A stretch of DNA of 64,000 nt, from contig CAVYTA010000001.1 of the NCBI GenBank assembly GCA_963771355.1, positions 1-64,000 of the forward strand, given 5' to 3'. The DNA comes from an uncultured Candidatus Rokubacteria bacterium (GTDB lineage: Bacteria; Methylomirabilota; Methylomirabilia; Rokubacteriales; CSP1-6). Made by a program: the position numbers and the translations under genes. Under the pieces are notes generated by a model. That model was not told the DNA's origin. It saw nothing but the letters and a program-made list of their open reading frames with translations, and did no database searches. Positions 1 to 64,000 of this stretch are shown here, one piece after another; positions within the stretch are counted from its first letter, which is position 1; the number at the start of each line of letters is the position of its first letter.

Positions 1-3000
1 CGCGCCGGCGTCGAAGCCCGCGAGGCCGTCCAGCCTGATGTCGCTCGTGTGGACGGCGGGATCCGCCGCGGCGGCGGCGGCGCCCACCACCAGCGACTTG
101 GGCGGCACCAGGTCGCCGTTCAGGAGGATGAAGGCGCGCTGCTGCTCGTCCTTGTCGAGGCCGAGGTAGCTCAGGGGGACGCCGCCCAGGCGGATCTCGA
201 CCCTGGACGTCCCCGCCGTGGACCGAGCCCGGGGCCGGGCTCAGGACGGCGATCTGCTTCGGCGTCGCGGTGTGCTCGCGCTCGATACGGGCCAGCCGGT
301 CGCGCTCCCGCTGCTTGGCCGCCTGCTCCGCCTGCTTGTCTTCGAGGTCGAACTGCTTCCCGAAGGCCGCGGCGAGGTCCGCGGCGACCTGGGAGAGGGC
401 GTCGTCCAGCCCGCCCAGCGTATTGACGGCGTCGCGGAAGAGCCGAAGAACGTCGAGAAGGGGATGTCCACGCGGCCGAGGTCGAAGGAGACCGAGTGGT
501 GCCCGAAGAACTCGTAGCTGAAGGAAAATCCCACGGTGATGCGCGGCTTCGTCGACCCGAAGTGGTCGCGCACCGCGTCCTCGATCCGGCTCAGCACCAG
601 CTCGAGCACCTGCTCGTCCAGTGGCCGGTCGGGGTCGAGGGAGCGCACGTCGTCCACCACGTCGTCGAGCGCGCCCGCGATCTCGCCGATCACGTCCAGC
701 ACCGGATCCACGATGGGGCGATTGACCAGCCCACGGATCGTGTCCTTGAGCAGCGACTTCACCGCGCTCCGGAACTCGCGCGGCAGCGCCTTGTAGAGAG
801 GATTTTGCTTTAGGATGCTCTTCGCGTCGGAATAGAGCTCGTCGACGACCTGCGCCTTCAGCGCGCTCCGCATGGAGCTGTTGGACAGGGTCTCCAGCAG
901 GGCCTCGAAGGAGTCCATCGCCTTGCCGAAGGCCGCCTCCATCTCGTCGATCAGCTGCGCGATCTCGTCGGCCAGCGCGATGAGGGCCTTGCCGAGGCCG
1001 TCGAGCGCCTTGAGGAGGCCCTTCTCCCACTGCTTGATCGTCGCCAGCACGTCCGCGATGAAGTCGGCGATCGCCTCGAGCAGCATGGCGCCGGCATTAG
1101 CAGCAGCGTCTCGGTGAAGGCGCCGAAGCGGTCCCGCGCGATCGCCAGCAGCTCGTCGCGGAGCGCATCCACGTGCTCGCCGCTGGGGATGAAGAACTGA
1201 TCGCCCAGCTCCTCGAGGAGCCCTGGCCGCCTCCCGGCGGGAGCGGCTCCATGATCTCGTAGAGGATGCTGCGGATCCGCGCGCGCGTCGCGTCGGGCAG
1301 CGGCCCGAACACCTCGCCGCCGATCCGGAGCGTGTCGGCGAAGAGCCGGGTCATCTCCGGGCGGCGGGGCTGCCGATGGCGCGAAACACACTCCGCGGCC
1401 CCTCGAGGCGGCCGGCGGCGTGCGCGGTCGCCGTCTGGATGTTGTGCGCGACGAGGTCGAAGAACTGGTCGCCGATGATGACCATGCTGCGACCCACCAG
1501 CATGGTGAGCACGCTCGCGAGCGCCTCCGTGAAGGTGTCCTTGTCGACAGGCGTCTTGTCCCAGTCCAGCACGGTGCGGAACGCCACGTCCTTGGCGAAG
1601 TTGATGGCGGACAGCAGCACCTCGTCGAAGTAGAGGCGGGTCACCTCGTCGGGGGTGGCCGCGTAGACGCGCTGCTTGAGCTCGGCGTTGAGCCGCTCGG
1701 TGATGAAGCCGTCCAGCGCGTTCAGCAGGACTTCGAGCGTGCGCCGGGGGTTGATGTTGCCACTGGTGTCGGGCAGGAACGCCTCGCGGCTGGAGAGCAG
1801 CGTCCCCAGCACCCCGACCGTGTCCCGCCCCATCGGCCCGGCGAAGATCTGGGCGAACCGGTCGACGTCGGGAAAGCCGAGCGCAGCGCCCGGAGCATGG
1901 CCGGCCGGGCGAGGAAGCGCGCCAGCTGAGCGAAGTCCAGGCCCGTGGAGGCCGCCTGCCCCAGCGCGCCTGTTGATGATCTGCTGGACGCCGGACAGCA
2001 TCGCCGCCGGCAGCGGGCCGCCGAAGGACGGTTTGGCCGTGATCTGCCCGACGCCGACCGCGACGACGTAGGCCTGGGCCGCGTTGATGCGCGAGCGGAA
2101 CATCTCCATCAGAAGCTCCGCGGCGGCTCCCAATCGACGCGGCGCCTTGCTTGACGGTATCGCGCACGCCCGCGGGGAGGCCGTCCGCGAGCGCGAGCAT
2201 CTCCTGCTGAAGGCTGCGCCAGTAGGCGCGATTGTCGGTGGTGGGCTGGAACGGATCCGGGGGCACCGCGTAGAGGCGCTGGGCCACCGCCCGGCGCTGC
2301 GGCAGGAGCGCGTCCCAGGCGCCTTGGCCCAGGCTCCCGGCGAGCCCTTGCACCACGCCGCGCGCCGCGTTCAGGCCCGCTTCGACGAATCGCTCCAGCA
2401 GGAAGCGCTGCGACTCCTCGAGGAGGATGCCGACGCTGTGGTTCGCCAGCGTCTGCGCGGCGTCGCTGCCGGGATTGTTCTTCGCGATGAAATCCCCCAG
2501 CTCGTACGCCAGCCGCAGCGCCACCTTGGCCACCGGGCCGAACGCGCCGGCGACGGCCCGGACGGCCGGCGGATCGTCGGCCAGGAGGTCGGTGAGGTCG
2601 CGCACCACGGCGTCGACGCAGAGATCCACCGCGCGGCCGTAGAAGTGGCGGAAGTCCTTGAAGCCGAGCGCCAGCCCGCCGCTGAACCCCATGCCTGCCG
2701 CCAGCCCGAGGCCCGCGTCCACGAGGTACTGGAAGCCGGCGGGCTGGCCCGGGCGATCGATGATGGTGCCCGTGATCTGCAGCGACGCGTACGCCATGGC
2801 CGAGGCGGCCACGTGCACCTCGAACTTGCCGCCGAAGTCGACCTCCTCGAGGAGCAGCAGCACCAGCTCCAGCGGGATCCCGATCGCCTCCGGATCCCGC
2901 TGGATGAGCTCGACGAAGTCGCCCACCACCAGGCCGAGGCCCACCTCGATGCCCGCCGCCGCCTGCGCCTTGGCCTGCGCGCCGACGGCCACGCCGAAGC

Positions 3001-3265
3001 TCTGGAAGAGGTTCAGCGGGAACTGCACCTGCACGCTCGCCTCCGCTTCCGCGAAGGCGTTGCCCCGCACCGTGGCCGCCACGAACTGCGCCAGCCCCGC
3101 GTCGGCCTGCGCCAGCGCCGAGATGCCGATGGTGACGTTGACGCCGCGCTTGAACTCCGCCTGGGCGGTGAAGTCCAGGGCGGTGCGCGCGCTCGCGGAG
3201 GCCCAGTCGTTCTTGGCCGCCGCGCCGGCGCCGAGCAGGGGCTGGTTGAGATTGATCCCAGGCAT
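1..3265 (-). CDS. Large hypothetical protein (>1,080 codons, runs off left edge), split by several frameshifts
   Basis: Coding-like pieces join across frames: ORF 1097..3265 N-terminal part, ORF 1351..2133, ORF 241..1086, then a further frame reading LFRDAVNTLGGLDDALSQ...TPKQIAVLSPAPGSVHGG...AFILLNGDLVPP. Ala/Gly-rich N-terminus, helical middle. Confidence 0.7.
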
Positions 3266-3300
3266 CGCGCCGAGAATCTACCATCGAAGCGAAGGCACGA

Positions 3301-6300
3301 CTACCCCTCGGCGTACTCCACGAGCCGACAGAGCGCGTTGACCAGCTCCATCTCCTCGATCGAGGCGCAGCGCGCCTCCAGGAGGCGGGGCGAGCAGACC
3401 AGCAGGGCCAGGCACTGCGCGCGGGAGATGGCCACGTTCAGCCGGTTACGGGAGAAGAGGAAGGTCAGGTTGCGGGGCACGTCCTGCCCGCTCGACGTGG
3501 CCATGGAGAAGAAGACGATCGGCGCCTCCTGCCCCTGGAACTTGTCGACGGTGCCGACGCGCACGCCGGTCGGGAGGCCGGCGCGGAGGCGGTGGACCTG
3601 GGCATTGTAGGGCGCGACGACCATGAAGTCCGTCGGGCGAAGCGGGCGCGTCGTGCCGTCGTGCTCGGTGAAGGCCCCGCCGAGCATCCGCCCGATCTCG
3701 CTCGCGATCCGGGCGACCTCCTCGTCGGAAGCGTTACGATTGCCCTCGTGGTCGACCGGCAGATACCGGATGCCCGTCCCGAAGGCCGTCGTGCGGCGCG
3801 CGGCGGACTCGTGCGATCGGAGGCGGCCGTCGTAGACGATCTCCGAGATGAAGGCGCAGACATCGGGATGCATCCGGAAGCTGCGCTCGAGGAAGAGCCC
3901 GCGGTCCTCCGGGACCGTGGGCGAGGTCCCGAGGAGATGCTCGAGCACGGACACCCCGGTGCCCTCCGGGTGGACGCCCTGCGAGACCTGGGCGAGCTGG
4001 AGGGGATCGCCCAGGAGGATCACGTTCCGCGCCGAGGTGCCCACGGCGAGCGCGTCCGCGAGCGAGACCTGTCCGGCCTCGTCGACGACGAGGTGATCGA
4101 GCTGCCCATCCAGCTCGGGCCGCGCGAAGAGCCAGGCCGTGCCGGCGAGGAGCTGGATCTTCGGGCCGGCGCGGACAACTTTCGAGACGTCCGGCTCGTT
4201 CGTGATGAACCGCCCGCGGTACTCGGACTCGGGGTTGTCGCCGGACGACTTCTTGAGCCCTCGGAAGACGACCCCCTCGGCCTGCGCGACGCGCTCGACC
4301 TCCTCCAGCAGGTTGTGGATGACCTTGTGGCTCTGGGCGCTGATCCCCACGCGCCGCTTGTTCGCCAGGAGGTGCACGATGAGGCGCGCGCCGGTCCACG
4401 TCTTGCCCGAGCCGGGCGGGCCCTGCACGAACAGGTGGCCGCCGTCGAGCCGAAGGGCCAGCGCCTTCATCGCGTCGAGATCCGGGGTCTGGATCCGCGC
4501 GCCCGGCGGCATCCCCTGGAAGCGTGGGTGCGCTCGGCCCAGGATGGCCTGCAGCGCTCGGTAGCGATCATCGCCGGCCAGGACCGCCCTGGCGACCCTC
4601 AGCACCGCGCCACTCTGCTGCCGATCGTCGTAGGGCCCACCGGGAATCAGGGCGCGGGGCAGTGAAACCGCGGCGAGGCTCGGGCCGCGCTTGAGGCGAA
4701 GCGTCCTCGCGACGTCGTCGATCTCGAGAATCTCGCCCGCTCGCTGACCCGTCGCCGGATCCATGACCGTTCCGCGCCCGAGCTTGTGGTCCTGCGGCGG
4801 GAACCTGAGGGTGTGGATTCGTGACTTGGCCTCCGCCACGGGCGGGCGGCCCGGGTCGGGCTCGAGCTCGCCGATCGACTCGAAGTCCTCGACGAGCTCC
4901 TCCGGGGACATCCCGACGCGCTCGAAGAACCACCACCACGCCGGCCGGGCCTCGCGCCGGTGGTACTCCAGCAGCTCGCCGGCCAGCCAGCGCGCCGACC
5001 CGGGCTCGGCGCCGGCCAGGAGTGCCTCACGGAGCCGGTGCCGCTCTTCCTGCGCCTCGACGGTCTCCTCGGACGGAGTGCTCAGCTCGGGCGGAGCCGG
5101 CCACGCGAGCTCCGCGGGCCGCACGCGGTGCAGCCACTCCAGGAGCGCCCGCGTCGCCCGGCAGTCCTCCTCGTTGTAGGCCGCGATCCTGGCCAGGTGC
5201 TCCCCGTCACTCGTCTCGCGCCACGCCTCGTACTCGACGATCGCGTCCGCGCCGGACCGGACCGCCGCCTTCCGGAAGAATCCGCCGAGGACCTCGAGCT
5301 CCTTGAGGGAATAGCTGGACACGCCCGCCCGCAGGGCCTGGCGGAAGACGGTGAGCAGATCGACGAAGATCCGGCGGCGGAGCAGATCGTCCACTTCGTC
5401 CTCTCGGGTGCCGTGCTCGCTCATGAGCCGCTTGATCGCGCTCGGCTCGTAGGAGCCGAAGTGGTAGACGTGCAGATCCGGATCGGCCGCGAGCCGCGCG
5501 CGGACCAGGTCGATGAAGGCCTCGAGCGCCCGCCGCTCCCCCGCGCGATCGTGGGCCCAGATGGCCTGGTACCGGGACTCGGCTCCGTCGTCCGTCAGGA
5601 CGCCGAACAGGAACTCGAGGCCCCGCGCGGGCTCGAAGAACGGGTGGCCCTCGAAGTCCAGGAAGACATCGCCGGGCGAGCGCGGGGGCAGCGCCGCCAG
5701 CCCGCGCCCGGTCTCGGTGGGCCGCGCGTGCCACTCGATCGTGCCGGAGCGCCGGCTGCGGAGCTGGAGGGCGGCCTGCTCGTGCAGCCCCTGCAAGGTG
5801 GCGGCGGGAATCTTCGGGATCCGGGGCGTGGGCTGCGCGTTGGCGAGCGCGGCCAGCGAGGAGATCCCGGCGCCCAGCAGCCGTTCGATCTGGTCCCGCC
5901 GGATGTTGGCCACGCGGGTCAGGTGATCGTCGCGCTCCCAGCCCTCCTCGCAGACCGCATGGAAATTACAGAGCAGGCAGTGATCGCACGGATACGCCGT
6001 GGTCGTCGGGCGGCCGTCCACGGCGGCCTCCAGCCGGCGCCGGACGCGGCGGAAGTAGGCGGAGACATTCGCGAGCCGGATGGCGACGCGCTCGCTGGTG
6101 CCGAGCATGACGTACGCGAGCTCGGGCGTGAGCCCCTGGATCTCCGCGACCGCCTGACTGTAGAAGCAGAGCTGGAGCGCGTGCTCCGGCCGCGGGTGCC
6201 GGGCCAGCTTCGTGTCCAGCACCTCGTAGCTCCACGCGCCCAGCGCGGAGGGTTTCTCCACGCGCTCCAGGAAGTCCGCGACCCCGCGCCAGCGCTGCGA

Positions 6301-6621
6301 GACGAGCACCGCCTGGTAGATGTAGGCCGCGCCGGCCTCCATCGCGCGCCGGGTGGCCTCGGCTCCCGCGGCGAAGTCCGGCGGCGCGCCCAGCCCGATC
6401 TCGACCACCTCCGAGCCCGCGTCGCGCAGCGCGGCGAGATAGCGCGCCTCGTGCTCCTTGCCCTTGCGCTGGATGAGCTCGGCGAAGGCGTCGCGGGAGA
6501 AGGGCCTCGGCCGCTCCCCGAGCGCGGCGGCGAGGGAGAGCTGGGTCAGGTGATCGCAGGCGACGAACTCCGTCAGGTCGGTGGGGGAGAAGAGGATTGG
6601 ACCGTCGGCGTGGCGAATCAT
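3301..6621 (-). CDS. TM0106-family RecB-like nuclease fused to RNase H-like domain and SF1 (DNA2/UPF1-like) helicase
   Basis: 1106 aa. PD-(D/E)xK-like GVADFL...EVLDTKLA...QLCFY; Cys cluster CDHCLLC...C; FLDFEG...YSLKELE...YNEEDC; helicase motifs QGPPGSGKT, VVDEAGQ, GDPLQL, APYNAQV, TVDKFQGQE, RLNVAISRA. Confidence 0.92.
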   Translation of the reverse strand: MIRHADGPILFSPTDLTEFVACDHLTQLSLAAALGERPRPFSRDAFAELIQRKGKEHEARYLAALRDAGSEVVEIGLGAPPDFAAGAEATRRAMEAGAAYIYQAVLVSQRWRGVADFLERVEKPSALGAWSYEVLDTKLARHPRPEHALQLCFYSQAVAEIQGLTPELAYVMLGTSERVAIRLANVSAYFRRVRRRLEAAVDGRPTTTAYPCDHCLLCNFHAVCEEGWERDDHLTRVANIRRDQIERLLGAGISSLAALANAQPTPRIPKIPAATLQGLHEQAALQLRSRRSGTIEWHARPTETGRGLAALPPRSPGDVFLDFEGHPFFEPARGLEFLFGVLTDDGAESRYQAIWAHDRAGERRALEAFIDLVRARLAADPDLHVYHFGSYEPSAIKRLMSEHGTREDEVDDLLRRRIFVDLLTVFRQALRAGVSSYSLKELEVLGGFFRKAAVRSGADAIVEYEAWRETSDGEHLARIAAYNEEDCRATRALLEWLHRVRPAELAWPAPPELSTPSEETVEAQEERHRLREALLAGAEPGSARWLAGELLEYHRREARPAWWWFFERVGMSPEELVEDFESIGELEPDPGRPPVAEAKSRIHTLRFPPQDHKLGRGTVMDPATGQRAGEILEIDDVARTLRLKRGPSLAAVSLPRALIPGGPYDDRQQSGAVLRVARAVLAGDDRYRALQAILGRAHPRFQGMPPGARIQTPDLDAMKALALRLDGGHLFVQGPPGSGKTWTGARLIVHLLANKRRVGISAQSHKVIHNLLEEVERVAQAEGVVFRGLKKSSGDNPESEYRGRFITNEPDVSKVVRAGPKIQLLAGTAWLFARPELDGQLDHLVVDEAGQVSLADALAVGTSARNVILLGDPLQLAQVSQGVHPEGTGVSVLEHLLGTSPTVPEDRGLFLERSFRMHPDVCAFISEIVYDGRLRSHESAARRTTAFGTGIRYLPVDHEGNRNASDEEVARIASEIGRMLGGAFTEHDGTTRPLRPTDFMVVAPYNAQVHRLRAGLPTGVRVGTVDKFQGQEAPIVFFSMATSSGQDVPRNLTFLFSRNRLNVAISRAQCLALLVCSPRLLEARCASIEEMELVNALCRLVEYAEG

Positions 6622-6696
6622 GGGATCAGATCCCCCGGCTCATGCATCTCCATGATGTCACGGCTTGGAGACGTGCAGATCGGCTAGGATACGACC

Positions 6697-6895
6697 GTGC
6701 GTGCCTGGGTGGCCGTCACCGATAAGGACTGGTACCGGTTCCTCAGCCAGCGGCCGCACCTCGACGAGGTGAACTTCTGGCAGCCGGGCGGCAGCCGCGT
6801 CTTCGGCGCGCTGTCCCCGGGCGAACCGTTCCTTTTCAAGCTGCACCATCCGGACAATGCCATCGTCGGGGGCGGATTCTTCACGCACGCGTCTC
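6697..6895 (+). pseudogene. N-terminal fragment of HNH-type putative restriction endonuclease
   Basis: MRAWVAVTDKDWYRFL...DEVNFWQPGG...PGEPFLFKLH...IVGGGFF resembles the N-terminal domain of a widespread HNH endonuclease family. Similarity stops after ~66 codons and no HNH domain follows. Confidence 0.7.
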
Positions 6896-6976
6896 CTCCA
6901 CTCGAGGATAGCGGTGAGAAGGGGAGCCGCTGCCGGCCGCCCCAGGAGCCACTGCCGCAGCGTAGATACGAAGGAT

Positions 6977-7438
6977 TCAGCCAGTTTGATCTGAAGCGCG
7001 AATCCCCCCAAACTCCGAGACTAGTTCGTCGTCATACTTGTCGGCATAGCCAGCGACACGATCTATCAGCCGAACAAACTCATCTTCGTCTAGGTTGAGT
7101 GCAAGTCGTTCTCCAAGAACATTCACAGTAGCACCCTCGAGCGAGAAGCACGCGCCAAAGAGCGCGGACGCGTTCAGCTCTAGCAACTTCCTATATAGCG
7201 GAAGGAGGTTTTTGTCGGGCAATTCCATCACAGGCGCCAGTACCTGAAAGACAACTGAATCTGGGTTGCCGTCTGCTTTGATGACAGAGACAAACACGTC
7301 CGCAGAGCCTACCGTGAGCCTCCACGTCGCACAGACGTCGTCAGCGTGGGCGGGTTCGGTATCCTGGACCCCGAGTCGCTTCAACGCTGATACGACGTTC
7401 TTTTTAGCGTCATCGAAGTTATTGCTGAAAAACCCCAA
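6977..7438 (-). CDS. YbjN / type III secretion chaperone-like domain protein
   Basis: W.L..GSA.V, APVMELP....LPLYRKLLELN, LD.DEF...I.RVA.YADKYDDEL..EFG. Likely TTG start at 7438 after GGAG. Visibly AT-richer than flanks. Confidence 0.75.
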   Translation of the reverse strand: MGFFSNNFDDAKKNVVSALKRLGVQDTEPAHADDVCATWRLTVGSADVFVSVIKADGNPDSVVFQVLAPVMELPDKNLLPLYRKLLELNASALFGACFSLEGATVNVLGERLALNLDEDEFVRLIDRVAGYADKYDDELVSEFGGIRASDQTG

Positions 7439-7491
7439 ACTAAGTCTCCCCCATTTGCAGGAAGGGCTAACCCGCTGTGAGCTACTTGACC

Positions 7492-7625
7492 TCAGCACTG
7501 GCGATTCGTCACGACGAGGCCGCGTGGGTCAACGATGAAGCCTGAACCGCAACCTGTTGGCAGATAGACCCGACGACAGAAGACTGAACCTGGGCGACAA
7601 TGTCTGCGAAACTCAGGACGCCATC
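7492..7625 (-). pseudogene. Internal fragment of HtrA/trypsin-like (S1C) serine protease
   Basis: Reads SFADIVAQVQSSVV then, in another frame, GCGSGFIVDPRGLVVTNRQC*. This matches the GSGFI...G.(I/V)VTN.HV motif and ends where the catalytic His would be. Confidence 0.65.
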
Positions 7626-7747
7626 TCCACCACGAGGGCGCGGACCTGTAGCAGGTGCGCGGCGGCGGGTGCAGTGGCGGTCCAGCCGGTGAGCACCGTG
7701 AGCGCGAGGGTGGCTCCAGTCATGATACGAGCAATCCCCTTCTGCAT
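7613..7747 (-). pseudogene. 5' fragment of a secreted protein (signal peptide only), divergent from an AraC promoter copy
   Basis: MQKGIARIMTGATLALTVLTGWTATAPAAAHLLQV with an RBS-like GAGG/AGGA upstream. Runs into the HtrA fragment. Confidence 0.5.
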
Positions 7748-7781
7748 TCCTTTGCCTCGTGCGTTTCGTGGAGCTTGGGAT

Positions 7782-7888
7782 CCAGTATCCTAGGGACCGA
7801 GTGGGGCCGTCTCGACATCTAGCGCCATTCTCTTGACACTTGGGTACGCACGGTACCGAGCGCATGTGCACGGCTCCGACGATCTCTC
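7782..7888 (+). repeat. Left arm of 107-bp inverted repeat (AraC promoter plus first codons, MCTAPTIS)
   Basis: Matches the reverse complement of 9469..9575 at 99/107 positions by manual alignment. Confidence 0.9.
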
Positions 7889-7895
7889 CCCCTGA

Positions 7896-8432
7896 CCTAC
7901 CTGAGGCGTCGTGCTGCCGTACATCACGCGTGACGAGGCCCAGCGCCCGTCGCTCTTCGGCCCGAGCCTGGAGGAGGCACTCGGCCCTGGGCTTGTCCTG
8001 ACCAGCGAGGACCTGGATGCCGAGGTGCTCCTGAACCGGTTGCGTCGCCTGATTCCGGCCCAGGGGCGAGCACTGGGGCCGCTGGACGCGGATCAGGTCG
8101 ATGAGATCCGGAGCGTGCTTCATCCGGAAGTCCGCATCGGGTGGGGCGCCACGAGCGATGAGATCGTCCGGGTGATGGACCGCGAGCAGGAACGTCTTGC
8201 GCGGACGTTAGGGGACGGCCACCGGTTGCTCCGGGGGGTTGCGGGAAGCGGGAAGACTATCGTCCTGGTCTGTCGGGTTCGATATCTGCGGGCCCGGCAT
8301 CCAGACTGGCGGGTTCTCGTGCTCTGCTTCAACCGCGTGCTGGCGGATGCCTTCCGGGCCGCCATTGCTGATGACCAAGTCGAGGTGTCGACCTTTCACG
8401 CCTGGTGCACCCGGCAGCTCAAAGCAGCCGGC
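7896..8432 (+). pseudogene. Internal fragment of UvrD-like SF1 helicase (copy 1)
   Basis: VMDREQERLARTLGDGHRLLRGVAGSGKT (Walker A), VLCFNRVLA, VSTFHAW. No N-terminus and no Walker B or later motifs. Confidence 0.75.
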
Positions 8433-8486
8433 GCTGCAGGCGGGCTCCGGGCAGGTCGACCGCGGGGAATGCGGGCTCGGCTCGAA

Positions 8487-9493
8487 TCAGCGCCGACCCC
8501 GGTACTCCGAGGGCGTTGCGCCCGTCCACCGCCGGAACGCGCGGTTGAAGGCGCTGACTTCCGAATAGCCGAGGAGACAGGCGACCTCGGTAAGGGTGTG
8601 CTTGCGGTCTCGCAGATAGCTGAGGGAGAAGCGCCGGCGTGTGTCGTCGACCAGGCGCTTGAAGTCGAGCCCCTCCTCCCGCAGACGTCGCTGCAGCGTG
8701 CGCCGGCTCATCGCCAGCTTCCGGGCGACCCTCAGGAGGTCCGGGGCGCCGTCCCGCAGTGATTCCCCGACCGCCCGTCGCACCGCGGCGAGGAGGCCGT
8801 CTTCGCGCGGCGCCTCCAGCAGCGCGCGTCGAGATATCGCTTCAGGATCGGGTAGAGCCGCTCGTCGGCGGCCGGCACCGGCCGGTCAGCGAACTCCCGC
8901 TCGATGACGAACGCGTTCATGGCGGCGCCGAAGGCGACCGGGGCCGCGAACACCCGGGCGTGCTCGGCCGGATCGCGCGGGGCGGGATGCGCGAACTGGA
9001 CCTCAGCGGGGGCCCACTGGCTTCCCGCCATGAGGCGCAAGACGTTCCGCGCCACCGCCAGGCTGTACTCGTTGTGCTGGCGGAGCGCGGCAATGGAAGG
9101 GTCGGTGACCTCGTGTCGGAAGTACGCCCACGCACCCTCGACAGCGAAGGACGTGCGGGCTCCCTCGTTGTGAACGCTGAGATAGCGGGCAATGTTCTCG
9201 AAGGCCGTCCCGAAGGTGGGCGAGTTCAGCGCCAGGTAGGTCAGGGGGCCCACGTTCTTCGGGTTGTAGCGCTCGCCGAAGTGCAGCCCGAAGCACGCGT
9301 CGCCGGTTGCCTCCGCCGCCGCCTCGAGGAGGCGGGCGAAGGTCGCGAAGGCGATGACCCCGTGCGGGTCGCTGACGTCGCGCCGACGAAGCCCGAGGGA
9401 GCGCAGGACCTGATCGGGGTCGCCACCTTTCGCCGCGATTGCGTCGATCAGGCCAGTCGCCGCGGACAGAGAGATCGTCGGAGCCGTGCGCAT
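8487..9493 (-). CDS. AraC-family transcriptional regulator, copy 1 (1-bp frameshift at ~8829)
   Basis: N-terminal ligand domain plus HTH (MSRRTLQRRL...LGYSEVSAFNRAFRRWTGATPSEYR). One base missing relative to copy 2. Confidence 0.85.
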
Positions 9494-9575
9494 GCGCTCT
9501 GTACCGTGCGTACCCAAGTGTCAAGAGAATGGCGCGAGATGTCAAGACAGCCCCGCTCGGTCCCTGGGATAGTGG
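9469..9575 (-). repeat. Right arm of 107-bp inverted repeat (native AraC promoter/5' end)
   Basis: See 7782..7888. Confidence 0.9.
9519..9547. promoter_or_regulatory. Putative AraC operator: TGTCAAGA direct repeats with 21-bp period (TTGACA on minus strand)
   Basis: TGTCAAGA at 9519 and 9540, also at 11936 and 11957. The 21-bp period is typical of AraC tandem half-sites. Confidence 0.55.
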
Positions 9576-9892
9576 TTCACAGTTTTCACAAACGCAGGAG
9601 GCAAGGAACGCCCCTAGGCGGCTGTCGCCTAGGGAAGACGATGTGAGTCTCGAGACGTGCCTGGTTGGCAGCATGTGGGCCACTGCAGAATTCAAGCTAC
9701 CGCTCGAGTTTGCCGCAGCCCCGAACAACCTGCCAAGAGAAGCTGCTCATGGACCGGTGCGCGTGGGACACGACTGCTTAGGCAGACTACCCGCGCGGGA
9801 ACATCGAAGGCTGATCGAACGGGGCGATGCGCGGCGGAATCAAAGTCGACTGTTCTGCTGCGAATCCACGCGCTCCGGAGATCTTGTGCCGC

Positions 9893-10165
9893 CCTGGGAG
9901 CCGGTGATGTGGGCGCGCTGGGCGCGGAGGTGCTCGCCGGTCTGGGCGCACCGGGCGACGGGCGCGAGAGGAGATAGCGCATGCGGAGAGATGCGGCGAG
10001 GTGGTTAAGGAGCTGAGCTTACAGTGTTGCGTATGGTGGGTGGTGACTTCTTCATGTGCGCAGGACGTGGAAGATATGGCCTGGCGCTGGTTTTCGCGGA
10101 TAAGGAGGGTCTGCGGTGGAAGTGGTGGGTGGCGGCAACAACCTCCTCGTGCGCGATGCGGGGTG
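9893..10165 (+). pseudogene. Degraded copy of murC 3' end and murB 5' end
   Basis: Deletion-rich version of 12332..12620, ending in a 23-nt G run (10165-10187). Confidence 0.75.
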
Positions 10166-10311
10166 GGGGGGGGGGGGGGGGGGGGGGAGCTTGGGATCCA
10201 GAATCCTAGGGACAGAGGGGAGCCGTCTCGACATCTCACGCCATTCTCTTGACACTGGGTTGCGCACGGTACCGAGCGCATGTGCACGCCTCCGACGATC
10301 TCTCCCCCTGA

Positions 10312-10848
10312 CCTACCTGAGGCGTCGTGCTGCCGTACATCACGCGTGACGAGGCCCAGCGCCCGTCGCTCTTCGGCCTGAGCCTGGAGGAGGCACTCGG
10401 CCCTGGGCTTGTCCTGACCAGCGAGGACCTGGATGCCGAGGTGCTCCTGAACCGGTTGCGTCGCCTGATTCCGGCCCAGGGGCGAGCACGGGGGCCGCTG
10501 GACGCGGATCAGGTCGATGAGATCCGGAGCGTGCTTCATCCGGAAGTCCGCATCGGGTGGGGCGCCACGAGCGATGAGATCGTCCGGGTGATGGACCGCG
10601 AGCAGGAACGTCTTGCGCGGACGTTAGGGGACGGCCACCGGTTGCTCCGGGGGGTTGCGGGAAGCGGGAAGACTATCGTCCTGGTCTGTCGGGTTCGATA
10701 TCTGCGGGCCCGGCATCCAGACTGGCGGGTTCTCGTGCTCTGCTTCAACCGCGTGCTGGCGGATGCCTTCCGGGCCGCCATTGCTGATGACCAAGTCGAG
10801 GTGTCGACCTTTCACGCCTGGTGCACCCGGCAGCTCAAAGCAGCCGGC
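10312..10848 (+). pseudogene. Internal fragment of UvrD-like SF1 helicase (copy 2)
   Basis: Same as 7896..8432 with 2 substitutions. Confidence 0.75.
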
Positions 10849-10902
10849 GCTGCAGGCGGGCTCCGGGCAGGTCGACCGCGGGGAATGCGGGCTCGGCTCG
10901 AA

Positions 10903-11910
10903 TCAGCGCCGACCCCGGTACTCCGAGGGCGTTGCGCCCGTCCACCGCCGGAAGGCGCGGTTGAAGGCGCTGACTTCCGAATAGCCGAGGAGACAGGCGA
11001 CCTCGGTAAGGGTGTGCTTGCGGTCTCGCAGATAGCTGAGGGAGAAGCGCCGGCGTGTATCGTCGACCAGGCGCTTGAAATCGAGCCCCTCCTCCCGCAG
11101 CCGTCGCTGCAGCGTGCGCCGGCTCATCGCCAGTTTCCGGGCAACCCGCAGGAGGTCCGGGGCGCCGTCCCGCAGTGATTCCCCGACCGCCCGTCGCACC
11201 GCGGCGAGGAGGCCGTCTTCGCGCGGCGCCTCCAGCAGCGCGCGCTCGAGATATCGCTTCAGGATCGGGTAGAGCCGCTCGTCGGCGGCCGGCACCGGCC
11301 GGTCAGCGAACTCCCGCTCGATGACGAACGCGTTCATGGCGGCGCCGAAGGCGACCGGGGCCGCGAACACCCGGACGTGCTCGGCCGGATCGCGCGGGGC
11401 GGGATGCGCGAACTGGACCTCAGCGGGGGCCCACTGGCTTCCCGCCATGAGGCGCAAGACGTTCCGCGCCACCGCCAGGCTGTACTCGTTGTGCTGGCGG
11501 AGCGCGGCAATGGAAGGGTCGGTGACCTCGTGTCGGAAGTACGCCCGCGCACCCTCGACAGCGAAGGACGTACGGGCTCCCTCGTTGTGAACGCTGAGAT
11601 AGCGGGCAATGTTCTCGAAGGCCGTCCCGAAGGTGGGCGAGTTCAGCGCCAGGTAGGTCACGGCGCCCACGTTCTTCGGGTTGTAGCGCTCGCCGAAGTG
11701 CAGCCCGAAGCACGCGTCGCCGGTTGCCTCCGCCGCCGCCTCGAGGAGGCGGGCGAAGGTCGCGCAGGCGATGACCCCGTGCGGGTCGCCGACGTCGCGC
11801 CGACGAAGCCCGAGGGAGCGCAGGACCTGATCGGGGTCGCCACCTTTCGCCGCGATTGCGTCGATCAGGCCAGTCGCCGCGGACAGAGAGATCGTCGGAG
11901 CCGTGCGCAT
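10903..11910 (-). CDS. AraC-family transcriptional regulator, copy 2 (intact, ~335 aa)
   Basis: Uninterrupted ORF from MRTAPTISL with C-terminal double HTH. Confidence 0.92.
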   Translation of the reverse strand: MRTAPTISLSAATGLIDAIAAKGGDPDQVLRSLGLRRRDVGDPHGVIACATFARLLEAAAEATGDACFGLHFGERYNPKNVGAVTYLALNSPTFGTAFENIARYLSVHNEGARTSFAVEGARAYFRHEVTDPSIAALRQHNEYSLAVARNVLRLMAGSQWAPAEVQFAHPAPRDPAEHVRVFAAPVAFGAAMNAFVIEREFADRPVPAADERLYPILKRYLERALLEAPREDGLLAAVRRAVGESLRDGAPDLLRVARKLAMSRRTLQRRLREEGLDFKRLVDDTRRRFSLSYLRDRKHTLTEVACLLGYSEVSAFNRAFRRWTGATPSEYRGRR

Positions 11911-12330
11911 GCGCTCTGTACCGTGCGTACCCAAGTGTCAAGAGAATGGCGCGAGATGTCAAGACAGCCCCGCTCGGTCCCTGGGATAGTGGTTCACAGT
12001 TTTCACAAACGCAGGAGGCAAGGAACGCCCCTAGGCGGCTGTCGCCTAGGGAAGACGATGTGAGTCTCGAGACGTGCCTGGTTGGCAGCATGTGGGCCAC
12101 TGCAGAATTCAAGCTACCGCTCGAGTTTGCCGCAGCCCCGAACAACCTGCCAAGAGAAGCTGCTCATGGACCGGTGCGCGTGGGACACGACTGCTTAGGC
12201 AGACTACCCGCGCGGGAACATCGAAGGCTGATCCGAACCGATTCGGGCGTCGCGTGCGGCCGTGGACATCCAGCAGAAGTCGATTGAGCTTCATGCAACG
12301 ATTGACCACTTGCTCTCAGACACTATGAGA

Positions 12331-12417
12331 ACCCTGGGAGCCGGTGATGTGGGCGCGCTGGGCGCGGAGGTGCTCGCCGGTCTGGGCGCACCGGGCGACC
12401 GGCGCGAGAGGAGATAA
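12331..12417 (+). pseudogene. murC: 3' remnant of murC
   Basis: TLGAGDVGALGAEVL matches the MurC C-terminal (L)TLGAGD(I/V) motif, immediately upstream of murB as in dcw clusters. Confidence 0.7.
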
Positions 12418-12420
12418 CGC

Positions 12421-13302
12421 ATGCTCGGAGAGATCCGCGGCGAGGTGCGTTTCAAGGAGCCCCTGAGCTTCCACACGTCCTTGCGCATCGGCGGGCCGGC
12501 CGACTTCTTCATCGTGCCGCAGGACGTGGAAGACATCCGCCTGGCGCTGGCCTTCGCGGACAAGGAGGGCCTGCCCGTGGAAGTGGTGGGCGGCGGCAAC
12601 AACCTCCTCGTCCGCGATCGCGGCATCCGCGGCGTGGTGCTGAAGCTCGAGGGCTGCCTGGGACGCGCCGAGTTCCACGGCGAGGAGGCGGTGGCGGGCG
12701 CGGGGGTGAGCCTGTCCGCCCTCATCCGCGAGGCGGCCGCGCTGAACCTGGGAGGGCTCGAGTGCCTGGTCGGCATCCCCGCCACCATCGGCGGCGCGGT
12801 GGCGATGAACGCGGGCACGCTGGACGGCGGCATCGGCGACTTCGTCTCGGCCGTCTACTTCCTCCACCCCGACGGCGCCCTCGGCGAGTACAAGCCCGGG
12901 GCGGGAGCCTACGGGTACCGTTCCTTCGCCGCGCCGCCCGGCGCGGTGCTCATCGGCGCGCGGCTGCGCCTGCAGCGGCGGCCCTACGCCGAGATCCAGC
13001 GCGACATCAAGCTGCGGCTCAAGCAGAAGAAGTCCACCCAGCCGCTGGCGCTGGCCTCGGTGGGCTGTGTATGGAAGAACCCGTCCGGCGAGACCGCCTC
13101 GAGGATGATCGAGAAGGTCGGGCTCAAGGGCAAGCGGCTCAACGGGGCCGAGATCTCGGCCAAGCACGCCAACTTCATCGTCAACCGAGGGGGCGCCATG
13201 GGCGCGGACATCATGGCCCTCATGGAGCTCACCCGCGAACGGGTGCGGAACCACTTCGGGATCCGGCTCGAGCCCGAGATCCGCGTGCTCGGCGAGGGGT
13301 AG
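12421..13302 (+). CDS. murB: UDP-N-acetylenolpyruvoylglucosamine reductase
   Basis: HTSLRIGGPAD, GGGNNLLV.D, GIPATIGGAVAMNAG, QP...SVGCVWKNP, SAKHANFIVN, LEPEI. Confidence 0.95.
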   Translation: MLGEIRGEVRFKEPLSFHTSLRIGGPADFFIVPQDVEDIRLALAFADKEGLPVEVVGGGNNLLVRDRGIRGVVLKLEGCLGRAEFHGEEAVAGAGVSLSALIREAAALNLGGLECLVGIPATIGGAVAMNAGTLDGGIGDFVSAVYFLHPDGALGEYKPGAGAYGYRSFAAPPGAVLIGARLRLQRRPYAEIQRDIKLRLKQKKSTQPLALASVGCVWKNPSGETASRMIEKVGLKGKRLNGAEISAKHANFIVNRGGAMGADIMALMELTRERVRNHFGIRLEPEIRVLGEG

Positions 13303-13313
13303 GAGCGCACGCC

Positions 13314-13712
13314 ATGGGCCGTCTCTCCGTGCTGTCGCCGCGCCGTCTCGACCGCGAGCTCGAGGACTGGGGCGGGCGCCGCGCGCTCGGTCGGGCATCA
13401 GCGCGTCGACCGCCGGCCGGCGCGTCGGTCCCGGCGCGGACGCGCCGCCTGGCCCCGGTGGGGCTTGGCCGGCCGGGTCGATGCTCGCGGCTGTCGGCGG
13501 CGGCGGGCACCCTGGGCGCGCCGCTGAGCTCGACCTCGCCGCGCTTCGCGGTGGCCGAGCGCTGGAGGTGCGGCGGCGCCAGCCGGCTCTGCCTTGCCGA
13601 GGAGATCATCGCCGCCTCCGGCATCCGAGCGCGGGCGTGAACCTCTGCGGCTCGATCCTGGCCGCGAGGTGGTAGCGCGGGTGGAGGCGCTGATCGCGGT
13701 GCGGCGCGCCGC
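13314..13712 (+). pseudogene. ftsQ: 5' fragment of ftsQ/divIB (frameshifted, truncated after POTRA region)
   Basis: Follows murB. Pieces SPRFAVAE..GASRL..EEIIAASGI..GVNL..LDP..VVARVEAL..VRRA resemble the FtsQ POTRA domain. Confidence 0.6.
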
Positions 13713-13721
13713 CACTGCGCG

Positions 13722-13807
13722 GAGCAGACCAGCAGGGCCAGGCACTGCGCGCGGGAGATGGCGACGTTCAGCCGGTTGCGCGAGAAGAAGAAGGTCAGGT
13801 TGCGGGG
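13722..13807 (-). repeat. 86-bp fragment homologous to the 3' end of the TM0106 gene (3392..3477)
   Basis: Direct repeat, 82/86 identical. Encodes PRNLTFFFSRNRLNVAISRAQCLALLVCS. Confidence 0.9.
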
Positions 13808-13827
13808 GCTTCTATCGCCCCAAGTGG

Positions 13828-14091
13828 CTACGACGCCTTACGCCTGACCTCGGCCTTCCGCAGGTCCCACGTCATCTGCAGGTTCATCCAGAGCTCCGGA
13901 GACGTTCCGAGCGCCTCCGCCAGATCGAGAGCGGAATCGGCGGTCACGCCCCGCTTGCCCCTCACCAGCTCGTTCAGCTTGGCCTTCGTCCAATCGAGCT
14001 TCTCCGCGAACTCGCGCTGGCTCATGCCTCTGGGCCGAAGGAACTCCTCGAGGAGCATTTCCCCAGGGTGGATTGGCTTGCGCGGCTTCAT
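13828..14091 (-). CDS. higA: HigA-family antitoxin
   Basis: PIHPGEMLLEEFL.P..MSQ...A...LNELVRGKRGVTADSAL.LA..LGTSPELWMNLQ..WDL. Confidence 0.93.
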   Translation of the reverse strand: MKPRKPIHPGEMLLEEFLRPRGMSQREFAEKLDWTKAKLNELVRGKRGVTADSALDLAEALGTSPELWMNLQMTWDLRKAEVRRKAS

Positions 14092-14103
14092 TTCGTTCCC
14101 TCC

Positions 14104-14115
14104 CTAGTGGTAGTC
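14104..14115 (-). pseudogene. Last codons (DYH*) of a deleted higB toxin
   Basis: GAC TAC CAC TAG 12 bp upstream of the higA start. DYH* is the typical HigB C-terminus. Confidence 0.6.
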
Positions 14116-14339
14116 TCATCGAATCCACGATCTGGATCAACACGGCCCACCCCGCATACCGCCGGGCGGTGGCGTCACGCTCGGAGGGCTATCACGTCGC
14201 GGTCACCGCGGCCCTGGCGCTGGCCCCGCTCGCCGTGGAGCCGGCTGCAGAGAGCGCTTTCGTCACCGCGTTCCTCGGTAGCTGGGGCGCCGCCCTCGAT
14301 CGGGCTGCCCGCCGCTCGCGGCGCTGTCCGCGCGGGTGA
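14115..14339 (+). pseudogene. 3' fragment of an unidentified gene
   Basis: Coding-like frame LIESTIWINTAHPAYRRAVASRSEGYH...AFVTAFLGSWG...* with no start, beginning exactly at the higB break. Confidence 0.5.
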
Positions 14340-14385
14340 GGGGAGGGGCGCCTCCGCGCTCAGCCGTCCCGACGCTTTCCGCCAC

Positions 14386-14433
14386 GTTCCTGGACATCGA
14401 GAGCGGGCAGGCGAGGTTCGGCGTGCGCTACAG
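14386..14433 (+). repeat. 48-bp fragment homologous to caspase gene 22288..22335
   Basis: 44/48 identical direct repeat. Confidence 0.8.
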
Positions 14434-14461
14434 GCAGGGGACTAGGTTGATCATCCGCCGC

Positions 14462-14499
14462 TTGACAGAATGTCCTAAATGAACGTAATGTACATTACG
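14462..14499 (+). promoter_or_regulatory. TA operon promoter (TTGACA) with perfect 16-bp palindromic operator CGTAATGTACATTACG
   Basis: TTGACA at 14462-14467. Palindrome 14484-14499 has the TGTACA core seen in YefM/Axe operators. Confidence 0.75.
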
Positions 14500-14551
14500 A
14501 CAGGTCCAGCTGGGTGGAAGCCGTGACGTAAGGCGGCGGGAGGCGTCACGG

Positions 14552-14806
14552 ATGGTCAGAATCGAGGCAACGAAAGCCCGGAGCGAGTTCTCGGAGCTCC
14601 TGAGCACGGTGAAGTACGGTTCAACCCGCGTGCTCATCGAGCGTCGGGGCAAGGATATGGCCGCGCTGGTCCCGGTCGAGGATCTCCGTCTGCTCGAGCT
14701 ACTCGAGGACGAGCTCGATCTCGAGGCCGCTCGAAAGGCTCTCTCGGACCCGAAGAACAAGGTGCGGTTGCCCCTGGCCGCCGTGAAGAAGCGCCTGGGG
14801 CTGTAA
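14552..14806 (+). CDS. Phd/YefM-family antitoxin
   Basis: ATKARSEFSELL..V......V.IERRGK..AALVPVEDL. Confidence 0.9.
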   Translation: MVRIEATKARSEFSELLSTVKYGSTRVLIERRGKDMAALVPVEDLRLLELLEDELDLEAARKALSDPKNKVRLPLAAVKKRLGL

Positions 14807-14815
14807 TCCTCCCGC

Positions 14816-15124
14816 GTGATGTACACGGTCGAGTTCCTCAAGACAGCCGCGGAGGAACTGGCGGGGCTGCCGAAGGACGCGCAGCGCCTGATCATGAAGC
14901 GGGTCGACGGGCTCCAGGCGGACCCCCGCCCGTCGGGTGTCGAGCAGCTGAAAGGCGCGGAGAAGTTCCTCCGGCTCCGCGTGGGGGACTATCGCGTCAT
15001 CTACTCGGTAGAGGCCAGGCAGATCGTGGTCCTCGTCGTCCGGATCGCCCACCGGAAGGCCGTGTACGAGAACCTGAAAGTGCTCGCCAGTCGGGTATCC
15101 GGCTGGAGGCAACGCAAGAAGTAG
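14816..15124 (+). CDS. relE: RelE/ParE-family toxin
   Basis: YTVEF...A..EL..LP.....I...VD.L..DPRPSG...LKG....RLRVGDYRVIY......VLVVRIAHRK.VY. Confidence 0.9.
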   Translation: MMYTVEFLKTAAEELAGLPKDAQRLIMKRVDGLQADPRPSGVEQLKGAEKFLRLRVGDYRVIYSVEARQIVVLVVRIAHRKAVYENLKVLASRVSGWRQRKK

Positions 15125-15235
15125 CAACCTCCGCCATTTCGCTTCGTATCTAGTGGATACAATGGGGCTCCGGCAGCGCATTTGCTACCGGTAGTCGACA
15201 ACCTCTTCATAATCAGCCGGACGGAGATCGTGCCG

Positions 15236-16405
15236 ATGCAGAAGTACAGCTTGCGCTACGCGGAACGGGCGCGCGGGGTGACGGACGCGGCCGGCGCCCA
15301 CGAGACGGACATCATCTCGTTCGGCTCCGGCGACGCCTATCCGGAGAGCTTGCCCGACCTGGGCGAGTTCGCGCGGGTGGCCGCCTCGCGCTTCCGCACG
15401 GAGACGCTGCAGTACGCGCCGCGCCCGGGCCTGCCGGAGCTGCGCGAGTGGATCGCCCGGTACCTCGCCGCCGATGGCGTGCGGGTCACGCCGGAGCAGG
15501 TGGCGGTCGTCAACGGCGCCAAGCATGGGCTCGATCTTGTGTGCAAGCTGTTCCTCGAGCCGGGGGACACGGTGGTCGTCACCACGCCGACCTACATGTC
15601 GGCGCTCGGGATTTTTCGCGGCTGGCAGGCGCAGTATCTGGAGATCGGCCAGGACGCGGACGGCATGCTGGTGGACGAGCTGGCGGAGCGGCTGGCCGCG
15701 CTGCAGCGCGCGGGCGGCGCCATGCCGAAGCTCGTGTACGACGTGCCGGAGTTCCACAACCCGACCGGCGTCACCCTCAGCGCGGCGCGGCGGCGCGCCC
15801 TCGTCGCCCTCGCCCATCGCTACGACCTGCTGATCGTCGAGGACGACCCGTACCGTCGCATCCGCTTCGAGGGAGAGCCCGTCGCGCCCATCGCCAGCCT
15901 GGATTCCGAGCGCGTGATCGGGCTGGGGACGTTCGCCAAGCTCGTGGCGCCGGGCCTGCGCATCGGCTGGGTGACGGCGCCGTCCGAGATCCTCGGCAAG
16001 ATGGCCGTGCTGAAGTCCGACGGGGGCACGTGCCCCCTCACGCAGCGGATCATCCTCGAGTATTGCCGCGCCGGGCGCCTGGAGCCGCGCATCGCGGAGG
16101 TGACCAAGGTCTACGCGGGCCATCGGGACGTCATGCTCGGCGCGCTCGCGCGGGATCTGCCGCAGGCGCAGTGGCGCGTGCCGCAGGGCGGGTATTACGT
16201 CTGGGTGCAGCTCCCCGACGGCGCGAGCGGCGACCGGCTCGCGGCGGCCGCCGAGCGGCGAGGGGTGAAGGTCCTGCCCGCCAGCCAGTTCTATGCCACC
16301 GCAGGCCCCGCGCACTCCGTGCGGATGGCGTTCAGCTACGCCTCCCCCGCCGAGATCATCGAGGGCGTGGGACGGCTGGGGGAGGCGTTCAAGGAAATCG
16401 CGTAG
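15236..16405 (+). CDS. PLP-dependent aminotransferase (class I/II)
   Basis: VPEFHNPTG, IVEDDPY, GTFAKLVAPGLRIGW. Confidence 0.9.
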   Translation: MQKYSLRYAERARGVTDAAGAHETDIISFGSGDAYPESLPDLGEFARVAASRFRTETLQYAPRPGLPELREWIARYLAADGVRVTPEQVAVVNGAKHGLDLVCKLFLEPGDTVVVTTPTYMSALGIFRGWQAQYLEIGQDADGMLVDELAERLAALQRAGGAMPKLVYDVPEFHNPTGVTLSAARRRALVALAHRYDLLIVEDDPYRRIRFEGEPVAPIASLDSERVIGLGTFAKLVAPGLRIGWVTAPSEILGKMAVLKSDGGTCPLTQRIILEYCRAGRLEPRIAEVTKVYAGHRDVMLGALARDLPQAQWRVPQGGYYVWVQLPDGASGDRLAAAAERRGVKVLPASQFYATAGPAHSVRMAFSYASPAEIIEGVGRLGEAFKEIA

Positions 16406-16425
16406 TCGCCATGGATATACGCGGG

Positions 16426-16456
16426 CGCGGGGAGTCCGGCAGACGGACCCCCCGCG
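16426..16456. terminator. GC-rich hairpin between convergent genes
   Basis: cgcgggg-a-gtccg / cggac-c-ccccgcg stem. Confidence 0.45.
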
Positions 16457-16495
16457 GACCCCGCGCATCCGAATCGTGATCCAGTAGGCTTCCGA

Positions 16496-17314
16496 TCAGG
16501 ACGGAATCGCGATCCTCCGGCGCACCACGATGTTGTTGCTGACCGGGGCCGCCCCCGGGAGCCTGGCGATCATCTCCTCCGCGCGCTGCCGCAGCTCGTC
16601 GTGCTCGACCACTCCGCTGAGCGTGATCTGGCCCTGGTCGTACGTCACCCGGATATCCAGCGGGCGGGTCTCGGGGTCTGCCAGCAAGGCGGCGCGGCAC
16701 TGGGTGACCAGGTTGAGCTTGCGGATCTCGGTCATGGCCTCCTCGGTCGACTGGTAGCGCGCGTTCTGGAGCGCCCGGTCGATGAGGGCGGCCCCCTCGG
16801 GCACCGTCAGGCGGTCGGTGTTGATGACGAGGTCGTAGAGGAGCGGATCGTTCCAGTCCACGTGGTAGAGGTACCGGACGCGCGCGCCGAACTCGTTGTC
16901 GCTCTGGTGAACCAGTCCCTCCGCCGCCTCGGGGACGAGACCGTGCTGCTCGACCATCCGGGTCGCCCGCACCCGCTCCGGCGCCGTGATGCGCACCCGG
17001 AGGACATGCCGCGTTGTGCCGAGGAGGAACGCCGCACCCCGGCCGGCCAGCACGACGTTGTCGCGCGCGGCCATCTCGAGCACGATCGCCTCGACATAGG
17101 TCATGTAGCGGCGGCTCGTGTCGACGAAGCGCTCCCACAGCGTCGGCTTCTCCTCGGTGGCGTGGGCGAGCTCCATCACCCCTTCGCCGAACCGGGCCGA
17201 CGCCTTCTCGATGATCTCGCGATCCGCGAACTCGTAGCCGCGCGCTCGCGCGACCTCGCGTCCGATCTCGTCGCCGAGGCTGCCGAGGGTTGGGGAAATA
17301 GCCACGATGCTCAT
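16496..17314 (-). CDS. Cytidylate kinase-like family protein with C-terminal BON domain
   Basis: VAIS..LGSLGDEI, VVLAGRGA, DP..YDLVINT; C-terminal I.V....G.ITLSG.V......RAEE......G...V.NNI.V. Confidence 0.85.
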   Translation of the reverse strand: MSIVAISPTLGSLGDEIGREVARARGYEFADREIIEKASARFGEGVMELAHATEEKPTLWERFVDTSRRYMTYVEAIVLEMAARDNVVLAGRGAAFLLGTTRHVLRVRITAPERVRATRMVEQHGLVPEAAEGLVHQSDNEFGARVRYLYHVDWNDPLLYDLVINTDRLTVPEGAALIDRALQNARYQSTEEAMTEIRKLNLVTQCRAALLADPETRPLDIRVTYDQGQITLSGVVEHDELRQRAEEMIARLPGAAPVSNNIVVRRRIAIPS

Positions 17315-17412
17315 GATTCACCTCCGCGTGTGGGCGTGGCCTGCTGATCGCTCGGTGAGAGCCGCCGGAAGTCGGGGAGGAAGGTAGTGGCCCCGCATGG
17401 CGCTTCCTTGCG

Positions 17413-17427
17413 GCAAGCATCGCGCCG
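17413..17427 (-). promoter_or_regulatory. Putative sigma-54 (-24/-12) promoter
   Basis: Minus strand CGGCGCGATGCTTGC vs consensus TGGCACG-N4-TTGC, ~100 bp upstream of the BON-domain gene. Confidence 0.5.
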
Positions 17428-17490
17428 CCTGCCGGCCACCGCAATAGCCGGGCGACGCGGGGCGTCAGGAGCCGGTCGAGGAGGGCGCGA

Positions 17491-20400
17491 TCATGTCGGT
17501 CGTCGAGCGAGCGCGGCCTGGGCCTCGTCGACCCAGCCGGTGGCGCCGATCTCTTCGAACATCGCCCGCGCCCGCTCGATCAGGGCCTGACCCTCGACAT
17601 GATCGTCGTGCAGCTTGAACTGACCGTACGCGAGAAGCGTCTGGCCCAGCTCGGGCCGGGAGCGGATGCCTTCCAGGATCCCCAGGCTCTCGCGGAAGGC
17701 CGTGTCCGCCTGGCCTCGATTGCCCGTCGCCGCGTAGGCCTGCCCGAGCACCCGGTGCGCGGCGCCCTGCTCAAGGCGAAAGCGGCTGCGGTCGGCGTAG
17801 TCGAGCGCCTTGCGCGCGGTCTCCAGGGCGGCCTCGGTCTCACCCCCGGCGAGGCGTGTCAGAGCGGCCGCGGTGGTCAGGTAAGTCAGGGAGTAGGGTG
17901 TCGAGTCTCGACTCGCCTCCCATTGCTCGATGGCTCGGTCGATGACGCGGCGGGCCTCGGCGAGCCTGCCCACCTTGAGGTAGGCGAGGCCGAGCCATGC
18001 CGAGCCGAAAAGGATCACGTTGATTTCGCCGATCTGCCACGCGATGGGCAGGCTCTCCTCCGCGACGCGGATGACGTCGTTCCAGGCGCCTTGATAGACA
18101 TAAGGCTCGGCCTCCATCGCCCGCCAGGCCAGAAGCCGAGCGTCACCCAGATCGGCGGCGATCTCGCGGAACTCGCGCGCGTACCGCAACGAATCGGTGA
18201 GCAGGCCGGCCCGCGCAGAGTAGCACCGACCTCCGCGGTTGATGGTCATGGCGTGCTGAACACGATCGCCCTGGTCCGCGTAGATAGCGATGGAGCGGCC
18301 ATACTGGGTAAGGGCCTCGTCCCAGCGCCCGCTGAAACCCAGATAGGCTCCGTAGCGTTCCCTGACGAAGGCATGGGTGAGGGGGTCACCGCAGCTCTCG
18401 GCTCGAACCAGCGCCTCCTTCAGGAGCTCCTCGCTCCTGACGATGAACCCTTTCAGCGCCTGTACCCTCGCCAGGCTCGCCACGTCTCCCCGATCGGCCG
18501 TGCTCTGGAGAGCGCGATCGAGGTTCTGGACGGCCAGCTGCACCATCGTCTCGTCGCGCGCAAAGCCGGGTAGCTGCACCAGGGCCTCGGTCACGTCCGC
18601 ATGCTGCCGCTGCCGATCCTCGGTCCGCGGGAGACGATCGAAGAGTTCGAGGGCCCTCCAGTAGTGACCGCTCGCCGCGGGACGATCGTAGAGCCCTCGC
18701 GCTCGCCCGGCGGCCGCGAGCGTGTGCTCGAGGGCCTTGTCCCACTCGGCGGCGTGATACCAATGGTGGGCCACCAAGGCCGCCTGCTCGGCCGCGCCGT
18801 TAGCGAGTGTGGACTCGAGGTGGCGGGCGACCCGGCCGTGAAGATCGCGACGCTGCTCGGCCAGCAAGCTTGCCTCGGCCGCTTCCTGCGTCAACGCGTG
18901 CTTGAAGATGTACTGGCGCTCGGGTGGGGCGGCAAACTCTCGGATCAGCTCCGCGCGGAGCAGATGGGCCAAGGCGCGGTCCAGCTCTGCTGGCTCGTCG
19001 CTGAGGGCGCGCAGGGTGCGGTACCCGAAGAATCGGCCGATCACCGCGGCGTGCTGGAGTAGCGCCTTGGTCGGGGCGGGCAGCCGATCGATGCGCGCGC
19101 CGATCATCCCGCGAAGCGTGGTCGGGATCGTCCACTGCTCCGGGCTGCCGGCGGCTGTCCAGCGATCACCGTCGCGCCGGAGCACGCCTTCCTCGATCAG
19201 CCCACGGAGGATCTCCTCGAGGAAAAGCGGATTTCCCTCCGCGCGCGCGAGGATCCGCTCGCGGATCGCCTCGGGAAGGTCGGAGACGCGCAACAGGTGG
19301 TCGGTCAATCGCTCGCTGTCCTCGACGGCGAGCGGAGCCAGCCGCAGCTCGGTCAGGCGGTGCCCGAAATTACGCTCGGCATGGAGGCGGAACGTCCAGG
19401 CATCCCCCTCAGTATCTGGGCGGCTCGTCACCAGGATCATGAGCGGCTGGAAGTCGGTGAGCTCGAGTAGCAGGGTCAGGAGGTCGACCGAGGCTGGATC
19501 GGCCCAGTGCAGGTCTTCGACCGCGACGATCACCGGACCCCGCTCCGCGAGTCCCTGGAGCAGCGCGCGGAGTAGCCAGGACGAGCTGGGACTGGAGCGC
19601 CCGCGGGTCGCTGGGCATGGCCTGAGCCTGACCCGGGCCGAGGTCGATTCCAAGCAGGTGAGCCAAGGCCCCCTGGCTCTGCGCGACCTCGGAGCCGCCG
19701 AGTGCCCGGCCCGCCGCTCGGAGCTTGGTCCGGGCGATGGCCGCCGCCTCCGTGGGTCCGAGCCCCAGTGCGCCCCGGAGAATCTGGATGATCGGCGCGT
19801 AGCTCGTGCTCTGAGTATAGGACTGACAGCGTCCCTCGAACCAGCGGAGGCCCTCGGGAAGGTTCTCGTGCAGCTCGATCTTCAGGCGAGACTTCCCGAT
19901 CCCGGCCTCGCCCACATGGAGACCACTGGCCGCGGCCGCGCCGCAGGACCTCCAGGCAGGCCGAGAGCGCGGCCAGCTCGCGGTCCCGGCCCACGATGGG
20001 GGATGACAGGCCGGTGACGCCCATGTGGCGGCGCTCGCCGCGGCGAAGCTCCAGGGCTCGGTATGCGGTGATCGGAGCTGGAGAAGCCCTTCAGCGAGAG
20101 CGCCTCGAGACGCTCCGCCTCCAGGTGCGGGGCCAGAAGGCGATGAGTGGTCTCGCTGACGGTGATGCCGTCGCCAACGGATTGTAGGCGCGCTGCCAGG
20201 TTCGGCACCTCGCCCGTCACCATGAACTCGTTCACGGCGCGGCTGGCGGCGACCGCTTCCCCTGTGGCGATGCCGATTCGAAGGACGAGTCGCGCCCCGT
20301 ACTCCTGCTCGAACATGGGGTTGAGCTGAGCCAGGCTCTCTTGCATGGCGAAGGCGGCGCGCACAGCGCGCTCGGCGTCGTCCTCGTTGACCCGCGGCAC

Positions 20401-20601
20401 CCCGAAGACGGCCATGACGGCGTCGCCGGCGAACTTCTCGACGGTACCGCCGAAGGCCTCGATCTGCTGACGCATCTCGTCGAAGAAGGCCGACAGAAGC
20501 GCGCGGAGTTGCTCGGGGTCATGTTGGGTGGCGAGCTCTGCCGAGCCCTTGAGGTCGGCGAACAGAACGGTGACCGGCTTGCGCTCGTCCGTGGCGGCCA
20601 T
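17491..20601 (-). CDS. Class III adenylate/guanylate cyclase - AAA ATPase - TPR protein (frameshifts near 20070, 19915, 19575)
   Basis: TVLFADLKGS, EKFAGDAVMAVFG, NLAARLQ; IVGRDREL, GEAGIGKSRL, VEDLHWAD, EGNPLFLEE, YIFKHALTQE; TPR-like helical tail. Confidence 0.88.
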
Positions 20602-20810
20602 CAGGCTCGCTACTCTAGCTTAAATCGGGTTCGTCGGCCTCTCGCTGCGCGGCCGGGCTTGGGGCGCGTGGACGGTGGCCGGCGTGTTCGGACGGGTGAG
20701 CGGGTCCGACCTCCGGCGCCCGGAGTGAGCGCGCAATCCTTGACGCTGCCCCGGTCGCGGGAGGAGGATCAACGCGGCTACACGAAACGATCACCGGCGG
20801 AGGTGAGTGG

Positions 20811-21143
20811 ATGACGGCCTTCATGGTCGCCGTGGCGTACGTGCTGATCTGGCGGATCTGTGTGCTGGCCTGCGGGCTCGTCGCCATCGTGCTGGGGTAT
20901 CGGCTCTTCAAGCTGGGCTTTGCCGCTCAGGGGCACGAGGGGGAGCTCGAGGCCGGGGTAGCCGGCTCCAGCCTGAAAGTCCGGAACATGGCGCCCGGCA
21001 CCTTCTTCGCGCTCTTCGGCGCGGCGATCATCGCGGCGCTCGTCTGGAGCTCGCCGAGCGAGATCGTGGTGCCGAAGGAGGCGCTGCCCGCCACCGGGCA
21101 GGTCGACCAGAGCTCGAGCGGCTTGAAGGTGCGCGGGCAGTGA
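20811..21143 (+). CDS. Small two-TM hypothetical protein
   Basis: Two hydrophobic segments; LGYRLF...RNMAPGTFFALFG. Stop overlaps the next start. Confidence 0.75.
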   Translation: MTAFMVAVAYVLIWRICVLACGLVAIVLGYRLFKLGFAAQGHEGELEAGVAGSSLKVRNMAPGTFFALFGAAIIAALVWSSPSEIVVPKEALPATGQVDQSSSGLKVRGQ

Positions 21144-22477
21144 GCGGCCGGCTGGCCCTCGTCGTCCTGCTCCTGCTGCTCGGGGCGGACACGGCGGGCA
21201 GCCAGGACTTCGGGGCGAGCTACGCCGTCGTGGTCGGCGTCGACGACTACGGAAGCCTCGGCCTCTCCCGGCTCTCCAACGCCGAGACGGACGCCCGCGC
21301 GGTGGAGCGGTACTTCCGCGCCCAGCGCTACCAGGTCACGGCCTTGATCGGGGCGGGGGCCGCGACCAAGCGCGGCGTGCAGGGGGCGGTGCGGGACATC
21401 GCCGCGCGCATCACCGATCGCGATCGGTTCGTGTTCTTCTTCGCCGGCCACGGCAAGGCGCAGCGGCAGGAAGGCGTCGACGTCGCGTACCTGGTGGTGC
21501 CGGGCGGGCGGGATCGCAACGACCCCGCGTCGCTCATCTCCACCGGTGACATCGTCGAGTACTCCCGGAGCCTGAACCGCGCGCGGCACCAGCTCTTCAT
21601 CTTCGACAGCTGCTACTCCGGCCTGATGGGCAACTTCCAGACCCGCACCGCCGGCGACCGCCCGCAGTACGACAGCGAGGCGTTCCTGCTCCGCGACCTC
21701 GGCGCCCGCCGGGTCCGACAGTACCTGAGCGCCGGCGGGGAGAACCAGGAGGTCCTGGACAATGGGCCGGCGAACCTGAGCTGGTTCACCTACTTTCTCC
21801 TGAAGGGGCTGGAGCCCGGGGTGGTGAACCAGCGCGGCAGCGGCCTGATCACGTTCTCCGAGCTGGCCTCCTACGTCCAGGCGCTGAGCGCCAACCCCAA
21901 GCACACGCCGGCGTTCGGCAGTCTGGCCGGGCACGGCGGGGGCGAGTACCTGCTCCACTCCACCGCGCAGGGCGCGCCGCCGATTCCGCGGCTGCCCGTC
22001 ATCACCGTCCAGACGCTGCGGGACCTCGGCTTTCTCACGCGCAGCGACACGCCGGAGCGCGTCGGCGCGGACATCGACCGCATGCGCCAGCCGATCGACC
22101 TGCTCTTCCAGGCGTGGATGCAGAAGGACGCCGACCTCTACCTGCGCCAGCTCGCCCCCGAGGTGGTGCAGACGGGCCGGCTCAAGAGCGGGGCCGCCTA
22201 CCGCCGGGGCCTGGACGAGATCGCGCAGCGGCGGCGCGGCCAGGTCACCCGGCTCGATCGCGTGGACGTCCTGAAGTACGAGGTCATGTTCCAGGGCATC
22301 GAGGGCGGGCAGGCGACGTTCGGCGTGCGCTACAGCATGGATTTCTTCTGGCGGGACGGCAGTGTCGAGCGGGAGCGCAACACGAACGAATGCTACAAGG
22401 TCCGCCAGGTCCCCAACGAAGACCGCTGGGTGATCGTGCGCAACGACGACTACCAGCAGCGCATCTGCTATCGCTAA
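21140..22477 (+). CDS. Secreted caspase-family (C14) peptidase with C-terminal NTF2/SnoaL-like domain
   Basis: Signal-like N-terminus; YAVVVGVDDY, L.NA..DA, FFFAGHG, IFDSCYSG, FTYFLLKGL. Confidence 0.85.
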   Translation: MSGRLALVVLLLLLGADTAGSQDFGASYAVVVGVDDYGSLGLSRLSNAETDARAVERYFRAQRYQVTALIGAGAATKRGVQGAVRDIAARITDRDRFVFFFAGHGKAQRQEGVDVAYLVVPGGRDRNDPASLISTGDIVEYSRSLNRARHQLFIFDSCYSGLMGNFQTRTAGDRPQYDSEAFLLRDLGARRVRQYLSAGGENQEVLDNGPANLSWFTYFLLKGLEPGVVNQRGSGLITFSELASYVQALSANPKHTPAFGSLAGHGGGEYLLHSTAQGAPPIPRLPVITVQTLRDLGFLTRSDTPERVGADIDRMRQPIDLLFQAWMQKDADLYLRQLAPEVVQTGRLKSGAAYRRGLDEIAQRRRGQVTRLDRVDVLKYEVMFQGIEGGQATFGVRYSMDFFWRDGSVERERNTNECYKVRQVPNEDRWVIVRNDDYQQRICYR

Positions 22478-22587
22478 GGTCGGCCTTCCTCGAAGGAAGT
22501 TCGACCTTGACCCGTCGCGACGCCCTGCTATTCTGTGCGCCTCCGGCGCCCGCAGCTATTCACTCCCCTCACATCGAGGAGCAACGC

Positions 22588-24126
22588 ATGACACCACGGA
22601 CGAGGCGCTGGCTTCCGGCTCTGGGTATCGCGCTCCTGACAGCGGTTGTCCTGGCGGGCTTCGGGGAGGCGCAGCAGCCCAAGCGCGGCGGCGTGCTGAA
22701 CATCGCGGACCCCGTGGGGCCGCCGGTGCTCGACCCCCACAAGGACGGCTCCTACCAGTCGTCCGGCATGGTGCTGACCATCATGTACGAGGGGCTCCTG
22801 ATCCGCGACGAGAAGGGTGAGCTCAAGCCGCACCTGGCCGAGACCTGGAAGGCCGTGAGCCCCACCGTCCACGAGTTCAAGATCCGGCGGGGCGTGACCT
22901 TCCACAACGGCCGCGAGATGGACGCCGGCGACGTGAAGTACTCCTTCGAGCGGGTGACCGAGCCGAAGACCGGCTCGCCGTTCCGCGCGATCTGGAGCGT
23001 CATCGACAAGGTGGAGACGCCCGACAAGTGGACGGCGCGCTTCACGCTCAAGTATCCGAGCGCGCCCTTCCTGAACTATCTGGCCGGCCCCTACGGGCAT
23101 CAGATCGTGGCCAAGGAGGCGGTCGAGCAGCACACCGACCTGAACCAGGTGGCGGTGGGCACCGGGCCCTTCAAGCTGGTCGAGTACGTGCCGGACAGCC
23201 ATCTCAAGTTCGAGCGCCACGCCGGGTACTGGAAGAAGGGCATGCCGTACCTCGACGGGCTCAATGTGCGGATCGTCAAGGATGAGTCCGCGCGGCTGGC
23301 CGCGGCCCGGGCCGGGGCGGCGGACATCACCTACGTCACCGCGGTCAACGCGCCCGCGGTGAAGGCCGACCGGAACCTCTCCCTCGTCGAGGGCGACAAC
23401 GTGTTCTACGGGATGACGCTGGCCCAGTTCATCCCGAACACCTCCAAGGCGCCCTTCAGCGACCTGCGCGTGCGCCAGGCCATGAACCTGGCCATCGATC
23501 GGAAGGAGATGCTGGACACCGTCGTCTTCGGCTCGGGCGTGGTGTCCGGGCCGATCCCGCCCGGCATGGGGCCCGTCGCGCTGAAGCCCGACTACCGCGT
23601 GGACCTCGACCGGGCCAAGGCGCTGCTGCGCGAGGCCGGCCACCCGAACGGCTTCAAGGCCACCGCGAAGGTGTCGCCGCAGTACCCGCTGGACGTGGCG
23701 GACTGCCAGATGATCAAGGCCCAGCTCGGCAAGGTCGGGATCGAGCTGGACATCCAGCTCGTGGAGTGGGGGCAGTTCCTCAAGGAGTGGCTGGGCGGGA
23801 ACTACGACACCGTGTGCCTGACCAGCGGGCCCCTGGCGGACCCGGACGGCTTCACCTATGACTACTTCCACTCGAAGTCGCCCCGCAACCGGTCGAAGTT
23901 CTTCACCGGCGAGCTGGACGACATCGTGACCCAGGCGCGGCAAACCATGGAGCCGGCGAAGCGGCGCGAGGTGCTGGGGGACGTGCAGCGCCGGATCCTG
24001 GAGCTGGCCCCCGTCATCTATCTCTACAGCGCCAACGGCTTCGAGGTGCACCGGACGCCGGTCAAGGGCTACAAGCCGAACCGCGTGAGCCGGTACGGCC
24101 TCAGCGAGACCTGGCTCGACAAGTGA
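22588..24126 (+). CDS. Peptide/nickel ABC transporter substrate-binding protein (family 5)
   Basis: Signal peptide; LDPH, YEGL, GVTFHNG, DVKYSFER, VGTGPFKL, RVRQAMNLAIDR. Confidence 0.93.
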   Translation: MTPRTRRWLPALGIALLTAVVLAGFGEAQQPKRGGVLNIADPVGPPVLDPHKDGSYQSSGMVLTIMYEGLLIRDEKGELKPHLAETWKAVSPTVHEFKIRRGVTFHNGREMDAGDVKYSFERVTEPKTGSPFRAIWSVIDKVETPDKWTARFTLKYPSAPFLNYLAGPYGHQIVAKEAVEQHTDLNQVAVGTGPFKLVEYVPDSHLKFERHAGYWKKGMPYLDGLNVRIVKDESARLAAARAGAADITYVTAVNAPAVKADRNLSLVEGDNVFYGMTLAQFIPNTSKAPFSDLRVRQAMNLAIDRKEMLDTVVFGSGVVSGPIPPGMGPVALKPDYRVDLDRAKALLREAGHPNGFKATAKVSPQYPLDVADCQMIKAQLGKVGIELDIQLVEWGQFLKEWLGGNYDTVCLTSGPLADPDGFTYDYFHSKSPRNRSKFFTGELDDIVTQARQTMEPAKRREVLGDVQRRILELAPVIYLYSANGFEVHRTPVKGYKPNRVSRYGLSETWLDK

Positions 24127-24130
24127 CCGG

Positions 24131-24168
24131 GGCGCCGGCGGGCGGTGCTGATCCCGCCCGCCGGCGTC
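24131..24168 (+). other. Intercistronic GC stem-loop after the SBP gene
   Basis: ggcgccggcgggcgg / ccgcccgccggcgtc. Confidence 0.5.
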
Positions 24169-24205
24169 GTCTCGCCGATTCCCGCGCGGAGGTAGTGGGC
24201 TCCCG

Positions 24206-25153
24206 ATGCTCCGGTTCCTGAGCCAGCGGCTCCTCGTCCTCATCCCCGTGCTCCTCGGCGTCTCGATGCTGTCGTTCCTGCTCCTCTACCTGATCCCCGG
24301 CGACGTCGTCGACATCCTGATGGGCCAGGAGTCGGGCGACCCGGCGCGGCTCGCGGAGATGCGCCGGCTCTTCGGGCTCGACCGGCCCTTGCCCGCGCGG
24401 TACGCGGAGTGGCTCGGGGAGGCGCTGCGGGGAGATCTCGGCCGCTCGTTCGTGACGCGGCGGCCCGTCCTGTCCGAGATCCTGACGGCCTTCCCCGTCA
24501 CGCTTCAGCTCACGGCCGTCTCGCTGCTCGTCGCGCTGGCCGCCGGCCTTCCGCTCGGAGTCCTCGCCGCCGTCCGCCGCGGCCGCGCCTCGTCGGTCGG
24601 GATCAGCCTGCTCGTCCTGCTCGTGCTGTCCATCCCGAGCTTCTGGCTCGGCATCCTCCTGATCCTCTTCACGTCGCTCTATCTCCACTGGTTTCCCCCG
24701 CAGGGCCTCGTCTTGCTCTGGGTCCAGCCGGTGGAGGCCCTGAAGCAGCTCCTGCTGCCGAGCCTCGCGCTGGGCCTGGCCCTGGGCGCGATGGTGATGC
24801 GGATGACGCGCTCGTGCATCCTCGAGGTGCTGGCCCAGGACTACGTGCGCACCGCCCGCGCCAAGGGCATCGCGGAGACGCTCGTCATCGGCCATCACGC
24901 GCTCCGGAACGCCCTCATCCCCGTGGTGACGCTGGTGGGCCTCCAGTTCGGCTATCTCCTCGGCGGCGCCATCGTCATCGAGGAGATCTTCTCGCTCCCG
25001 GGCATGGGCCGGCTCGTGCTGCGCTCGATCGCGCAGCGAGACTTCCCGCTGGTCCAGGGGGTGCTGCTGCTGGCCGGGACCGGCGTGGTGCTCCTCAACC
25101 TCTGCGTGGACATGCTCTACCTGGCCCTCGATCCCCGGCTGCGGCGCCGCTGA
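24206..25153 (+). CDS. Peptide ABC transporter permease (DppB/OppB-like)
   Basis: GDLGRSF, QDYVRTARAKG, HALRNALIPV. Confidence 0.93.
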   Translation: MLRFLSQRLLVLIPVLLGVSMLSFLLLYLIPGDVVDILMGQESGDPARLAEMRRLFGLDRPLPARYAEWLGEALRGDLGRSFVTRRPVLSEILTAFPVTLQLTAVSLLVALAAGLPLGVLAAVRRGRASSVGISLLVLLVLSIPSFWLGILLILFTSLYLHWFPPQGLVLLWVQPVEALKQLLLPSLALGLALGAMVMRMTRSCILEVLAQDYVRTARAKGIAETLVIGHHALRNALIPVVTLVGLQFGYLLGGAIVIEEIFSLPGMGRLVLRSIAQRDFPLVQGVLLLAGTGVVLLNLCVDMLYLALDPRLRRR

Positions 25154-25965
25154 TGCGTCGCTACGCGCTATCGATCGCGGGGGCGATCGTGGTCGCGCTG
25201 CTCGCGCTGACCGCGCTCTTCGCCCCGCTCGTGGCGCCGCGCGACCCGCTGGCCATGAACCCCCGGGCCCGCCTGGCCGCCCCGTCCGCCGGCCATGTCC
25301 TGGGCACGGATCAGTTCGGCCGTGACGTCCTGAGCCGCGTGATCCACGGGACGCGCATCTCGCTGGGCGTGGGGCTGGGGGCGGTGGCGCTGTCGATCGG
25401 GGCCGGGCTGGCGCTGGGCTCGCTGGCCGGCATGCGAGAGGGGGCCGTCGACGCCCTCGTCATGCGGACCATGGACGTGCTCTTCGCCTTTCCCGCCATC
25501 CTGCTCGCGCTGGCCCTGATCGCGGTGCTGGGCTCGAAGCCGCGGAACGTGGTCCTCGCCATCGGGCTCGTCTACCTGCCCGTGTTCGCGCGCACGGTGC
25601 GCGCGGCCGTGCTGACCATCAAGCATCGCGAGTTCGTGGAGGCGGCCCACGCGCTGGGCCGGGGCGATCTCCCCCGGTTCCTCCGCCACGTCCTGCCGAA
25701 TGCGGTGGCGCCCGTGCTGGTGCAGGCGAGCCTCAGCGTCTCGACGGCCGTCCTCGCCGAAGCCGCGCTGAGCTTCCTCGGGGTGGGCACCCAGCCGCCG
25801 GCGCCGTCCTGGGGCAGCATGCTGTCCGAGAGCCGCGCCTTCATGGAAGTGGCCCCGTGGACCGCGGTGTTTCCCGGCGCGGCGATCATGATCGCGGTGC
25901 TCGGCTTCAACCTGCTCGGCGACGGGATCCGGGATCTGCTGGATCCGCGCCTGCGGAACCTATGA
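25153..25965 (+). CDS. Peptide ABC transporter permease (DppC/OppC-like)
   Basis: LGTDQFGRDVLSR, EFVEAA.ALG, HVLPN, GDGIRD.LDPR. Confidence 0.93.
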   Translation: MRRYALSIAGAIVVALLALTALFAPLVAPRDPLAMNPRARLAAPSAGHVLGTDQFGRDVLSRVIHGTRISLGVGLGAVALSIGAGLALGSLAGMREGAVDALVMRTMDVLFAFPAILLALALIAVLGSKPRNVVLAIGLVYLPVFARTVRAAVLTIKHREFVEAAHALGRGDLPRFLRHVLPNAVAPVLVQASLSVSTAVLAEAALSFLGVGTQPPAPSWGSMLSESRAFMEVAPWTAVFPGAAIMIAVLGFNLLGDGIRDLLDPRLRNL

Positions 25966-25986
25966 GCTCGAACGGAGGGCAGTGAG

Positions 25987-26793
25987 ATGCCGCACGCGCG
26001 CGTCAACGGAGTATCGCTCTACTACGAGGACGCCGGCCGCGGCCGGTCGCTCGTGATGGCCCATGGCTTCTCGGCCACGGCGCGCATGTGGGAGGGACAG
26101 GTCGCGACCTTTCGCGACCGCTACCGGATCATCACCTACGACGCCCGCGGCCAGGGCCGCTCGGAAGTGCCGGCGGATCCGGCGGCCTATTCCCAGCCCA
26201 TCATGGTGGAGGACCTGCGTCAGCTCATCGCCCATCTCGGCCTGGACCGCCCCGTCATCTGCGGGCTCTCGATGGGCGGCAACGTGGTGCTGAACACGGC
26301 CCTGGCCCATCCCGACATGGTGTCGGGGGCCGTGATCTGCGGCACCGGCGCCGGGTCGGAGGATCCGGCGGCCTGGGCGGTGACGATACAGGGCTGGATC
26401 GATCTCCTGGAGGGCCCCGGCATCGAGGCCTTCGCCGCGATGTACCTGGCGGATCCCATCCTCGCGAACTACGCCGATCGGAGCCCGGCCGCGCGGGAGT
26501 TCCTCTGGAAGGCCATCACGTCGAACACGGCCAAGGGCCTCGCGCTCGGCCTCCGGGGCACGGTCGGTCCGCGCCCGCCGGTCTATTCCCTTCGCGAGGG
26601 GCTGGCGCGGCTGGCCCTTCCCACCGCCATCGTCGTCGGCGACCGCGACCACTGGTGCACGAAGGTCTCGGCGTTCCTGGCCGGCACCATTCCGGGCGCC
26701 GAGCTGGTGGAGATCGCGGACTCCGGCCACATGTCCAATCTGGAGCAGCCGGAGCAATTCAACCGCGCCCTGCGCCGGTTCCTGGAGCGCTGA
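25987..26793 (+). CDS. Alpha/beta hydrolase
   Basis: HGF, YDARGQGRS, GLSMGG nucleophile elbow, GDRD, SGH..NLEQP. Confidence 0.9.
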   Translation: MPHARVNGVSLYYEDAGRGRSLVMAHGFSATARMWEGQVATFRDRYRIITYDARGQGRSEVPADPAAYSQPIMVEDLRQLIAHLGLDRPVICGLSMGGNVVLNTALAHPDMVSGAVICGTGAGSEDPAAWAVTIQGWIDLLEGPGIEAFAAMYLADPILANYADRSPAAREFLWKAITSNTAKGLALGLRGTVGPRPPVYSLREGLARLALPTAIVVGDRDHWCTKVSAFLAGTIPGAELVEIADSGHMSNLEQPEQFNRALRRFLER

Positions 26794-26814
26794 AGCCCAT
26801 ACCACCCGGTCGCG

Positions 26815-27453
26815 CTAGGACGGGCGGCCGCTCACCTTCTCGAGGTCGGATGCGCGCGCGTGGCCGTGGCGGAGGCGGCGCCACAGCCGATACCCGATGA
26901 GGCTGGCGCCTCCGAGGAGGACCAGGCCCAGGAAGAGGAAGCGGCGCCGATCCGTGGTGAAGAACACCACCGCGCGCTCGCCGATGAGGAACCCGACGAG
27001 CACCCACGCGCTCGAGTAGACGAGCGTGCCGATGAGGTCCAGCGTCAGGTAGCGCGGATAGGTGATGTGCCCGCAGCCCGCGCAGGCGGAGGCGAAGATC
27101 CGCACGCTGGTGGAGAACCGGCTCAGGAGCAGCACGGCGGCGCCGAAGCGCGCGAAGTAGCGCAGGGTCTTCTCGACGCAGCGATCGGAGGCGAGCGTCA
27201 GCTTGCAGTAGACCGCGAGGATTCGCAGTCCCGCCAGCCGTCCGGCCAGATACGGCACGTGGTCCCCCAGGACGGCGCCGAGCGTGGCCACGATCGCGAG
27301 CCGGACCAGGTCGCTGTCGGTCTCGAGAAAGGCCGGGGCCAGGATCAGGATGACCCGGCTCGGAAACGGGACGCCGGCGGCCTCGATGAGCGAGGAGCAG
27401 AACACGACGCCGAACGGATGAGTCGCGAGGAAGTCGAGCGCGGCGTTGAGCAT
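26815..27453 (-). CDS. DedA/VTT-domain membrane protein
   Basis: EAAGVPFP, GAVLGD...Y..GR, LLSRF...VR. Confidence 0.85.
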   Translation of the reverse strand: MLNAALDFLATHPFGVVFCSSLIEAAGVPFPSRVILILAPAFLETDSDLVRLAIVATLGAVLGDHVPYLAGRLAGLRILAVYCKLTLASDRCVEKTLRYFARFGAAVLLLSRFSTSVRIFASACAGCGHITYPRYLTLDLIGTLVYSSAWVLVGFLIGERAVVFFTTDRRRFLFLGLVLLGGASLIGYRLWRRLRHGHARASDLEKVSGRPS

Positions 27454-27552
27454 GTCGCCTGGTGGCGGGGTCCTGGCACGAGCATAGCATCGTGTCGACA
27501 ACGATCGTCCCGCACCCGCGTAGGGCTACCGATGGGTGAGTGAGGAGGTCTT

Positions 27553-28899
27553 ATGGACTCCCTGGCTGGCACGAAAATACTCGCTGGACTCTTTACGGCG
27601 GTCCTCATCGCGACGGCGGGCTGTGGCGAGCCCGCGAAGCTTCCCCTCTCCGCCACGGTCGGGTCCGACCCGGTGATTCCACCGCCGGAGAAGACCATGA
27701 TCCCCACGCTCCACATCGCGACGGCCAAGGGCTGGCCCGACGGCGGCCGGCCGGCGCCGGCGGTGGGGACCGAGGTGGCGGCGTTCGCCACGGGGCTCGA
27801 ACACCCGCGCTGGCTCTACACGCTGCCCAACGGCGATGTCCTGGTCGCCGAGACCAAGGCGCCGCCTGCGCCCGAGGATTTCAAGGGCGTGAAGGGCCGG
27901 ATCACGAAGATGATGATGAAGCGGGCGGGCTCCGGCGGGCCGAGCGCCAACCGGATCAGCCTCCTGCGCGACGCGGACGGCGACGGGGTGGTCGAGTACC
28001 GGGCGGTGTTTCTCGAGGGGCTCAACTCGCCCTTCGGCATGGCGCTGATCGGCACCGAGCTCTACGTGGCCAACACGGATTCCGTGCTGCGCTTTCCCTA
28101 CACGCAGGGCGTGACGCGGATCGAGGCGCCGGGCGTCAAGGTGGCCGACCTGCCCGCGGGGCCCATCAACCGCCACTGGACGCGGAATCTCATCGCCAGC
28201 CCCGACGGCACCAAGCTCTACGTGAGCGTGGGCTCGAACAGCAACGTGGCCGAGAAGGGAATCGAGCAGGAGGTGGGGCGGGCGACGATCTGGGAGGTGA
28301 ACCTCCGCGACGGCACCCGGCGCGTCTTCGCCTCGGGGCTGAGGAACCCCGTTGGTCTCGCGTGGGAGCCGAGCACCGCGGCGCTCTGGGCGGTGGTGAA
28401 CGAGCGCGACGAGCTCGGGAGCGACCTCGTCCCCGACTATCTCACCTCCGTGAAGGACGGCGCCTTCTACGGCTGGCCCTACAGCTACTGGGGGAAGATC
28501 GTGGACGAGCGCGTGAAGCCGACGCAGCTGGACCTGGTGGCCAGGGCCATCAAGCCCGACTACGCGCTCGGCGCGCACGTCGCGCCGCTGGGCTTGGCCT
28601 ATGCCGACGGCACCGCGCTGCCCGCGCCCTTCACGCGCGGGATGTTCGTCGGCCAGCACGGGTCGTGGAACCGCAAGCCCCGGAGCGGTTACAACGTGGT
28701 CTTCGTCCCCTTCAGCGACGGCCGGCCCTCGGGCACGCCGGTGGACGTGCTGACGGGATTCGTCGGCCCCGACGGCGAGGCCTACGGGCGTCCGGTGGGG
28801 GTGGCGCTGGACCGGCGCGGCGCGCTTCTCGTGGCCGACGACGTGGGCAACGTGGTCTGGCGGGTGACGGGCGCGGCCCGGTCGGCGGAGATGCGGTAG
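27553..28899 (+). CDS. Sorbosone dehydrogenase-family beta-propeller lipoprotein
   Basis: Lipobox TAGC; GLEHPRW, HWTR, GSNSN, GLRNPVG, NERDELG, HGSWNR, GRPVGV. Confidence 0.9.
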
Positions 28900-28911
28900 C
28901 GCCGCGGCGCC

Positions 28912-29713
28912 TCAGACCCGCGAGGCGCCGGCCTCGCCGGCCGCCCGCAGGCTCTCCTCGCGGATCAGCGCGAGCACCTCGCGCTTCAGCTCGTTGAAGA
29001 CGGCCGAGGTGGTGACTTCCAGCGAGCGCGGGCGCGGCAGGTCCACCACCAGGCGCCGCTTGATCCGGCCGGGCCGCGCCGTCATGACGGAGACGCTGTC
29101 GGCCAGCAGCAGCGCCTCCTCGATGTCGTGGGTGATGAAGAGCACGGTCTGGTGGTGCCGCTCCCACACCGCGAGCAGCAGCTCCTGCATCACCGACCTG
29201 CGTCTGGGCGTCCAGGCTGCCGAAGGGCTCGTCCATCAGCAGCACCTCGGGCTCCATGACCAGCACCCGCGCGATGCCCACCCGCTGCTTCATCCCGCCC
29301 GACAGCTCGGCCGGGTAGTGGCGCTCGAAGCCGCGGAGCCCCACCTGCTCGAGGTAGGCCTCGACCTTGGGGCGGTAGTGCGCCGCGGGGATCCCCATCG
29401 TGCGCGGGCCGAAGCTCACGTTGTCCCACACCGTGTACCAGGGGAAGAGCGCGGCCTCCTGGAAGACCACGGCGCGGCTGGGGTGGGGGGCCTCCACCGG
29501 CGTGCCGTTGACGAGGACGCGCCCGGCCGACGGGCGATCGAAGCCGGCCACCATGTTCAGGAGGGTGGACTTGCCGCAGCCGGAGGGGCCCAGGATGGCG
29601 GCGAACTCGTTGGGCGCGATGCGCAGGTCGATGTCCTGGAGCGCCACCAGGCGGCGGTCGCGGGCGACGAACTCCTTCGAGACGGAGCGCAGCTCGACCG
29701 CCGCCTCAGGCAT
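28912..29713 (-). CDS. NitT/TauT ABC transporter ATP-binding protein (frameshift ~29195)
   Basis: GPSGCGKST, LSGGMKQR, LMDEPFGSLD, FITHDIEEA. Confidence 0.9.
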
Positions 29714-30500
29714 GGGCCTCGAGCGTCCGCCAGCGCAGCAGGAGCCGCGCGGCGAGCAGGATGGCCTGGTCCGAGAGGAAGCCGAGCAGCCCCACCGAGA
29801 ACATGGTGGCGACGCAGATGTCCATGCGCCCCACGTAGTACGCATCCCACAGGACATAGCCCAGCCCGGACTTCACGGCGATCATCTCGGCCACGATCAC
29901 GGCCGTCCAGGCGATGCCGACGCCGAGCCGGAGGCCGGTGAAGATGGACGGGAGCGCCGAGGGCAGCACCACCTTGAAGAGCACGGTCCCCTCGCCGGCC
30001 CCCAGCATGCGCGCGGCGCGGAGCAGGAGCAGGTTGGTGTCGCGCACGCCGTGCGTGGTGTTGATCACGATGGGGTAGAAGGCGCCGAGCCCGATGAGGA
30101 AGAGGGCGCCCGCGTCATAGATCCCGAAGACGGCGATGGAGAACGGCAGCCACGCGGTGATGGGCACCGGCCGGAGCATCTGGATGGTGGGATCCACCAG
30201 CCGGGCGGTGAGGCGATTCCAGCCGATGAAGATGCCGAGGGGAATGCCCACCGCCGCGGCGAAGAGGAAGCCCTGGAGCACCCGGCGCGAGGAGTAGAGC
30301 ACGTTGGCCACCCAGGTGCCCGAATAGGGCGAGAGCCCACGCGTGGGCGCGCCGAAGATCCAGCGGTACCACGATTCGGCCACCTGGGCCGGCCCCGGGA
30401 TGATCCCTTCCACCACCCACCGCTGCTGCACCGCCAGGTGCCAGAGCGCGAGCAGGGCCAGCGGCAGCAGCAGGAACCAGGGGCCGCGCCTGGCCAGCAC
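29706..30500 (-). CDS. NitT/TauT ABC transporter permease
   Basis: LRPVP, AARMLGA, LPSALPSIFTGLR, AEMI....GLGY. Confidence 0.9.
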   Translation of the reverse strand: MLARRGPWFLLLPLALLALWHLAVQQRWVVEGIIPGPAQVAESWYRWIFGAPTRGLSPYSGTWVANVLYSSRRVLQGFLFAAAVGIPLGIFIGWNRLTARLVDPTIQMLRPVPITAWLPFSIAVFGIYDAGALFLIGLGAFYPIVINTTHGVRDTNLLLLRAARMLGAGEGTVLFKVVLPSALPSIFTGLRLGVGIAWTAVIVAEMIAVKSGLGYVLWDAYYVGRMDICVATMFSVGLLGFLSDQAILLAARLLLRWRTLEAHA

Positions 30501-30502
30501 CG

Positions 30503-31523
30503 CTACTGGTTCGAGACCCAGCTCCGCCGGCGTCTTGCCCGTGGCCCGGCTCAGGAAGTCATAGGTGTAGGACGCGGGGAGATCCGCCGAGACGTCGCGG
30601 GCGATGACGCCGTTGTCGGAGAGGAACTTGGACAGGCGCTTGATCGACTCGAGCGGCAGCGTGGCGTCCAGCTTGGTGAGCCGGATGCTCTCGGCGGCCA
30701 CCGGCTCGGGCAGCCCCGCCTTCTCGGCGTAGATCTTGGCCCAGCGCTGCGGGTTGGCCTGGGCGAACTTGAGCACGTCCACGTATGCCACCACCAGCCG
30801 CTGCACCGCGTCGCGGTTCTTTTCCAGGAAGCCGCGGTTCACCGCCAGCACCGAGATCAGCCCGCCCACCGTCTTGGACCGGTTGTGATCGATGGTCGGG
30901 TACTGGGCGTAGCCATCCACGATGCCCTGGGCGCAGAAGGGGTGCCACACCACCGCCATGTCGATCTCCTTGCCCTGCAGCGCCTTCAGATAGTTGGTGC
31001 CGCCGCCCATGATGTTGATGATCTTGAGCGCGCCGTACTCGCCCCCGTTCTCCTGGACGGAGGCCGCGAACTTGAGCCAGGAGATGGAGCCCGCGCCCAC
31101 GCCGATGTTCTTGCCCTGGAGGCTCTTCCAGTCCTTGATGTCGTCGCCCTTGCGCACGACCAGGCAGTCGTTGCCCGAGCCCACGCCGGCCACGCCGACC
31201 ATGCTCTTGGTCCCCTGGCCGAGTCCCAGCGAGATGTCTTGCGGACCGAACGCCGTGATGTCCAGGTCGCCGGAGGCCAGTGCCGTGCGCGCATCCGCGA
31301 AGCGCTGGAACATGACCGGCTCCATCTGGATGTTGTACTTGGCCGCGTACTCGGGCAGGAGCCAGAGCGGGGAGAGCGCGGGCACGTTCAGCATGCCCAG
31401 CTTGGCCTTCACCGGTGACGGCAGCGGCGTTCGCAGGGCATCCTGGGCCGCGACGGACGAGGAGGCGGTCAGAGCGCCGAGCAGGGCCAGCGACAGCGCG
31501 GCGAGCCGGAGGCGTGACGTCAT
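30503..31523 (-). CDS. NitT/TauT ABC transporter substrate-binding protein (reads in frame into the permease as assembled)
   Basis: Signal peptide; ALASGDLD, I....SL.GK.IGV..GS, AL.G..ID....W.P. Confidence 0.85.
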
Positions 31524-31625
31524 GGGGAAGTCCTTTCCGACACCGGGGGTGGGCAGGGGCATGGACCCTGATACCGTGCGGATCACGAGCCCGTCAAGCG
31601 TGAAGTGGGGGTATGATCGGCACCC

Positions 31626-32852
31626 ATGACAGGCGTGCTCGTGAGCGACGTGAAGATCCTCGAAACGTCGACGGGGGCCCGCCTGTCGGCCCGGCTCCGG
31701 GGTGGGCCGGACCTGCCGCCGACCCTCTGGTTCGAGGTCCCGGCCGCGTTCGCCGACGCCCTGAGCGCGCGCGGCGATCCGTTTCTCCCGGCGCTGCTGC
31801 TGCGCGCGCTCCGGCGGCCGGGCCCGATCGTCATCGAGGCCGAGGTCTCGCCCGATCTGCTGGCGTCGGCGCACCGGGCCGCCGCGCTCCTCGAGACGTG
31901 GGGGCTGCCGCCCGGGCGCGTCCCCGGCGCCGCGGTCGAGATCCAGGCGCCGGTCGGGGTGGCGGCGCGCCGGGGAGCGGGGGTGGGCGCCTTCTTCTCG
32001 GGCGGGGTGGATTCCTTCTACACCGTGGTCAAGAACATCGCGCGCTACCCCGAGAGCGATTCCCGGTCGATCACCCACCTGGTGATGATGCATGGCTTCG
32101 ACGTGCGGGCCGAGGACGCCGCGCTCTTCGCGCGCCTCTCCGGTCCCCTCCGGGAAGCCGCGACCGCCCTGGGGAAACGCTTCGTCACCCTCCGGACCAA
32201 CCTCCGGGAGCTGTTCGGCGACGACGATTTCGACTTCACCCACGGGGTGGTGCTGGCCGGCGCCGGTCACGCGGTGGCGGGCCTCTTCCACACCCTCTAC
32301 ATCGCCTCGTCGTACCCCTACTCGGAGCTCAGGCCGTGGGGCTCGCATCCGAACCTCGACCCGCTCTGGTCGAGCGAGCGGGTCGACTTCGTCCACGACG
32401 GATCCGAGCGCTCCCGGCCCGAGAAGATCGGGGTGCTCGCGCGGAGCCCGGTGGCGCTCCGCGGGCTGCGCGTGTGCTGGATGCAGCGGAATGCGTACAA
32501 CTGCGGGAAGTGCGAGAAGTGCGTGCGCACCATGCTGGGGCTCGTCGTGCATGGCGTGCTCGATCAGGCCACGGGCTTCCCGTCGCGGCTCGATCCGGAC
32601 GAGGTCGCGCGGATCTTCGTGCCCGAGTTCATCCGCATCCGGTGGAAGGAGATCTCCGGTGAGCTCCAGGCCACGGAGCCCGACCTCGCCCGCGCGGCCG
32701 CGCGGGCGGTGGCGCGGAGCGAGCGGCTGGATGCCGTGTGGCACGTCCTCTCGCGGCTGGGGCTCACGCGCGAGCGCGCGAAGGCCCTCGACCGCGCCCT
32801 GTTCCGGGGGGCGGCGCTCACCGTGTGGCGCCGGCTGACACGGGCCCGGTAG
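31626..32852 (+). CDS. Hypothetical PP-loop (adenine nucleotide alpha-hydrolase/QueC-like) protein
   Basis: FFSGGVDS PP-loop; LRVCW....YNCGKCEKC.RT. Confidence 0.75.
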   Translation: MTGVLVSDVKILETSTGARLSARLRGGPDLPPTLWFEVPAAFADALSARGDPFLPALLLRALRRPGPIVIEAEVSPDLLASAHRAAALLETWGLPPGRVPGAAVEIQAPVGVAARRGAGVGAFFSGGVDSFYTVVKNIARYPESDSRSITHLVMMHGFDVRAEDAALFARLSGPLREAATALGKRFVTLRTNLRELFGDDDFDFTHGVVLAGAGHAVAGLFHTLYIASSYPYSELRPWGSHPNLDPLWSSERVDFVHDGSERSRPEKIGVLARSPVALRGLRVCWMQRNAYNCGKCEKCVRTMLGLVVHGVLDQATGFPSRLDPDEVARIFVPEFIRIRWKEISGELQATEPDLARAAARAVARSERLDAVWHVLSRLGLTRERAKALDRALFRGAALTVWRRLTRAR

Positions 32853-32865
32853 CGCCCGCTCGCCG

Positions 32866-35253
32866 TCACGCCTCCCCCGCCTCGCCGCGCACCCACTCCC
32901 ACACTCGCTCCGGCGTGATCGGCAGGGCGCGGATGGTCACGCCGTAAGGCGCCAGCGCATCCTCGACGGCATTGGCCACCGCCGCCGGGCCCGGGATGGC
33001 GCCGCCCTCGCCCACGCCCTTGGCGCCCAGCGGGGTGAACGGGGAGGGATGCTCGAGCCGCTCCACCTCGATCTCGGGCACGTCGGTGGCGGTGGGCTTG
33101 AGGTAGTCGAGGAAGGTGGAGGTGAGGAATTGCCCCTGCGCGTCGTAGCGGAACTCCTCGAGCAGGGCGGCGCCGATCCCGTGCACGGTGGAGCCGTGCA
33201 CCATGCCCTCCACGATGAGGGGATTGAGCTCGCGGCCGCAGTCGTTCACGACGAGGTACTTGAGCACGGTGACCTCGCCGGTGCGCGGGTGCACCTCGAC
33301 CAGGCAGCAGTGCGCGGCGTTGGCGAAGACGAGCTGGGAGCGCAGGCGGCGCTGCGCGTCCACCGGCGTCGCGAGCGGATTCGAGTGCGCGTGGCGGGCC
33401 TCGAGGCCCGGCTCTTCCCCCGGCGGCAGGCCGAGCACGTCGGCGTAGGCGGTGCGCGCGAGCTCGGCGAAGGCGATGCGCCGGTCGGGCGCGCCCGCCA
33501 CCACGGCGGCGCCGTCGCGCAGCACCAGATCGCCGGGGTCGATCTCCAGGCGATGCGCGGCCAGGCGGCGGAGCTTGTCCGCCACGCGGCGGGCGGCGCC
33601 CACGATGGCGCCGGTATCGGTGACGGAGAACTTGTTCGAGTAGTTGCCCGAGAGGTAGAGCCAGGGCGTGGTCGCCGAGTCGAAGCCGCGGGCGACGGCG
33701 ACGTCCGCCGGGGTGAGCCCGAGCTCGTCCGCCACGATCTGGGCGATGACGGTCTCGTAGCCCTGGCCGCTGGACGGGTCGCCGATGGACACGCGGACCT
33801 GGCCGTCCGGCTCCATGCGGACCATGCACGCCTCGGCCGAGCCTGAAACCGTGCGCCGCCCGGTGAGGAGCTCGTAGGAGGCGAGGTTGGTGCCCGCGGG
33901 CTCGATGGAGGTGGCGATGCCGATGCCGAGGAGGCGCCCGTCCTTGCGGGCCTGCGCCTGCCGGGTGCGCCAGCCCGCGTAGTCGAAGCACTCCAGCGCG
34001 CGGCGCAGCGTGGCCGGGTAGTCACCGCTGTCGTACTGCGCGCCGGGGGGCGTGGTGTAGGGCATCTCGTCGGCGGTGACGTAGTTGCGCAGGCGCAGCT
34101 CCGCCGGATCCTGGCCCAGCCGCCGGGCCAGGAGCGCCATGGCGCGCTCGACCGCGAAGCACATGAAGGGCTTGCCGATGCCGCGGTTGGCGCCGCTCGG
34201 GCACTTGGTGGTGAGCACCGACCAGGCCTCGTAGCGGATGGCGGGGATGCGGTAGCCGTTGGCGATATTGCCCAGCTTGATGAGGTTGTGCTGGGTGGGG
34301 GTGAAGAGGTTCTTGCCCTCGTCGGTGACGTCGCGGACGCTCAGCGCCAGGAGCGTGCCGTCGGCCGCGTACGCCAGCGCCACGTCCATCACGCCGTTGG
34401 CGGCATGCATCAGCGCGGTGAGGTTCTCCACGCGATCCTCGATCCACTTCACCGGGCGGCCCGCTCGCCGCGCCAGCAGCGCGCAGAGCACGAGATACGC
34501 CGGCCGGCGCTTGTTGCCGAAGCCGCCGCCGATGTCGGGGCAGGAGAGCCGGATGCGCGACTGCGGGACCCCCAGCGCGGCGGCCAGGATCGAGATCGTC
34601 AGCCCCGGCCGCTGATCGTTGGTCCAGAACTCGAAGCTGTCCGTGCCCCCATCGTAGGCGGCCATGGCGCCGAAGGTCTCGAGCGGCGTCGAGGCATAGC
34701 GCTGGATGGTGAAGCGCTCGCGGAGGACGCCGTGCGCGCGCGCCATCGCGCCGTCCACGTCGCCGTAGGTGAGCGTGTCGTGCCAGACGACATTGGTGCC
34801 GAGCTCCGGATAGAGGAGCGGCGCGCCGGGCTTGAGCGCCTCCTCCGGGTCCACCACCGGCGGCAAGGGCTCGTAGACGACCTCGATGCGCTCGAGCGCG
34901 TCCTCGGCGGTGGCGCGATCCCCCGCCGCCACCGCGGCCACGGGCTCGCCGACATAGCGCGCGCGGTCCACCGCGAGGCAGTAGTCGGACACGGCGGCGG
35001 TGGTGGGGATGAGCGGGCGGATGGGCCCGGAGAGGCGCACGACATCCGCGCCGGTGAGCACGGCGGCCACGCCGGGCAGCGCGGCGGCCCGGCTCGCGTC
35101 GATCGACACGATCCGGGCATGGGCATGCGGGCTCCGCAAGATCGCCGCGTGGAGGAGGCCGGCCGGGCCGAGGTCGTCGATGAAGCGGCCGCGCCCGGCG
35201 ACGAGGCGGACGTCTTCCTTCAGCGGCAGCGGGGCGCCCGACCCAGGGCCCGC

Positions 35254-35257
<4 letters not shown>
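32866..35257 (-). CDS. Xanthine dehydrogenase-family Mo-hydroxylase large subunit, CoxL-like (frameshift near N-terminus)
   Basis: RSPHAHARI, DIGGGFGNK, GQGYET, KGVGEGG. Active-site loop GANRGIG, not the form I CODH AYxCSFR. Confidence 0.9.
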
Positions 35258-35782
<525 letters not shown>

Positions 35783-35996
35783 GACTGAAGCTAATACCAC
35801 GGGAGGCCCTCGCCTGGTGGCCTCGTCTCCTTCCGGCGAGGCGAACCTCGTCGCGGCGGCAACGCGGGTCCGCCATCGAAGCCAGAGCGAAACGCAGGGC
35901 GGTAACCTATGATAGTCGCCTCGGCTTCGACGACCCGACCGGCGCCGCGGCCGTTGAACGAAGCTTGGCCGACTCGACACGCGAGGGGCTGACCCG

Positions 35997-38066
35997 GTGG
36001 GCTATCGGCTCGGGATCGACGTGGGTGGCACCTTCACGGACCTCGTGCTCTACGACGACGTGTCCTCCGCGCTCAGCATCGAGAAGGTGCCGTCGGTGCC
36101 CGCCGATCCGGCCGACGGCATCGTGCAGGGCATCGTTCGGCTCCTCCGCGCCGCGGGCGTGGCGCCCGCCGCGGTGGGCTACGTGGCGCACGGCACGACG
36201 GCGGCCACCAACGCGCTCCTCGAGCGAAAAGGGGCCCGCACCGCCCTCATCACGACCAAGGGGTTTCGCGATCTCCTGGAGATCGCGCGGCAGAAGCGGC
36301 CCGCCCTCTACGACCTCCACGCGCGGAAGCCGGTCCCGCTCGTCCCCCGCCATCGCCGCTACGAGGTGGCCGAACGAGTCATGACGGACGGACGCGTGCG
36401 GACCCCGCTCGACCTCGAGGAGGTCGAGCGGGTGCTGGCGCGGATCGCCGCCGAGCCGTCCGCCGGCGGCCCCGTCGAGGCCCTGGCCATCTGCTTTCTC
36501 TACTCCTTCCTCGCTCCCGACCACGAGCGGCAGGTGCTGGAGCGCGCCCGCGCGCGCTTCCCCTCGCTGGCCATCGTGGCGTCCTACGAGGTGCACCCTG
36601 AGTTCCGCGAGTACGAGCGGCTGAGCACCACCGTCGCCAACGCCTACCTCGCCCCGCGCATGAGCGCCTACGTGCGCGCGTTCCGCCGACGGGTCGAGGA
36701 GCTCGGCATCCCGGCCCTCCCGTACATCAACCAGTCCAACGGCGGGACCATGTCCGTCGAGGAAGCGGCGCGGGTGCCCGTGCGCACCGCGCTGTCCGGG
36801 CCCAGCGCTGGCGTGGCCGGGGCGGCGTGGATCGCGGCCCAGACGGGCTTCGACGCCATCGCCACCTTCGATATGGGCGGCACCAGCACCGACGTCGCCT
36901 TCGTCCACGGCGGGACGCCGGGCCTGGCCTTCGAGCGCGAGATCGGCGGTGTGATGCTGCGGGTGCCGACGCTGGACATCCACACCGTCGGCGCCGGTGG
37001 CGGCTCCATCGCCTGGCGCGACTCCGGCGGCGCCCTCAAGGTGGGCCCCCAGAGCGCGGGCGCCGATCCCGGACCGGCCTGCTACGGGCGCGGCGGCGAG
37101 GCGCCCACCGTCGCCGACGCAAATCTGATATTGGGCCGGCTAGGGCCGACGGGGCTGGCCGGCGGGACGGTCCCTCTCGAGCCGGCGCGGGCTGAGGCCG
37201 CGATCGGCCGGCTAGCGCGCGAGCTCGGCCTGTCACCGCTGGAGGCCGCGCGAGGAGTGGTGCGCGTCGTCAACGCCAACATGGCCAATGCCGTGCGCGT
37301 TGTCACCGTGCAGCGGGGCGTGGACCCGACGGGGCTGACCCTGGTGCCGTTCGGGGGCGCGGGGCCCTTGCACGCCGGCGAGCTCGCTCAGGAGCTCGGC
37401 ATTCCCACTCTCGCGGTCCCACCGGCTCCCGGGCTCCTCTGCGCCCTCGGGCTCCTCGTCGAAGATCTGCGTACGGACGCCGTGCGCACCCATCTGGCGC
37501 TCCTCGAGCCCGACGGCCTCGCGGCGCTGGCCGCCCGGTTCGCGGAAATGGAGCGGGACGCCATGCGCTGGCTCGATCGGGAGTCCGTGCCGGCGGCGCG
37601 GCGGCGCCTCGAGCGCTGGCTCGACCTCCGCTACGTAGGCCAGAACTTCGAGCTGCTGGTGCCCGTGCCCGAGGAGACGTGGCGGGACGGCGATTGCGCC
37701 GCGCTCCGCCGGCGCTTCCTCGAGACGCACGAGCAGGTGTACGGCTTCGCGGCCGAGGACGAACCGGTCCAGGTCGTCAACGTGCGCCTGGTCGCGAGGG
37801 GCCTGGCCGATCCTCCCCGGCTCGCGCGCCTGCCACGTGGCGGGGCCGAGGCGAGCGCCGCCGAGATCGGCCGCCGCGGCGTCTACGTCGACGACGCGCA
37901 GGGCGTGGTTCCTTGTCCGGTGTATGCTCGGGCGCGGCTTCTCGCCGGCCAGCGCCTCGCCGGTCCCGCGGTGGTGGAGCAGTTCGACGCCACCACCTGG
38001 CTCCTCCCGCGCCAGGAGGCGGTGGTGGACGACCTGGGCTTTCTCGTGATCCGGCGGGAGCGATGA
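35997..38066 (+). CDS. Hydantoinase/oxoprolinase subunit A
   Basis: GIDVGGTFTD, HGTT.ATNA, SGPSAG, DMGGTSTD, GAGGGSI, SAGADPGPACY. Confidence 0.93.
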   Translation: MGYRLGIDVGGTFTDLVLYDDVSSALSIEKVPSVPADPADGIVQGIVRLLRAAGVAPAAVGYVAHGTTAATNALLERKGARTALITTKGFRDLLEIARQKRPALYDLHARKPVPLVPRHRRYEVAERVMTDGRVRTPLDLEEVERVLARIAAEPSAGGPVEALAICFLYSFLAPDHERQVLERARARFPSLAIVASYEVHPEFREYERLSTTVANAYLAPRMSAYVRAFRRRVEELGIPALPYINQSNGGTMSVEEAARVPVRTALSGPSAGVAGAAWIAAQTGFDAIATFDMGGTSTDVAFVHGGTPGLAFEREIGGVMLRVPTLDIHTVGAGGGSIAWRDSGGALKVGPQSAGADPGPACYGRGGEAPTVADANLILGRLGPTGLAGGTVPLEPARAEAAIGRLARELGLSPLEAARGVVRVVNANMANAVRVVTVQRGVDPTGLTLVPFGGAGPLHAGELAQELGIPTLAVPPAPGLLCALGLLVEDLRTDAVRTHLALLEPDGLAALAARFAEMERDAMRWLDRESVPAARRRLERWLDLRYVGQNFELLVPVPEETWRDGDCAALRRRFLETHEQVYGFAAEDEPVQVVNVRLVARGLADPPRLARLPRGGAEASAAEIGRRGVYVDDAQGVVPCPVYARARLLAGQRLAGPAVVEQFDATTWLLPRQEAVVDDLGFLVIRRER

Positions 38067-38073
38067 GAGCGCC

Positions 38074-39700
38074 ATGGATCGGGTGACGCTCGAGGTCATC
38101 GGCGCCGCCCTCCTCAGCATCGCCGAGGAGATGGGCACCGCGCTCATCAAGTCCTCCTACTCCACCAACATCAAGGAGCGGCAGGACTGCTCGACCGCTA
38201 TCTTCGACGCCCGCGGCGAGGTCATCGCCCAGGCGGAGCACATCCCGATGCATCTCGGCTCCTTGCTCGGGGTCGTCCAGGAGATCCTCGCGCGCTATCC
38301 GGCCTCGGCCCTGGCGCCAGGCGATGTCTTCATCTCCAACGATCCCTACACCGGGGGCGGCACGCACCTGCCCGGACATCAACCTGATCAGCCCGGTCTT
38401 CGCCGATGGCGTGCTGTTCGGCTTCGTGGCCAACATCGCCCACCACGCCGACCGCAGCGCCGACCGGATCCGGACGATCTGGGACGAGGGGCTCCGGATC
38501 ACGCCGATCCGCCTCGCCGAGGCCGGCCGGATCCGCGAGGACGTGATGGAGCTCCTGCTGGCCAACTTCGCGCTGCCCGACCAGCGGCGGGGCGATTTCC
38601 GGGCCCAGATCGCGGCCAACCGCCTCGGCGAGCGTCGGCTCGCCGAGCTGATCGGCCGCTACGGGGCCCTCACCGTGCGGGCGGCGTGCGAGGCGTCGCT
38701 GGCGTATGGCGAGCGCAAGATCCGCGCCGCCATCACCTCGCTGCCGGACGGGGTCTGGCGATACGCCGACGCCATGGACGACGATGGGGTCACCCCGAAC
38801 CCCATCCCCATCGTGGTCACGATCACCAAGCGGGGCGACGCGCTGGCGCTCGACTTCTCGGGCAGCGGACCGCAGTGCGCGGGCGACATCAACGTCGTGT
38901 ACTTCGCCCTGCTGGCCACCGTGTACTACGCGCTCAAGGCGGTGCTCGATCCCACGATTCCCGCCAACGGGGGCTTCTACCGGGCCATCACGGTGACCGC
39001 CCCCGAGGGAAGCATCGTCAATGCCCGGCCGCCGGCCCCGGTGGCCTGGCGCACCCAGACCTGCCAGCGCATCGCCGACGTGGTGCTGGGGGCCCTCGCC
39101 CAGGTGGTGCCCGAGCGCGTGCCGGCGGCGGGCAACGGGGCCAACTGCGCCATGGTCTTCTCCGGCACCGATCCGAGCACCGGGAAGCTCTACGTCTACC
39201 TCGAGACCCTGGCGGGGGGCGCCGGCGCCACCGAGACCGGCGACGGCCTGGACGCCGTGCAGGTGCACGTCACGAACACGTCGAACCTGCCGGTGGAGGC
39301 GCTGGAATCGGAGTACCCGCTCCTCGTGGCCGAGTACGCCCTCGTCGAGGGCAGCGGGGGCGCCGGCCGGCACCGGGGCGGGCTCGGGCTCCGGCGCACC
39401 ATCGAGGTCCTCGGCCACGAGGCGCGCTTTCTCGGCACAACGGAGCGGGCGCGCCTGGCCCCCTGGGGCCTCTGCGGCGGCCAGCCCGGCGGCCGGGCGC
39501 GCCTCGTGCTCGATCCGGGCGGACCCGACGAGCGCGACCTGCCGCCGAAGGTCTGGGGCTATCCCCTCAAGCCCGGCGATCGCGTGTCGATCGAGACGCC
39601 CGGCGCCGGCGGCTATGGCCCGCCCGAGGAGCGAGCCCTCGAGCAGCGGCAGGAGGACGAGCGCGACGGCATCAGCCGCGGCCGCGACGACACCCCTTGA
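38074..39700 (+). CDS. Hydantoinase B/oxoprolinase subunit (frameshift ~38370)
   Basis: EEMG.AL...YS.NIKE..D.S, NDPY.GGTHL, NLPVE..E..YP, TPGAGGYG. Confidence 0.92.
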
Positions 39701-39767
39701 CGTCGGAGATCCGACCGTTACGGGGACGGAGCCTCCGCGGCCGTGGTACTCGTCCGCCTCAGCATGG

Positions 39768-41306
39768 TCAGCTTCCCGCCACGCGGCGGGTGTGGCCAGC
39801 CCAGTAGGGCTCGCGGAGGTCGCGACGCTTGATCTTGCCGACGGGCGTCTTGGGCAGTGGCTCGTCGCGGATCACGACGCGGCCCGGCTTCTTGTAGGAC
39901 CCGAGTTGGTCGATGCAGAGCTGGGCGACCTCCGCCTCGGCCACGCGCGTGCCCGGCTTCGGCACCACGACGGCGCAGGGCGTCTCACCCCAGCGCGGGT
40001 CGGGGATGCCGAAGACCGCCACCTCCATCACCCCGGGGTGGCCGGCGATGGCGTTCTCGAGCTCCATCGGCCAGATATTGAAGCCACCGGAGATGATCAT
40101 GTCGTCGGCGCGGTCCAGCAGGTAGAGGTAGCCGTTCCGGTCGATCATGCCGATGTCGCCGGTGAGCACCCACCCGTCGACCATGCGCTCCTTCGTGCCT
40201 TCCGGGTCGTTCCAGAAGCCGGTCATCTGCCCGTCGGACCGAGCGACGATCTGCCCGGGCTTGCCCAGGGGCACCGGCTGGTTGCGCTCGTCCCAGATCT
40301 CGACGTCGGCGAAGGGCATGACGAGGCCGCAGGACCGCAGGGGGGCGGAGCCCTCCACCTCGGCGAACCATTGCCGCGGCCCCATGAACGACAGCAGCAG
40401 CACCTCGGTCTGGCCGTATCCCTGGTAGATGCGGTCGCCGAAGATCTCGTGCGCGGTGAGCGCGGTCGTGTCCGAGATCGGCGCCGCCGCGATCAGCATG
40501 CACTTGAGCTTCGACCAGTCCCGCGTGCGCACCGTGGGCTCGTGGTTCAGCACGTTGACCACCGTCGGCACCGCAAACAGGTAGGCGATGCCCTCGCGCT
40601 CCATGATCTCGACCACCGCGGCCGGCTCGAACTTGTCCACCATCACGTTGCAGCCACCCCCGAGCCAGATCGGCACGAAGAGGTAGCCGGAGCCGTGGCT
40701 GATCGGGCCCAGGTGCAGGCATTTGTCGCCCGGCTCCACCGGCGGGTAGTGGTAGAACCAGTCGCGGTTGCAGGCCAGCCAGGCCTTGTGGGTGTAGGCG
40801 ACGCCCTTGCTGCGCCCGGTGGTGCCGCCGGTGTGGCGGATGATATAGGGGTCCTCCGGACGGATCCTCAGCATCGGGTCCGCCGGCGACTGCTGGGCGA
40901 GCCAGGCCTCATAGCTCTCGTCGCGCACCAGGACGTGCCGGAGCTCGGGGAGCTGCTGCGTGAAGTCCGCCACGTCCGGCGCGTGGCTGGCGCCGACCAC
41001 CAGCGCCTTGCAGCCGGTGTGCCCGACCATGTGCAGATGCGCTTCACGCGAGTTCCGGGGATAGAGCGGCACGCGCACCAGGTTGGCGATGCCTGCGCCC
41101 AGGAAGAAGTCCGCGGCCTCCTTGGAATTGTCCTCCAGCACCGCGACGCGGTCCCCGGGCTCGAGGCCGAGAGCAATCAGTCCGTTCGCCATGCGACAGC
41201 CGCGCTCCCAGGCCCGGGCGAAGGTCAGCCGGTCCCCGCCGTGCACGACCGCCTCGCGGCCGGCGAAAAACGTCGCGGCACGCCGCATCGCGCTCGTCAC
41301 GTCCAT
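39768..41306 (-). CDS. AMP-binding acyl-CoA synthetase
   Basis: HTGGTTGRSKG, YGQTE, TGDIG, IISGGFNI, PKT.VGKI. Confidence 0.92.
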   Translation of the reverse strand: MDVTSAMRRAATFFAGREAVVHGGDRLTFARAWERGCRMANGLIALGLEPGDRVAVLEDNSKEAADFFLGAGIANLVRVPLYPRNSREAHLHMVGHTGCKALVVGASHAPDVADFTQQLPELRHVLVRDESYEAWLAQQSPADPMLRIRPEDPYIIRHTGGTTGRSKGVAYTHKAWLACNRDWFYHYPPVEPGDKCLHLGPISHGSGYLFVPIWLGGGCNVMVDKFEPAAVVEIMEREGIAYLFAVPTVVNVLNHEPTVRTRDWSKLKCMLIAAAPISDTTALTAHEIFGDRIYQGYGQTEVLLLSFMGPRQWFAEVEGSAPLRSCGLVMPFADVEIWDERNQPVPLGKPGQIVARSDGQMTGFWNDPEGTKERMVDGWVLTGDIGMIDRNGYLYLLDRADDMIISGGFNIWPMELENAIAGHPGVMEVAVFGIPDPRWGETPCAVVVPKPGTRVAEAEVAQLCIDQLGSYKKPGRVVIRDEPLPKTPVGKIKRRDLREPYWAGHTRRVAGS

Positions 41307-41351
41307 GGCGTCCTCCCCCGGGCTGGCACAGCGACCTCGACGCCGACGGGG

Positions 41352-42671
41352 TCACTTCCCCATCACGAGATTCGGTAACCAGAGGGCGATCCCCGGGAAG
41401 TACAGCAGGAGCCCGATACAGATCGCCATCCCCACCATGAACGGGAGCACCCCGATCCAGAGGTCGAGCATCGTCCCGACCTTCAGCCCGGCTTCTTCGG
41501 ACACCGACTTGCGAATCCCCTGGATGATGTAGAGGTTGAGGCCTTCCGGCGGACTGACGAGGGCCGCCTCCAGCAGGATCACCATGATGATGCCGAACCA
41601 TACCAGGTCGACGTTCATCGACTTCAGGACCGGCACCAGGATCGGCATGGTCGTCACCATCATCGAGAGGGCCTCCATGAAGGTGCCGAGGATCAGGTAG
41701 AAGACCACCAGGACGAGCACGAAGGTGCCCGGCGTGAGATTCCATCCCGACACCAGCTGGGTGAGCTGCGCGGGGACCCCGAGAATCGCCAGCGCGAAGC
41801 TCATGATGAACGCCGAGGTCACGATGAGCATGATCATGGAGGACGCCTGCACCGTCGTCACCATGACCTTCTTCAGCATGGGAACGCTGACCTCGCGGGC
41901 CAGGCCCGCGAGGAACAGACTCGCGACGACCCCGAAGGCCGCGGCTTCCGTGGGCGTGGCGATCCCCAGATAGATCGTGCCCAGTACGATGAACATGAGG
42001 GCGAGGACGGGCAGGAGCGACAGGAGTCCCAGGAAGCGCACCCGCCACGACGGGGCCACCTCGCGCGGCGCCACCGACGGCCAGATCTTCGCGGCCACGG
42101 CGATGATGAGCATGAAGATCCCGGCGAGCATGAACCCGGGGACGAACCCCGCCAGGTACAGCCGGCCGATGGATTCCTCGGCCAGCACGCCGTAGATGAT
42201 CATCGAGATGCTGGGCGGGATGAGGATGTCCAGGGTGCCACCGGCCGCCAGGCTCCCGATCACCAGGCGCTCGTTGTAGTTCCGCGCTCTGAAGGCGGGC
42301 AGGGCGACGGCGCCGACGGTCGCCGCGCAGGCCGCGCTCGAGCCGGAGATGGCCCCGAAGACCGCGCAGAAGGCGATGTTGGAGTGCAGGATTCCGCCCG
42401 GAAGCGGCGCCAGCCAGTGGGAGAGGACCTGATAGAGCCGCTCGGAGAGACGGCTGTAGATCAGGATCTCCCCCATCATCACGAACAGCGGAATGGCCAC
42501 CAGCACGGAGCTGCTGTTCACGTTCCAGGCGATCTGCCCCAGCATGTCCCACAGCGGGCGGTCGGAGAACAGGTACATCAACGCCATGCCGATGAGGCCC
42601 AGGGCACTGGCCACGTGCAGCCCGGCCAGGAACAGCACGATCATGAGCACGGAAGCGATCGTGAGGATCAT
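41352..42671 (-). CDS. dctM: TRAP transporter large permease
   Basis: AIPLF..MG, ISGSS.A, GGTL.ILIPPSI. Confidence 0.93.
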   Translation of the reverse strand: MILTIASVLMIVLFLAGLHVASALGLIGMALMYLFSDRPLWDMLGQIAWNVNSSSVLVAIPLFVMMGEILIYSRLSERLYQVLSHWLAPLPGGILHSNIAFCAVFGAISGSSAACAATVGAVALPAFRARNYNERLVIGSLAAGGTLDILIPPSISMIIYGVLAEESIGRLYLAGFVPGFMLAGIFMLIIAVAAKIWPSVAPREVAPSWRVRFLGLLSLLPVLALMFIVLGTIYLGIATPTEAAAFGVVASLFLAGLAREVSVPMLKKVMVTTVQASSMIMLIVTSAFIMSFALAILGVPAQLTQLVSGWNLTPGTFVLVLVVFYLILGTFMEALSMMVTTMPILVPVLKSMNVDLVWFGIIMVILLEAALVSPPEGLNLYIIQGIRKSVSEEAGLKVGTMLDLWIGVLPFMVGMAICIGLLLYFPGIALWLPNLVMGK

Positions 42672-42686
42672 GGGGGAGCGTGCCTC

Positions 42687-43244
42687 CTATCCCTGCGGTC
42701 CGGCGCGGGCCTCCGTGGAGTCCCAGCCCGCGAGGATCGCGATGGCGGTGAACACCGCCGCCAGGGCCAGGAGACTGAACCCCACCCCCAGGATCCCCTG
42801 AGGGATGTAGAGGGGGGTCAGCAGATAGGTGGAAGACCTCATGTCGTTTTCCAGGGAGTCCGCGACCAGGGACCAGATCTTCCACGAGATGAGCGAGGCA
42901 AAGGCGGCCATGAGGACCTGCGCGAGGACGTCCACCGCCCTCCTCACGCGATCGGCCAGGTACGGGAACACGACGTCGACGCGGACGTGCGCGCCGGTTC
43001 GGAGGGCGAAGGCGGATCCCCAGGTCGCGGCGAGGGCCAGCATGTAGCCGCTGATCTCATCGGTCACGCGCGTCGTCGGGAGACCGACATCGCTGCCCCA
43101 TTTCCGGGCCAAAACATCGTAGGTGACGAAGAAGGCGAGCAGGATGTACAGGGCCCCGGCAAGATACCCCGGCCAGGTGAAGACGAGATCCACCGCGCGC
43201 GCGAGGGCCGGCGTTCGTGTCAGTGACGGCCGCGCCTCGTTCAC
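42687..43244 (-). CDS. dctQ: TRAP transporter small permease
   Basis: Four TM segments; EISGY, HVRVD. Confidence 0.88.
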   Translation of the reverse strand: MNEARPSLTRTPALARAVDLVFTWPGYLAGALYILLAFFVTYDVLARKWGSDVGLPTTRVTDEISGYMLALAATWGSAFALRTGAHVRVDVVFPYLADRVRRAVDVLAQVLMAAFASLISWKIWSLVADSLENDMRSSTYLLTPLYIPQGILGVGFSLLALAAVFTAIAILAGWDSTEARAGPQG

Positions 43245-43253
43245 CGGCGCGAC

Positions 43254-44309
43254 CTACGGGTTGACCGTGAAGCCGACGAGCGGCGCGACGACCTCGTTGA
43301 ACAGGCGCGCGGCCTCGGCGCCACCCGCTCGCTTCACCCAGTCCGGAACCACCTTCGACCGGAGCACGTCCTTGATCGCGGCCTGCGTCTCCGGAGAAAA
43401 CGGGATGTGCTCCATGCCCTTCTCGACGTTCCTGTCGATCCCCTCCTTGTTCCACACGTCGATCGCCTCGAACGCCTTGCCCTCGACGACCTTCTCTGCC
43501 TCTTCCTTCAAGATCTGCTGGATGTCCGGCGGCAGCCGCTTCCAGCTGTTCTTGTTGATGGCGAGGGAGACGTGCGGCCGCATCGAGATGGGACCGACCA
43601 GGTACTTCGAGACCTCGTACCAGCGCAGGCCGAACCCGGGCTTCGTGCCGGTGATCCCCGCGTCGAGCGTGCCGCGCTCGAGGGCCGTGTAGGCCTCCGC
43701 GAACGGGATGGTGAGAGGCTCGCCGCCCAGCCCGGCGACCAGCGAGGCGAGCGCGACGCTGTGCACGCGCGTCTTGAGCCCCTTGAAGTCGGCGGGCTTC
43801 CGCACGGCTCTCTTGCTGAAGAAGGCCTGGTCGGGATACACCGCCATCGCCAGCACCACCGCGTTGGCCTTCTGATCGAGGAGCTTCGTCTCGTGGGGCT
43901 TCCAGGCCATGATCGCCTTCTTGGCGGTCTGCGCGTCGGGGAAGATCCCGGGCAACTCGAGGATCTCGACCATGGGAAGCTCACCGGCCACGTAGCCGCC
44001 GTACACCTCGGCGACGTCCACCACTCCCGTCTTCACGACCCGAATCGTCTCGGCGCCGCCGAGGCCGAGCTCGGGGAGCGATGTCAGCTCGAACTGCACC
44101 CGGCCGTTGGTGCGCTTCTCCACCGCCTGCGCCCACTCCTGGAAGAGCTTCCAGGGATCGAGGGTCCGGTTGATGCCCATCAGCTTCAGCTTGAATTCTG
44201 CCTTGGGCGCCTGCGCCACGACCGGGGCGGGCGTCCACACGCCGGCCAGCAGGACGAGAAGCCCCATGACGCCGAGCAGGAACGCGATCCTCCGCATGGA
44301 CGTGCTCAT
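43254..44309 (-). CDS. dctP: TRAP transporter substrate-binding protein
   Basis: Signal peptide; DFKGLKTR, EAYTALERGTLD, W.RLP.D.Q. Confidence 0.92.
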   Translation of the reverse strand: MSTSMRRIAFLLGVMGLLVLLAGVWTPAPVVAQAPKAEFKLKLMGINRTLDPWKLFQEWAQAVEKRTNGRVQFELTSLPELGLGGAETIRVVKTGVVDVAEVYGGYVAGELPMVEILELPGIFPDAQTAKKAIMAWKPHETKLLDQKANAVVLAMAVYPDQAFFSKRAVRKPADFKGLKTRVHSVALASLVAGLGGEPLTIPFAEAYTALERGTLDAGITGTKPGFGLRWYEVSKYLVGPISMRPHVSLAINKNSWKRLPPDIQQILKEEAEKVVEGKAFEAIDVWNKEGIDRNVEKGMEHIPFSPETQAAIKDVLRSKVVPDWVKRAGGAEAARLFNEVVAPLVGFTVNP

Positions 44310-44460
44310 AGGACGTGCCCTCCGTCTGGTTGGTCGGATCACTCCACCCGCCCGGCCATCGGCGGTCCGCATACTCTAGACGAGGGCGTTACCCGCCGGC
44401 AAGACCTATCGTGCACATCGCGGAACGAGTGATGACGCCAGTGTATAGAGCGCGCGACCG

Positions 44461-45012
44461 CTACTTCCCCCGCGCCGGGTAGACCACGATGAAGCTCGAC
44501 TGGTTCGGCATCTTCACCTTCGGCAACGTCTGCGCGTTCATCTCGTCGTTCTGGCCGATGATCCCGTTGAGATTGAGCAGGTACGCGGTGACCGCGTACA
44601 CCTCGTCGTCGCTGAGCGATTGCGGCTGGATGTAAGGCATCGAGCGGCGCACGTAGTCGAAGACGGTCGTCGCGTACGGCCAGTAACTGCCGATCGTGCG
44701 TACCGGCGCCTTGCTGGTGAGTGTCCCCTGGCCGCCGACAAGCCGGTCGTTCGGTTGCCCCACGCCCTTCGCGCCGTGGCAAGTCTGGCACTTCTGCTCG
44801 TAGACGACCGCCCCCGTCGTCGGCGTGCCCTTGCCCGGCGGCAACCCGATGCCGTCAGGTCCCACGCTGATGTCCCAGCCCGCGATCTGCGCCGGCGTCG
44901 CCTCGCGCCCCAGGTTCGGGCTCTCGATCGCATTCGAGGTCATGCGGGCGCCGGCGCAGCCTCCGACGACGAGCAGCGCAAGCGCCACACTGACGAGATC
45001 ACGCGTAGACAT
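44461..45012 (-). CDS. Monoheme c-type cytochrome (SoxD/SorB-like), lipoprotein
   Basis: WDI...PDG.GLPPG.G, CQTCHG, GSYWPYATT.FDY.RR.MP. Confidence 0.88.
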   Translation of the reverse strand: MSTRDLVSVALALLVVGGCAGARMTSNAIESPNLGREATPAQIAGWDISVGPDGIGLPPGKGTPTTGAVVYEQKCQTCHGAKGVGQPNDRLVGGQGTLTSKAPVRTIGSYWPYATTVFDYVRRSMPYIQPQSLSDDEVYAVTAYLLNLNGIIGQNDEMNAQTLPKVKMPNQSSFIVVYPARGK

Positions 45013-46240
45013 GCTTCACCTCGCCGTTCGCCGCCACGCTCCAGGCCTGGATGCCGTGGAAGTGGAAGATGGCGTTGTTGCCGTGCTCGGCGATGAACTT
45101 CTCGCGCTCCGGCTGCACGGCCCCGGTATCGTCGGTGGCGCGCGACTTGAGCACGGCCGCCGTGCCGTCCCACTTCCACGGGAGCCGGAACCGCGTGAGC
45201 GCACGTGGCAGCACGGGCGCCACCAGCGGCACCGCCGTCCACGTCCGGCCGCCGTCGGTCGACACCTCGACCTTCCTGATCGTCCCGTTGCCCGACCACG
45301 CGATGCCGGAGATCTGATGGAGCCCGGCGCCCCGCAGCGTCATCCCGTGCGAGGGACGCGTGATGACGGACTTCACCTCCATCGGGTACGTGAACATCAG
45401 CGACTTGCCGTCGCCCTGGAGGTCGGTGTAGCGCGACGTCTCGTCCTTGGTCATGATCGGCGCGGACACGATCTTGAGGCGCCGGAGCCACTTCACGCTC
45501 AGGTTACCTTCCCACCCGGGCAAGAACAGGCGCACGGGATAGCCGTTCTCCGGCCGCAGCCGCTCGCCGTTCTGGAACAGGGCGACGATCGCGTCGTCCA
45601 TCGCCTTGGCCATCGGGACGCTGCGGCTCATGGCGGCGGAGTCCGCGCCCTCGGCGAGAATCCACTGTGCGCTCCGGTCGACGCCGGCCTCCTCGAGCAG
45701 CAAGCGCAGCGGCACCCCGGTCCACTCGCTGCACGACACGAGTCCGTGCGTCTCACCGGCGGTGAGATTGGGCGGCGTCGGCTGGTAGAGCACCTGGCTG
45801 TTGCCGGAGCACTCGAGGAAGTGGATCCGGGAGATCATCGGATAGCGCAGGAGCGCCTCCACGGTGAAGATCAACGGGCGCTTCACCATGCCGTGGATGA
45901 GTAACCGATGCGTGTCCGGGTCGATGTCGGGCACGCCGCCATGGTGCCGCTCGAAGTGCAGCCCGGTGGGCGTGATCATGCCCTCGAGCGACTCCAGCGG
46001 CGTGCGCGAGGCGCCGCTGCCCGTCGTCCCGGGCTGCGAGCGGATGAGCGTGCGCGTCACCTTGCTTTCGTACTTGGCGGGGCGGCCGTACTCGGACATC
46101 CCGGCCCCGGGGACTTTCATCGACGACGGGACTTCCGGCGGCTCGGCCGCTTCGGCGTGTTTTGCTCCGCCTGCCACCAGACCGCTCGCCGCGAGCAAGC
46201 CGACGCTCTGTTTGATGAACCTACGCTTGGAATCGTCCAT
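44999..46240 (-). CDS. soxC: Sulfite oxidase-family molybdoenzyme (SoxC-type), Tat-exported
   Basis: RRF Tat motif; TPL....G.ITP.GLHFERHH, FLECSGN, QNGERLRPENGYP.R, GIAWSG.G. Confidence 0.9.
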   Translation of the reverse strand: MDDSKRRFIKQSVGLLAASGLVAGGAKHAEAAEPPEVPSSMKVPGAGMSEYGRPAKYESKVTRTLIRSQPGTTGSGASRTPLESLEGMITPTGLHFERHHGGVPDIDPDTHRLLIHGMVKRPLIFTVEALLRYPMISRIHFLECSGNSQVLYQPTPPNLTAGETHGLVSCSEWTGVPLRLLLEEAGVDRSAQWILAEGADSAAMSRSVPMAKAMDDAIVALFQNGERLRPENGYPVRLFLPGWEGNLSVKWLRRLKIVSAPIMTKDETSRYTDLQGDGKSLMFTYPMEVKSVITRPSHGMTLRGAGLHQISGIAWSGNGTIRKVEVSTDGGRTWTAVPLVAPVLPRALTRFRLPWKWDGTAAVLKSRATDDTGAVQPEREKFIAEHGNNAIFHFHGIQAWSVAANGEVKHVYA

Positions 46241-46297
46241 CGTGAGCCTCCTGGTGCGGCTGACCTAGGGGGGGCGGGCTGCGACGGCGCCTGCGCC

Positions 46298-48550
46298 TCA
46301 CGCCTTCCCCGCCCCCTTCCCCGCCGCCATCACCTTGGCCGGCGTGTAGGGCACGCTCCGAAGCCGCACGCCGATGGCGTCGAAGACGGCGTTGGAGATG
46401 GCGGGGGGCGGCAGGCACGCCGCCGGCTCGCCCACGCCCCAGGGCGGGTCCCCGGGCCGGTTGATCAGCTCCATGTGCACCTCGGGCACCTCGGGGAAGC
46501 GCAGGATGGGGTAGGTCGCCCAGTCCACGCTCGTCACGCGCGCGCGGTCCCACTTGAGCTCTTCCTTGATCGTGCGGGAGACGGTCTGGATGATCTGGCC
46601 TTCGATCTGGGCGCGCACGCCGTCGGGGTTGATGATCTGGCCGCAGTCATGCGCGACGAAGAAGCGGGTGCAGCGGATCGCCCCCGTCTGCTTGTTGACC
46701 TCGACCTCGGCCACGCCGGCGCAGTAGGTGCGGACGTTCTCGTACTTCACGTAGGCGATGCCGCGCCCGCGGGCGATGGCGCCGGACGGATCGCGCCCGG
46801 GTGACGGGCGCGTGTCCCACTTCGCCATGTGGGCGGCCGCGCGGAGTACCGCGATGCCGCGCGGATCACTGAGATAGCGCAGGCGGTACTCGACGGGGTC
46901 GGCGCCGGCCGCGGCTGCGCACTCGTCGATGAAGACCTCGTTGGCGAAGGTGTTCTGCATGCGCCCCGGCGTGCGGATCCACGAGGGGCGGAAGGGCGTG
47001 GTCTCGAGCCGGTGGGCCACCGCCTTCTGGTGGGCGAAGGGGTAGGAGGGATCCAGGTTGCGGTGGATATTGCCCGGGTTGATGGCTTCCTTCTGGGGAA
47101 GGCCGGCGTGGGTAGCCGCCAGCGTGCGCGGCCACTCGGTGATGTCGGCCTTGGGCGCCCAGAGCTCGGAGTCCCAGCCGACGATATTGCCCTGGGCATC
47201 GAGCCCGGCCGTGATCTCCACGAGCGTGGGCGGGCCCTTCGGGTCCCAGCCATGCTCGTCCTCGCGCATCCACTGCACGCGCACGGGCCGGCCGACCATC
47301 TTGGAGATGAGCGCGGCGTCCGCGGTGGCATCCTCGTGGCCGTTCCGGCCGTAGCAGCCGGAGCCGTCGAGGTACTGGATGTGGATGTCCTTGGGATCCA
47401 TTTGAAGCGTCTGGGCGACTTCCTTCCGGAGCCAGTGGGGCGCCTGCGAGGGCGACCAGATCTCGGCCTTGCCGCTCTTGACGTCCGCGACCGCGCAGGA
47501 CGGGCCGATCGACCCGTGGGTATGCACGGCGAAGTCGTAAGTGGCCTTGAGGGTCTTGGCCGCCCCCGCGATGGCAGCCTTCGGATTGCCGCGGTCCACG
47601 GCGACGTCGTCCTTGGCAAGCTTGGTCCCGCGCACGTGCTCCCAGAGCTTGGCCTGGTCGGGGAGCCCTTCCCATTTCGTCCAGGTGGCCTTGAGCTGCC
47701 TGGCGCCCTTGATCGCTGCCCACTCGCTCTCGGCGACGACGGCGAGGAAGCTGCCCTCGCGCACGACGCGGGCGCTCTTGATGCTCTTGATGGAGCCCTC
47801 GTCCACTCGCTCGAGGGTGGCGCCGATGGCGGGCGGGCGAATCACCCGCGCGTGGAGCATGCCGGGCACGCGGAAGTCCTGCATGTAGGTGTGGGTGCCC
47901 GTGACCTTGCCGGCCACGTCCGGCCGCGGCACCGGCTGGCCGACGACCGTGTGGTCCTTCGGGTTCTTGAGGGGCGCGGCCGCGTCCAGTTTCAGCTCGA
48001 AGGCCTTGTCGCCGATCAGCTCGGCATAAGTGAAGCGGCGCAGCGGCTCGGCACGCAGGAAGATGACGCCGTCCTTCACGGCGAAGTCGACGGAGGGCAT
48101 CCCGGTCTTCTGCACCGCCATCTGGATCAGCGCCTGGCGCGCGGTGGCCGCCGCCTGGCGGAGCTGCACGCCGGCCACCTGGATGGAGAGGCTGCCCCAG
48201 GTGGGGCCCTGATCAGGGGTGAGCGCGGTGTCGCCCTCGATCAGCTTGATCTTGTCGAGGCGGACGTCCAGCTCCTCGGCGACCATCTGGGGGATCGCGA
48301 TGCGGATGCCCGTGCCGATGTCCACTTTGCCGGTGTAGGCGGTGACGGTGCCGTCCTTGTGGACGGCGAGGAAGCTGTCGACCTGGTCCAGCGCCAGGGG
48401 CTTGGTCTGCCCGCCCGCCGGGGCGCCGGCCTGCGCGTGGGCCTCGGGGGCCTCCCAGGCCAGGCTGAAGGTGACGACGAGGGCCCCGGTACCGATCAGG
48501 AACTCGCGGCGGGTCGCCTGGGATGTCGTGTCCGGCGTTATCGGCGTCAT
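46298..48550 (-). CDS. Molybdopterin oxidoreductase large subunit (IorB/nicotinate dehydrogenase-like), Tat-exported
   Basis: TRREFL; GKVDIGTG, GSGCYG, GVGEP. Confidence 0.9.
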   Translation of the reverse strand: MTPITPDTTSQATRREFLIGTGALVVTFSLAWEAPEAHAQAGAPAGGQTKPLALDQVDSFLAVHKDGTVTAYTGKVDIGTGIRIAIPQMVAEELDVRLDKIKLIEGDTALTPDQGPTWGSLSIQVAGVQLRQAAATARQALIQMAVQKTGMPSVDFAVKDGVIFLRAEPLRRFTYAELIGDKAFELKLDAAAPLKNPKDHTVVGQPVPRPDVAGKVTGTHTYMQDFRVPGMLHARVIRPPAIGATLERVDEGSIKSIKSARVVREGSFLAVVAESEWAAIKGARQLKATWTKWEGLPDQAKLWEHVRGTKLAKDDVAVDRGNPKAAIAGAAKTLKATYDFAVHTHGSIGPSCAVADVKSGKAEIWSPSQAPHWLRKEVAQTLQMDPKDIHIQYLDGSGCYGRNGHEDATADAALISKMVGRPVRVQWMREDEHGWDPKGPPTLVEITAGLDAQGNIVGWDSELWAPKADITEWPRTLAATHAGLPQKEAINPGNIHRNLDPSYPFAHQKAVAHRLETTPFRPSWIRTPGRMQNTFANEVFIDECAAAAGADPVEYRLRYLSDPRGIAVLRAAAHMAKWDTRPSPGRDPSGAIARGRGIAYVKYENVRTYCAGVAEVEVNKQTGAIRCTRFFVAHDCGQIINPDGVRAQIEGQIIQTVSRTIKEELKWDRARVTSVDWATYPILRFPEVPEVHMELINRPGDPPWGVGEPAACLPPPAISNAVFDAIGVRLRSVPYTPAKVMAAGKGAGKA

Positions 48551-48551
48551 G

Positions 48552-49025
48552 TCAGGCCCCCTTTCCCATCAGGGCCGCGGCGCGCTTGACGGCGGCGAGG
48601 ATGCGCTGGTGCGTCCCGCAGCGACAGAGATTGTTCCGGAGCTCCGCGCGGATCTCTCGCTCGGACGGGTTGCCCGGCCGGGCAGCGAGGAAGGCGGCGG
48701 TCTGCATCACCATGCCGTTGATGCAGTAGCCACACTGGGCCGCCTGCTCCTCGATGAAGGCCCGCTGCACGGGATGCGGCTTCTCGGGCGTGCCCAGGCC
48801 CTCGAGGGTGACGATCTTGGCCGCCGGGCCGACCTTGCTGACGGGGACGATGCAGGAGCGCACCGCCTTGCCGTCCATCAGCACGGTGCACGCCCCGCAC
48901 TGCGCCAGGCCGCAGCCGAACTTGGGGCCGTGCAGAGCCAGGTTGTCGCGCAGCACGTAGAGGAGCGGGGTGTCGGGCTCGACGTCGAGCGGTTGGGACT
49001 TGCCGTTGACCGTGAGCGTGATCAT
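48552..49025 (-). CDS. (2Fe-2S)-binding small subunit (IorA-like)
   Basis: KFGCGLAQCGAC, QCGYC, NLCRCG. Confidence 0.92.
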   Translation of the reverse strand: MITLTVNGKSQPLDVEPDTPLLYVLRDNLALHGPKFGCGLAQCGACTVLMDGKAVRSCIVPVSKVGPAAKIVTLEGLGTPEKPHPVQRAFIEEQAAQCGYCINGMVMQTAAFLAARPGNPSEREIRAELRNNLCRCGTHQRILAAVKRAAALMGKGA

Positions 49026-49165
49026 GGGCCCCTCCTGATGTGGGGGACGGGTCGCCAACGGCGCGAACGTAGGGCGGAAGTGCTCGGTTGTCAAGCGCAG
49101 CGTGCCGCGTCAAGCCTTTGGCGCGCAGGTGACGGCGACCACGGCGGCGCGATAGGCTCCAGGTC

Positions 49166-49762
49166 ATGAACGAAGCGCTGCCGGTCGTCTATCTCGCCAG
49201 GCATGGTGAGACCGCCTGGAGTCTCTCCGGGCAGCACACGGGACTGACCGACATTCCGTTGACCGAGCGGGGCGAGCGCGACGCGCGGCGGCTCGGAGAA
49301 CGGCTGAGGGGACGGAGCTTCGCCAAGGTGCTGACGAGTCCGTTGCAGCGGGCGGCCCGGACGTGCGCGCTGGCCGGCTTCGGCAGCGCCGCCGAGGTCG
49401 ACAAGGACCTGGTTGAATGGGACTACGGCGCGTACGAGGGACGCCGCCGCGTCGAGATTCTCGCCGAGCGCCCGGACTGGCAATTGTTCCGCGATGGCTG
49501 TCCGGGAGGAGAGTCGCCGCAGCAGGTGGGCGCCCGCGCCGACCGCGTGCTGAGCCGCGTGAGAGCGGTCGAGGGCGACGTGCTGCTCTTCTCGAGCGGG
49601 CATGTGCTGCGAGTGCTCACCGCCCGCTGGCTCGGGCTCGAGCCGGGAGCCGGGCGATATTTCTCCCTCGACACCGCGAGCCTGAGTCAGCTCGGCTACG
49701 AGCACAGCCGAGCGAGGACGGTGATTCAACGATGGAACGATACCGGTCACGCGGGGACGTGA
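49166..49762 (+). CDS. Histidine phosphatase family protein
   Basis: LARHGET, EWDYG.YEG. Confidence 0.9.
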   Translation: MNEALPVVYLARHGETAWSLSGQHTGLTDIPLTERGERDARRLGERLRGRSFAKVLTSPLQRAARTCALAGFGSAAEVDKDLVEWDYGAYEGRRRVEILAERPDWQLFRDGCPGGESPQQVGARADRVLSRVRAVEGDVLLFSSGHVLRVLTARWLGLEPGAGRYFSLDTASLSQLGYEHSRARTVIQRWNDTGHAGT

Positions 49763-49870
49763 AGGATCTTCGGCGCCGCCGGCTCGGTGCTATGCCGGCT
49801 CGATGCTATGGTGGTTGGCACACCGCGGGTCAGGCAAACGGTGCGGTTCACCCCAACGCCGGAGGAAACC

Positions 49871-50188
49871 ATGAGGAAAATCGCAAGCCATCTGGTCGTC
49901 ACCCTGTCTTGTGCGGCAATGCTGACCGGATGTGCCCTCAGTCACGGTCCTGTCGTTGCACCGATAACGCTCAACATGAAGGGTCCGGTCTCGGCCGGCC
50001 CGGCCGTGGGCAGCGCCAAGGTCGGCAAGGCGGAAGCGTGGGGAATTTTGGTCTTTTCCACGGGCGATGCAAGCATATCGGCCGCGATGGCGAACGGTGG
50101 CATCACGAAGATTCATCACGTTGATCAGGAGACAGAGAACATCCTGGGCATCTGGGCCAAGTACACGACAGTGGTCTACGGAGAGTAG
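49871..50188 (+). CDS. TRL-like family lipoprotein
   Basis: Lipobox LTGC; K.GKA....IL....GDASI.AA..NGGITKIHHVD......LG.......VYGE. Confidence 0.75.
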   Translation: MRKIASHLVVTLSCAAMLTGCALSHGPVVAPITLNMKGPVSAGPAVGSAKVGKAEAWGILVFSTGDASISAAMANGGITKIHHVDQETENILGIWAKYTTVVYGE

Positions 50189-50315
50189 GCACCATCGTTC
50201 CCGTGTTGCCTGACTCGCGGTGAACCTCGCCACGATGGCGAGGGCGATCGGGCAGCTTGCCTCGCGCGGGCGGCCGGCCTCTGGCAGTGGGGAGCGATCC
50301 AGGGGAGACTGAGGC

Positions 50316-51953
50316 ATGGCCACCTCGCCGCTCGCGGGCAAGCCGGCGCCGCCGGAGATGCTGGTGGATCTCGGCCGGCTCGAGCGCGACTACTACGCGC
50401 GCCGGCCCGAACTGGACGATCCCGACCAGCTCGTCGCCTTCGGCACCAGCGGCCACCGGGGCTCGTCCCTGCGCGGCTCGTTCAACGAGGCGCATATCCT
50501 CGCGATCACCCAGGCGATCTGCGACTACCGGCGGAGCCAGGAGATAGACGGCCCGCTCTACATGGGCAAGGACACGCATGCTCTCTCCGGGCCGGCCCAG
50601 CGCACCGCGCTCGAGGTGCTGGCGGCCAACGACGTGGAGACGGTCATCCAGCGCGACGACGGCGTGACGCCCACGCCCGTCATCTCGCGCGCCATCCTCG
50701 TCCATAACCGCGGCCGCGCGGCGCACCGCGCCGACGGCATCGTCGTCACGCCGTCGCACAATCCTCCGGAAGACGGCGGCTTCAAGTACAACCCGCCCAG
50801 CGGCGGCCCGGCGGACACCGACGTGACGCGCTGGGTGCAGGATCGTGCCAACGAGCTGCTGCGGAACGGGAACGCCGGCGTGAAGCGAGTGCCCTACGCC
50901 GCCGCCATCAAGGCGGGGAGCACGCATCAGGAAGACTTCGTTCTCCCGTACGTGGAGGATCTGCGGAACGTCGTGGACATGGACGCCATCCGCGGCGCCG
51001 GCCTCACGCTGGGTGTGGACCCGCTCGGCGGCTCGGCCGGACCGTACTGGGCGCCGATCAATGCCGTCTACGGGCTGGACATCGCCGTCGTCAACCCGGT
51101 GATCGATCCGCGGTTCGCGTTCATGACCCTCGACTACGACGGCAAGATCCGCATGGACTGCTCGAGTCCCCATGCCATGGCGCGGCTCGTCGGCCTCAAG
51201 GATCGGTACCGCGTGGCCTTCGCCAATGACCCCGACGCGGATCGCCACGGGATCGTGACCGCGGCGGGGCTGATGAACCCGAACCACTACCTGGCCGTCG
51301 CCATTCACTATCTGCTCACCAGCCGCTCCCACTGGCCGGCGGAAGCCGCCGTCGGCAAGACGGTGGTGAGCAGTGGCCTGATCGACCGCGTGGTGGAGAA
51401 GCTGGGCCGCCGGCTGTGCGAGGTGCCGGTGGGATTCAAGTGGTTCGTGCCGGGCCTCCTCGACGGCTCGCTGTGCTTCGGCGGCGAGGAGAGCGCGGGG
51501 GCGAGCTTCCTGCGGCAGGACGGGACCGTGTGGACGACCGACAAGGACGGCCTGATCATGGCGCTCCTGGCCGCCGAGATCACCGCGCGCACGGGCAGGG
51601 ACCCGGGCGAGCACTACCGCACGCTGACCGCGGAGCTCGGCACCCCGCACTACACGCGCATCGATGCGCCGGCGACGCCCGAGCAGAAGGCGCGGCTGGG
51701 GAAGCTCACGCCCGAGGCGGTCACGGAGGCGAAGCTGGCCGGCGAGCCCATCACCGCCAAGCTGACGCGGGCCCCCGGCAACGACGCCCCCATCGGGGGC
51801 CTGAAGGTGATCGCCGCCGGCGGCTGGTTCGCGGCGCGACCCTCCGGGACGGAGAATATCTACAAGATCTATGCGGAGAGCTTCAAGAGTCCGGCGCATC
51901 TCGATGCTATCGTGCGCGAGGCGCAGGCAATGGTGGATGGTGCCCTGAGGTGA
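50316..51953 (+). CDS. pgm: Phosphoglucomutase
   Basis: [41 protein letters not shown]. Confidence 0.96.
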
Positions 51954-51998
51954 AGGGCCTGGAGCCGCCGCGCGCGGCGTGAAAAGGGGAGACGTCCC

Positions 51999-52232
51999 AT
52001 GTCAACCAAGGTGCGAATCAACCTGGCCAACGCGCAGGAGCTGCTCGAGCTGCCGGGCCTGGGGCCGGCGCAGGTGGCCGCCATCGTCCGCTTTCGCTCG
52101 GAGCATGGCCCCATCAAGGACGCCCACCAGCTCGCCACGATCTTGAGCGGGTTTCCGCTGACGGAGGCGCTGCGCGCCCGCGCCGACTTCTCGCCGTCGG
52201 ACGCCACCGCGCCCGAGGCGCCGGGGGCGTAG
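51999..52232 (+). CDS. Helix-hairpin-helix (ComEA-like) protein
   Basis: INLANAQELLELPGLGP..VAAIV.FR..HGP. Confidence 0.8.
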   Translation: MSTKVRINLANAQELLELPGLGPAQVAAIVRFRSEHGPIKDAHQLATILSGFPLTEALRARADFSPSDATAPEAPGA

Positions 52233-52234
52233 TA

Positions 52235-53147
52235 GTGCGCGATGCCTGGTCGCTGCTGAGCACCACCTTCAGCGACTGGTACGAGGACCGGGCGCAGCGC
52301 ATGGGGGCGGCGCTCGCCTACTACACGATCTTCGCGCTCACGCCCGGCCTCGTCATCGTCATGGCGCTGGCCGGAGTTCTCCTCGGCCCGGGCGCGGAGA
52401 GCCAGATCATCGGCCAGATCCACGAGCTCATCGGGGGGCAAGGGGCGAAGGCGATCGAGGCGACGGTCCGGAGCGCGCGGGCCACTCCGCCGAGCGCCAC
52501 GGAGCTGGCTCTGGTGATCGTCACGCTGGTGTTCGGGCTCTGGGGGGTGTTCGGCGAGCTTCAGGACGGGCTCAACACGATCTGGGGGGTGACGCCGAAG
52601 CCCGGGCGGCGGATACGGGACATCGTGAAGGAGCGGTTCTTGTCCTTCGCCATGGTCGTCGGCACGGGCTTCCTCCTCCTGGTGTCACTCGTCGTGACGG
52701 CCTGGCTCGCCGCGGTCAGCACCTATGTCAGCTATCTCTTGCCGGCGCCGGCCCTGGCGCTCGAGGCGCTGAACACCGGCCTCTCGCTCGTCGTGATCAC
52801 CGGCGCCTTCGCGCGTGATCTTCAAGCTGCTGCCCGACGTGAGGATCGCCTGGCGGGATGTCTGGCTGGGGGCGGCGGTCACCTCGCTTCTGTTCACCGC
52901 CGGCAAGTTCCTCATCGGCCTCTATCTCGGCAAGAGTGCGGTGGCCTCGGCCTACGGCGCCGCCGGCTCTCTGGTCATCATCGTGGTCTGGGTGTACTAC
53001 TCCGCGCAGATCCTGCTCTTCGGCGCCGAGTTCACCAAGGTGTGGACCAAGCGTCGGGGCTCCGGATTCAAGGTGCAGAAGACGGCGAAGCCGGTGACGG
53101 CCGAGGCGCGCGCCGAGCAGGGCCTGGGGCCGAAGCCGAAGAAGTGA
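52235..53147 (+). CDS. YihY/BrkB family membrane protein (frameshift ~52815)
   Basis: GAALAYY.IF, FGELQ..LN.IW, YGAAGSL....WVYYSAQI.LFGAE. Confidence 0.9.
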
Positions 53148-53965
53148 CGGCGCCATTCTCGGCGGACCCCGCTGGCTTCGAGCCCGTCGGATTCCCTCCG
53201 CCGTGGCCGACGCGGCCGTGGATCTACGCGAACGTGATCACGTCGCGGAACGGGATCGTGACGTGGATCCGGGCGGGGGCTCACGACGATCCCGTCCGCG
53301 CGATTGCCGGCGGTGACTTCAGCCGGCCGGGCCGGCGCGCCGACGTCCGGCTCATGCGCCGGCTCCGCGCGGGCGCCGACGCCGTCTCCTTCGGGGCGCA
53401 GACGCTCCGGGACCAGCCGGATCTCATCGGCGCCGCGGATGACGTCGGCGGCGAGCTCGGAGAGGCGCTGATCCGGTTCCGGGCGGAGCAGGGGCGAGGG
53501 CGCGTTCCCCTCCAGGTCATCTACTCCGAGTCGGGCTGGCTCGATCTGTCCGTCCCGCTCTTCAATACCCCCGGGCTCACGGCGATCGTCGTGACGACCA
53601 ATGCCGGCGAGCGTCGTCTTCGCGGGCAACGGAGTGAGGACCGGGGCGTGAACGTCCTGGTGGCCGGCGAGGAACGGGTCGAGTCGGGCGGACTCGTCCA
53701 CGCCCACGAGCGGCTCTTCACCGACTTCGGCGTGCGCTACCTGGACTGCGAGGGCGGGGCGGTGATCCTCGAGGCGCTGCACCGGGCGGGCATCCTGGAC
53801 GAGATCTTCGTCACGGTCACGGACGTGTCCATCGATCCCGCCGCCCACGCGGGAGTCAAGCGCATCACCCCTCTGGATGGCGGCGCGGCCCGCCTGATCG
53901 CGGAAGGCGGGACGCCGTCGGATCCCGGCTACCGCTTCCAGCGGTGGCGCTTCAATGATCGCTAG
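53144..53965 (+). CDS. RibD C-terminal / DHFR-like reductase
   Basis: RPWIYAN...S.NG, LRA.ADAV..GA.T.R, CEGG.......AG..DE. Confidence 0.8.
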   Translation: MTAPFSADPAGFEPVGFPPPWPTRPWIYANVITSRNGIVTWIRAGAHDDPVRAIAGGDFSRPGRRADVRLMRRLRAGADAVSFGAQTLRDQPDLIGAADDVGGELGEALIRFRAEQGRGRVPLQVIYSESGWLDLSVPLFNTPGLTAIVVTTNAGERRLRGQRSEDRGVNVLVAGEERVESGGLVHAHERLFTDFGVRYLDCEGGAVILEALHRAGILDEIFVTVTDVSIDPAAHAGVKRITPLDGGAARLIAEGGTPSDPGYRFQRWRFNDR

Positions 53966-53989
53966 AGTATCGTCATCTCCCGAACCGCC

Positions 53990-55315
53990 ATGAGCCAGCT
54001 CAACTCCAAGAAGCGTGCGAAGCTGCCCAAGAGCGCCTTCGCCTACGTGGATTCGAAGGGACGGAGGCGACTCCCGATCCACGACGAGCCGCACGTGCGA
54101 AACGCGCTGTCGCGCTTCAACCAGGTGGCGTTCGAGGATGAGGCGGCCAGAGAGCGGGCGCGCAAGCGGCTCCTCGAGGCGGCCAAGAAGTACCGGATCG
54201 TGCCCATCGGCTTCATGACCGGCCAGCTGCGTTCTCAGATGAGCGAGGCGGCGGCCGGGCGGCTGGTGATCGAGCTGGGACAGGTCGGCACGCCCGCCGA
54301 GCTCGAGCGGCGGCTGCGCGCGGCCCTCCGTGACCCCTCGCTCTCGGTCTTGCACTGGTCCGAGTCGGCCGGCACCTATCTCGACGGCGCCGGTCGGCCC
54401 GCCGCGCTGCCGGCCGCGCCCGAGGGGCGGGCCGTGACGCTCCTCGAGCATCAGGGTCGCCCGATGACCGCCCTCGTGCACGACCGCGCCGTCCTGGACA
54501 ACCCGGACCTCGTGAAGACCGTGACGGCAGCGGCCAGGATGGCGGTCGAGAACGAGCGGCTGCGCGGCCAGGTCGAGGCCCAGGCCAGCGAAGCGCGGAC
54601 CCTGCCCACCGGCCATGTGACCTTCCTCTTGACCGATATCGAAGGGTCGACGGGCCTCCTCCAGCGACTGGGCGACCGGTACGCCGCCCTCCTCGCCGAG
54701 GTCCGCGCCATCATCCGGAGCAGCGTGCATCGGGCGGAGGGCCGCGAGGTGGACGCTCGCGCGGATGAGTTCTTCGCGGTGTTCGATCGCGCTCCCGCGG
54801 CGCTCGAGGCTGCCCTGGCGATCGAGCGGAGCTTGCAAGGACGGGCCTGGCCCGATGGAGTCGAGGTCAAGGTGCGAGCCGGCATTCATAGCGGGCGTCC
54901 CACGCTGACCGACTCCGGCTACGTCGGTCTGGCCGTGCACACCGTCGCGCGGATCGGCTCGGCGGCTCACGGGGGTCAGATCCTGCTCTCCGCCGCGGCC
55001 CGGGATGCCGTGGGCCGCGCGCGGCCAGCCGGCATACGCTTCCGGGGCCTGGGCTCGCATCGGTTCCGTGGCCTGCGCGAGCCGCAGACCGTCTTCCAGG
55101 TCGAGGCCGCGGACCTGCCGGCCCGCTTCCCGCCGCTGCGTACCCTCGGGGCATCGGTCGGCGAACCCCGCCGGTGGCTCAAAAAGGTCCAGATGCGAGG
55201 CGGCGCCCGAGAGCCGCACGCGAGACGTAGTCTCTCTACGTTGAGCGTGCGGCCGAGGGCGCCAACGACGCAGATGGGCCTTTTTCAGCCGCCGGCTAGC
55301 GTCCCCAGCGCGTAG
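53990..55315 (+). CDS. DUF6582-like domain + GAF-like linker + class III nucleotide cyclase (ORF reads through repeat element)
   Basis: N-term LP.SAFAY....RRLPIHD..HVRNAL.RF.QV; TFLLTDIEGST, AGIHSG, VH.VARI..AAHGGQIL.S. Confidence 0.8.
   Translation: MSQLNSKKRAKLPKSAFAYVDSKGRRRLPIHDEPHVRNALSRFNQVAFEDEAARERARKRLLEAAKKYRIVPIGFMTGQLRSQMSEAAAGRLVIELGQVGTPAELERRLRAALRDPSLSVLHWSESAGTYLDGAGRPAALPAAPEGRAVTLLEHQGRPMTALVHDRAVLDNPDLVKTVTAAARMAVENERLRGQVEAQASEARTLPTGHVTFLLTDIEGSTGLLQRLGDRYAALLAEVRAIIRSSVHRAEGREVDARADEFFAVFDRAPAALEAALAIERSLQGRAWPDGVEVKVRAGIHSGRPTLTDSGYVGLAVHTVARIGSAAHGGQILLSAAARDAVGRARPAGIRFRGLGSHRFRGLREPQTVFQVEAADLPARFPPLRTLGASVGEPRRWLKKVQMRGGAREPHARRSLSTLSVRPRAPTTQMGLFQPPASVPSA
55170..55296. 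mobile_element. 127-bp palindromic MITE/REP-like element
   Basis: 28-bp terminal inverted repeats (23/28) GCCGG(T/C)GGCT(C/G)AAAAAGG..; nested stems ggcgcc, gccgcacgc/gcgtgcggc, acgtag/ctacgt. Confidence 0.75.
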
Positions 55316-55581
55316 CCGGCCGCGCCCCCGATCAGGCAGAACAGGAGCGAGCGGGTCGGGCTGAGCAACAGCGCGCCCAGGGCGGCCCAGAGGATGGGGC
55401 CGTCGACCAGCGCGCGATCGCCGGTCACCAGGGTCGCGGTCGCGAGCCCCGCGAAGATCGGGGCCGGCATGCGCGCCAGGATCGCCTCGAAGCGCGCCCC
55501 GGCCCGCGGCAGCAGGGCCAGCGAGACCGCGCGGCTGCCGTAGGTGATCGCGGCGATGATCCCGAGCACCAGCGCGCTCAT
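55285..55581 (-). CDS. AzlD-like small membrane protein
   Basis: Hydrophobic 98 aa, coupled to AzlC; TY..R, P..IFA.L. Confidence 0.7.
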   Translation of the reverse strand: MSALVLGIIAAITYGSRAVSLALLPRAGARFEAILARMPAPIFAGLATATLVTGDRALVDGPILWAALGALLLSPTRSLLFCLIGGAAGYALGTLAGG

Positions 55582-56261
55582 CGCTCGCCTCCGGGTAGGG
55601 CCACGAGCACCGCGGCGACGACGGGGGCGAGGACGCGCAGGTCGGGCCAGGCGAAGGCGACCGCCGCCGTGAGCAGGGCGGCGGCCAGGGCGCGCACGGC
55701 GTGGGAGCGGCGGGTCACCGCCAGCGAGGCCAGCCCGATGAAGAGGACGGGGAAGATCGCGCCCGCCACCTTCTCGACGCCCGCGAGCCCCACTCCCAGC
55801 ACACCGATCAGAGTGCCCACCTGCCAGGCGAGGTAGCAGGCGACGCCCGAGATCAGGAACGTGCGCTCGATCGCCGCCCCCGCGGGCACCCCGGCGCGCT
55901 CGGCGGCGTGGCCCGCGGCGACGGCGAATCCAAAGGTCTCGTCGACGAGAAAGAAGGCCAGGGCCGCCCGGCGCAGCCGCGAGCCTTCGATGCGCGGCCG
56001 GAGGACCGCGCCGAGCACCAGGTGACGGAGGTTCAGCACGATGGCGATCAGCACGAGCGGCAGGATCGTGGCGCCCGCGCTCAGCAAGGCCAGGAGCGCG
56101 AACTGCAGCGCGCCGGAGAAGATGAGCGCCGAGGACGCCAGCGTCAGCGGCACGCCCATGACGGCGCGGGCGGCGGCCCCGTAGAGGGTGCCGAAGACAA
56201 GGATGGCGGCCGCCGCGGGCAGGCACGTCACCAGGATGGCGCGAGTGCCCGGCGCCTTCAC
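55578..56261 (-). CDS. AzlC-family branched-chain amino acid exporter
   Basis: FSGALQF, LNLRH, VDETF, W..GT..G. Confidence 0.88.
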   Translation of the reverse strand: MKAPGTRAILVTCLPAAAAILVFGTLYGAAARAVMGVPLTLASSALIFSGALQFALLALLSAGATILPLVLIAIVLNLRHLVLGAVLRPRIEGSRLRRAALAFFLVDETFGFAVAAGHAAERAGVPAGAAIERTFLISGVACYLAWQVGTLIGVLGVGLAGVEKVAGAIFPVLFIGLASLAVTRRSHAVRALAAALLTAAVAFAWPDLRVLAPVVAAVLVALPGGER

Positions 56262-56472
56262 GCGCGGCGCCCGGCGCGGTACAAGGCCTCCTTGATAGCT
56301 GGCGGGCACCCATCGGCATCGACCCGGATCGGCAAGGCGGTTCCCATTGTAGAGCCAAGGCCAGGCACTTTTTCGCTCGAATCACTTCGGCGCCTGTCAT
56401 ACTCCGCGCGTACGATACGATCGCCACGCGAAAACGTTCGATGCTGTCGTTATCGGGCGAAGAGGAGCAGCC

Positions 56473-57546
56473 GTGGCACGCTACGCCGTCGCGCTAGGGG
56501 CCATCGCCCTCGTTGCGCTCACAACCGTCGATCCCTCGCCCGCCGGCGATCTGGGCGACGAGGCCTTCGGCCTGAGACTAGGCCTGGCCCTGGACCGCGC
56601 CTCCACCTTCACGGATGTCACCGCGTTGTCCGCCTCCACCGCGTATCCCTACCTTTCGTCGGTGAACCCGGCGGCGGGCGATTTTCTACGGGAGCCTCCC
56701 AACCAGTTCCGGGTGATCGGGACGCTCACCGGGGCCTATGTGGCGTTCAACAACGGCAGCTCGATCATCGCGGGGGCCGCGAGCGCCACCTACCGCCTGC
56801 CGTCTGCCGGCACCATCCTCGCGTCCTACACGCGGGTCGACTCCCAGGACGTGGAGAGCCATCAGGGGGACCACTTCACCCTGCGCTCGAACGAGCTGCG
56901 CCTCACCTACAGCCACTTGCTCGATACGTGGATCGCGGTCGGGGGCGCGGTTCGTTTGAGCCAATCGAGGCTGGGCTTCTCGAGTCTCTTCTCCGACTTT
57001 CCCCTCCATACGGAAACAGAATCCCTCGGCGTCGAAGGCAGCCTCGGGGTCCTGGTGGCCCCCCACCGGCATTGGCTGATCGGTCTTCAGGTGGCTCTGG
57101 GGTGGACTCGTGGAGAGACGACCGGATTCATAGACTTCCCTCCGGAGCCGTTCGGTCCCGGCCTCACGTCCATTGACTTCAGGGACAACACGCGCTCGCT
57201 GAACATTCGCGGAGGAGTCGGCTGGCGACCATCCGAGAAGTTCGGCGCCTACGCCGATTGGCAGTATTTCCGCCTCAGGAACGAACGGTTCGGATCGAGC
57301 GACGACAGCGCGGAGGTCGGTCGCATGTTCGCCGGGGTCGAATACCTGCCCCTCCAGGTCGTCGCGCTGCGGCTGGGGGGCACCGCCGACACCGACGGCC
57401 AGTTCACCGTGAGCACGGGAGTCGGGTTCTATCCCACCAAGTACTTCCAGGCCGAGCTGGCGTACGTCTACAACGCGTTCCCGGAGATCCGGAAAGAGTT
57501 CGGTCGCGCCCATCTGGTCAGCCTCTCGCTCGCGTTCGTCTTCTAG
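56473..57546 (+). CDS. Putative outer-membrane beta-barrel protein
   Basis: Signal peptide, amphipathic strands, terminal ..SLAFVF. Confidence 0.7.
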   Translation: MARYAVALGAIALVALTTVDPSPAGDLGDEAFGLRLGLALDRASTFTDVTALSASTAYPYLSSVNPAAGDFLREPPNQFRVIGTLTGAYVAFNNGSSIIAGAASATYRLPSAGTILASYTRVDSQDVESHQGDHFTLRSNELRLTYSHLLDTWIAVGGAVRLSQSRLGFSSLFSDFPLHTETESLGVEGSLGVLVAPHRHWLIGLQVALGWTRGETTGFIDFPPEPFGPGLTSIDFRDNTRSLNIRGGVGWRPSEKFGAYADWQYFRLRNERFGSSDDSAEVGRMFAGVEYLPLQVVALRLGGTADTDGQFTVSTGVGFYPTKYFQAELAYVYNAFPEIRKEFGRAHLVSLSLAFVF

Positions 57547-57570
57547 CGCGCTCCTTGGCCGAGGTGAACC

Positions 57571-58857
57571 ATGACGAATCGCGCCTTCCGAGAGACCCGA
57601 GAGCAGGTAGCGGAATCGATCCGAGGGACGCTCGCGCGTGAGTCTCGAGGATTCGAGCTGCGCCTGGCCTACGTCCGCGTGGCCGCTCTCGCCGCCGTGC
57701 TGTGCCTGAACACCGCGTCGATCCGCTGGCCGTGGCTGCAGGGTCTCGACCGTCTTCCGCCAATCAACGCGCTCACGGACGCCGCCATGCTGGCGGTGGC
57801 CATCACCATCCTGTTCCTCCTTCGGCGCGGATGGTACCCCCCGGGCATCACCGCGCTCTTGCCTGCCGTCGACGCCACCTTCATCTTTTGCGCGTACGGC
57901 ACCGTGCTGGCCACCGCCGAGCCGACTCTGTTTGGCATCGGGATGGAGGATGTCGCCGTGTACTGTGCCCTGGTGGCGTTGTCCGGGGGGCTCCGGCTCT
58001 GGCCGGTCTCCGCCGCCTTCAGCACCGCGGCGGCCCTACTCGCCCTCGTCGCCTTGGCCACGGCGAGCGGCAATTCGCTTGGTCTGCATGCCCAGACGCT
58101 GATCGCGATCGCCATCGCCGGTCTATTCGGATACCGACTCACGACCATCGTGCGGACCTCGCTCGACGGCGAAGTCAGTCGAACGATTTTCCGGCGCTTC
58201 TTGCCGGAACACCTCGTCGAGCAGGCCCGGCGGGATCCTCTCGGCGCCATCGGTGAAGCGAGCGTCCTTGACGCCACGGTGCTTTTCACCGACCTCCGCA
58301 ATTTCACCGGGCTCGTCGAGTTGATGCCGCCCAGCCAGGTACTGGACTATCTGAACGAGGTGCAAGGGCTCCTGGCCGATATCGTCACCAAGCACGGCGG
58401 CACCGTTGACAAGTTCATGGGCGACGGCATGCTCGCGGTCTTTGGCGCCCCGCGACGCGTGGCCGATCATGCGCAGCTCGGGATCGCCGCGGCCACCGAG
58501 ATCATATCGTCGGTCGCGGCGCTCAACCGTGAGCGCCGGGGGCGCGGGGAGGCGGCCGCCGAGATCGGCCTGGGCGTGCATACCGGCAGCGTGATCGCGG
58601 GATGCGTCGGGAGTGGAGCGCGGCTTGAATTCACCGTCCTCGGCGATGCGGTCAACGCGACCTCCCGGCTCGAGGGGCTGACCAGGGAGATGGGCGTCAC
58701 GGCGCTGGTGAGTGAGGAGACGGTCAGGCGCGCGTGGAGTGAGACGCGGGGGGTGCGCGCCTCCATTCTGGGGCGATTGACCCGCCGTGGAGAAGTATCG
58801 ATCCGGGGACGCATCGCTCCGCTGTCCGTGTATTCGCTCGAGGGGGTAGCGGCATGA
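57571..58857 (+). CDS. Membrane-bound class III adenylate cyclase
   Basis: Several N-terminal TM segments; VLFTDLRNFT, DKFMGDG, EFTVLGDAVN..SRLE. Confidence 0.9.
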   Translation: MTNRAFRETREQVAESIRGTLARESRGFELRLAYVRVAALAAVLCLNTASIRWPWLQGLDRLPPINALTDAAMLAVAITILFLLRRGWYPPGITALLPAVDATFIFCAYGTVLATAEPTLFGIGMEDVAVYCALVALSGGLRLWPVSAAFSTAAALLALVALATASGNSLGLHAQTLIAIAIAGLFGYRLTTIVRTSLDGEVSRTIFRRFLPEHLVEQARRDPLGAIGEASVLDATVLFTDLRNFTGLVELMPPSQVLDYLNEVQGLLADIVTKHGGTVDKFMGDGMLAVFGAPRRVADHAQLGIAAATEIISSVAALNRERRGRGEAAAEIGLGVHTGSVIAGCVGSGARLEFTVLGDAVNATSRLEGLTREMGVTALVSEETVRRAWSETRGVRASILGRLTRRGEVSIRGRIAPLSVYSLEGVAA

Positions 58858-60117
58858 TCGTGTTCACTGGCGCCACGCTGATCGATGGCACCGGCGCCGC
58901 GCCGGTGGCCGATGCCGCCCTCGTCATCGAGGGGGAGCGGATCGTGGCCGCGGGCCCACGTTCGAGCCTGTCCTGGCCCGGGGACGCCGAGGTCGTCGAC
59001 GTGCGCGGGAAGACGATCATCCCCGGCCTCATCGACGCCCACGACCACCTGGCCTCGCACGGCTATGCCCTGGCCACGCGCTTCGGGCTCGACGAGCCGG
59101 CCAGCACGGCGCACCTCCGCACGGCGCGGGTGCTGGCGGAGACGCTCGGCATGGGCTACACCACGGTCCGCGACGGCGGCGGCCTCGATACCGGCTTCAA
59201 GCTCGCCATCGAGCAGGGGCTCATCGCCGGCCCGCGCCTGGTGCTGGGACTCCAGATCGTCTCGCCCACGGGCGGCATCGGCGATCGCGTGAGTCCCTCG
59301 GGCCACGGCCCCTCCAGCCATGGCTGCTGCGGAGGCTATGACCCGCTGCTGCCGCGCAGCATCGCGAACGGGCCGGGGGAGGTGCGCGAGGTGATCCGCA
59401 CCATGGTCCGCGCGGGCGCCGACGTGATCAAGACCGCCACCACGGGCGGCGCGAGCTCGCGCGCCGGCCACGGGCCGCGGGACGCCGCCTTCACGGCAGA
59501 AGAGATGCAGGCGCTGGTGGCGGAGTCGCACGCGCAGGGGCGGCGGGTGATGTGCCACGCGCTCGGGGGCCCTGGGCTCCGCACCGCGCTCATGGCGGGC
59601 GTGGATTCGATCGAGCACGGCTGCTACCTCGACGAGGAGCCGGAGCTGATGGCGCGGATGGCGGCGCGAGGGCATCTTCTTCGTGCCCACGCTCACCGTC
59701 TATGTCTACCACCGGCAGAGCGCCACGCCCCACGTGCGCGCGCGGGCGGAGGACCTCCACGCGCATCACCTGGCCAGCATCAAGCGGGCGCTCGACCTGG
59801 GCGTGCCCATCGCCGCGGGCACCGACGCGGGCGGGCATGGCCATCCGAAGAACGCGCTCGAGCTGCGGTATCTCGTGGAGGCGGGGCTCACCCCGATGCA
59901 GGCGCTTCGCGCCGCCACCCAGTGGGCGGCGCGGTGCCTGGGCCTCGAGCGCGAGCTCGGGACGCTCGAGAAGGGACGGCTGGCCGACCTTGTAGTGGTG
60001 GATGGCAACCCGCTGGACGACGTGACGCGGCTCCTCGACGCGGCGCGGATCGAGCTGGTGATCAAGGGCGGCGCGGTGTGCGTCGATCGGCGGGCGCAGC
60101 GCGCCAGGGGAGATTGA
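58854..60117 (+). CDS. Metal-dependent amidohydrolase (frameshift ~59670)
   Basis: PGLIDAHDH, GADVIK, SIEHG, AGTDAG, G.LADL.V...NPL. Confidence 0.9.
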
Positions 60118-60183
60118 CACCGTTCCGGCCCTCGCCCAGACTTGGGGTGGGCGAACACTCACAGCGTCGAGAGGAGGGCTTCC

Positions 60184-60360
60184 ATGGCGAAGGTACTCGC
60201 GTGCGGTGACTTGATGCCGGGCTGCAAGGCCGTACTGGAAGGAAAGGACGAGGCCGAGGTGATGGCCAAGGGCGTGGAGCACGCCAGGCTGGCGCACAAC
60301 CTGACGGCGATCCCGCCCGAGATGGCGGCCAAGGTCAAGGCGGCCATCAAGGAAAAGTAG
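60184..60360 (+). CDS. DUF1059-family small metal-binding protein
   Basis: C.D..PGC.....G.DE.EV......HA...H. Confidence 0.85.
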   Translation: MAKVLACGDLMPGCKAVLEGKDEAEVMAKGVEHARLAHNLTAIPPEMAAKVKAAIKEK

Positions 60361-60394
60361 TTCCTCCGATCTCAACCCGCGGGGGGTGTCACTC

Positions 60395-60426
60395 ACGGGC
60401 GCCGAGAAAACAATCTCGGCGCCCGT
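60395..60426. terminator. 13-bp stem hairpin
   Basis: acgggcgccgaga-aaacaa-tctcggcgcccgt. Confidence 0.55.
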
Positions 60427-60492
60427 CGCGTTCACTATCGGTGACGCCACTGATCGTCGACTTGAGGCGCTCGCGTAGCTTACGCTCGAGGT

Positions 60493-61026
60493 ATGGGCCC
60501 GGGGGACTGGCTGCAGGAGCAGCTCTTCAAGCGCCGGATCGTACCGGTCACGGGCCGGCTGGATCATGACGTCGCCGCGAAGGCGGCCGCGTCGCTGACG
60601 GCGCTGGACGCCGATAGTGACCGGCAGATCGAGCTCCACCTGGACTGCCCCGACGGCGCGCTGGAGGCGGCGTTCGTCCTCATCGACGCGGTCACTGCCC
60701 TCCGGGCGCCGCTGCAGGTCCGGTGCCGCGCCCAGGTGGGCGGCCCGGTCGTCGGCGTGGTCGCGGCGGCGGACCACCGCGCCGCTGCCCCGCACGCGCG
60801 GTTTCATCTCTCGCAGCCGACGGCACGCTTCGCGGGCACCCCCAACGAGATCGCGACGCGGAGCCGGCAGCAACAGGACCTGCTCTGGCAGCTTTATGCG
60901 CTGCTCGCGCGGCGCACCAGCCGGCCCGCCGAGGAGATCGCGGAGGACATGCGGCGCGGGCGCTACCTCAACGCCCGGGAAGCGCTTGAATACGGACTGA
61001 TCGACGAGATCAGCGGCGCCACCTAG
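60493..61026 (+). CDS. ClpP-fold protein lacking catalytic residues
   Basis: RRIV...G.LD, I.L.LD.P.G, PHARF.LSQP, EEI..D....YL.A.EALEYGLIDEI. Confidence 0.8.
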   Translation: MGPGDWLQEQLFKRRIVPVTGRLDHDVAAKAAASLTALDADSDRQIELHLDCPDGALEAAFVLIDAVTALRAPLQVRCRAQVGGPVVGVVAAADHRAAAPHARFHLSQPTARFAGTPNEIATRSRQQQDLLWQLYALLARRTSRPAEEIAEDMRRGRYLNAREALEYGLIDEISGAT

Positions 61027-61063
61027 GGCGCGCGCAGGAAGCGGTGGGCGCGCCCCTCCCAGT

Positions 61064-61093
61064 TTGACAAGGGCGCGGACGGCAGCCTAGCAT
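61064..61093 (+). promoter_or_regulatory. Sigma-70-like promoter
   Basis: TTGACA-18 nt-TAGCAT upstream of the dioxygenase. Confidence 0.5.
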
Positions 61094-61145
61094 CGGGCCA
61101 AGCGCTCGCACGCCGGCCGCTCCGGACCCAGGGAGGTGGCACCTG

Positions 61146-62198
61146 ATGACCGAGATCCTCGGCTTGGGCATGACGCATTACCCGCCCCTCATCGGCCATG
61201 ACCGCGACATGGCCGGCATCCTGCGCACCATCCTGAAGGATCCGGGCCTGCCCGAGCGCTACCGCGATCCCGCGGGCTGGCCGGAGCCGATGCGGCGCGA
61301 GTATGGCGCCGACGGCGGCACCGCGGCGGCGGCCGCGCATCGGGCCAGCCTGCTCCAGCACTTCCGCCACGCGCGGAAGCTTCTCGACGAGTTCCGGCCC
61401 GAGGTGGTCGTCATCTGGGGTGACGACCAGCACGAGAACTTCACCGAGGACATCATCCCGCCCTTCTGCGTGCTGGCCTACGACCAGATCGAGGCGCGGC
61501 ACCGGACGCGCGACGCCGGGAACAATGTCTGGGGTGAGACCGAGGACACGACGATCCGGCTGCCGGGGCATCGAGAGGCCGGCAAGTTCCTCGCGCGGCG
61601 GCTCCTCGAGCAGGACATCGACGTGTCCTACGCCTACACGCCGCTGCACCATCCCGGGCTCGCGCATGCCTTCCTCAACACCATCCTGTACCTCGATTAC
61701 GACCGCGTGGGCTTCAACTATCCGGTGGTCGCCTTCCAGGTGAACTGCTACGGCCGGCGCGTGATCGCCCAGCGCGGCTTTCGCGCGAGCCTCGTCAACC
61801 CGCTCGCCGACGCCGAGCTCGACCCGCCCTCGCCGTCGCCCAAGCGGTGCATGGAGGCGGGCGCGGCGGTGGCGCGCGCGATGCGGGAGAGCCCGTGGCG
61901 CACGGCGCTGATCGCGTCCTCGAGCTGGTCGCACGCATTTCTCACCGACAAGAACTACCAGCTCTACCCCGACATCGAGGCGGATCGGCGCCTCTACGAG
62001 GCGCTCCGCCGCGGCGACTACGACGCCTGGCGCGCCACGCCGCTCGCGGACATCGAGGCCTCCGGCCAGCAGGAGATGCTCAACTGGTACATGCTCGCGG
62101 GCGCCATGGAGGCGCTCGGTCGCAAGCCCGACGAGTGCGACTTCATCGAGACGTGGATCTTCAACTCCAACAAGTGTTTCGCGGTGTTCAAGCCATGA
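61146..62198 (+). CDS. Class III (LigB-like) extradiol ring-cleavage dioxygenase
   Basis: G.THYP, GDDQHENF, L.HAF, ASSSWSH, GQQE.LNW. Confidence 0.85.
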   Translation: MTEILGLGMTHYPPLIGHDRDMAGILRTILKDPGLPERYRDPAGWPEPMRREYGADGGTAAAAAHRASLLQHFRHARKLLDEFRPEVVVIWGDDQHENFTEDIIPPFCVLAYDQIEARHRTRDAGNNVWGETEDTTIRLPGHREAGKFLARRLLEQDIDVSYAYTPLHHPGLAHAFLNTILYLDYDRVGFNYPVVAFQVNCYGRRVIAQRGFRASLVNPLADAELDPPSPSPKRCMEAGAAVARAMRESPWRTALIASSSWSHAFLTDKNYQLYPDIEADRRLYEALRRGDYDAWRATPLADIEASGQQEMLNWYMLAGAMEALGRKPDECDFIETWIFNSNKCFAVFKP

Positions 62199-63475
62199 CG
62201 ACAGCGACGACCACGCCCGCGGCGGCCACCGGCATCCCCAGGCTCTCCGGCGACATCCGCCACCTCATCCCCAAGCTCGGGCTACGCGAGTACTGGTATC
62301 CCGCCATCGAGGATCGCTCGGTGGGCTCGCGCAAGCCCGTGAAGGTGTCGCTGCTGGGTGCGGAGATCTGCCTCTTCCGCGGCGCCAACGGCGCGGTCGC
62401 GGCCATCCAGGACGTCTGCCCGCATCGGGGCGCGCGGCTGAGCGAGGGCGACTGCCACTACCGCGGCACGGTGGCCTGCCCGTATCACGGCTGGGTCTAC
62501 GACGAGAGCGGCAAGAACGTGGCCGTGCTGTCGGAGGGACCCGACTCCGGCGTGTGCGGCAAGCCCGGCTCCGAGGCCAAGGTGTACCCCACGCACACGC
62601 TCAAGGGGCTGGTCTTCGTGTGGATGGGGGAGGGAGAGCCGGCGCCCATCCAGGAGGACGTGCCCGAGGAGTTCTTCGACGCCGACGCCCTGGTGCAGGT
62701 GGGGCAGGTGTACTGGAAGTGCAACTGGGAGGTCGCGCTGGAGAACTCGATGGACTCGCACGTGAACTACGTGCACCGGAACGCCGTGGTCGTCATGCGC
62801 GGCGGCTTCATCGCCCGCGGCGCGCAGGGCGAGCACCCCATCTTCGTGGGCAATGGCTTCGGCGGCGACGTGGCCGAGAGTAACTACATGCGCAAGAGCC
62901 CAGCCTTCGACCTCTACCCGAACGGCTGGCGGTGGCCCAAGACCAACTACCGCCGGTTCTGGACCTGGTTGACGCGTCCCCTCGCCGATCGCGCGCGCCG
63001 CAATATTCCCCCGCCGGCCTCGGCGCGGTGGTGCGGCGGGCATCACCTGCCCGGCATGTTCCGCGCGGAGTTCGGCTGGGATCTCTACACGCGCATGTGC
63101 GTGCCGGTGGAGGAGCACCTCACCCGCGTGTGGTACTACCACTGCACGCGGCCGAAGAACGCGTGGCGCCGCTTCTGGGACCGGGCGGCCTACGCGACGA
63201 TCCGGCGCTGGATCATCGAGTACAACTTCTCGCGCCAGGACGAGCGGGTGATGCTGCACCAGCGCTACGACACGCCGGAGAAGCTCTCGGGCACCGACGC
63301 CGAGGTCATCGCGTGGCGCCGCCTCGTGGTGACCAAGCAGCATGGCGGCCGCAGCGCCGCCTTCGAGTACCGCAACCCCGACGGCCTCGATCCGAACAAT
63401 GTGCCGCTGGAGCGGGTCTCGGTGCGCTACCTGCAGGAACGGGCGCGGCGGAACGGCGGGACGGCGCGCCCATGA
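62195..63475 (+). CDS. Rieske aromatic ring-hydroxylating oxygenase alpha subunit
   Basis: CPHRG...CPYHGW Rieske site; EN.MD.H...VH mononuclear Fe site. Confidence 0.9.
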   Translation: MTTATTTPAAATGIPRLSGDIRHLIPKLGLREYWYPAIEDRSVGSRKPVKVSLLGAEICLFRGANGAVAAIQDVCPHRGARLSEGDCHYRGTVACPYHGWVYDESGKNVAVLSEGPDSGVCGKPGSEAKVYPTHTLKGLVFVWMGEGEPAPIQEDVPEEFFDADALVQVGQVYWKCNWEVALENSMDSHVNYVHRNAVVVMRGGFIARGAQGEHPIFVGNGFGGDVAESNYMRKSPAFDLYPNGWRWPKTNYRRFWTWLTRPLADRARRNIPPPASARWCGGHHLPGMFRAEFGWDLYTRMCVPVEEHLTRVWYYHCTRPKNAWRRFWDRAAYATIRRWIIEYNFSRQDERVMLHQRYDTPEKLSGTDAEVIAWRRLVVTKQHGGRSAAFEYRNPDGLDPNNVPLERVSVRYLQERARRNGGTARP

Positions 63476-64000
63476 TCACGCGGCGCCGGTTCCTCGGGGG
63501 CGTGGCGCTGGGCGGCGCCGCGGCGGCGCTGGGGCCCGCGCGGCGGGCGGCCGCCCAGTCGGCCGACTGGACGCAGATGGTGGCGGCGGCGAAGAAGGAA
63601 GCCAAGGTCGTCGTCAACACCTTCCCCGGCGACGGCTACAAGCGGGCGCTCAAGGCGTTCACCCAGGCCTATCCCGAGATCAAGCTCGAGCACACGAGCC
63701 TGCACTCGCAGGACTTCGCCCCGCGCATCCTCCAGGAGCGGCAGGCGCAATCTCTTCACCTGGGACGTGGCGCTCATTCCCACCAGCACCGCGCTGCAGG
63801 TGCTGCGGCCGGCGGGGGTGTGGGATCCCGTCCGCCCGGCCATCGTGCTGCCGGAGGTGAAGGACGGCGCGGGCTGGGAGGGCGGCTTCGAGCGCGGCTT
63901 CGCGCTGGTGAAGGACCGCGCCCTCTGCTACGGCTTCGTCGCCGTGCGCGGCGGCGGGGTCACCATCAATACCGATCAGGTGAAGGAAGAGCGAGATCCG
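63472..64000 (+). CDS. Tat-exported ABC substrate-binding protein (partial, frameshift ~63750)
   Basis: ITRRRFL; W...VAAAKKE.KVVV, F..AYPEI. Confidence 0.8.
   Translation, partial: MITRRRFLGGVALGGAAAALGPARRAAAQSADWTQMVAAAKKEAKVVVNTFPGDGYKRALKAFTQAYPEIKLEHTSLHSQDFAPRILQERQAQSLHLGRGAHSHQHRAAGAAAGGGVGSRPPGHRAAGGEGRRGLGGRLRARLRAGEGPRPLLRLRRRARRRGHHQYRSGEGRARS

Follow-up and report, generated by a model that had tools for sequence, protein, structure and literature searches.

The window, a stretch of 64,000 nucleotides from one contig of an uncultured Candidatus Rokubacteria bacterium, carries an intact gene of the TM0106 family and, beside it, 8428 bases (6697-15124) occupied largely by gene fragments in both orientations. 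The features, with strand in parentheses where one applies, are as follows.

3301..6621 (-): intact TM0106-family gene, 1106 aa (TIGR03491, 290 bits against a cut-off of 97; also Pfam matches), with a PD-(D/E)XK/Cas4-like nuclease, an RNase H-like domain and an SF1 helicase
6697..6893 (+): what is left, about 66 codons at the 5' end, of an HNH-type endonuclease gene, 79% identical in DNA to a 306-aa gene of genome G129, which matches PADLOC HNH
6894..6976: short scrap, whose 39-bp core also occurs in G006, with weaker copies on contig C7 of this assembly
6977..7498 (-): YbjN-like gene (PF22551, PF10722), start codon uncertain
7509..7747 (-): frameshifted secreted-protease-like remnant (signal peptide and HtrA-like motifs), recognized by six-frame reading, no Pfam match
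7744..7904 (+): divergent promoter of araC and an araC start with an internal deletion (codons 1-9 run into 83-87), matching 9469-9611 in inverted orientation at 88%
7905..8433 (+): part of the interior of a NERD-UvrD helicase gene (PF00580), with 67-74% identity to the full genes of relatives
8478..9610 (-): first copy of araC and its promoter, with a one-base frameshift near 8828
9611..9815: hairpin and scrap, copy 1, the same as 12028-12232
9823..10187 (+): connector, a likely artefact (blended murC end, C-depleted murB start, 23 G)
10186..12232: apparent second haplotype of 7770-9815 (26 substitutions and 1 gap in 2047), with an intact araC at 10903-11910
12233..12330: scrap adjoining the murC tail, on an X13 contig (12013-12360), with variants in X6 and X20
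12331..13374 (+): murC 3' end (29 codons), complete murB (12421-13302; Pfam MurB) and ftsQ start, corresponding to C7:665274-666317
13375..13721 (+): stretch resembling ftsQ but for 10 substitutions and 28 gaps; its product (P0082) forms a one-member cluster
13722..13807 (-): orphan TM0106 3' piece, 5 substitutions in 86 bp relative to the full gene
13828..14115 (-): higA antitoxin gene (TIGR02607; 88% to the metagenome locus L030), the gene upstream of it being reduced to its last codons
14115..14343 (+): 3' end of a GHKL-type HATPase gene, matching the terminal part of the 541-aa gene of L030 at 86% and G020 at 77%
14344..14433 (+): 3' piece of a caspase-domain gene, 90% to 22285-22335
14552..15124 (+): intact toxin-antitoxin pair (antitoxin Phd/YefM, toxin RelE/ParE)

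The sequence-only reading had described this region as a mosaic of unrelated pieces, and most of its identifications (the HNH N-terminus, YbjN, UvrD piece, araC, TM0106 3' piece, higA, caspase piece and toxin-antitoxin pair) agree with the sequence and profile matches; what it called an orphan 3' gene end is the terminal part of the HATPase gene. Two labels need revision. The signal peptide and the "HtrA motif", counted as separate scraps, are both present but read as parts of one frameshifted pseudogene, presumably HtrA-like, with which the first araC promoter is divergently paired. The murC'-murB-'ftsQ scrap is also present, but its murB is complete. Three scraps are, as had been proposed, diverged homologues of nearby DNA: the TM0106 piece (87%), the caspase piece (90%) and the araC promoter (88%, inverted). 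For 423 windows of 5 kb on four contigs the 1st percentile of the coding fraction is 0.36, and 6650-11650 falls below it, at 0.30. The stretch with the YbjN-like gene is lower in GC (0.586 for 7001-8000) and is covered by contigs of X2 and X13. Scans for Rfam families and promoters gave no matches. By eye, an 11-bp inverted match was noticed between 6962 and 15143.

The pieces are in the main truly adjacent. Contigs from public soil runs (labelled X; 8 of 24 listed runs compared, from four studies) bridge 12 of the 15 joints checked, among the pieces listed, where a bridge covers at least 31 letters on both sides of the joint; with study P1, which may be where the assembly came from, left out, 8 of the 15 are still bridged, again among the pieces listed. 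Bridged joints include those of the HNH remnant (X2), the NERD-UvrD piece (X13, X7), the orphan TM0106 3' piece with higA (X5) and the caspase piece (X5, X6). The remaining three are the joint of murC' at 12331, over which contigs of X13 and X6 reach by 30 letters, one short of the rule, and two stretches that are suspect on other grounds.

The first of these, 9823-10187, lies within a tandem repeat of 2.4 kb (7770-10161 and 10186-12623), missed earlier, whose second copy accounts for 2416 of the 8428 bases. It is the connector between the copies and differs from murB almost exclusively by loss or change of C (which accounts for 15 of the 16 substitutions and for 20 of the 22 bases deleted), and the run of 23 G that closes it is the longest homopolymer in the assembly. 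Since the connector is a copy of murB losing mainly C bases and ending in 23 G, the repeat is likely two strain haplotypes pasted together. At 95% likeness, depth over 9963-10133 is 0 in four of four runs, though such contigs speak to presence and not to absence. The second suspect stretch, 13375-13709, is likely a consensus blend that hides the true right joint of the murB block. Errors of this kind, with concatenated haplotypes and false direct repeats, have been described for long-read assemblers (bioRxiv 10.1101/2025.04.22.649783), and the likeness extends to variants joined as a long direct repeat by a junk connector. They would account for 9823-12232 (one extra copy) and 13375-13721, however, and not for the other joints.

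Might the whole mosaic be a chimeric assembly of strain variants, present on no chromosome? Two stretches do bear clear artefact signatures, the ends of C4 and C7 show a comparable imperfect overlap of 3.2 kb, and no single contig among those compared, all from short-read runs, spans the region. But the bridged joints come from four studies, and TM0106, AraC, truncated FtsQ and the 44-aa signal-peptide ORF of the protease-like remnant can all be found on further long contigs whose lengths agree. The chimeric reading is largely refuted, joint by joint, and for the region as a whole it is scarcely credible. Of the mosaic as first described, the juxtaposition of pieces is mostly real, and some of the complexity is likely assembly error.

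How did the pieces come to abut? The sequence-only reading proposed that the site repeatedly takes up short DNA from related genomes, each scrap being a separate capture. Longer forms of two joints survive elsewhere. In L030, higA and a full HATPase gene lie 3.7 kb apart, and by comparison with that locus an X14 contig continues into HATPase at 14115. Likewise, P0003 retains AraC 1-87 on the same UvrD joint at which the window keeps about 14 codons. Strains have also lost or exchanged further parts of the island: 7474-7676 is deleted in X7, 8231-8433 is replaced in X5, X2 and X6, and 14879-15093, inside the toxin-antitoxin pair, is deleted in X2, while the scrap at 12233-12330 has variants that diverge at 12233 and 12247. 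In all, deletion or replacement variants occur in X2, X5, X6, X7 and X20, besides variants of the truncated FtsQ; the exact HigA protein is found on 11 contigs. Because longer, uncollapsed forms exist for two joints and strains show further deletions, most scraps are better read as leftovers of deletion than as single short captures. What is supported of the proposal is a mosaic that varies among strains, the derivation of several scraps from related but non-identical alleles, and uptake of at least one block; the idea that each scrap was captured separately is not supported.

The remnants trace to full-length accessory genes in islands of relatives: NERD-UvrD lies near TM0106 in G079, G141, G146 and G162, and HATPase in G020 and G045. 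For three scraps, comparisons with the genome, relatives and plasmids gave no donor. A scan of genome contigs with YbjN found four distant loci at 28-42%, none of them a donor, and a viral scan returned nothing. The scrap at 12028-12330 had no plasmid match, no longer protein relative among 39 candidates and one weak match, probably due to chance, in 1 of 182 other genomes. A metagenome scan gave two loci, of which only L030 was useful, in a search that may leave out records very near this genome. Six-frame tblastn of the scraps was swamped by compositional matches and was set aside.

The murB block stands apart. Over the 1044 bp from 12331 to 13374 it matches the chromosomal locus on C7 with 0 differences, and the genome's 16 repeat pairs include, tuf aside, no other core operon repeated in near-identical form. 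Core genes are uncommon as island cargo. In other assemblies the truncated FtsQ ends at codon 32 in 11 sequences, a cut that matches the loose end in X5 and X6, and at codon 141 on two long contigs (48,875 and 122,089 bp); the window's right joint matches neither. The lengths 48,875 and 122,089 bp are also those of TM0106-bearing contigs (the latter with AraC as well), from which we infer, on the basis of equal lengths, that the block sits at the same island in those assemblies. Contigs of 197,306, 19,920 and 341,475 bp likewise carry a near-identical TM0106. The tail after ftsQ codon 32 is foreign and absent from this genome, and nothing in the genome or the loci matched the peptide tails convincingly. 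Four other candidates for truncated FtsQ (P0078, P0079, P0081 and P0097) were rejected as single sequences attributable to frameshift or chimera or otherwise unclear. A MurB search of 183 genomes gave one match in five of the seven genomes of the same genus and none in two. A literature search on murB in islands, which covered few subscription papers, matched only work on Frankia murC.

Judged from the sequence, the murC'-murB-ftsQ' block is likely chromosomal DNA acquired in one uptake, with no site motif at its joint. Perhaps instead a mobile element moved it, by imprecise excision after integrating at the murC 3' end or by one-ended transposition, and the element's own genes were later deleted. 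The left end at 12331 is constant in the window, X13 and X6 while the right ends vary; the araC module (copy 1 is 98% identical) is also found on C6, inside an integrase islet of 4.65 kb that has direct repeats of 16 bp; and transposases lie in or beside TM0106 in G006 and G099. A fixed left end and variable right ends are, however, equally expected from a single uptake followed by deletion, and the ORFs scanned in 6697-15124 include no remnant of a transposase or integrase, an absence noted earlier and upheld here. Nor does the window hold a tRNA or, at up to two mismatches, the C6 islet repeat; it begins at the contig end, so that a far-left att site would fall outside it. Movement by an element seems unlikely.

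Among 21 joints there is no shared motif, again as first noted, and overlaps of about 1-2 bases are seen at the few joints with both donors known. Integron cassettes share with this region the presence of toxin-antitoxin genes, but they are whole genes in one orientation, and no integron integrase was found among the ORFs scanned here, nor an attC-like motif in the joint comparison and the Rfam scan. Acquisition of CRISPR spacers by Cas1-Cas2-Cas4 resembles it only in the weak Cas4-like domain of TM0106: PF01867 (Cas1) has no match in this 99.8% complete genome, no repeat-spacer array lies in the region, and the inserts have no fixed size. Decayed variable (defence) islands come closer, with their restriction-like nucleases, helicases, toxin-antitoxin pairs, pseudogene remnants, strain deletions and low coding density; this locus differs in having no integrase, tRNA or att site and in carrying an intact, identical second murB.

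A further parallel is offered by the immunity arrays of V. cholerae's T6SS (type VI secretion system) and by orphan Rhs 3' ends, which PMC5361080 attributes to homology-facilitated illegitimate recombination and C-terminal displacement. In that scheme a homologous anchor combined with a motif-free joint leaves behind strings of orphan 3' gene ends, and the orphan 3' ends of TM0106, with their scattered breakpoints, fit it; but what is displaced in the arrays is immunity genes that are functional and share one orientation, whereas the pieces here have no relation to one another, lie in both orientations and are for the most part dead. TM0106 occurs in 50 of the 183 genomes of the order, and in seven of those 50, from four genera, an orphan 3' end lies in mid-contig (G165 and G024, at contig ends, were left out). 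The 5' breaks of these ends are scattered, from about codon 1000 to 1082, and the ends lie downstream of the full gene in G141, G146, G162 and G174 but upstream in the window. No 5' orphan was seen among the four candidates scored per genome, the 5' part being less conserved. Orphan 3' ends might be commoner than simple decay predicts, and by analogy their recurrence looks like C-terminal displacement.

Does the TM0106 enzyme itself process DNA ends and help short pieces to be captured next to the gene that encodes it, as the sequence-only reading ventured? Weak Cas4 matches on the N-terminal domain (below cut-off), the orphan 3' ends in four genera and the one core-gene block acquired here might be so explained. 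At 22 of 26 orthologue loci, however, the upstream coding fraction is at least 0.59, often with defence or toxin-antitoxin genes, and two genomes of the same genus, G001 and G004, share intact metabolic genes upstream of TM0106; the ordinary neighbourhoods in relatives that the sequence-only reading had named as grounds for rejecting the link are largely what is seen. The genome lacks Cas1, the region lacks an integrase, repeats or a junction motif, the breaks of the orphan ends vary, and the longer intermediates make deletion evident. The proposed role is thus not upheld, and we regard it as highly improbable. Only a little less so is the broader notion that TM0106 genes are capture platforms across the order, resecting incoming or broken DNA and offering their own conserved 3' region as anchor, so that foreign and even core chromosomal DNA (a whole murB in this case) would be taken up repeatedly, with the orphan 3' ends as the trace. 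A literature search on TM0106 and TIGR03491, which covered few subscription papers, returned for TM0106 only unrelated papers on corrosion and for TIGR03491 nothing.

The explanation we consider probable is a strain-variable island beside TM0106, eroded by nested deletion and rearranged by the host's recombination, with uptake of the murB block and assembly errors superimposed. The island would once have held full-length cargo: an HNH nuclease, NERD-UvrD, a HATPase, toxin-antitoxin pairs and the araC module. DNA from related strains would recombine at an anchor held in common, be it a TM0106 allele, araC or flanking genes, its other end being joined by a motif-free illegitimate joint, and such recombination could displace pieces, for example TM0106 3' ends. 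Deletions would then strip unselected cargo until unrelated ends abutted. This order of events we infer, and the route of uptake was presumably transformation. The genome carries genes of the competence (ComEC-type) and DprA families, but because both occur in 10 of 14 control genomes, they are no sign of active transformation.

Enzyme-promoted uptake, if true, would amount to a route of DNA acquisition free of Cas1; nothing here shows that. The locus is a caution that haplotypes can be pasted together at such sites even in a long-read genome that is near-complete. It also offers a well-documented case of island erosion, since intermediates survive in a soil population that is widespread. Two features merit attention: the orphan 3' ends that recur for TM0106, an uncharacterised family, and the intact, population-wide second murB, whose variably truncated ftsQ makes it possible to test whether selection keeps a core gene once captured.

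The mosaic of gene scraps at 6697..15124, beside the intact nuclease-helicase gene TM0106 (3301..6621, minus strand), is unusual for the genome that carries it (5.5 Mb in 8 contigs, 70% GC, 99.8% complete). The window covers the opening 64 kb of its contig C1. Judged with a simple purpose-made ORF caller, ORFs of at least 100 aa occupy 0.30 of 6650-11650, against a median of 0.91 and a first percentile of 0.36 (423 windows on four contigs). The gene pieces listed by the sequence-only reading are all there, including one that we take to be from HtrA and a C-terminal motif presumably of HigB, but the list overlooked that 7770-10161 is repeated at 10186-12623. What that reading called an orphan 3' gene end proves to be the last part of a HATPase gene, and murB, which it placed in a chain of fragments, is complete.

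Near-identical DNA is found in 20 of 24 listed public sequencing runs (8 studies, with soil and rhizosphere predominating), and 8 of the public runs were compared with the window as assembled contigs, not reads. If a joint between unrelated scraps is considered bridged when at least 31 letters on either side lie within a single contig, then at least 12 of 15 joints are bridged among the pieces listed, and at least 8 still are when P1, a study that may be the source of the assembly, is set aside.

Joints of the mosaic bridged within single contigs of public runs (X numbers)
6621/6697: X7
6893: X2
6977: X2, X13
7474-7510: X2
7888-7904: X13
8433-8478: X7, X1
12027: X1
12233-12247: X13
13807-13829: X5
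14115: X1
14343-14383: X5, X6
14433: X5, X1

At the murC' joint (12331), 30 letters cross in X13 and X6, against the 31 of the rule, a crossing that looks like an overlap at a graph branch. The other two joints, both in stretches suspected of being artefacts, have no bridging contig among the pieces listed for the 8 runs. The bridged joints are real.

The suspect stretches themselves, the connector of the repeat and 13375-13709, are very probably artefacts. Over 2047 bp, 26 substitutions and 1 gap separate the two versions of 7770-9815, the level expected of strain alleles, and the link between the repeat copies consists of a damaged murC end and murB start. Within 9892-10161, 15 of the 16 bases substituted are C, as are 20 of the 22 lost, and the C-depleted connector closes with 23 G, the longest homopolymer of the assembly. 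Because of this strain-level divergence, the C-biased damage and the run of G, the 2.4-kb repeat is likely to be a false join of two haplotypes. The assembler errors described in bioRxiv 10.1101/2025.04.22.649783 include the concatenation of subpopulation variants and false direct repeats. Against chromosomal ftsQ, the second stretch has 10 substitutions and 28 gaps, although it directly follows 1044 bp without a difference, and its product forms a one-member protein cluster, hence it is likely a consensus blend. Elsewhere, the end of contig C4 and the start of C7 overlap by 3.2 kb at 95%, and an adenylate-cyclase/TPR gene is broken at 17491-20601, which suggests that the assembly has more errors of haplotype or consensus, or that there is decay.

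The murB block, in contrast to a simple misjoin, is probably something more. Its sequence from 12331 to 13374 is identical to the locus on C7, where murC-murB-ftsQ-ftsA-ftsZ runs intact, and it is the sole core-operon repeat besides tuf among 16 repeat pairs (at least 150 bp, at least 94%). MurB has one match each in 5 of 7 same-genus genomes. Contigs of X5 and X6 leave ftsQ, which encodes an essential protein, at 13410 and continue into foreign DNA; when short FtsQ products were sought, one of 60 aa turned up with exactly this break, and its cluster comprises 11 sequences (ENA and Logan). One of these lies on a 3832-bp contig, and a full MurB lies on a contig of equal size. In two further FtsQ products the break falls after codon 141, and their contigs measure 48,875 and 122,089 bp, sizes that recur for contigs with TM0106 and, for the second, with AraC. 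From the equal sizes we infer that truncated FtsQ is co-located with MurB, TM0106 or AraC. The breaks in X5 and X6, the 11-sequence cluster and the codon-141 products make it likely that the species carries a second murC'-murB-ftsQ' copy with a single left end and several right ends, and there is good reason to regard the block as real uptake. At 12325-12417, the murC' joint gives an in-frame ATG ahead of the last 29 murC codons, immediately 5' of murB, possibly by chance; the exact peptide is absent from the protein collection searched.

The other scraps have longer forms. On a JGI contig (L030), higA (88%) and the HATPase gene end (86%), which abut directly at 14115 in the window, are separated by 3.7 kb holding a 634-aa gene and the remainder of the HATPase gene. 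In the protein P0003, whose UvrD joint is that of the window, AraC 1-87 is present, and the window retains only codons 1-9 and 83-87, a nested deletion. Strains vary as well: X7 lacks 7474-7676, X2 lacks 14879-15093, and 8231-8433 is exchanged for other sequence in X5, X2 and X6 (part of this comparison was run at 90% likeness). Near TM0106, four relatives (G079, G141, G146, G162) have full-length NERD-UvrD and two (G020, G045) full-length HATPase with TA genes. The scraps are 87-94% like nearby genes, and the 21 joints compared share only chance 8-9-mers, in agreement with the earlier view that there is no junction motif. The longer forms, the strain deletions, the full-length cargo of relatives and the motif-free joints point to a defence-type cargo island collapsing by deletion and refreshed by alleles from relatives. 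Cargo would be lost until unrelated ends abut, and alleles from related strains would replenish what erodes; erosion is likely the main source of scraps. Uptake by a homology anchor plus an illegitimate joint during transformation is plausible, and ComEC and DprA are present in the genome.

In the wider window, 13829-49117 has the same gene blocks as the relatives' loci L030, L032 and L037 but in different order, a zone of gene-block shuffling. A 4.65-kb islet between 16-bp direct repeats (L035, G000:C6:2726307-2730959) contains a tyrosine integrase, an HTH gene and an araC that shares 98% identity with those of the window; this small integrative element may mobilise the araC module. A 310-aa transposase-like gene, presumably of the IS110 family, occurs as a near-identical pair (G000:C6:2705378-2706625 and C8:62078-63339).

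The proposal that TM0106 (here an intact TIGR03491 member) captures DNA enzymatically now seems very unlikely. Cas4 requires Cas1 for integration, and Cas1 was not found in the 99.8% complete source genome. Among 183 genomes from the order, 50 have TM0106. The 27 loci examined were those with the best matches and on long contigs, and 26 of them offered sufficient upstream DNA (one of the 26, in G171, is a partial gene). Upstream of TM0106, the place to look for variable fragment arrays in relatives, the coding fraction is at least 0.59 in 22 of the 26; among the four low loci are one from a frameshift-rich assembly and one with several short TA genes in a row. The neighbours are defence, TA or IS genes in G006, G020, G027, G034, G045, G050, G079, G099, G118, G127 and G163, and ordinary metabolic genes in G001, G004, G013, G064, G088, G106, G169 and G174. 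WYL-domain regulators lie directly upstream of TM0106 in G127 and G163 (L113, L114) and near it in G079 (L099). A same-genus orthologue is interrupted by an IS21-type element (L026, G006:C19:253000-272900). Downstream of TM0106 in the window, 241-3265 holds two large ORFs, one of 281 aa and one of up to 722 aa; the portions scanned matched neither Pfam nor NCBIfam. The literature searched yielded no relevant prior work on TM0106 or TIGR03491.

A role for the locus is not to be dismissed flatly, since short orphan TM0106 3' ends occur mid-contig in 7 of the 50 genomes (G000, G043, G136, G141, G146, G162, G174), a count made for TM0106 alone. The seven span 4 genera, four of them in one genus, and the 5' breaks fall from about codon 1000 to 1082. 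The ends in the six other genomes lie at L095, L096, L097, L107, L126, L128 and L129; G141 has several, adjoining NERD-UvrD, DUF222 or TA genes. They resemble the anchor-driven C-terminal displacement proposed for T6SS and Rhs arrays (PMC5361080). Such displacement would need the TM0106 gene as a homology anchor only, not its enzyme.

In sum, the mosaic is likely one more of the decaying variable islands already known, here enlarged by assembly error. What merits pursuit is its spare murB copy, together with the orphan 3' ends of TM0106.
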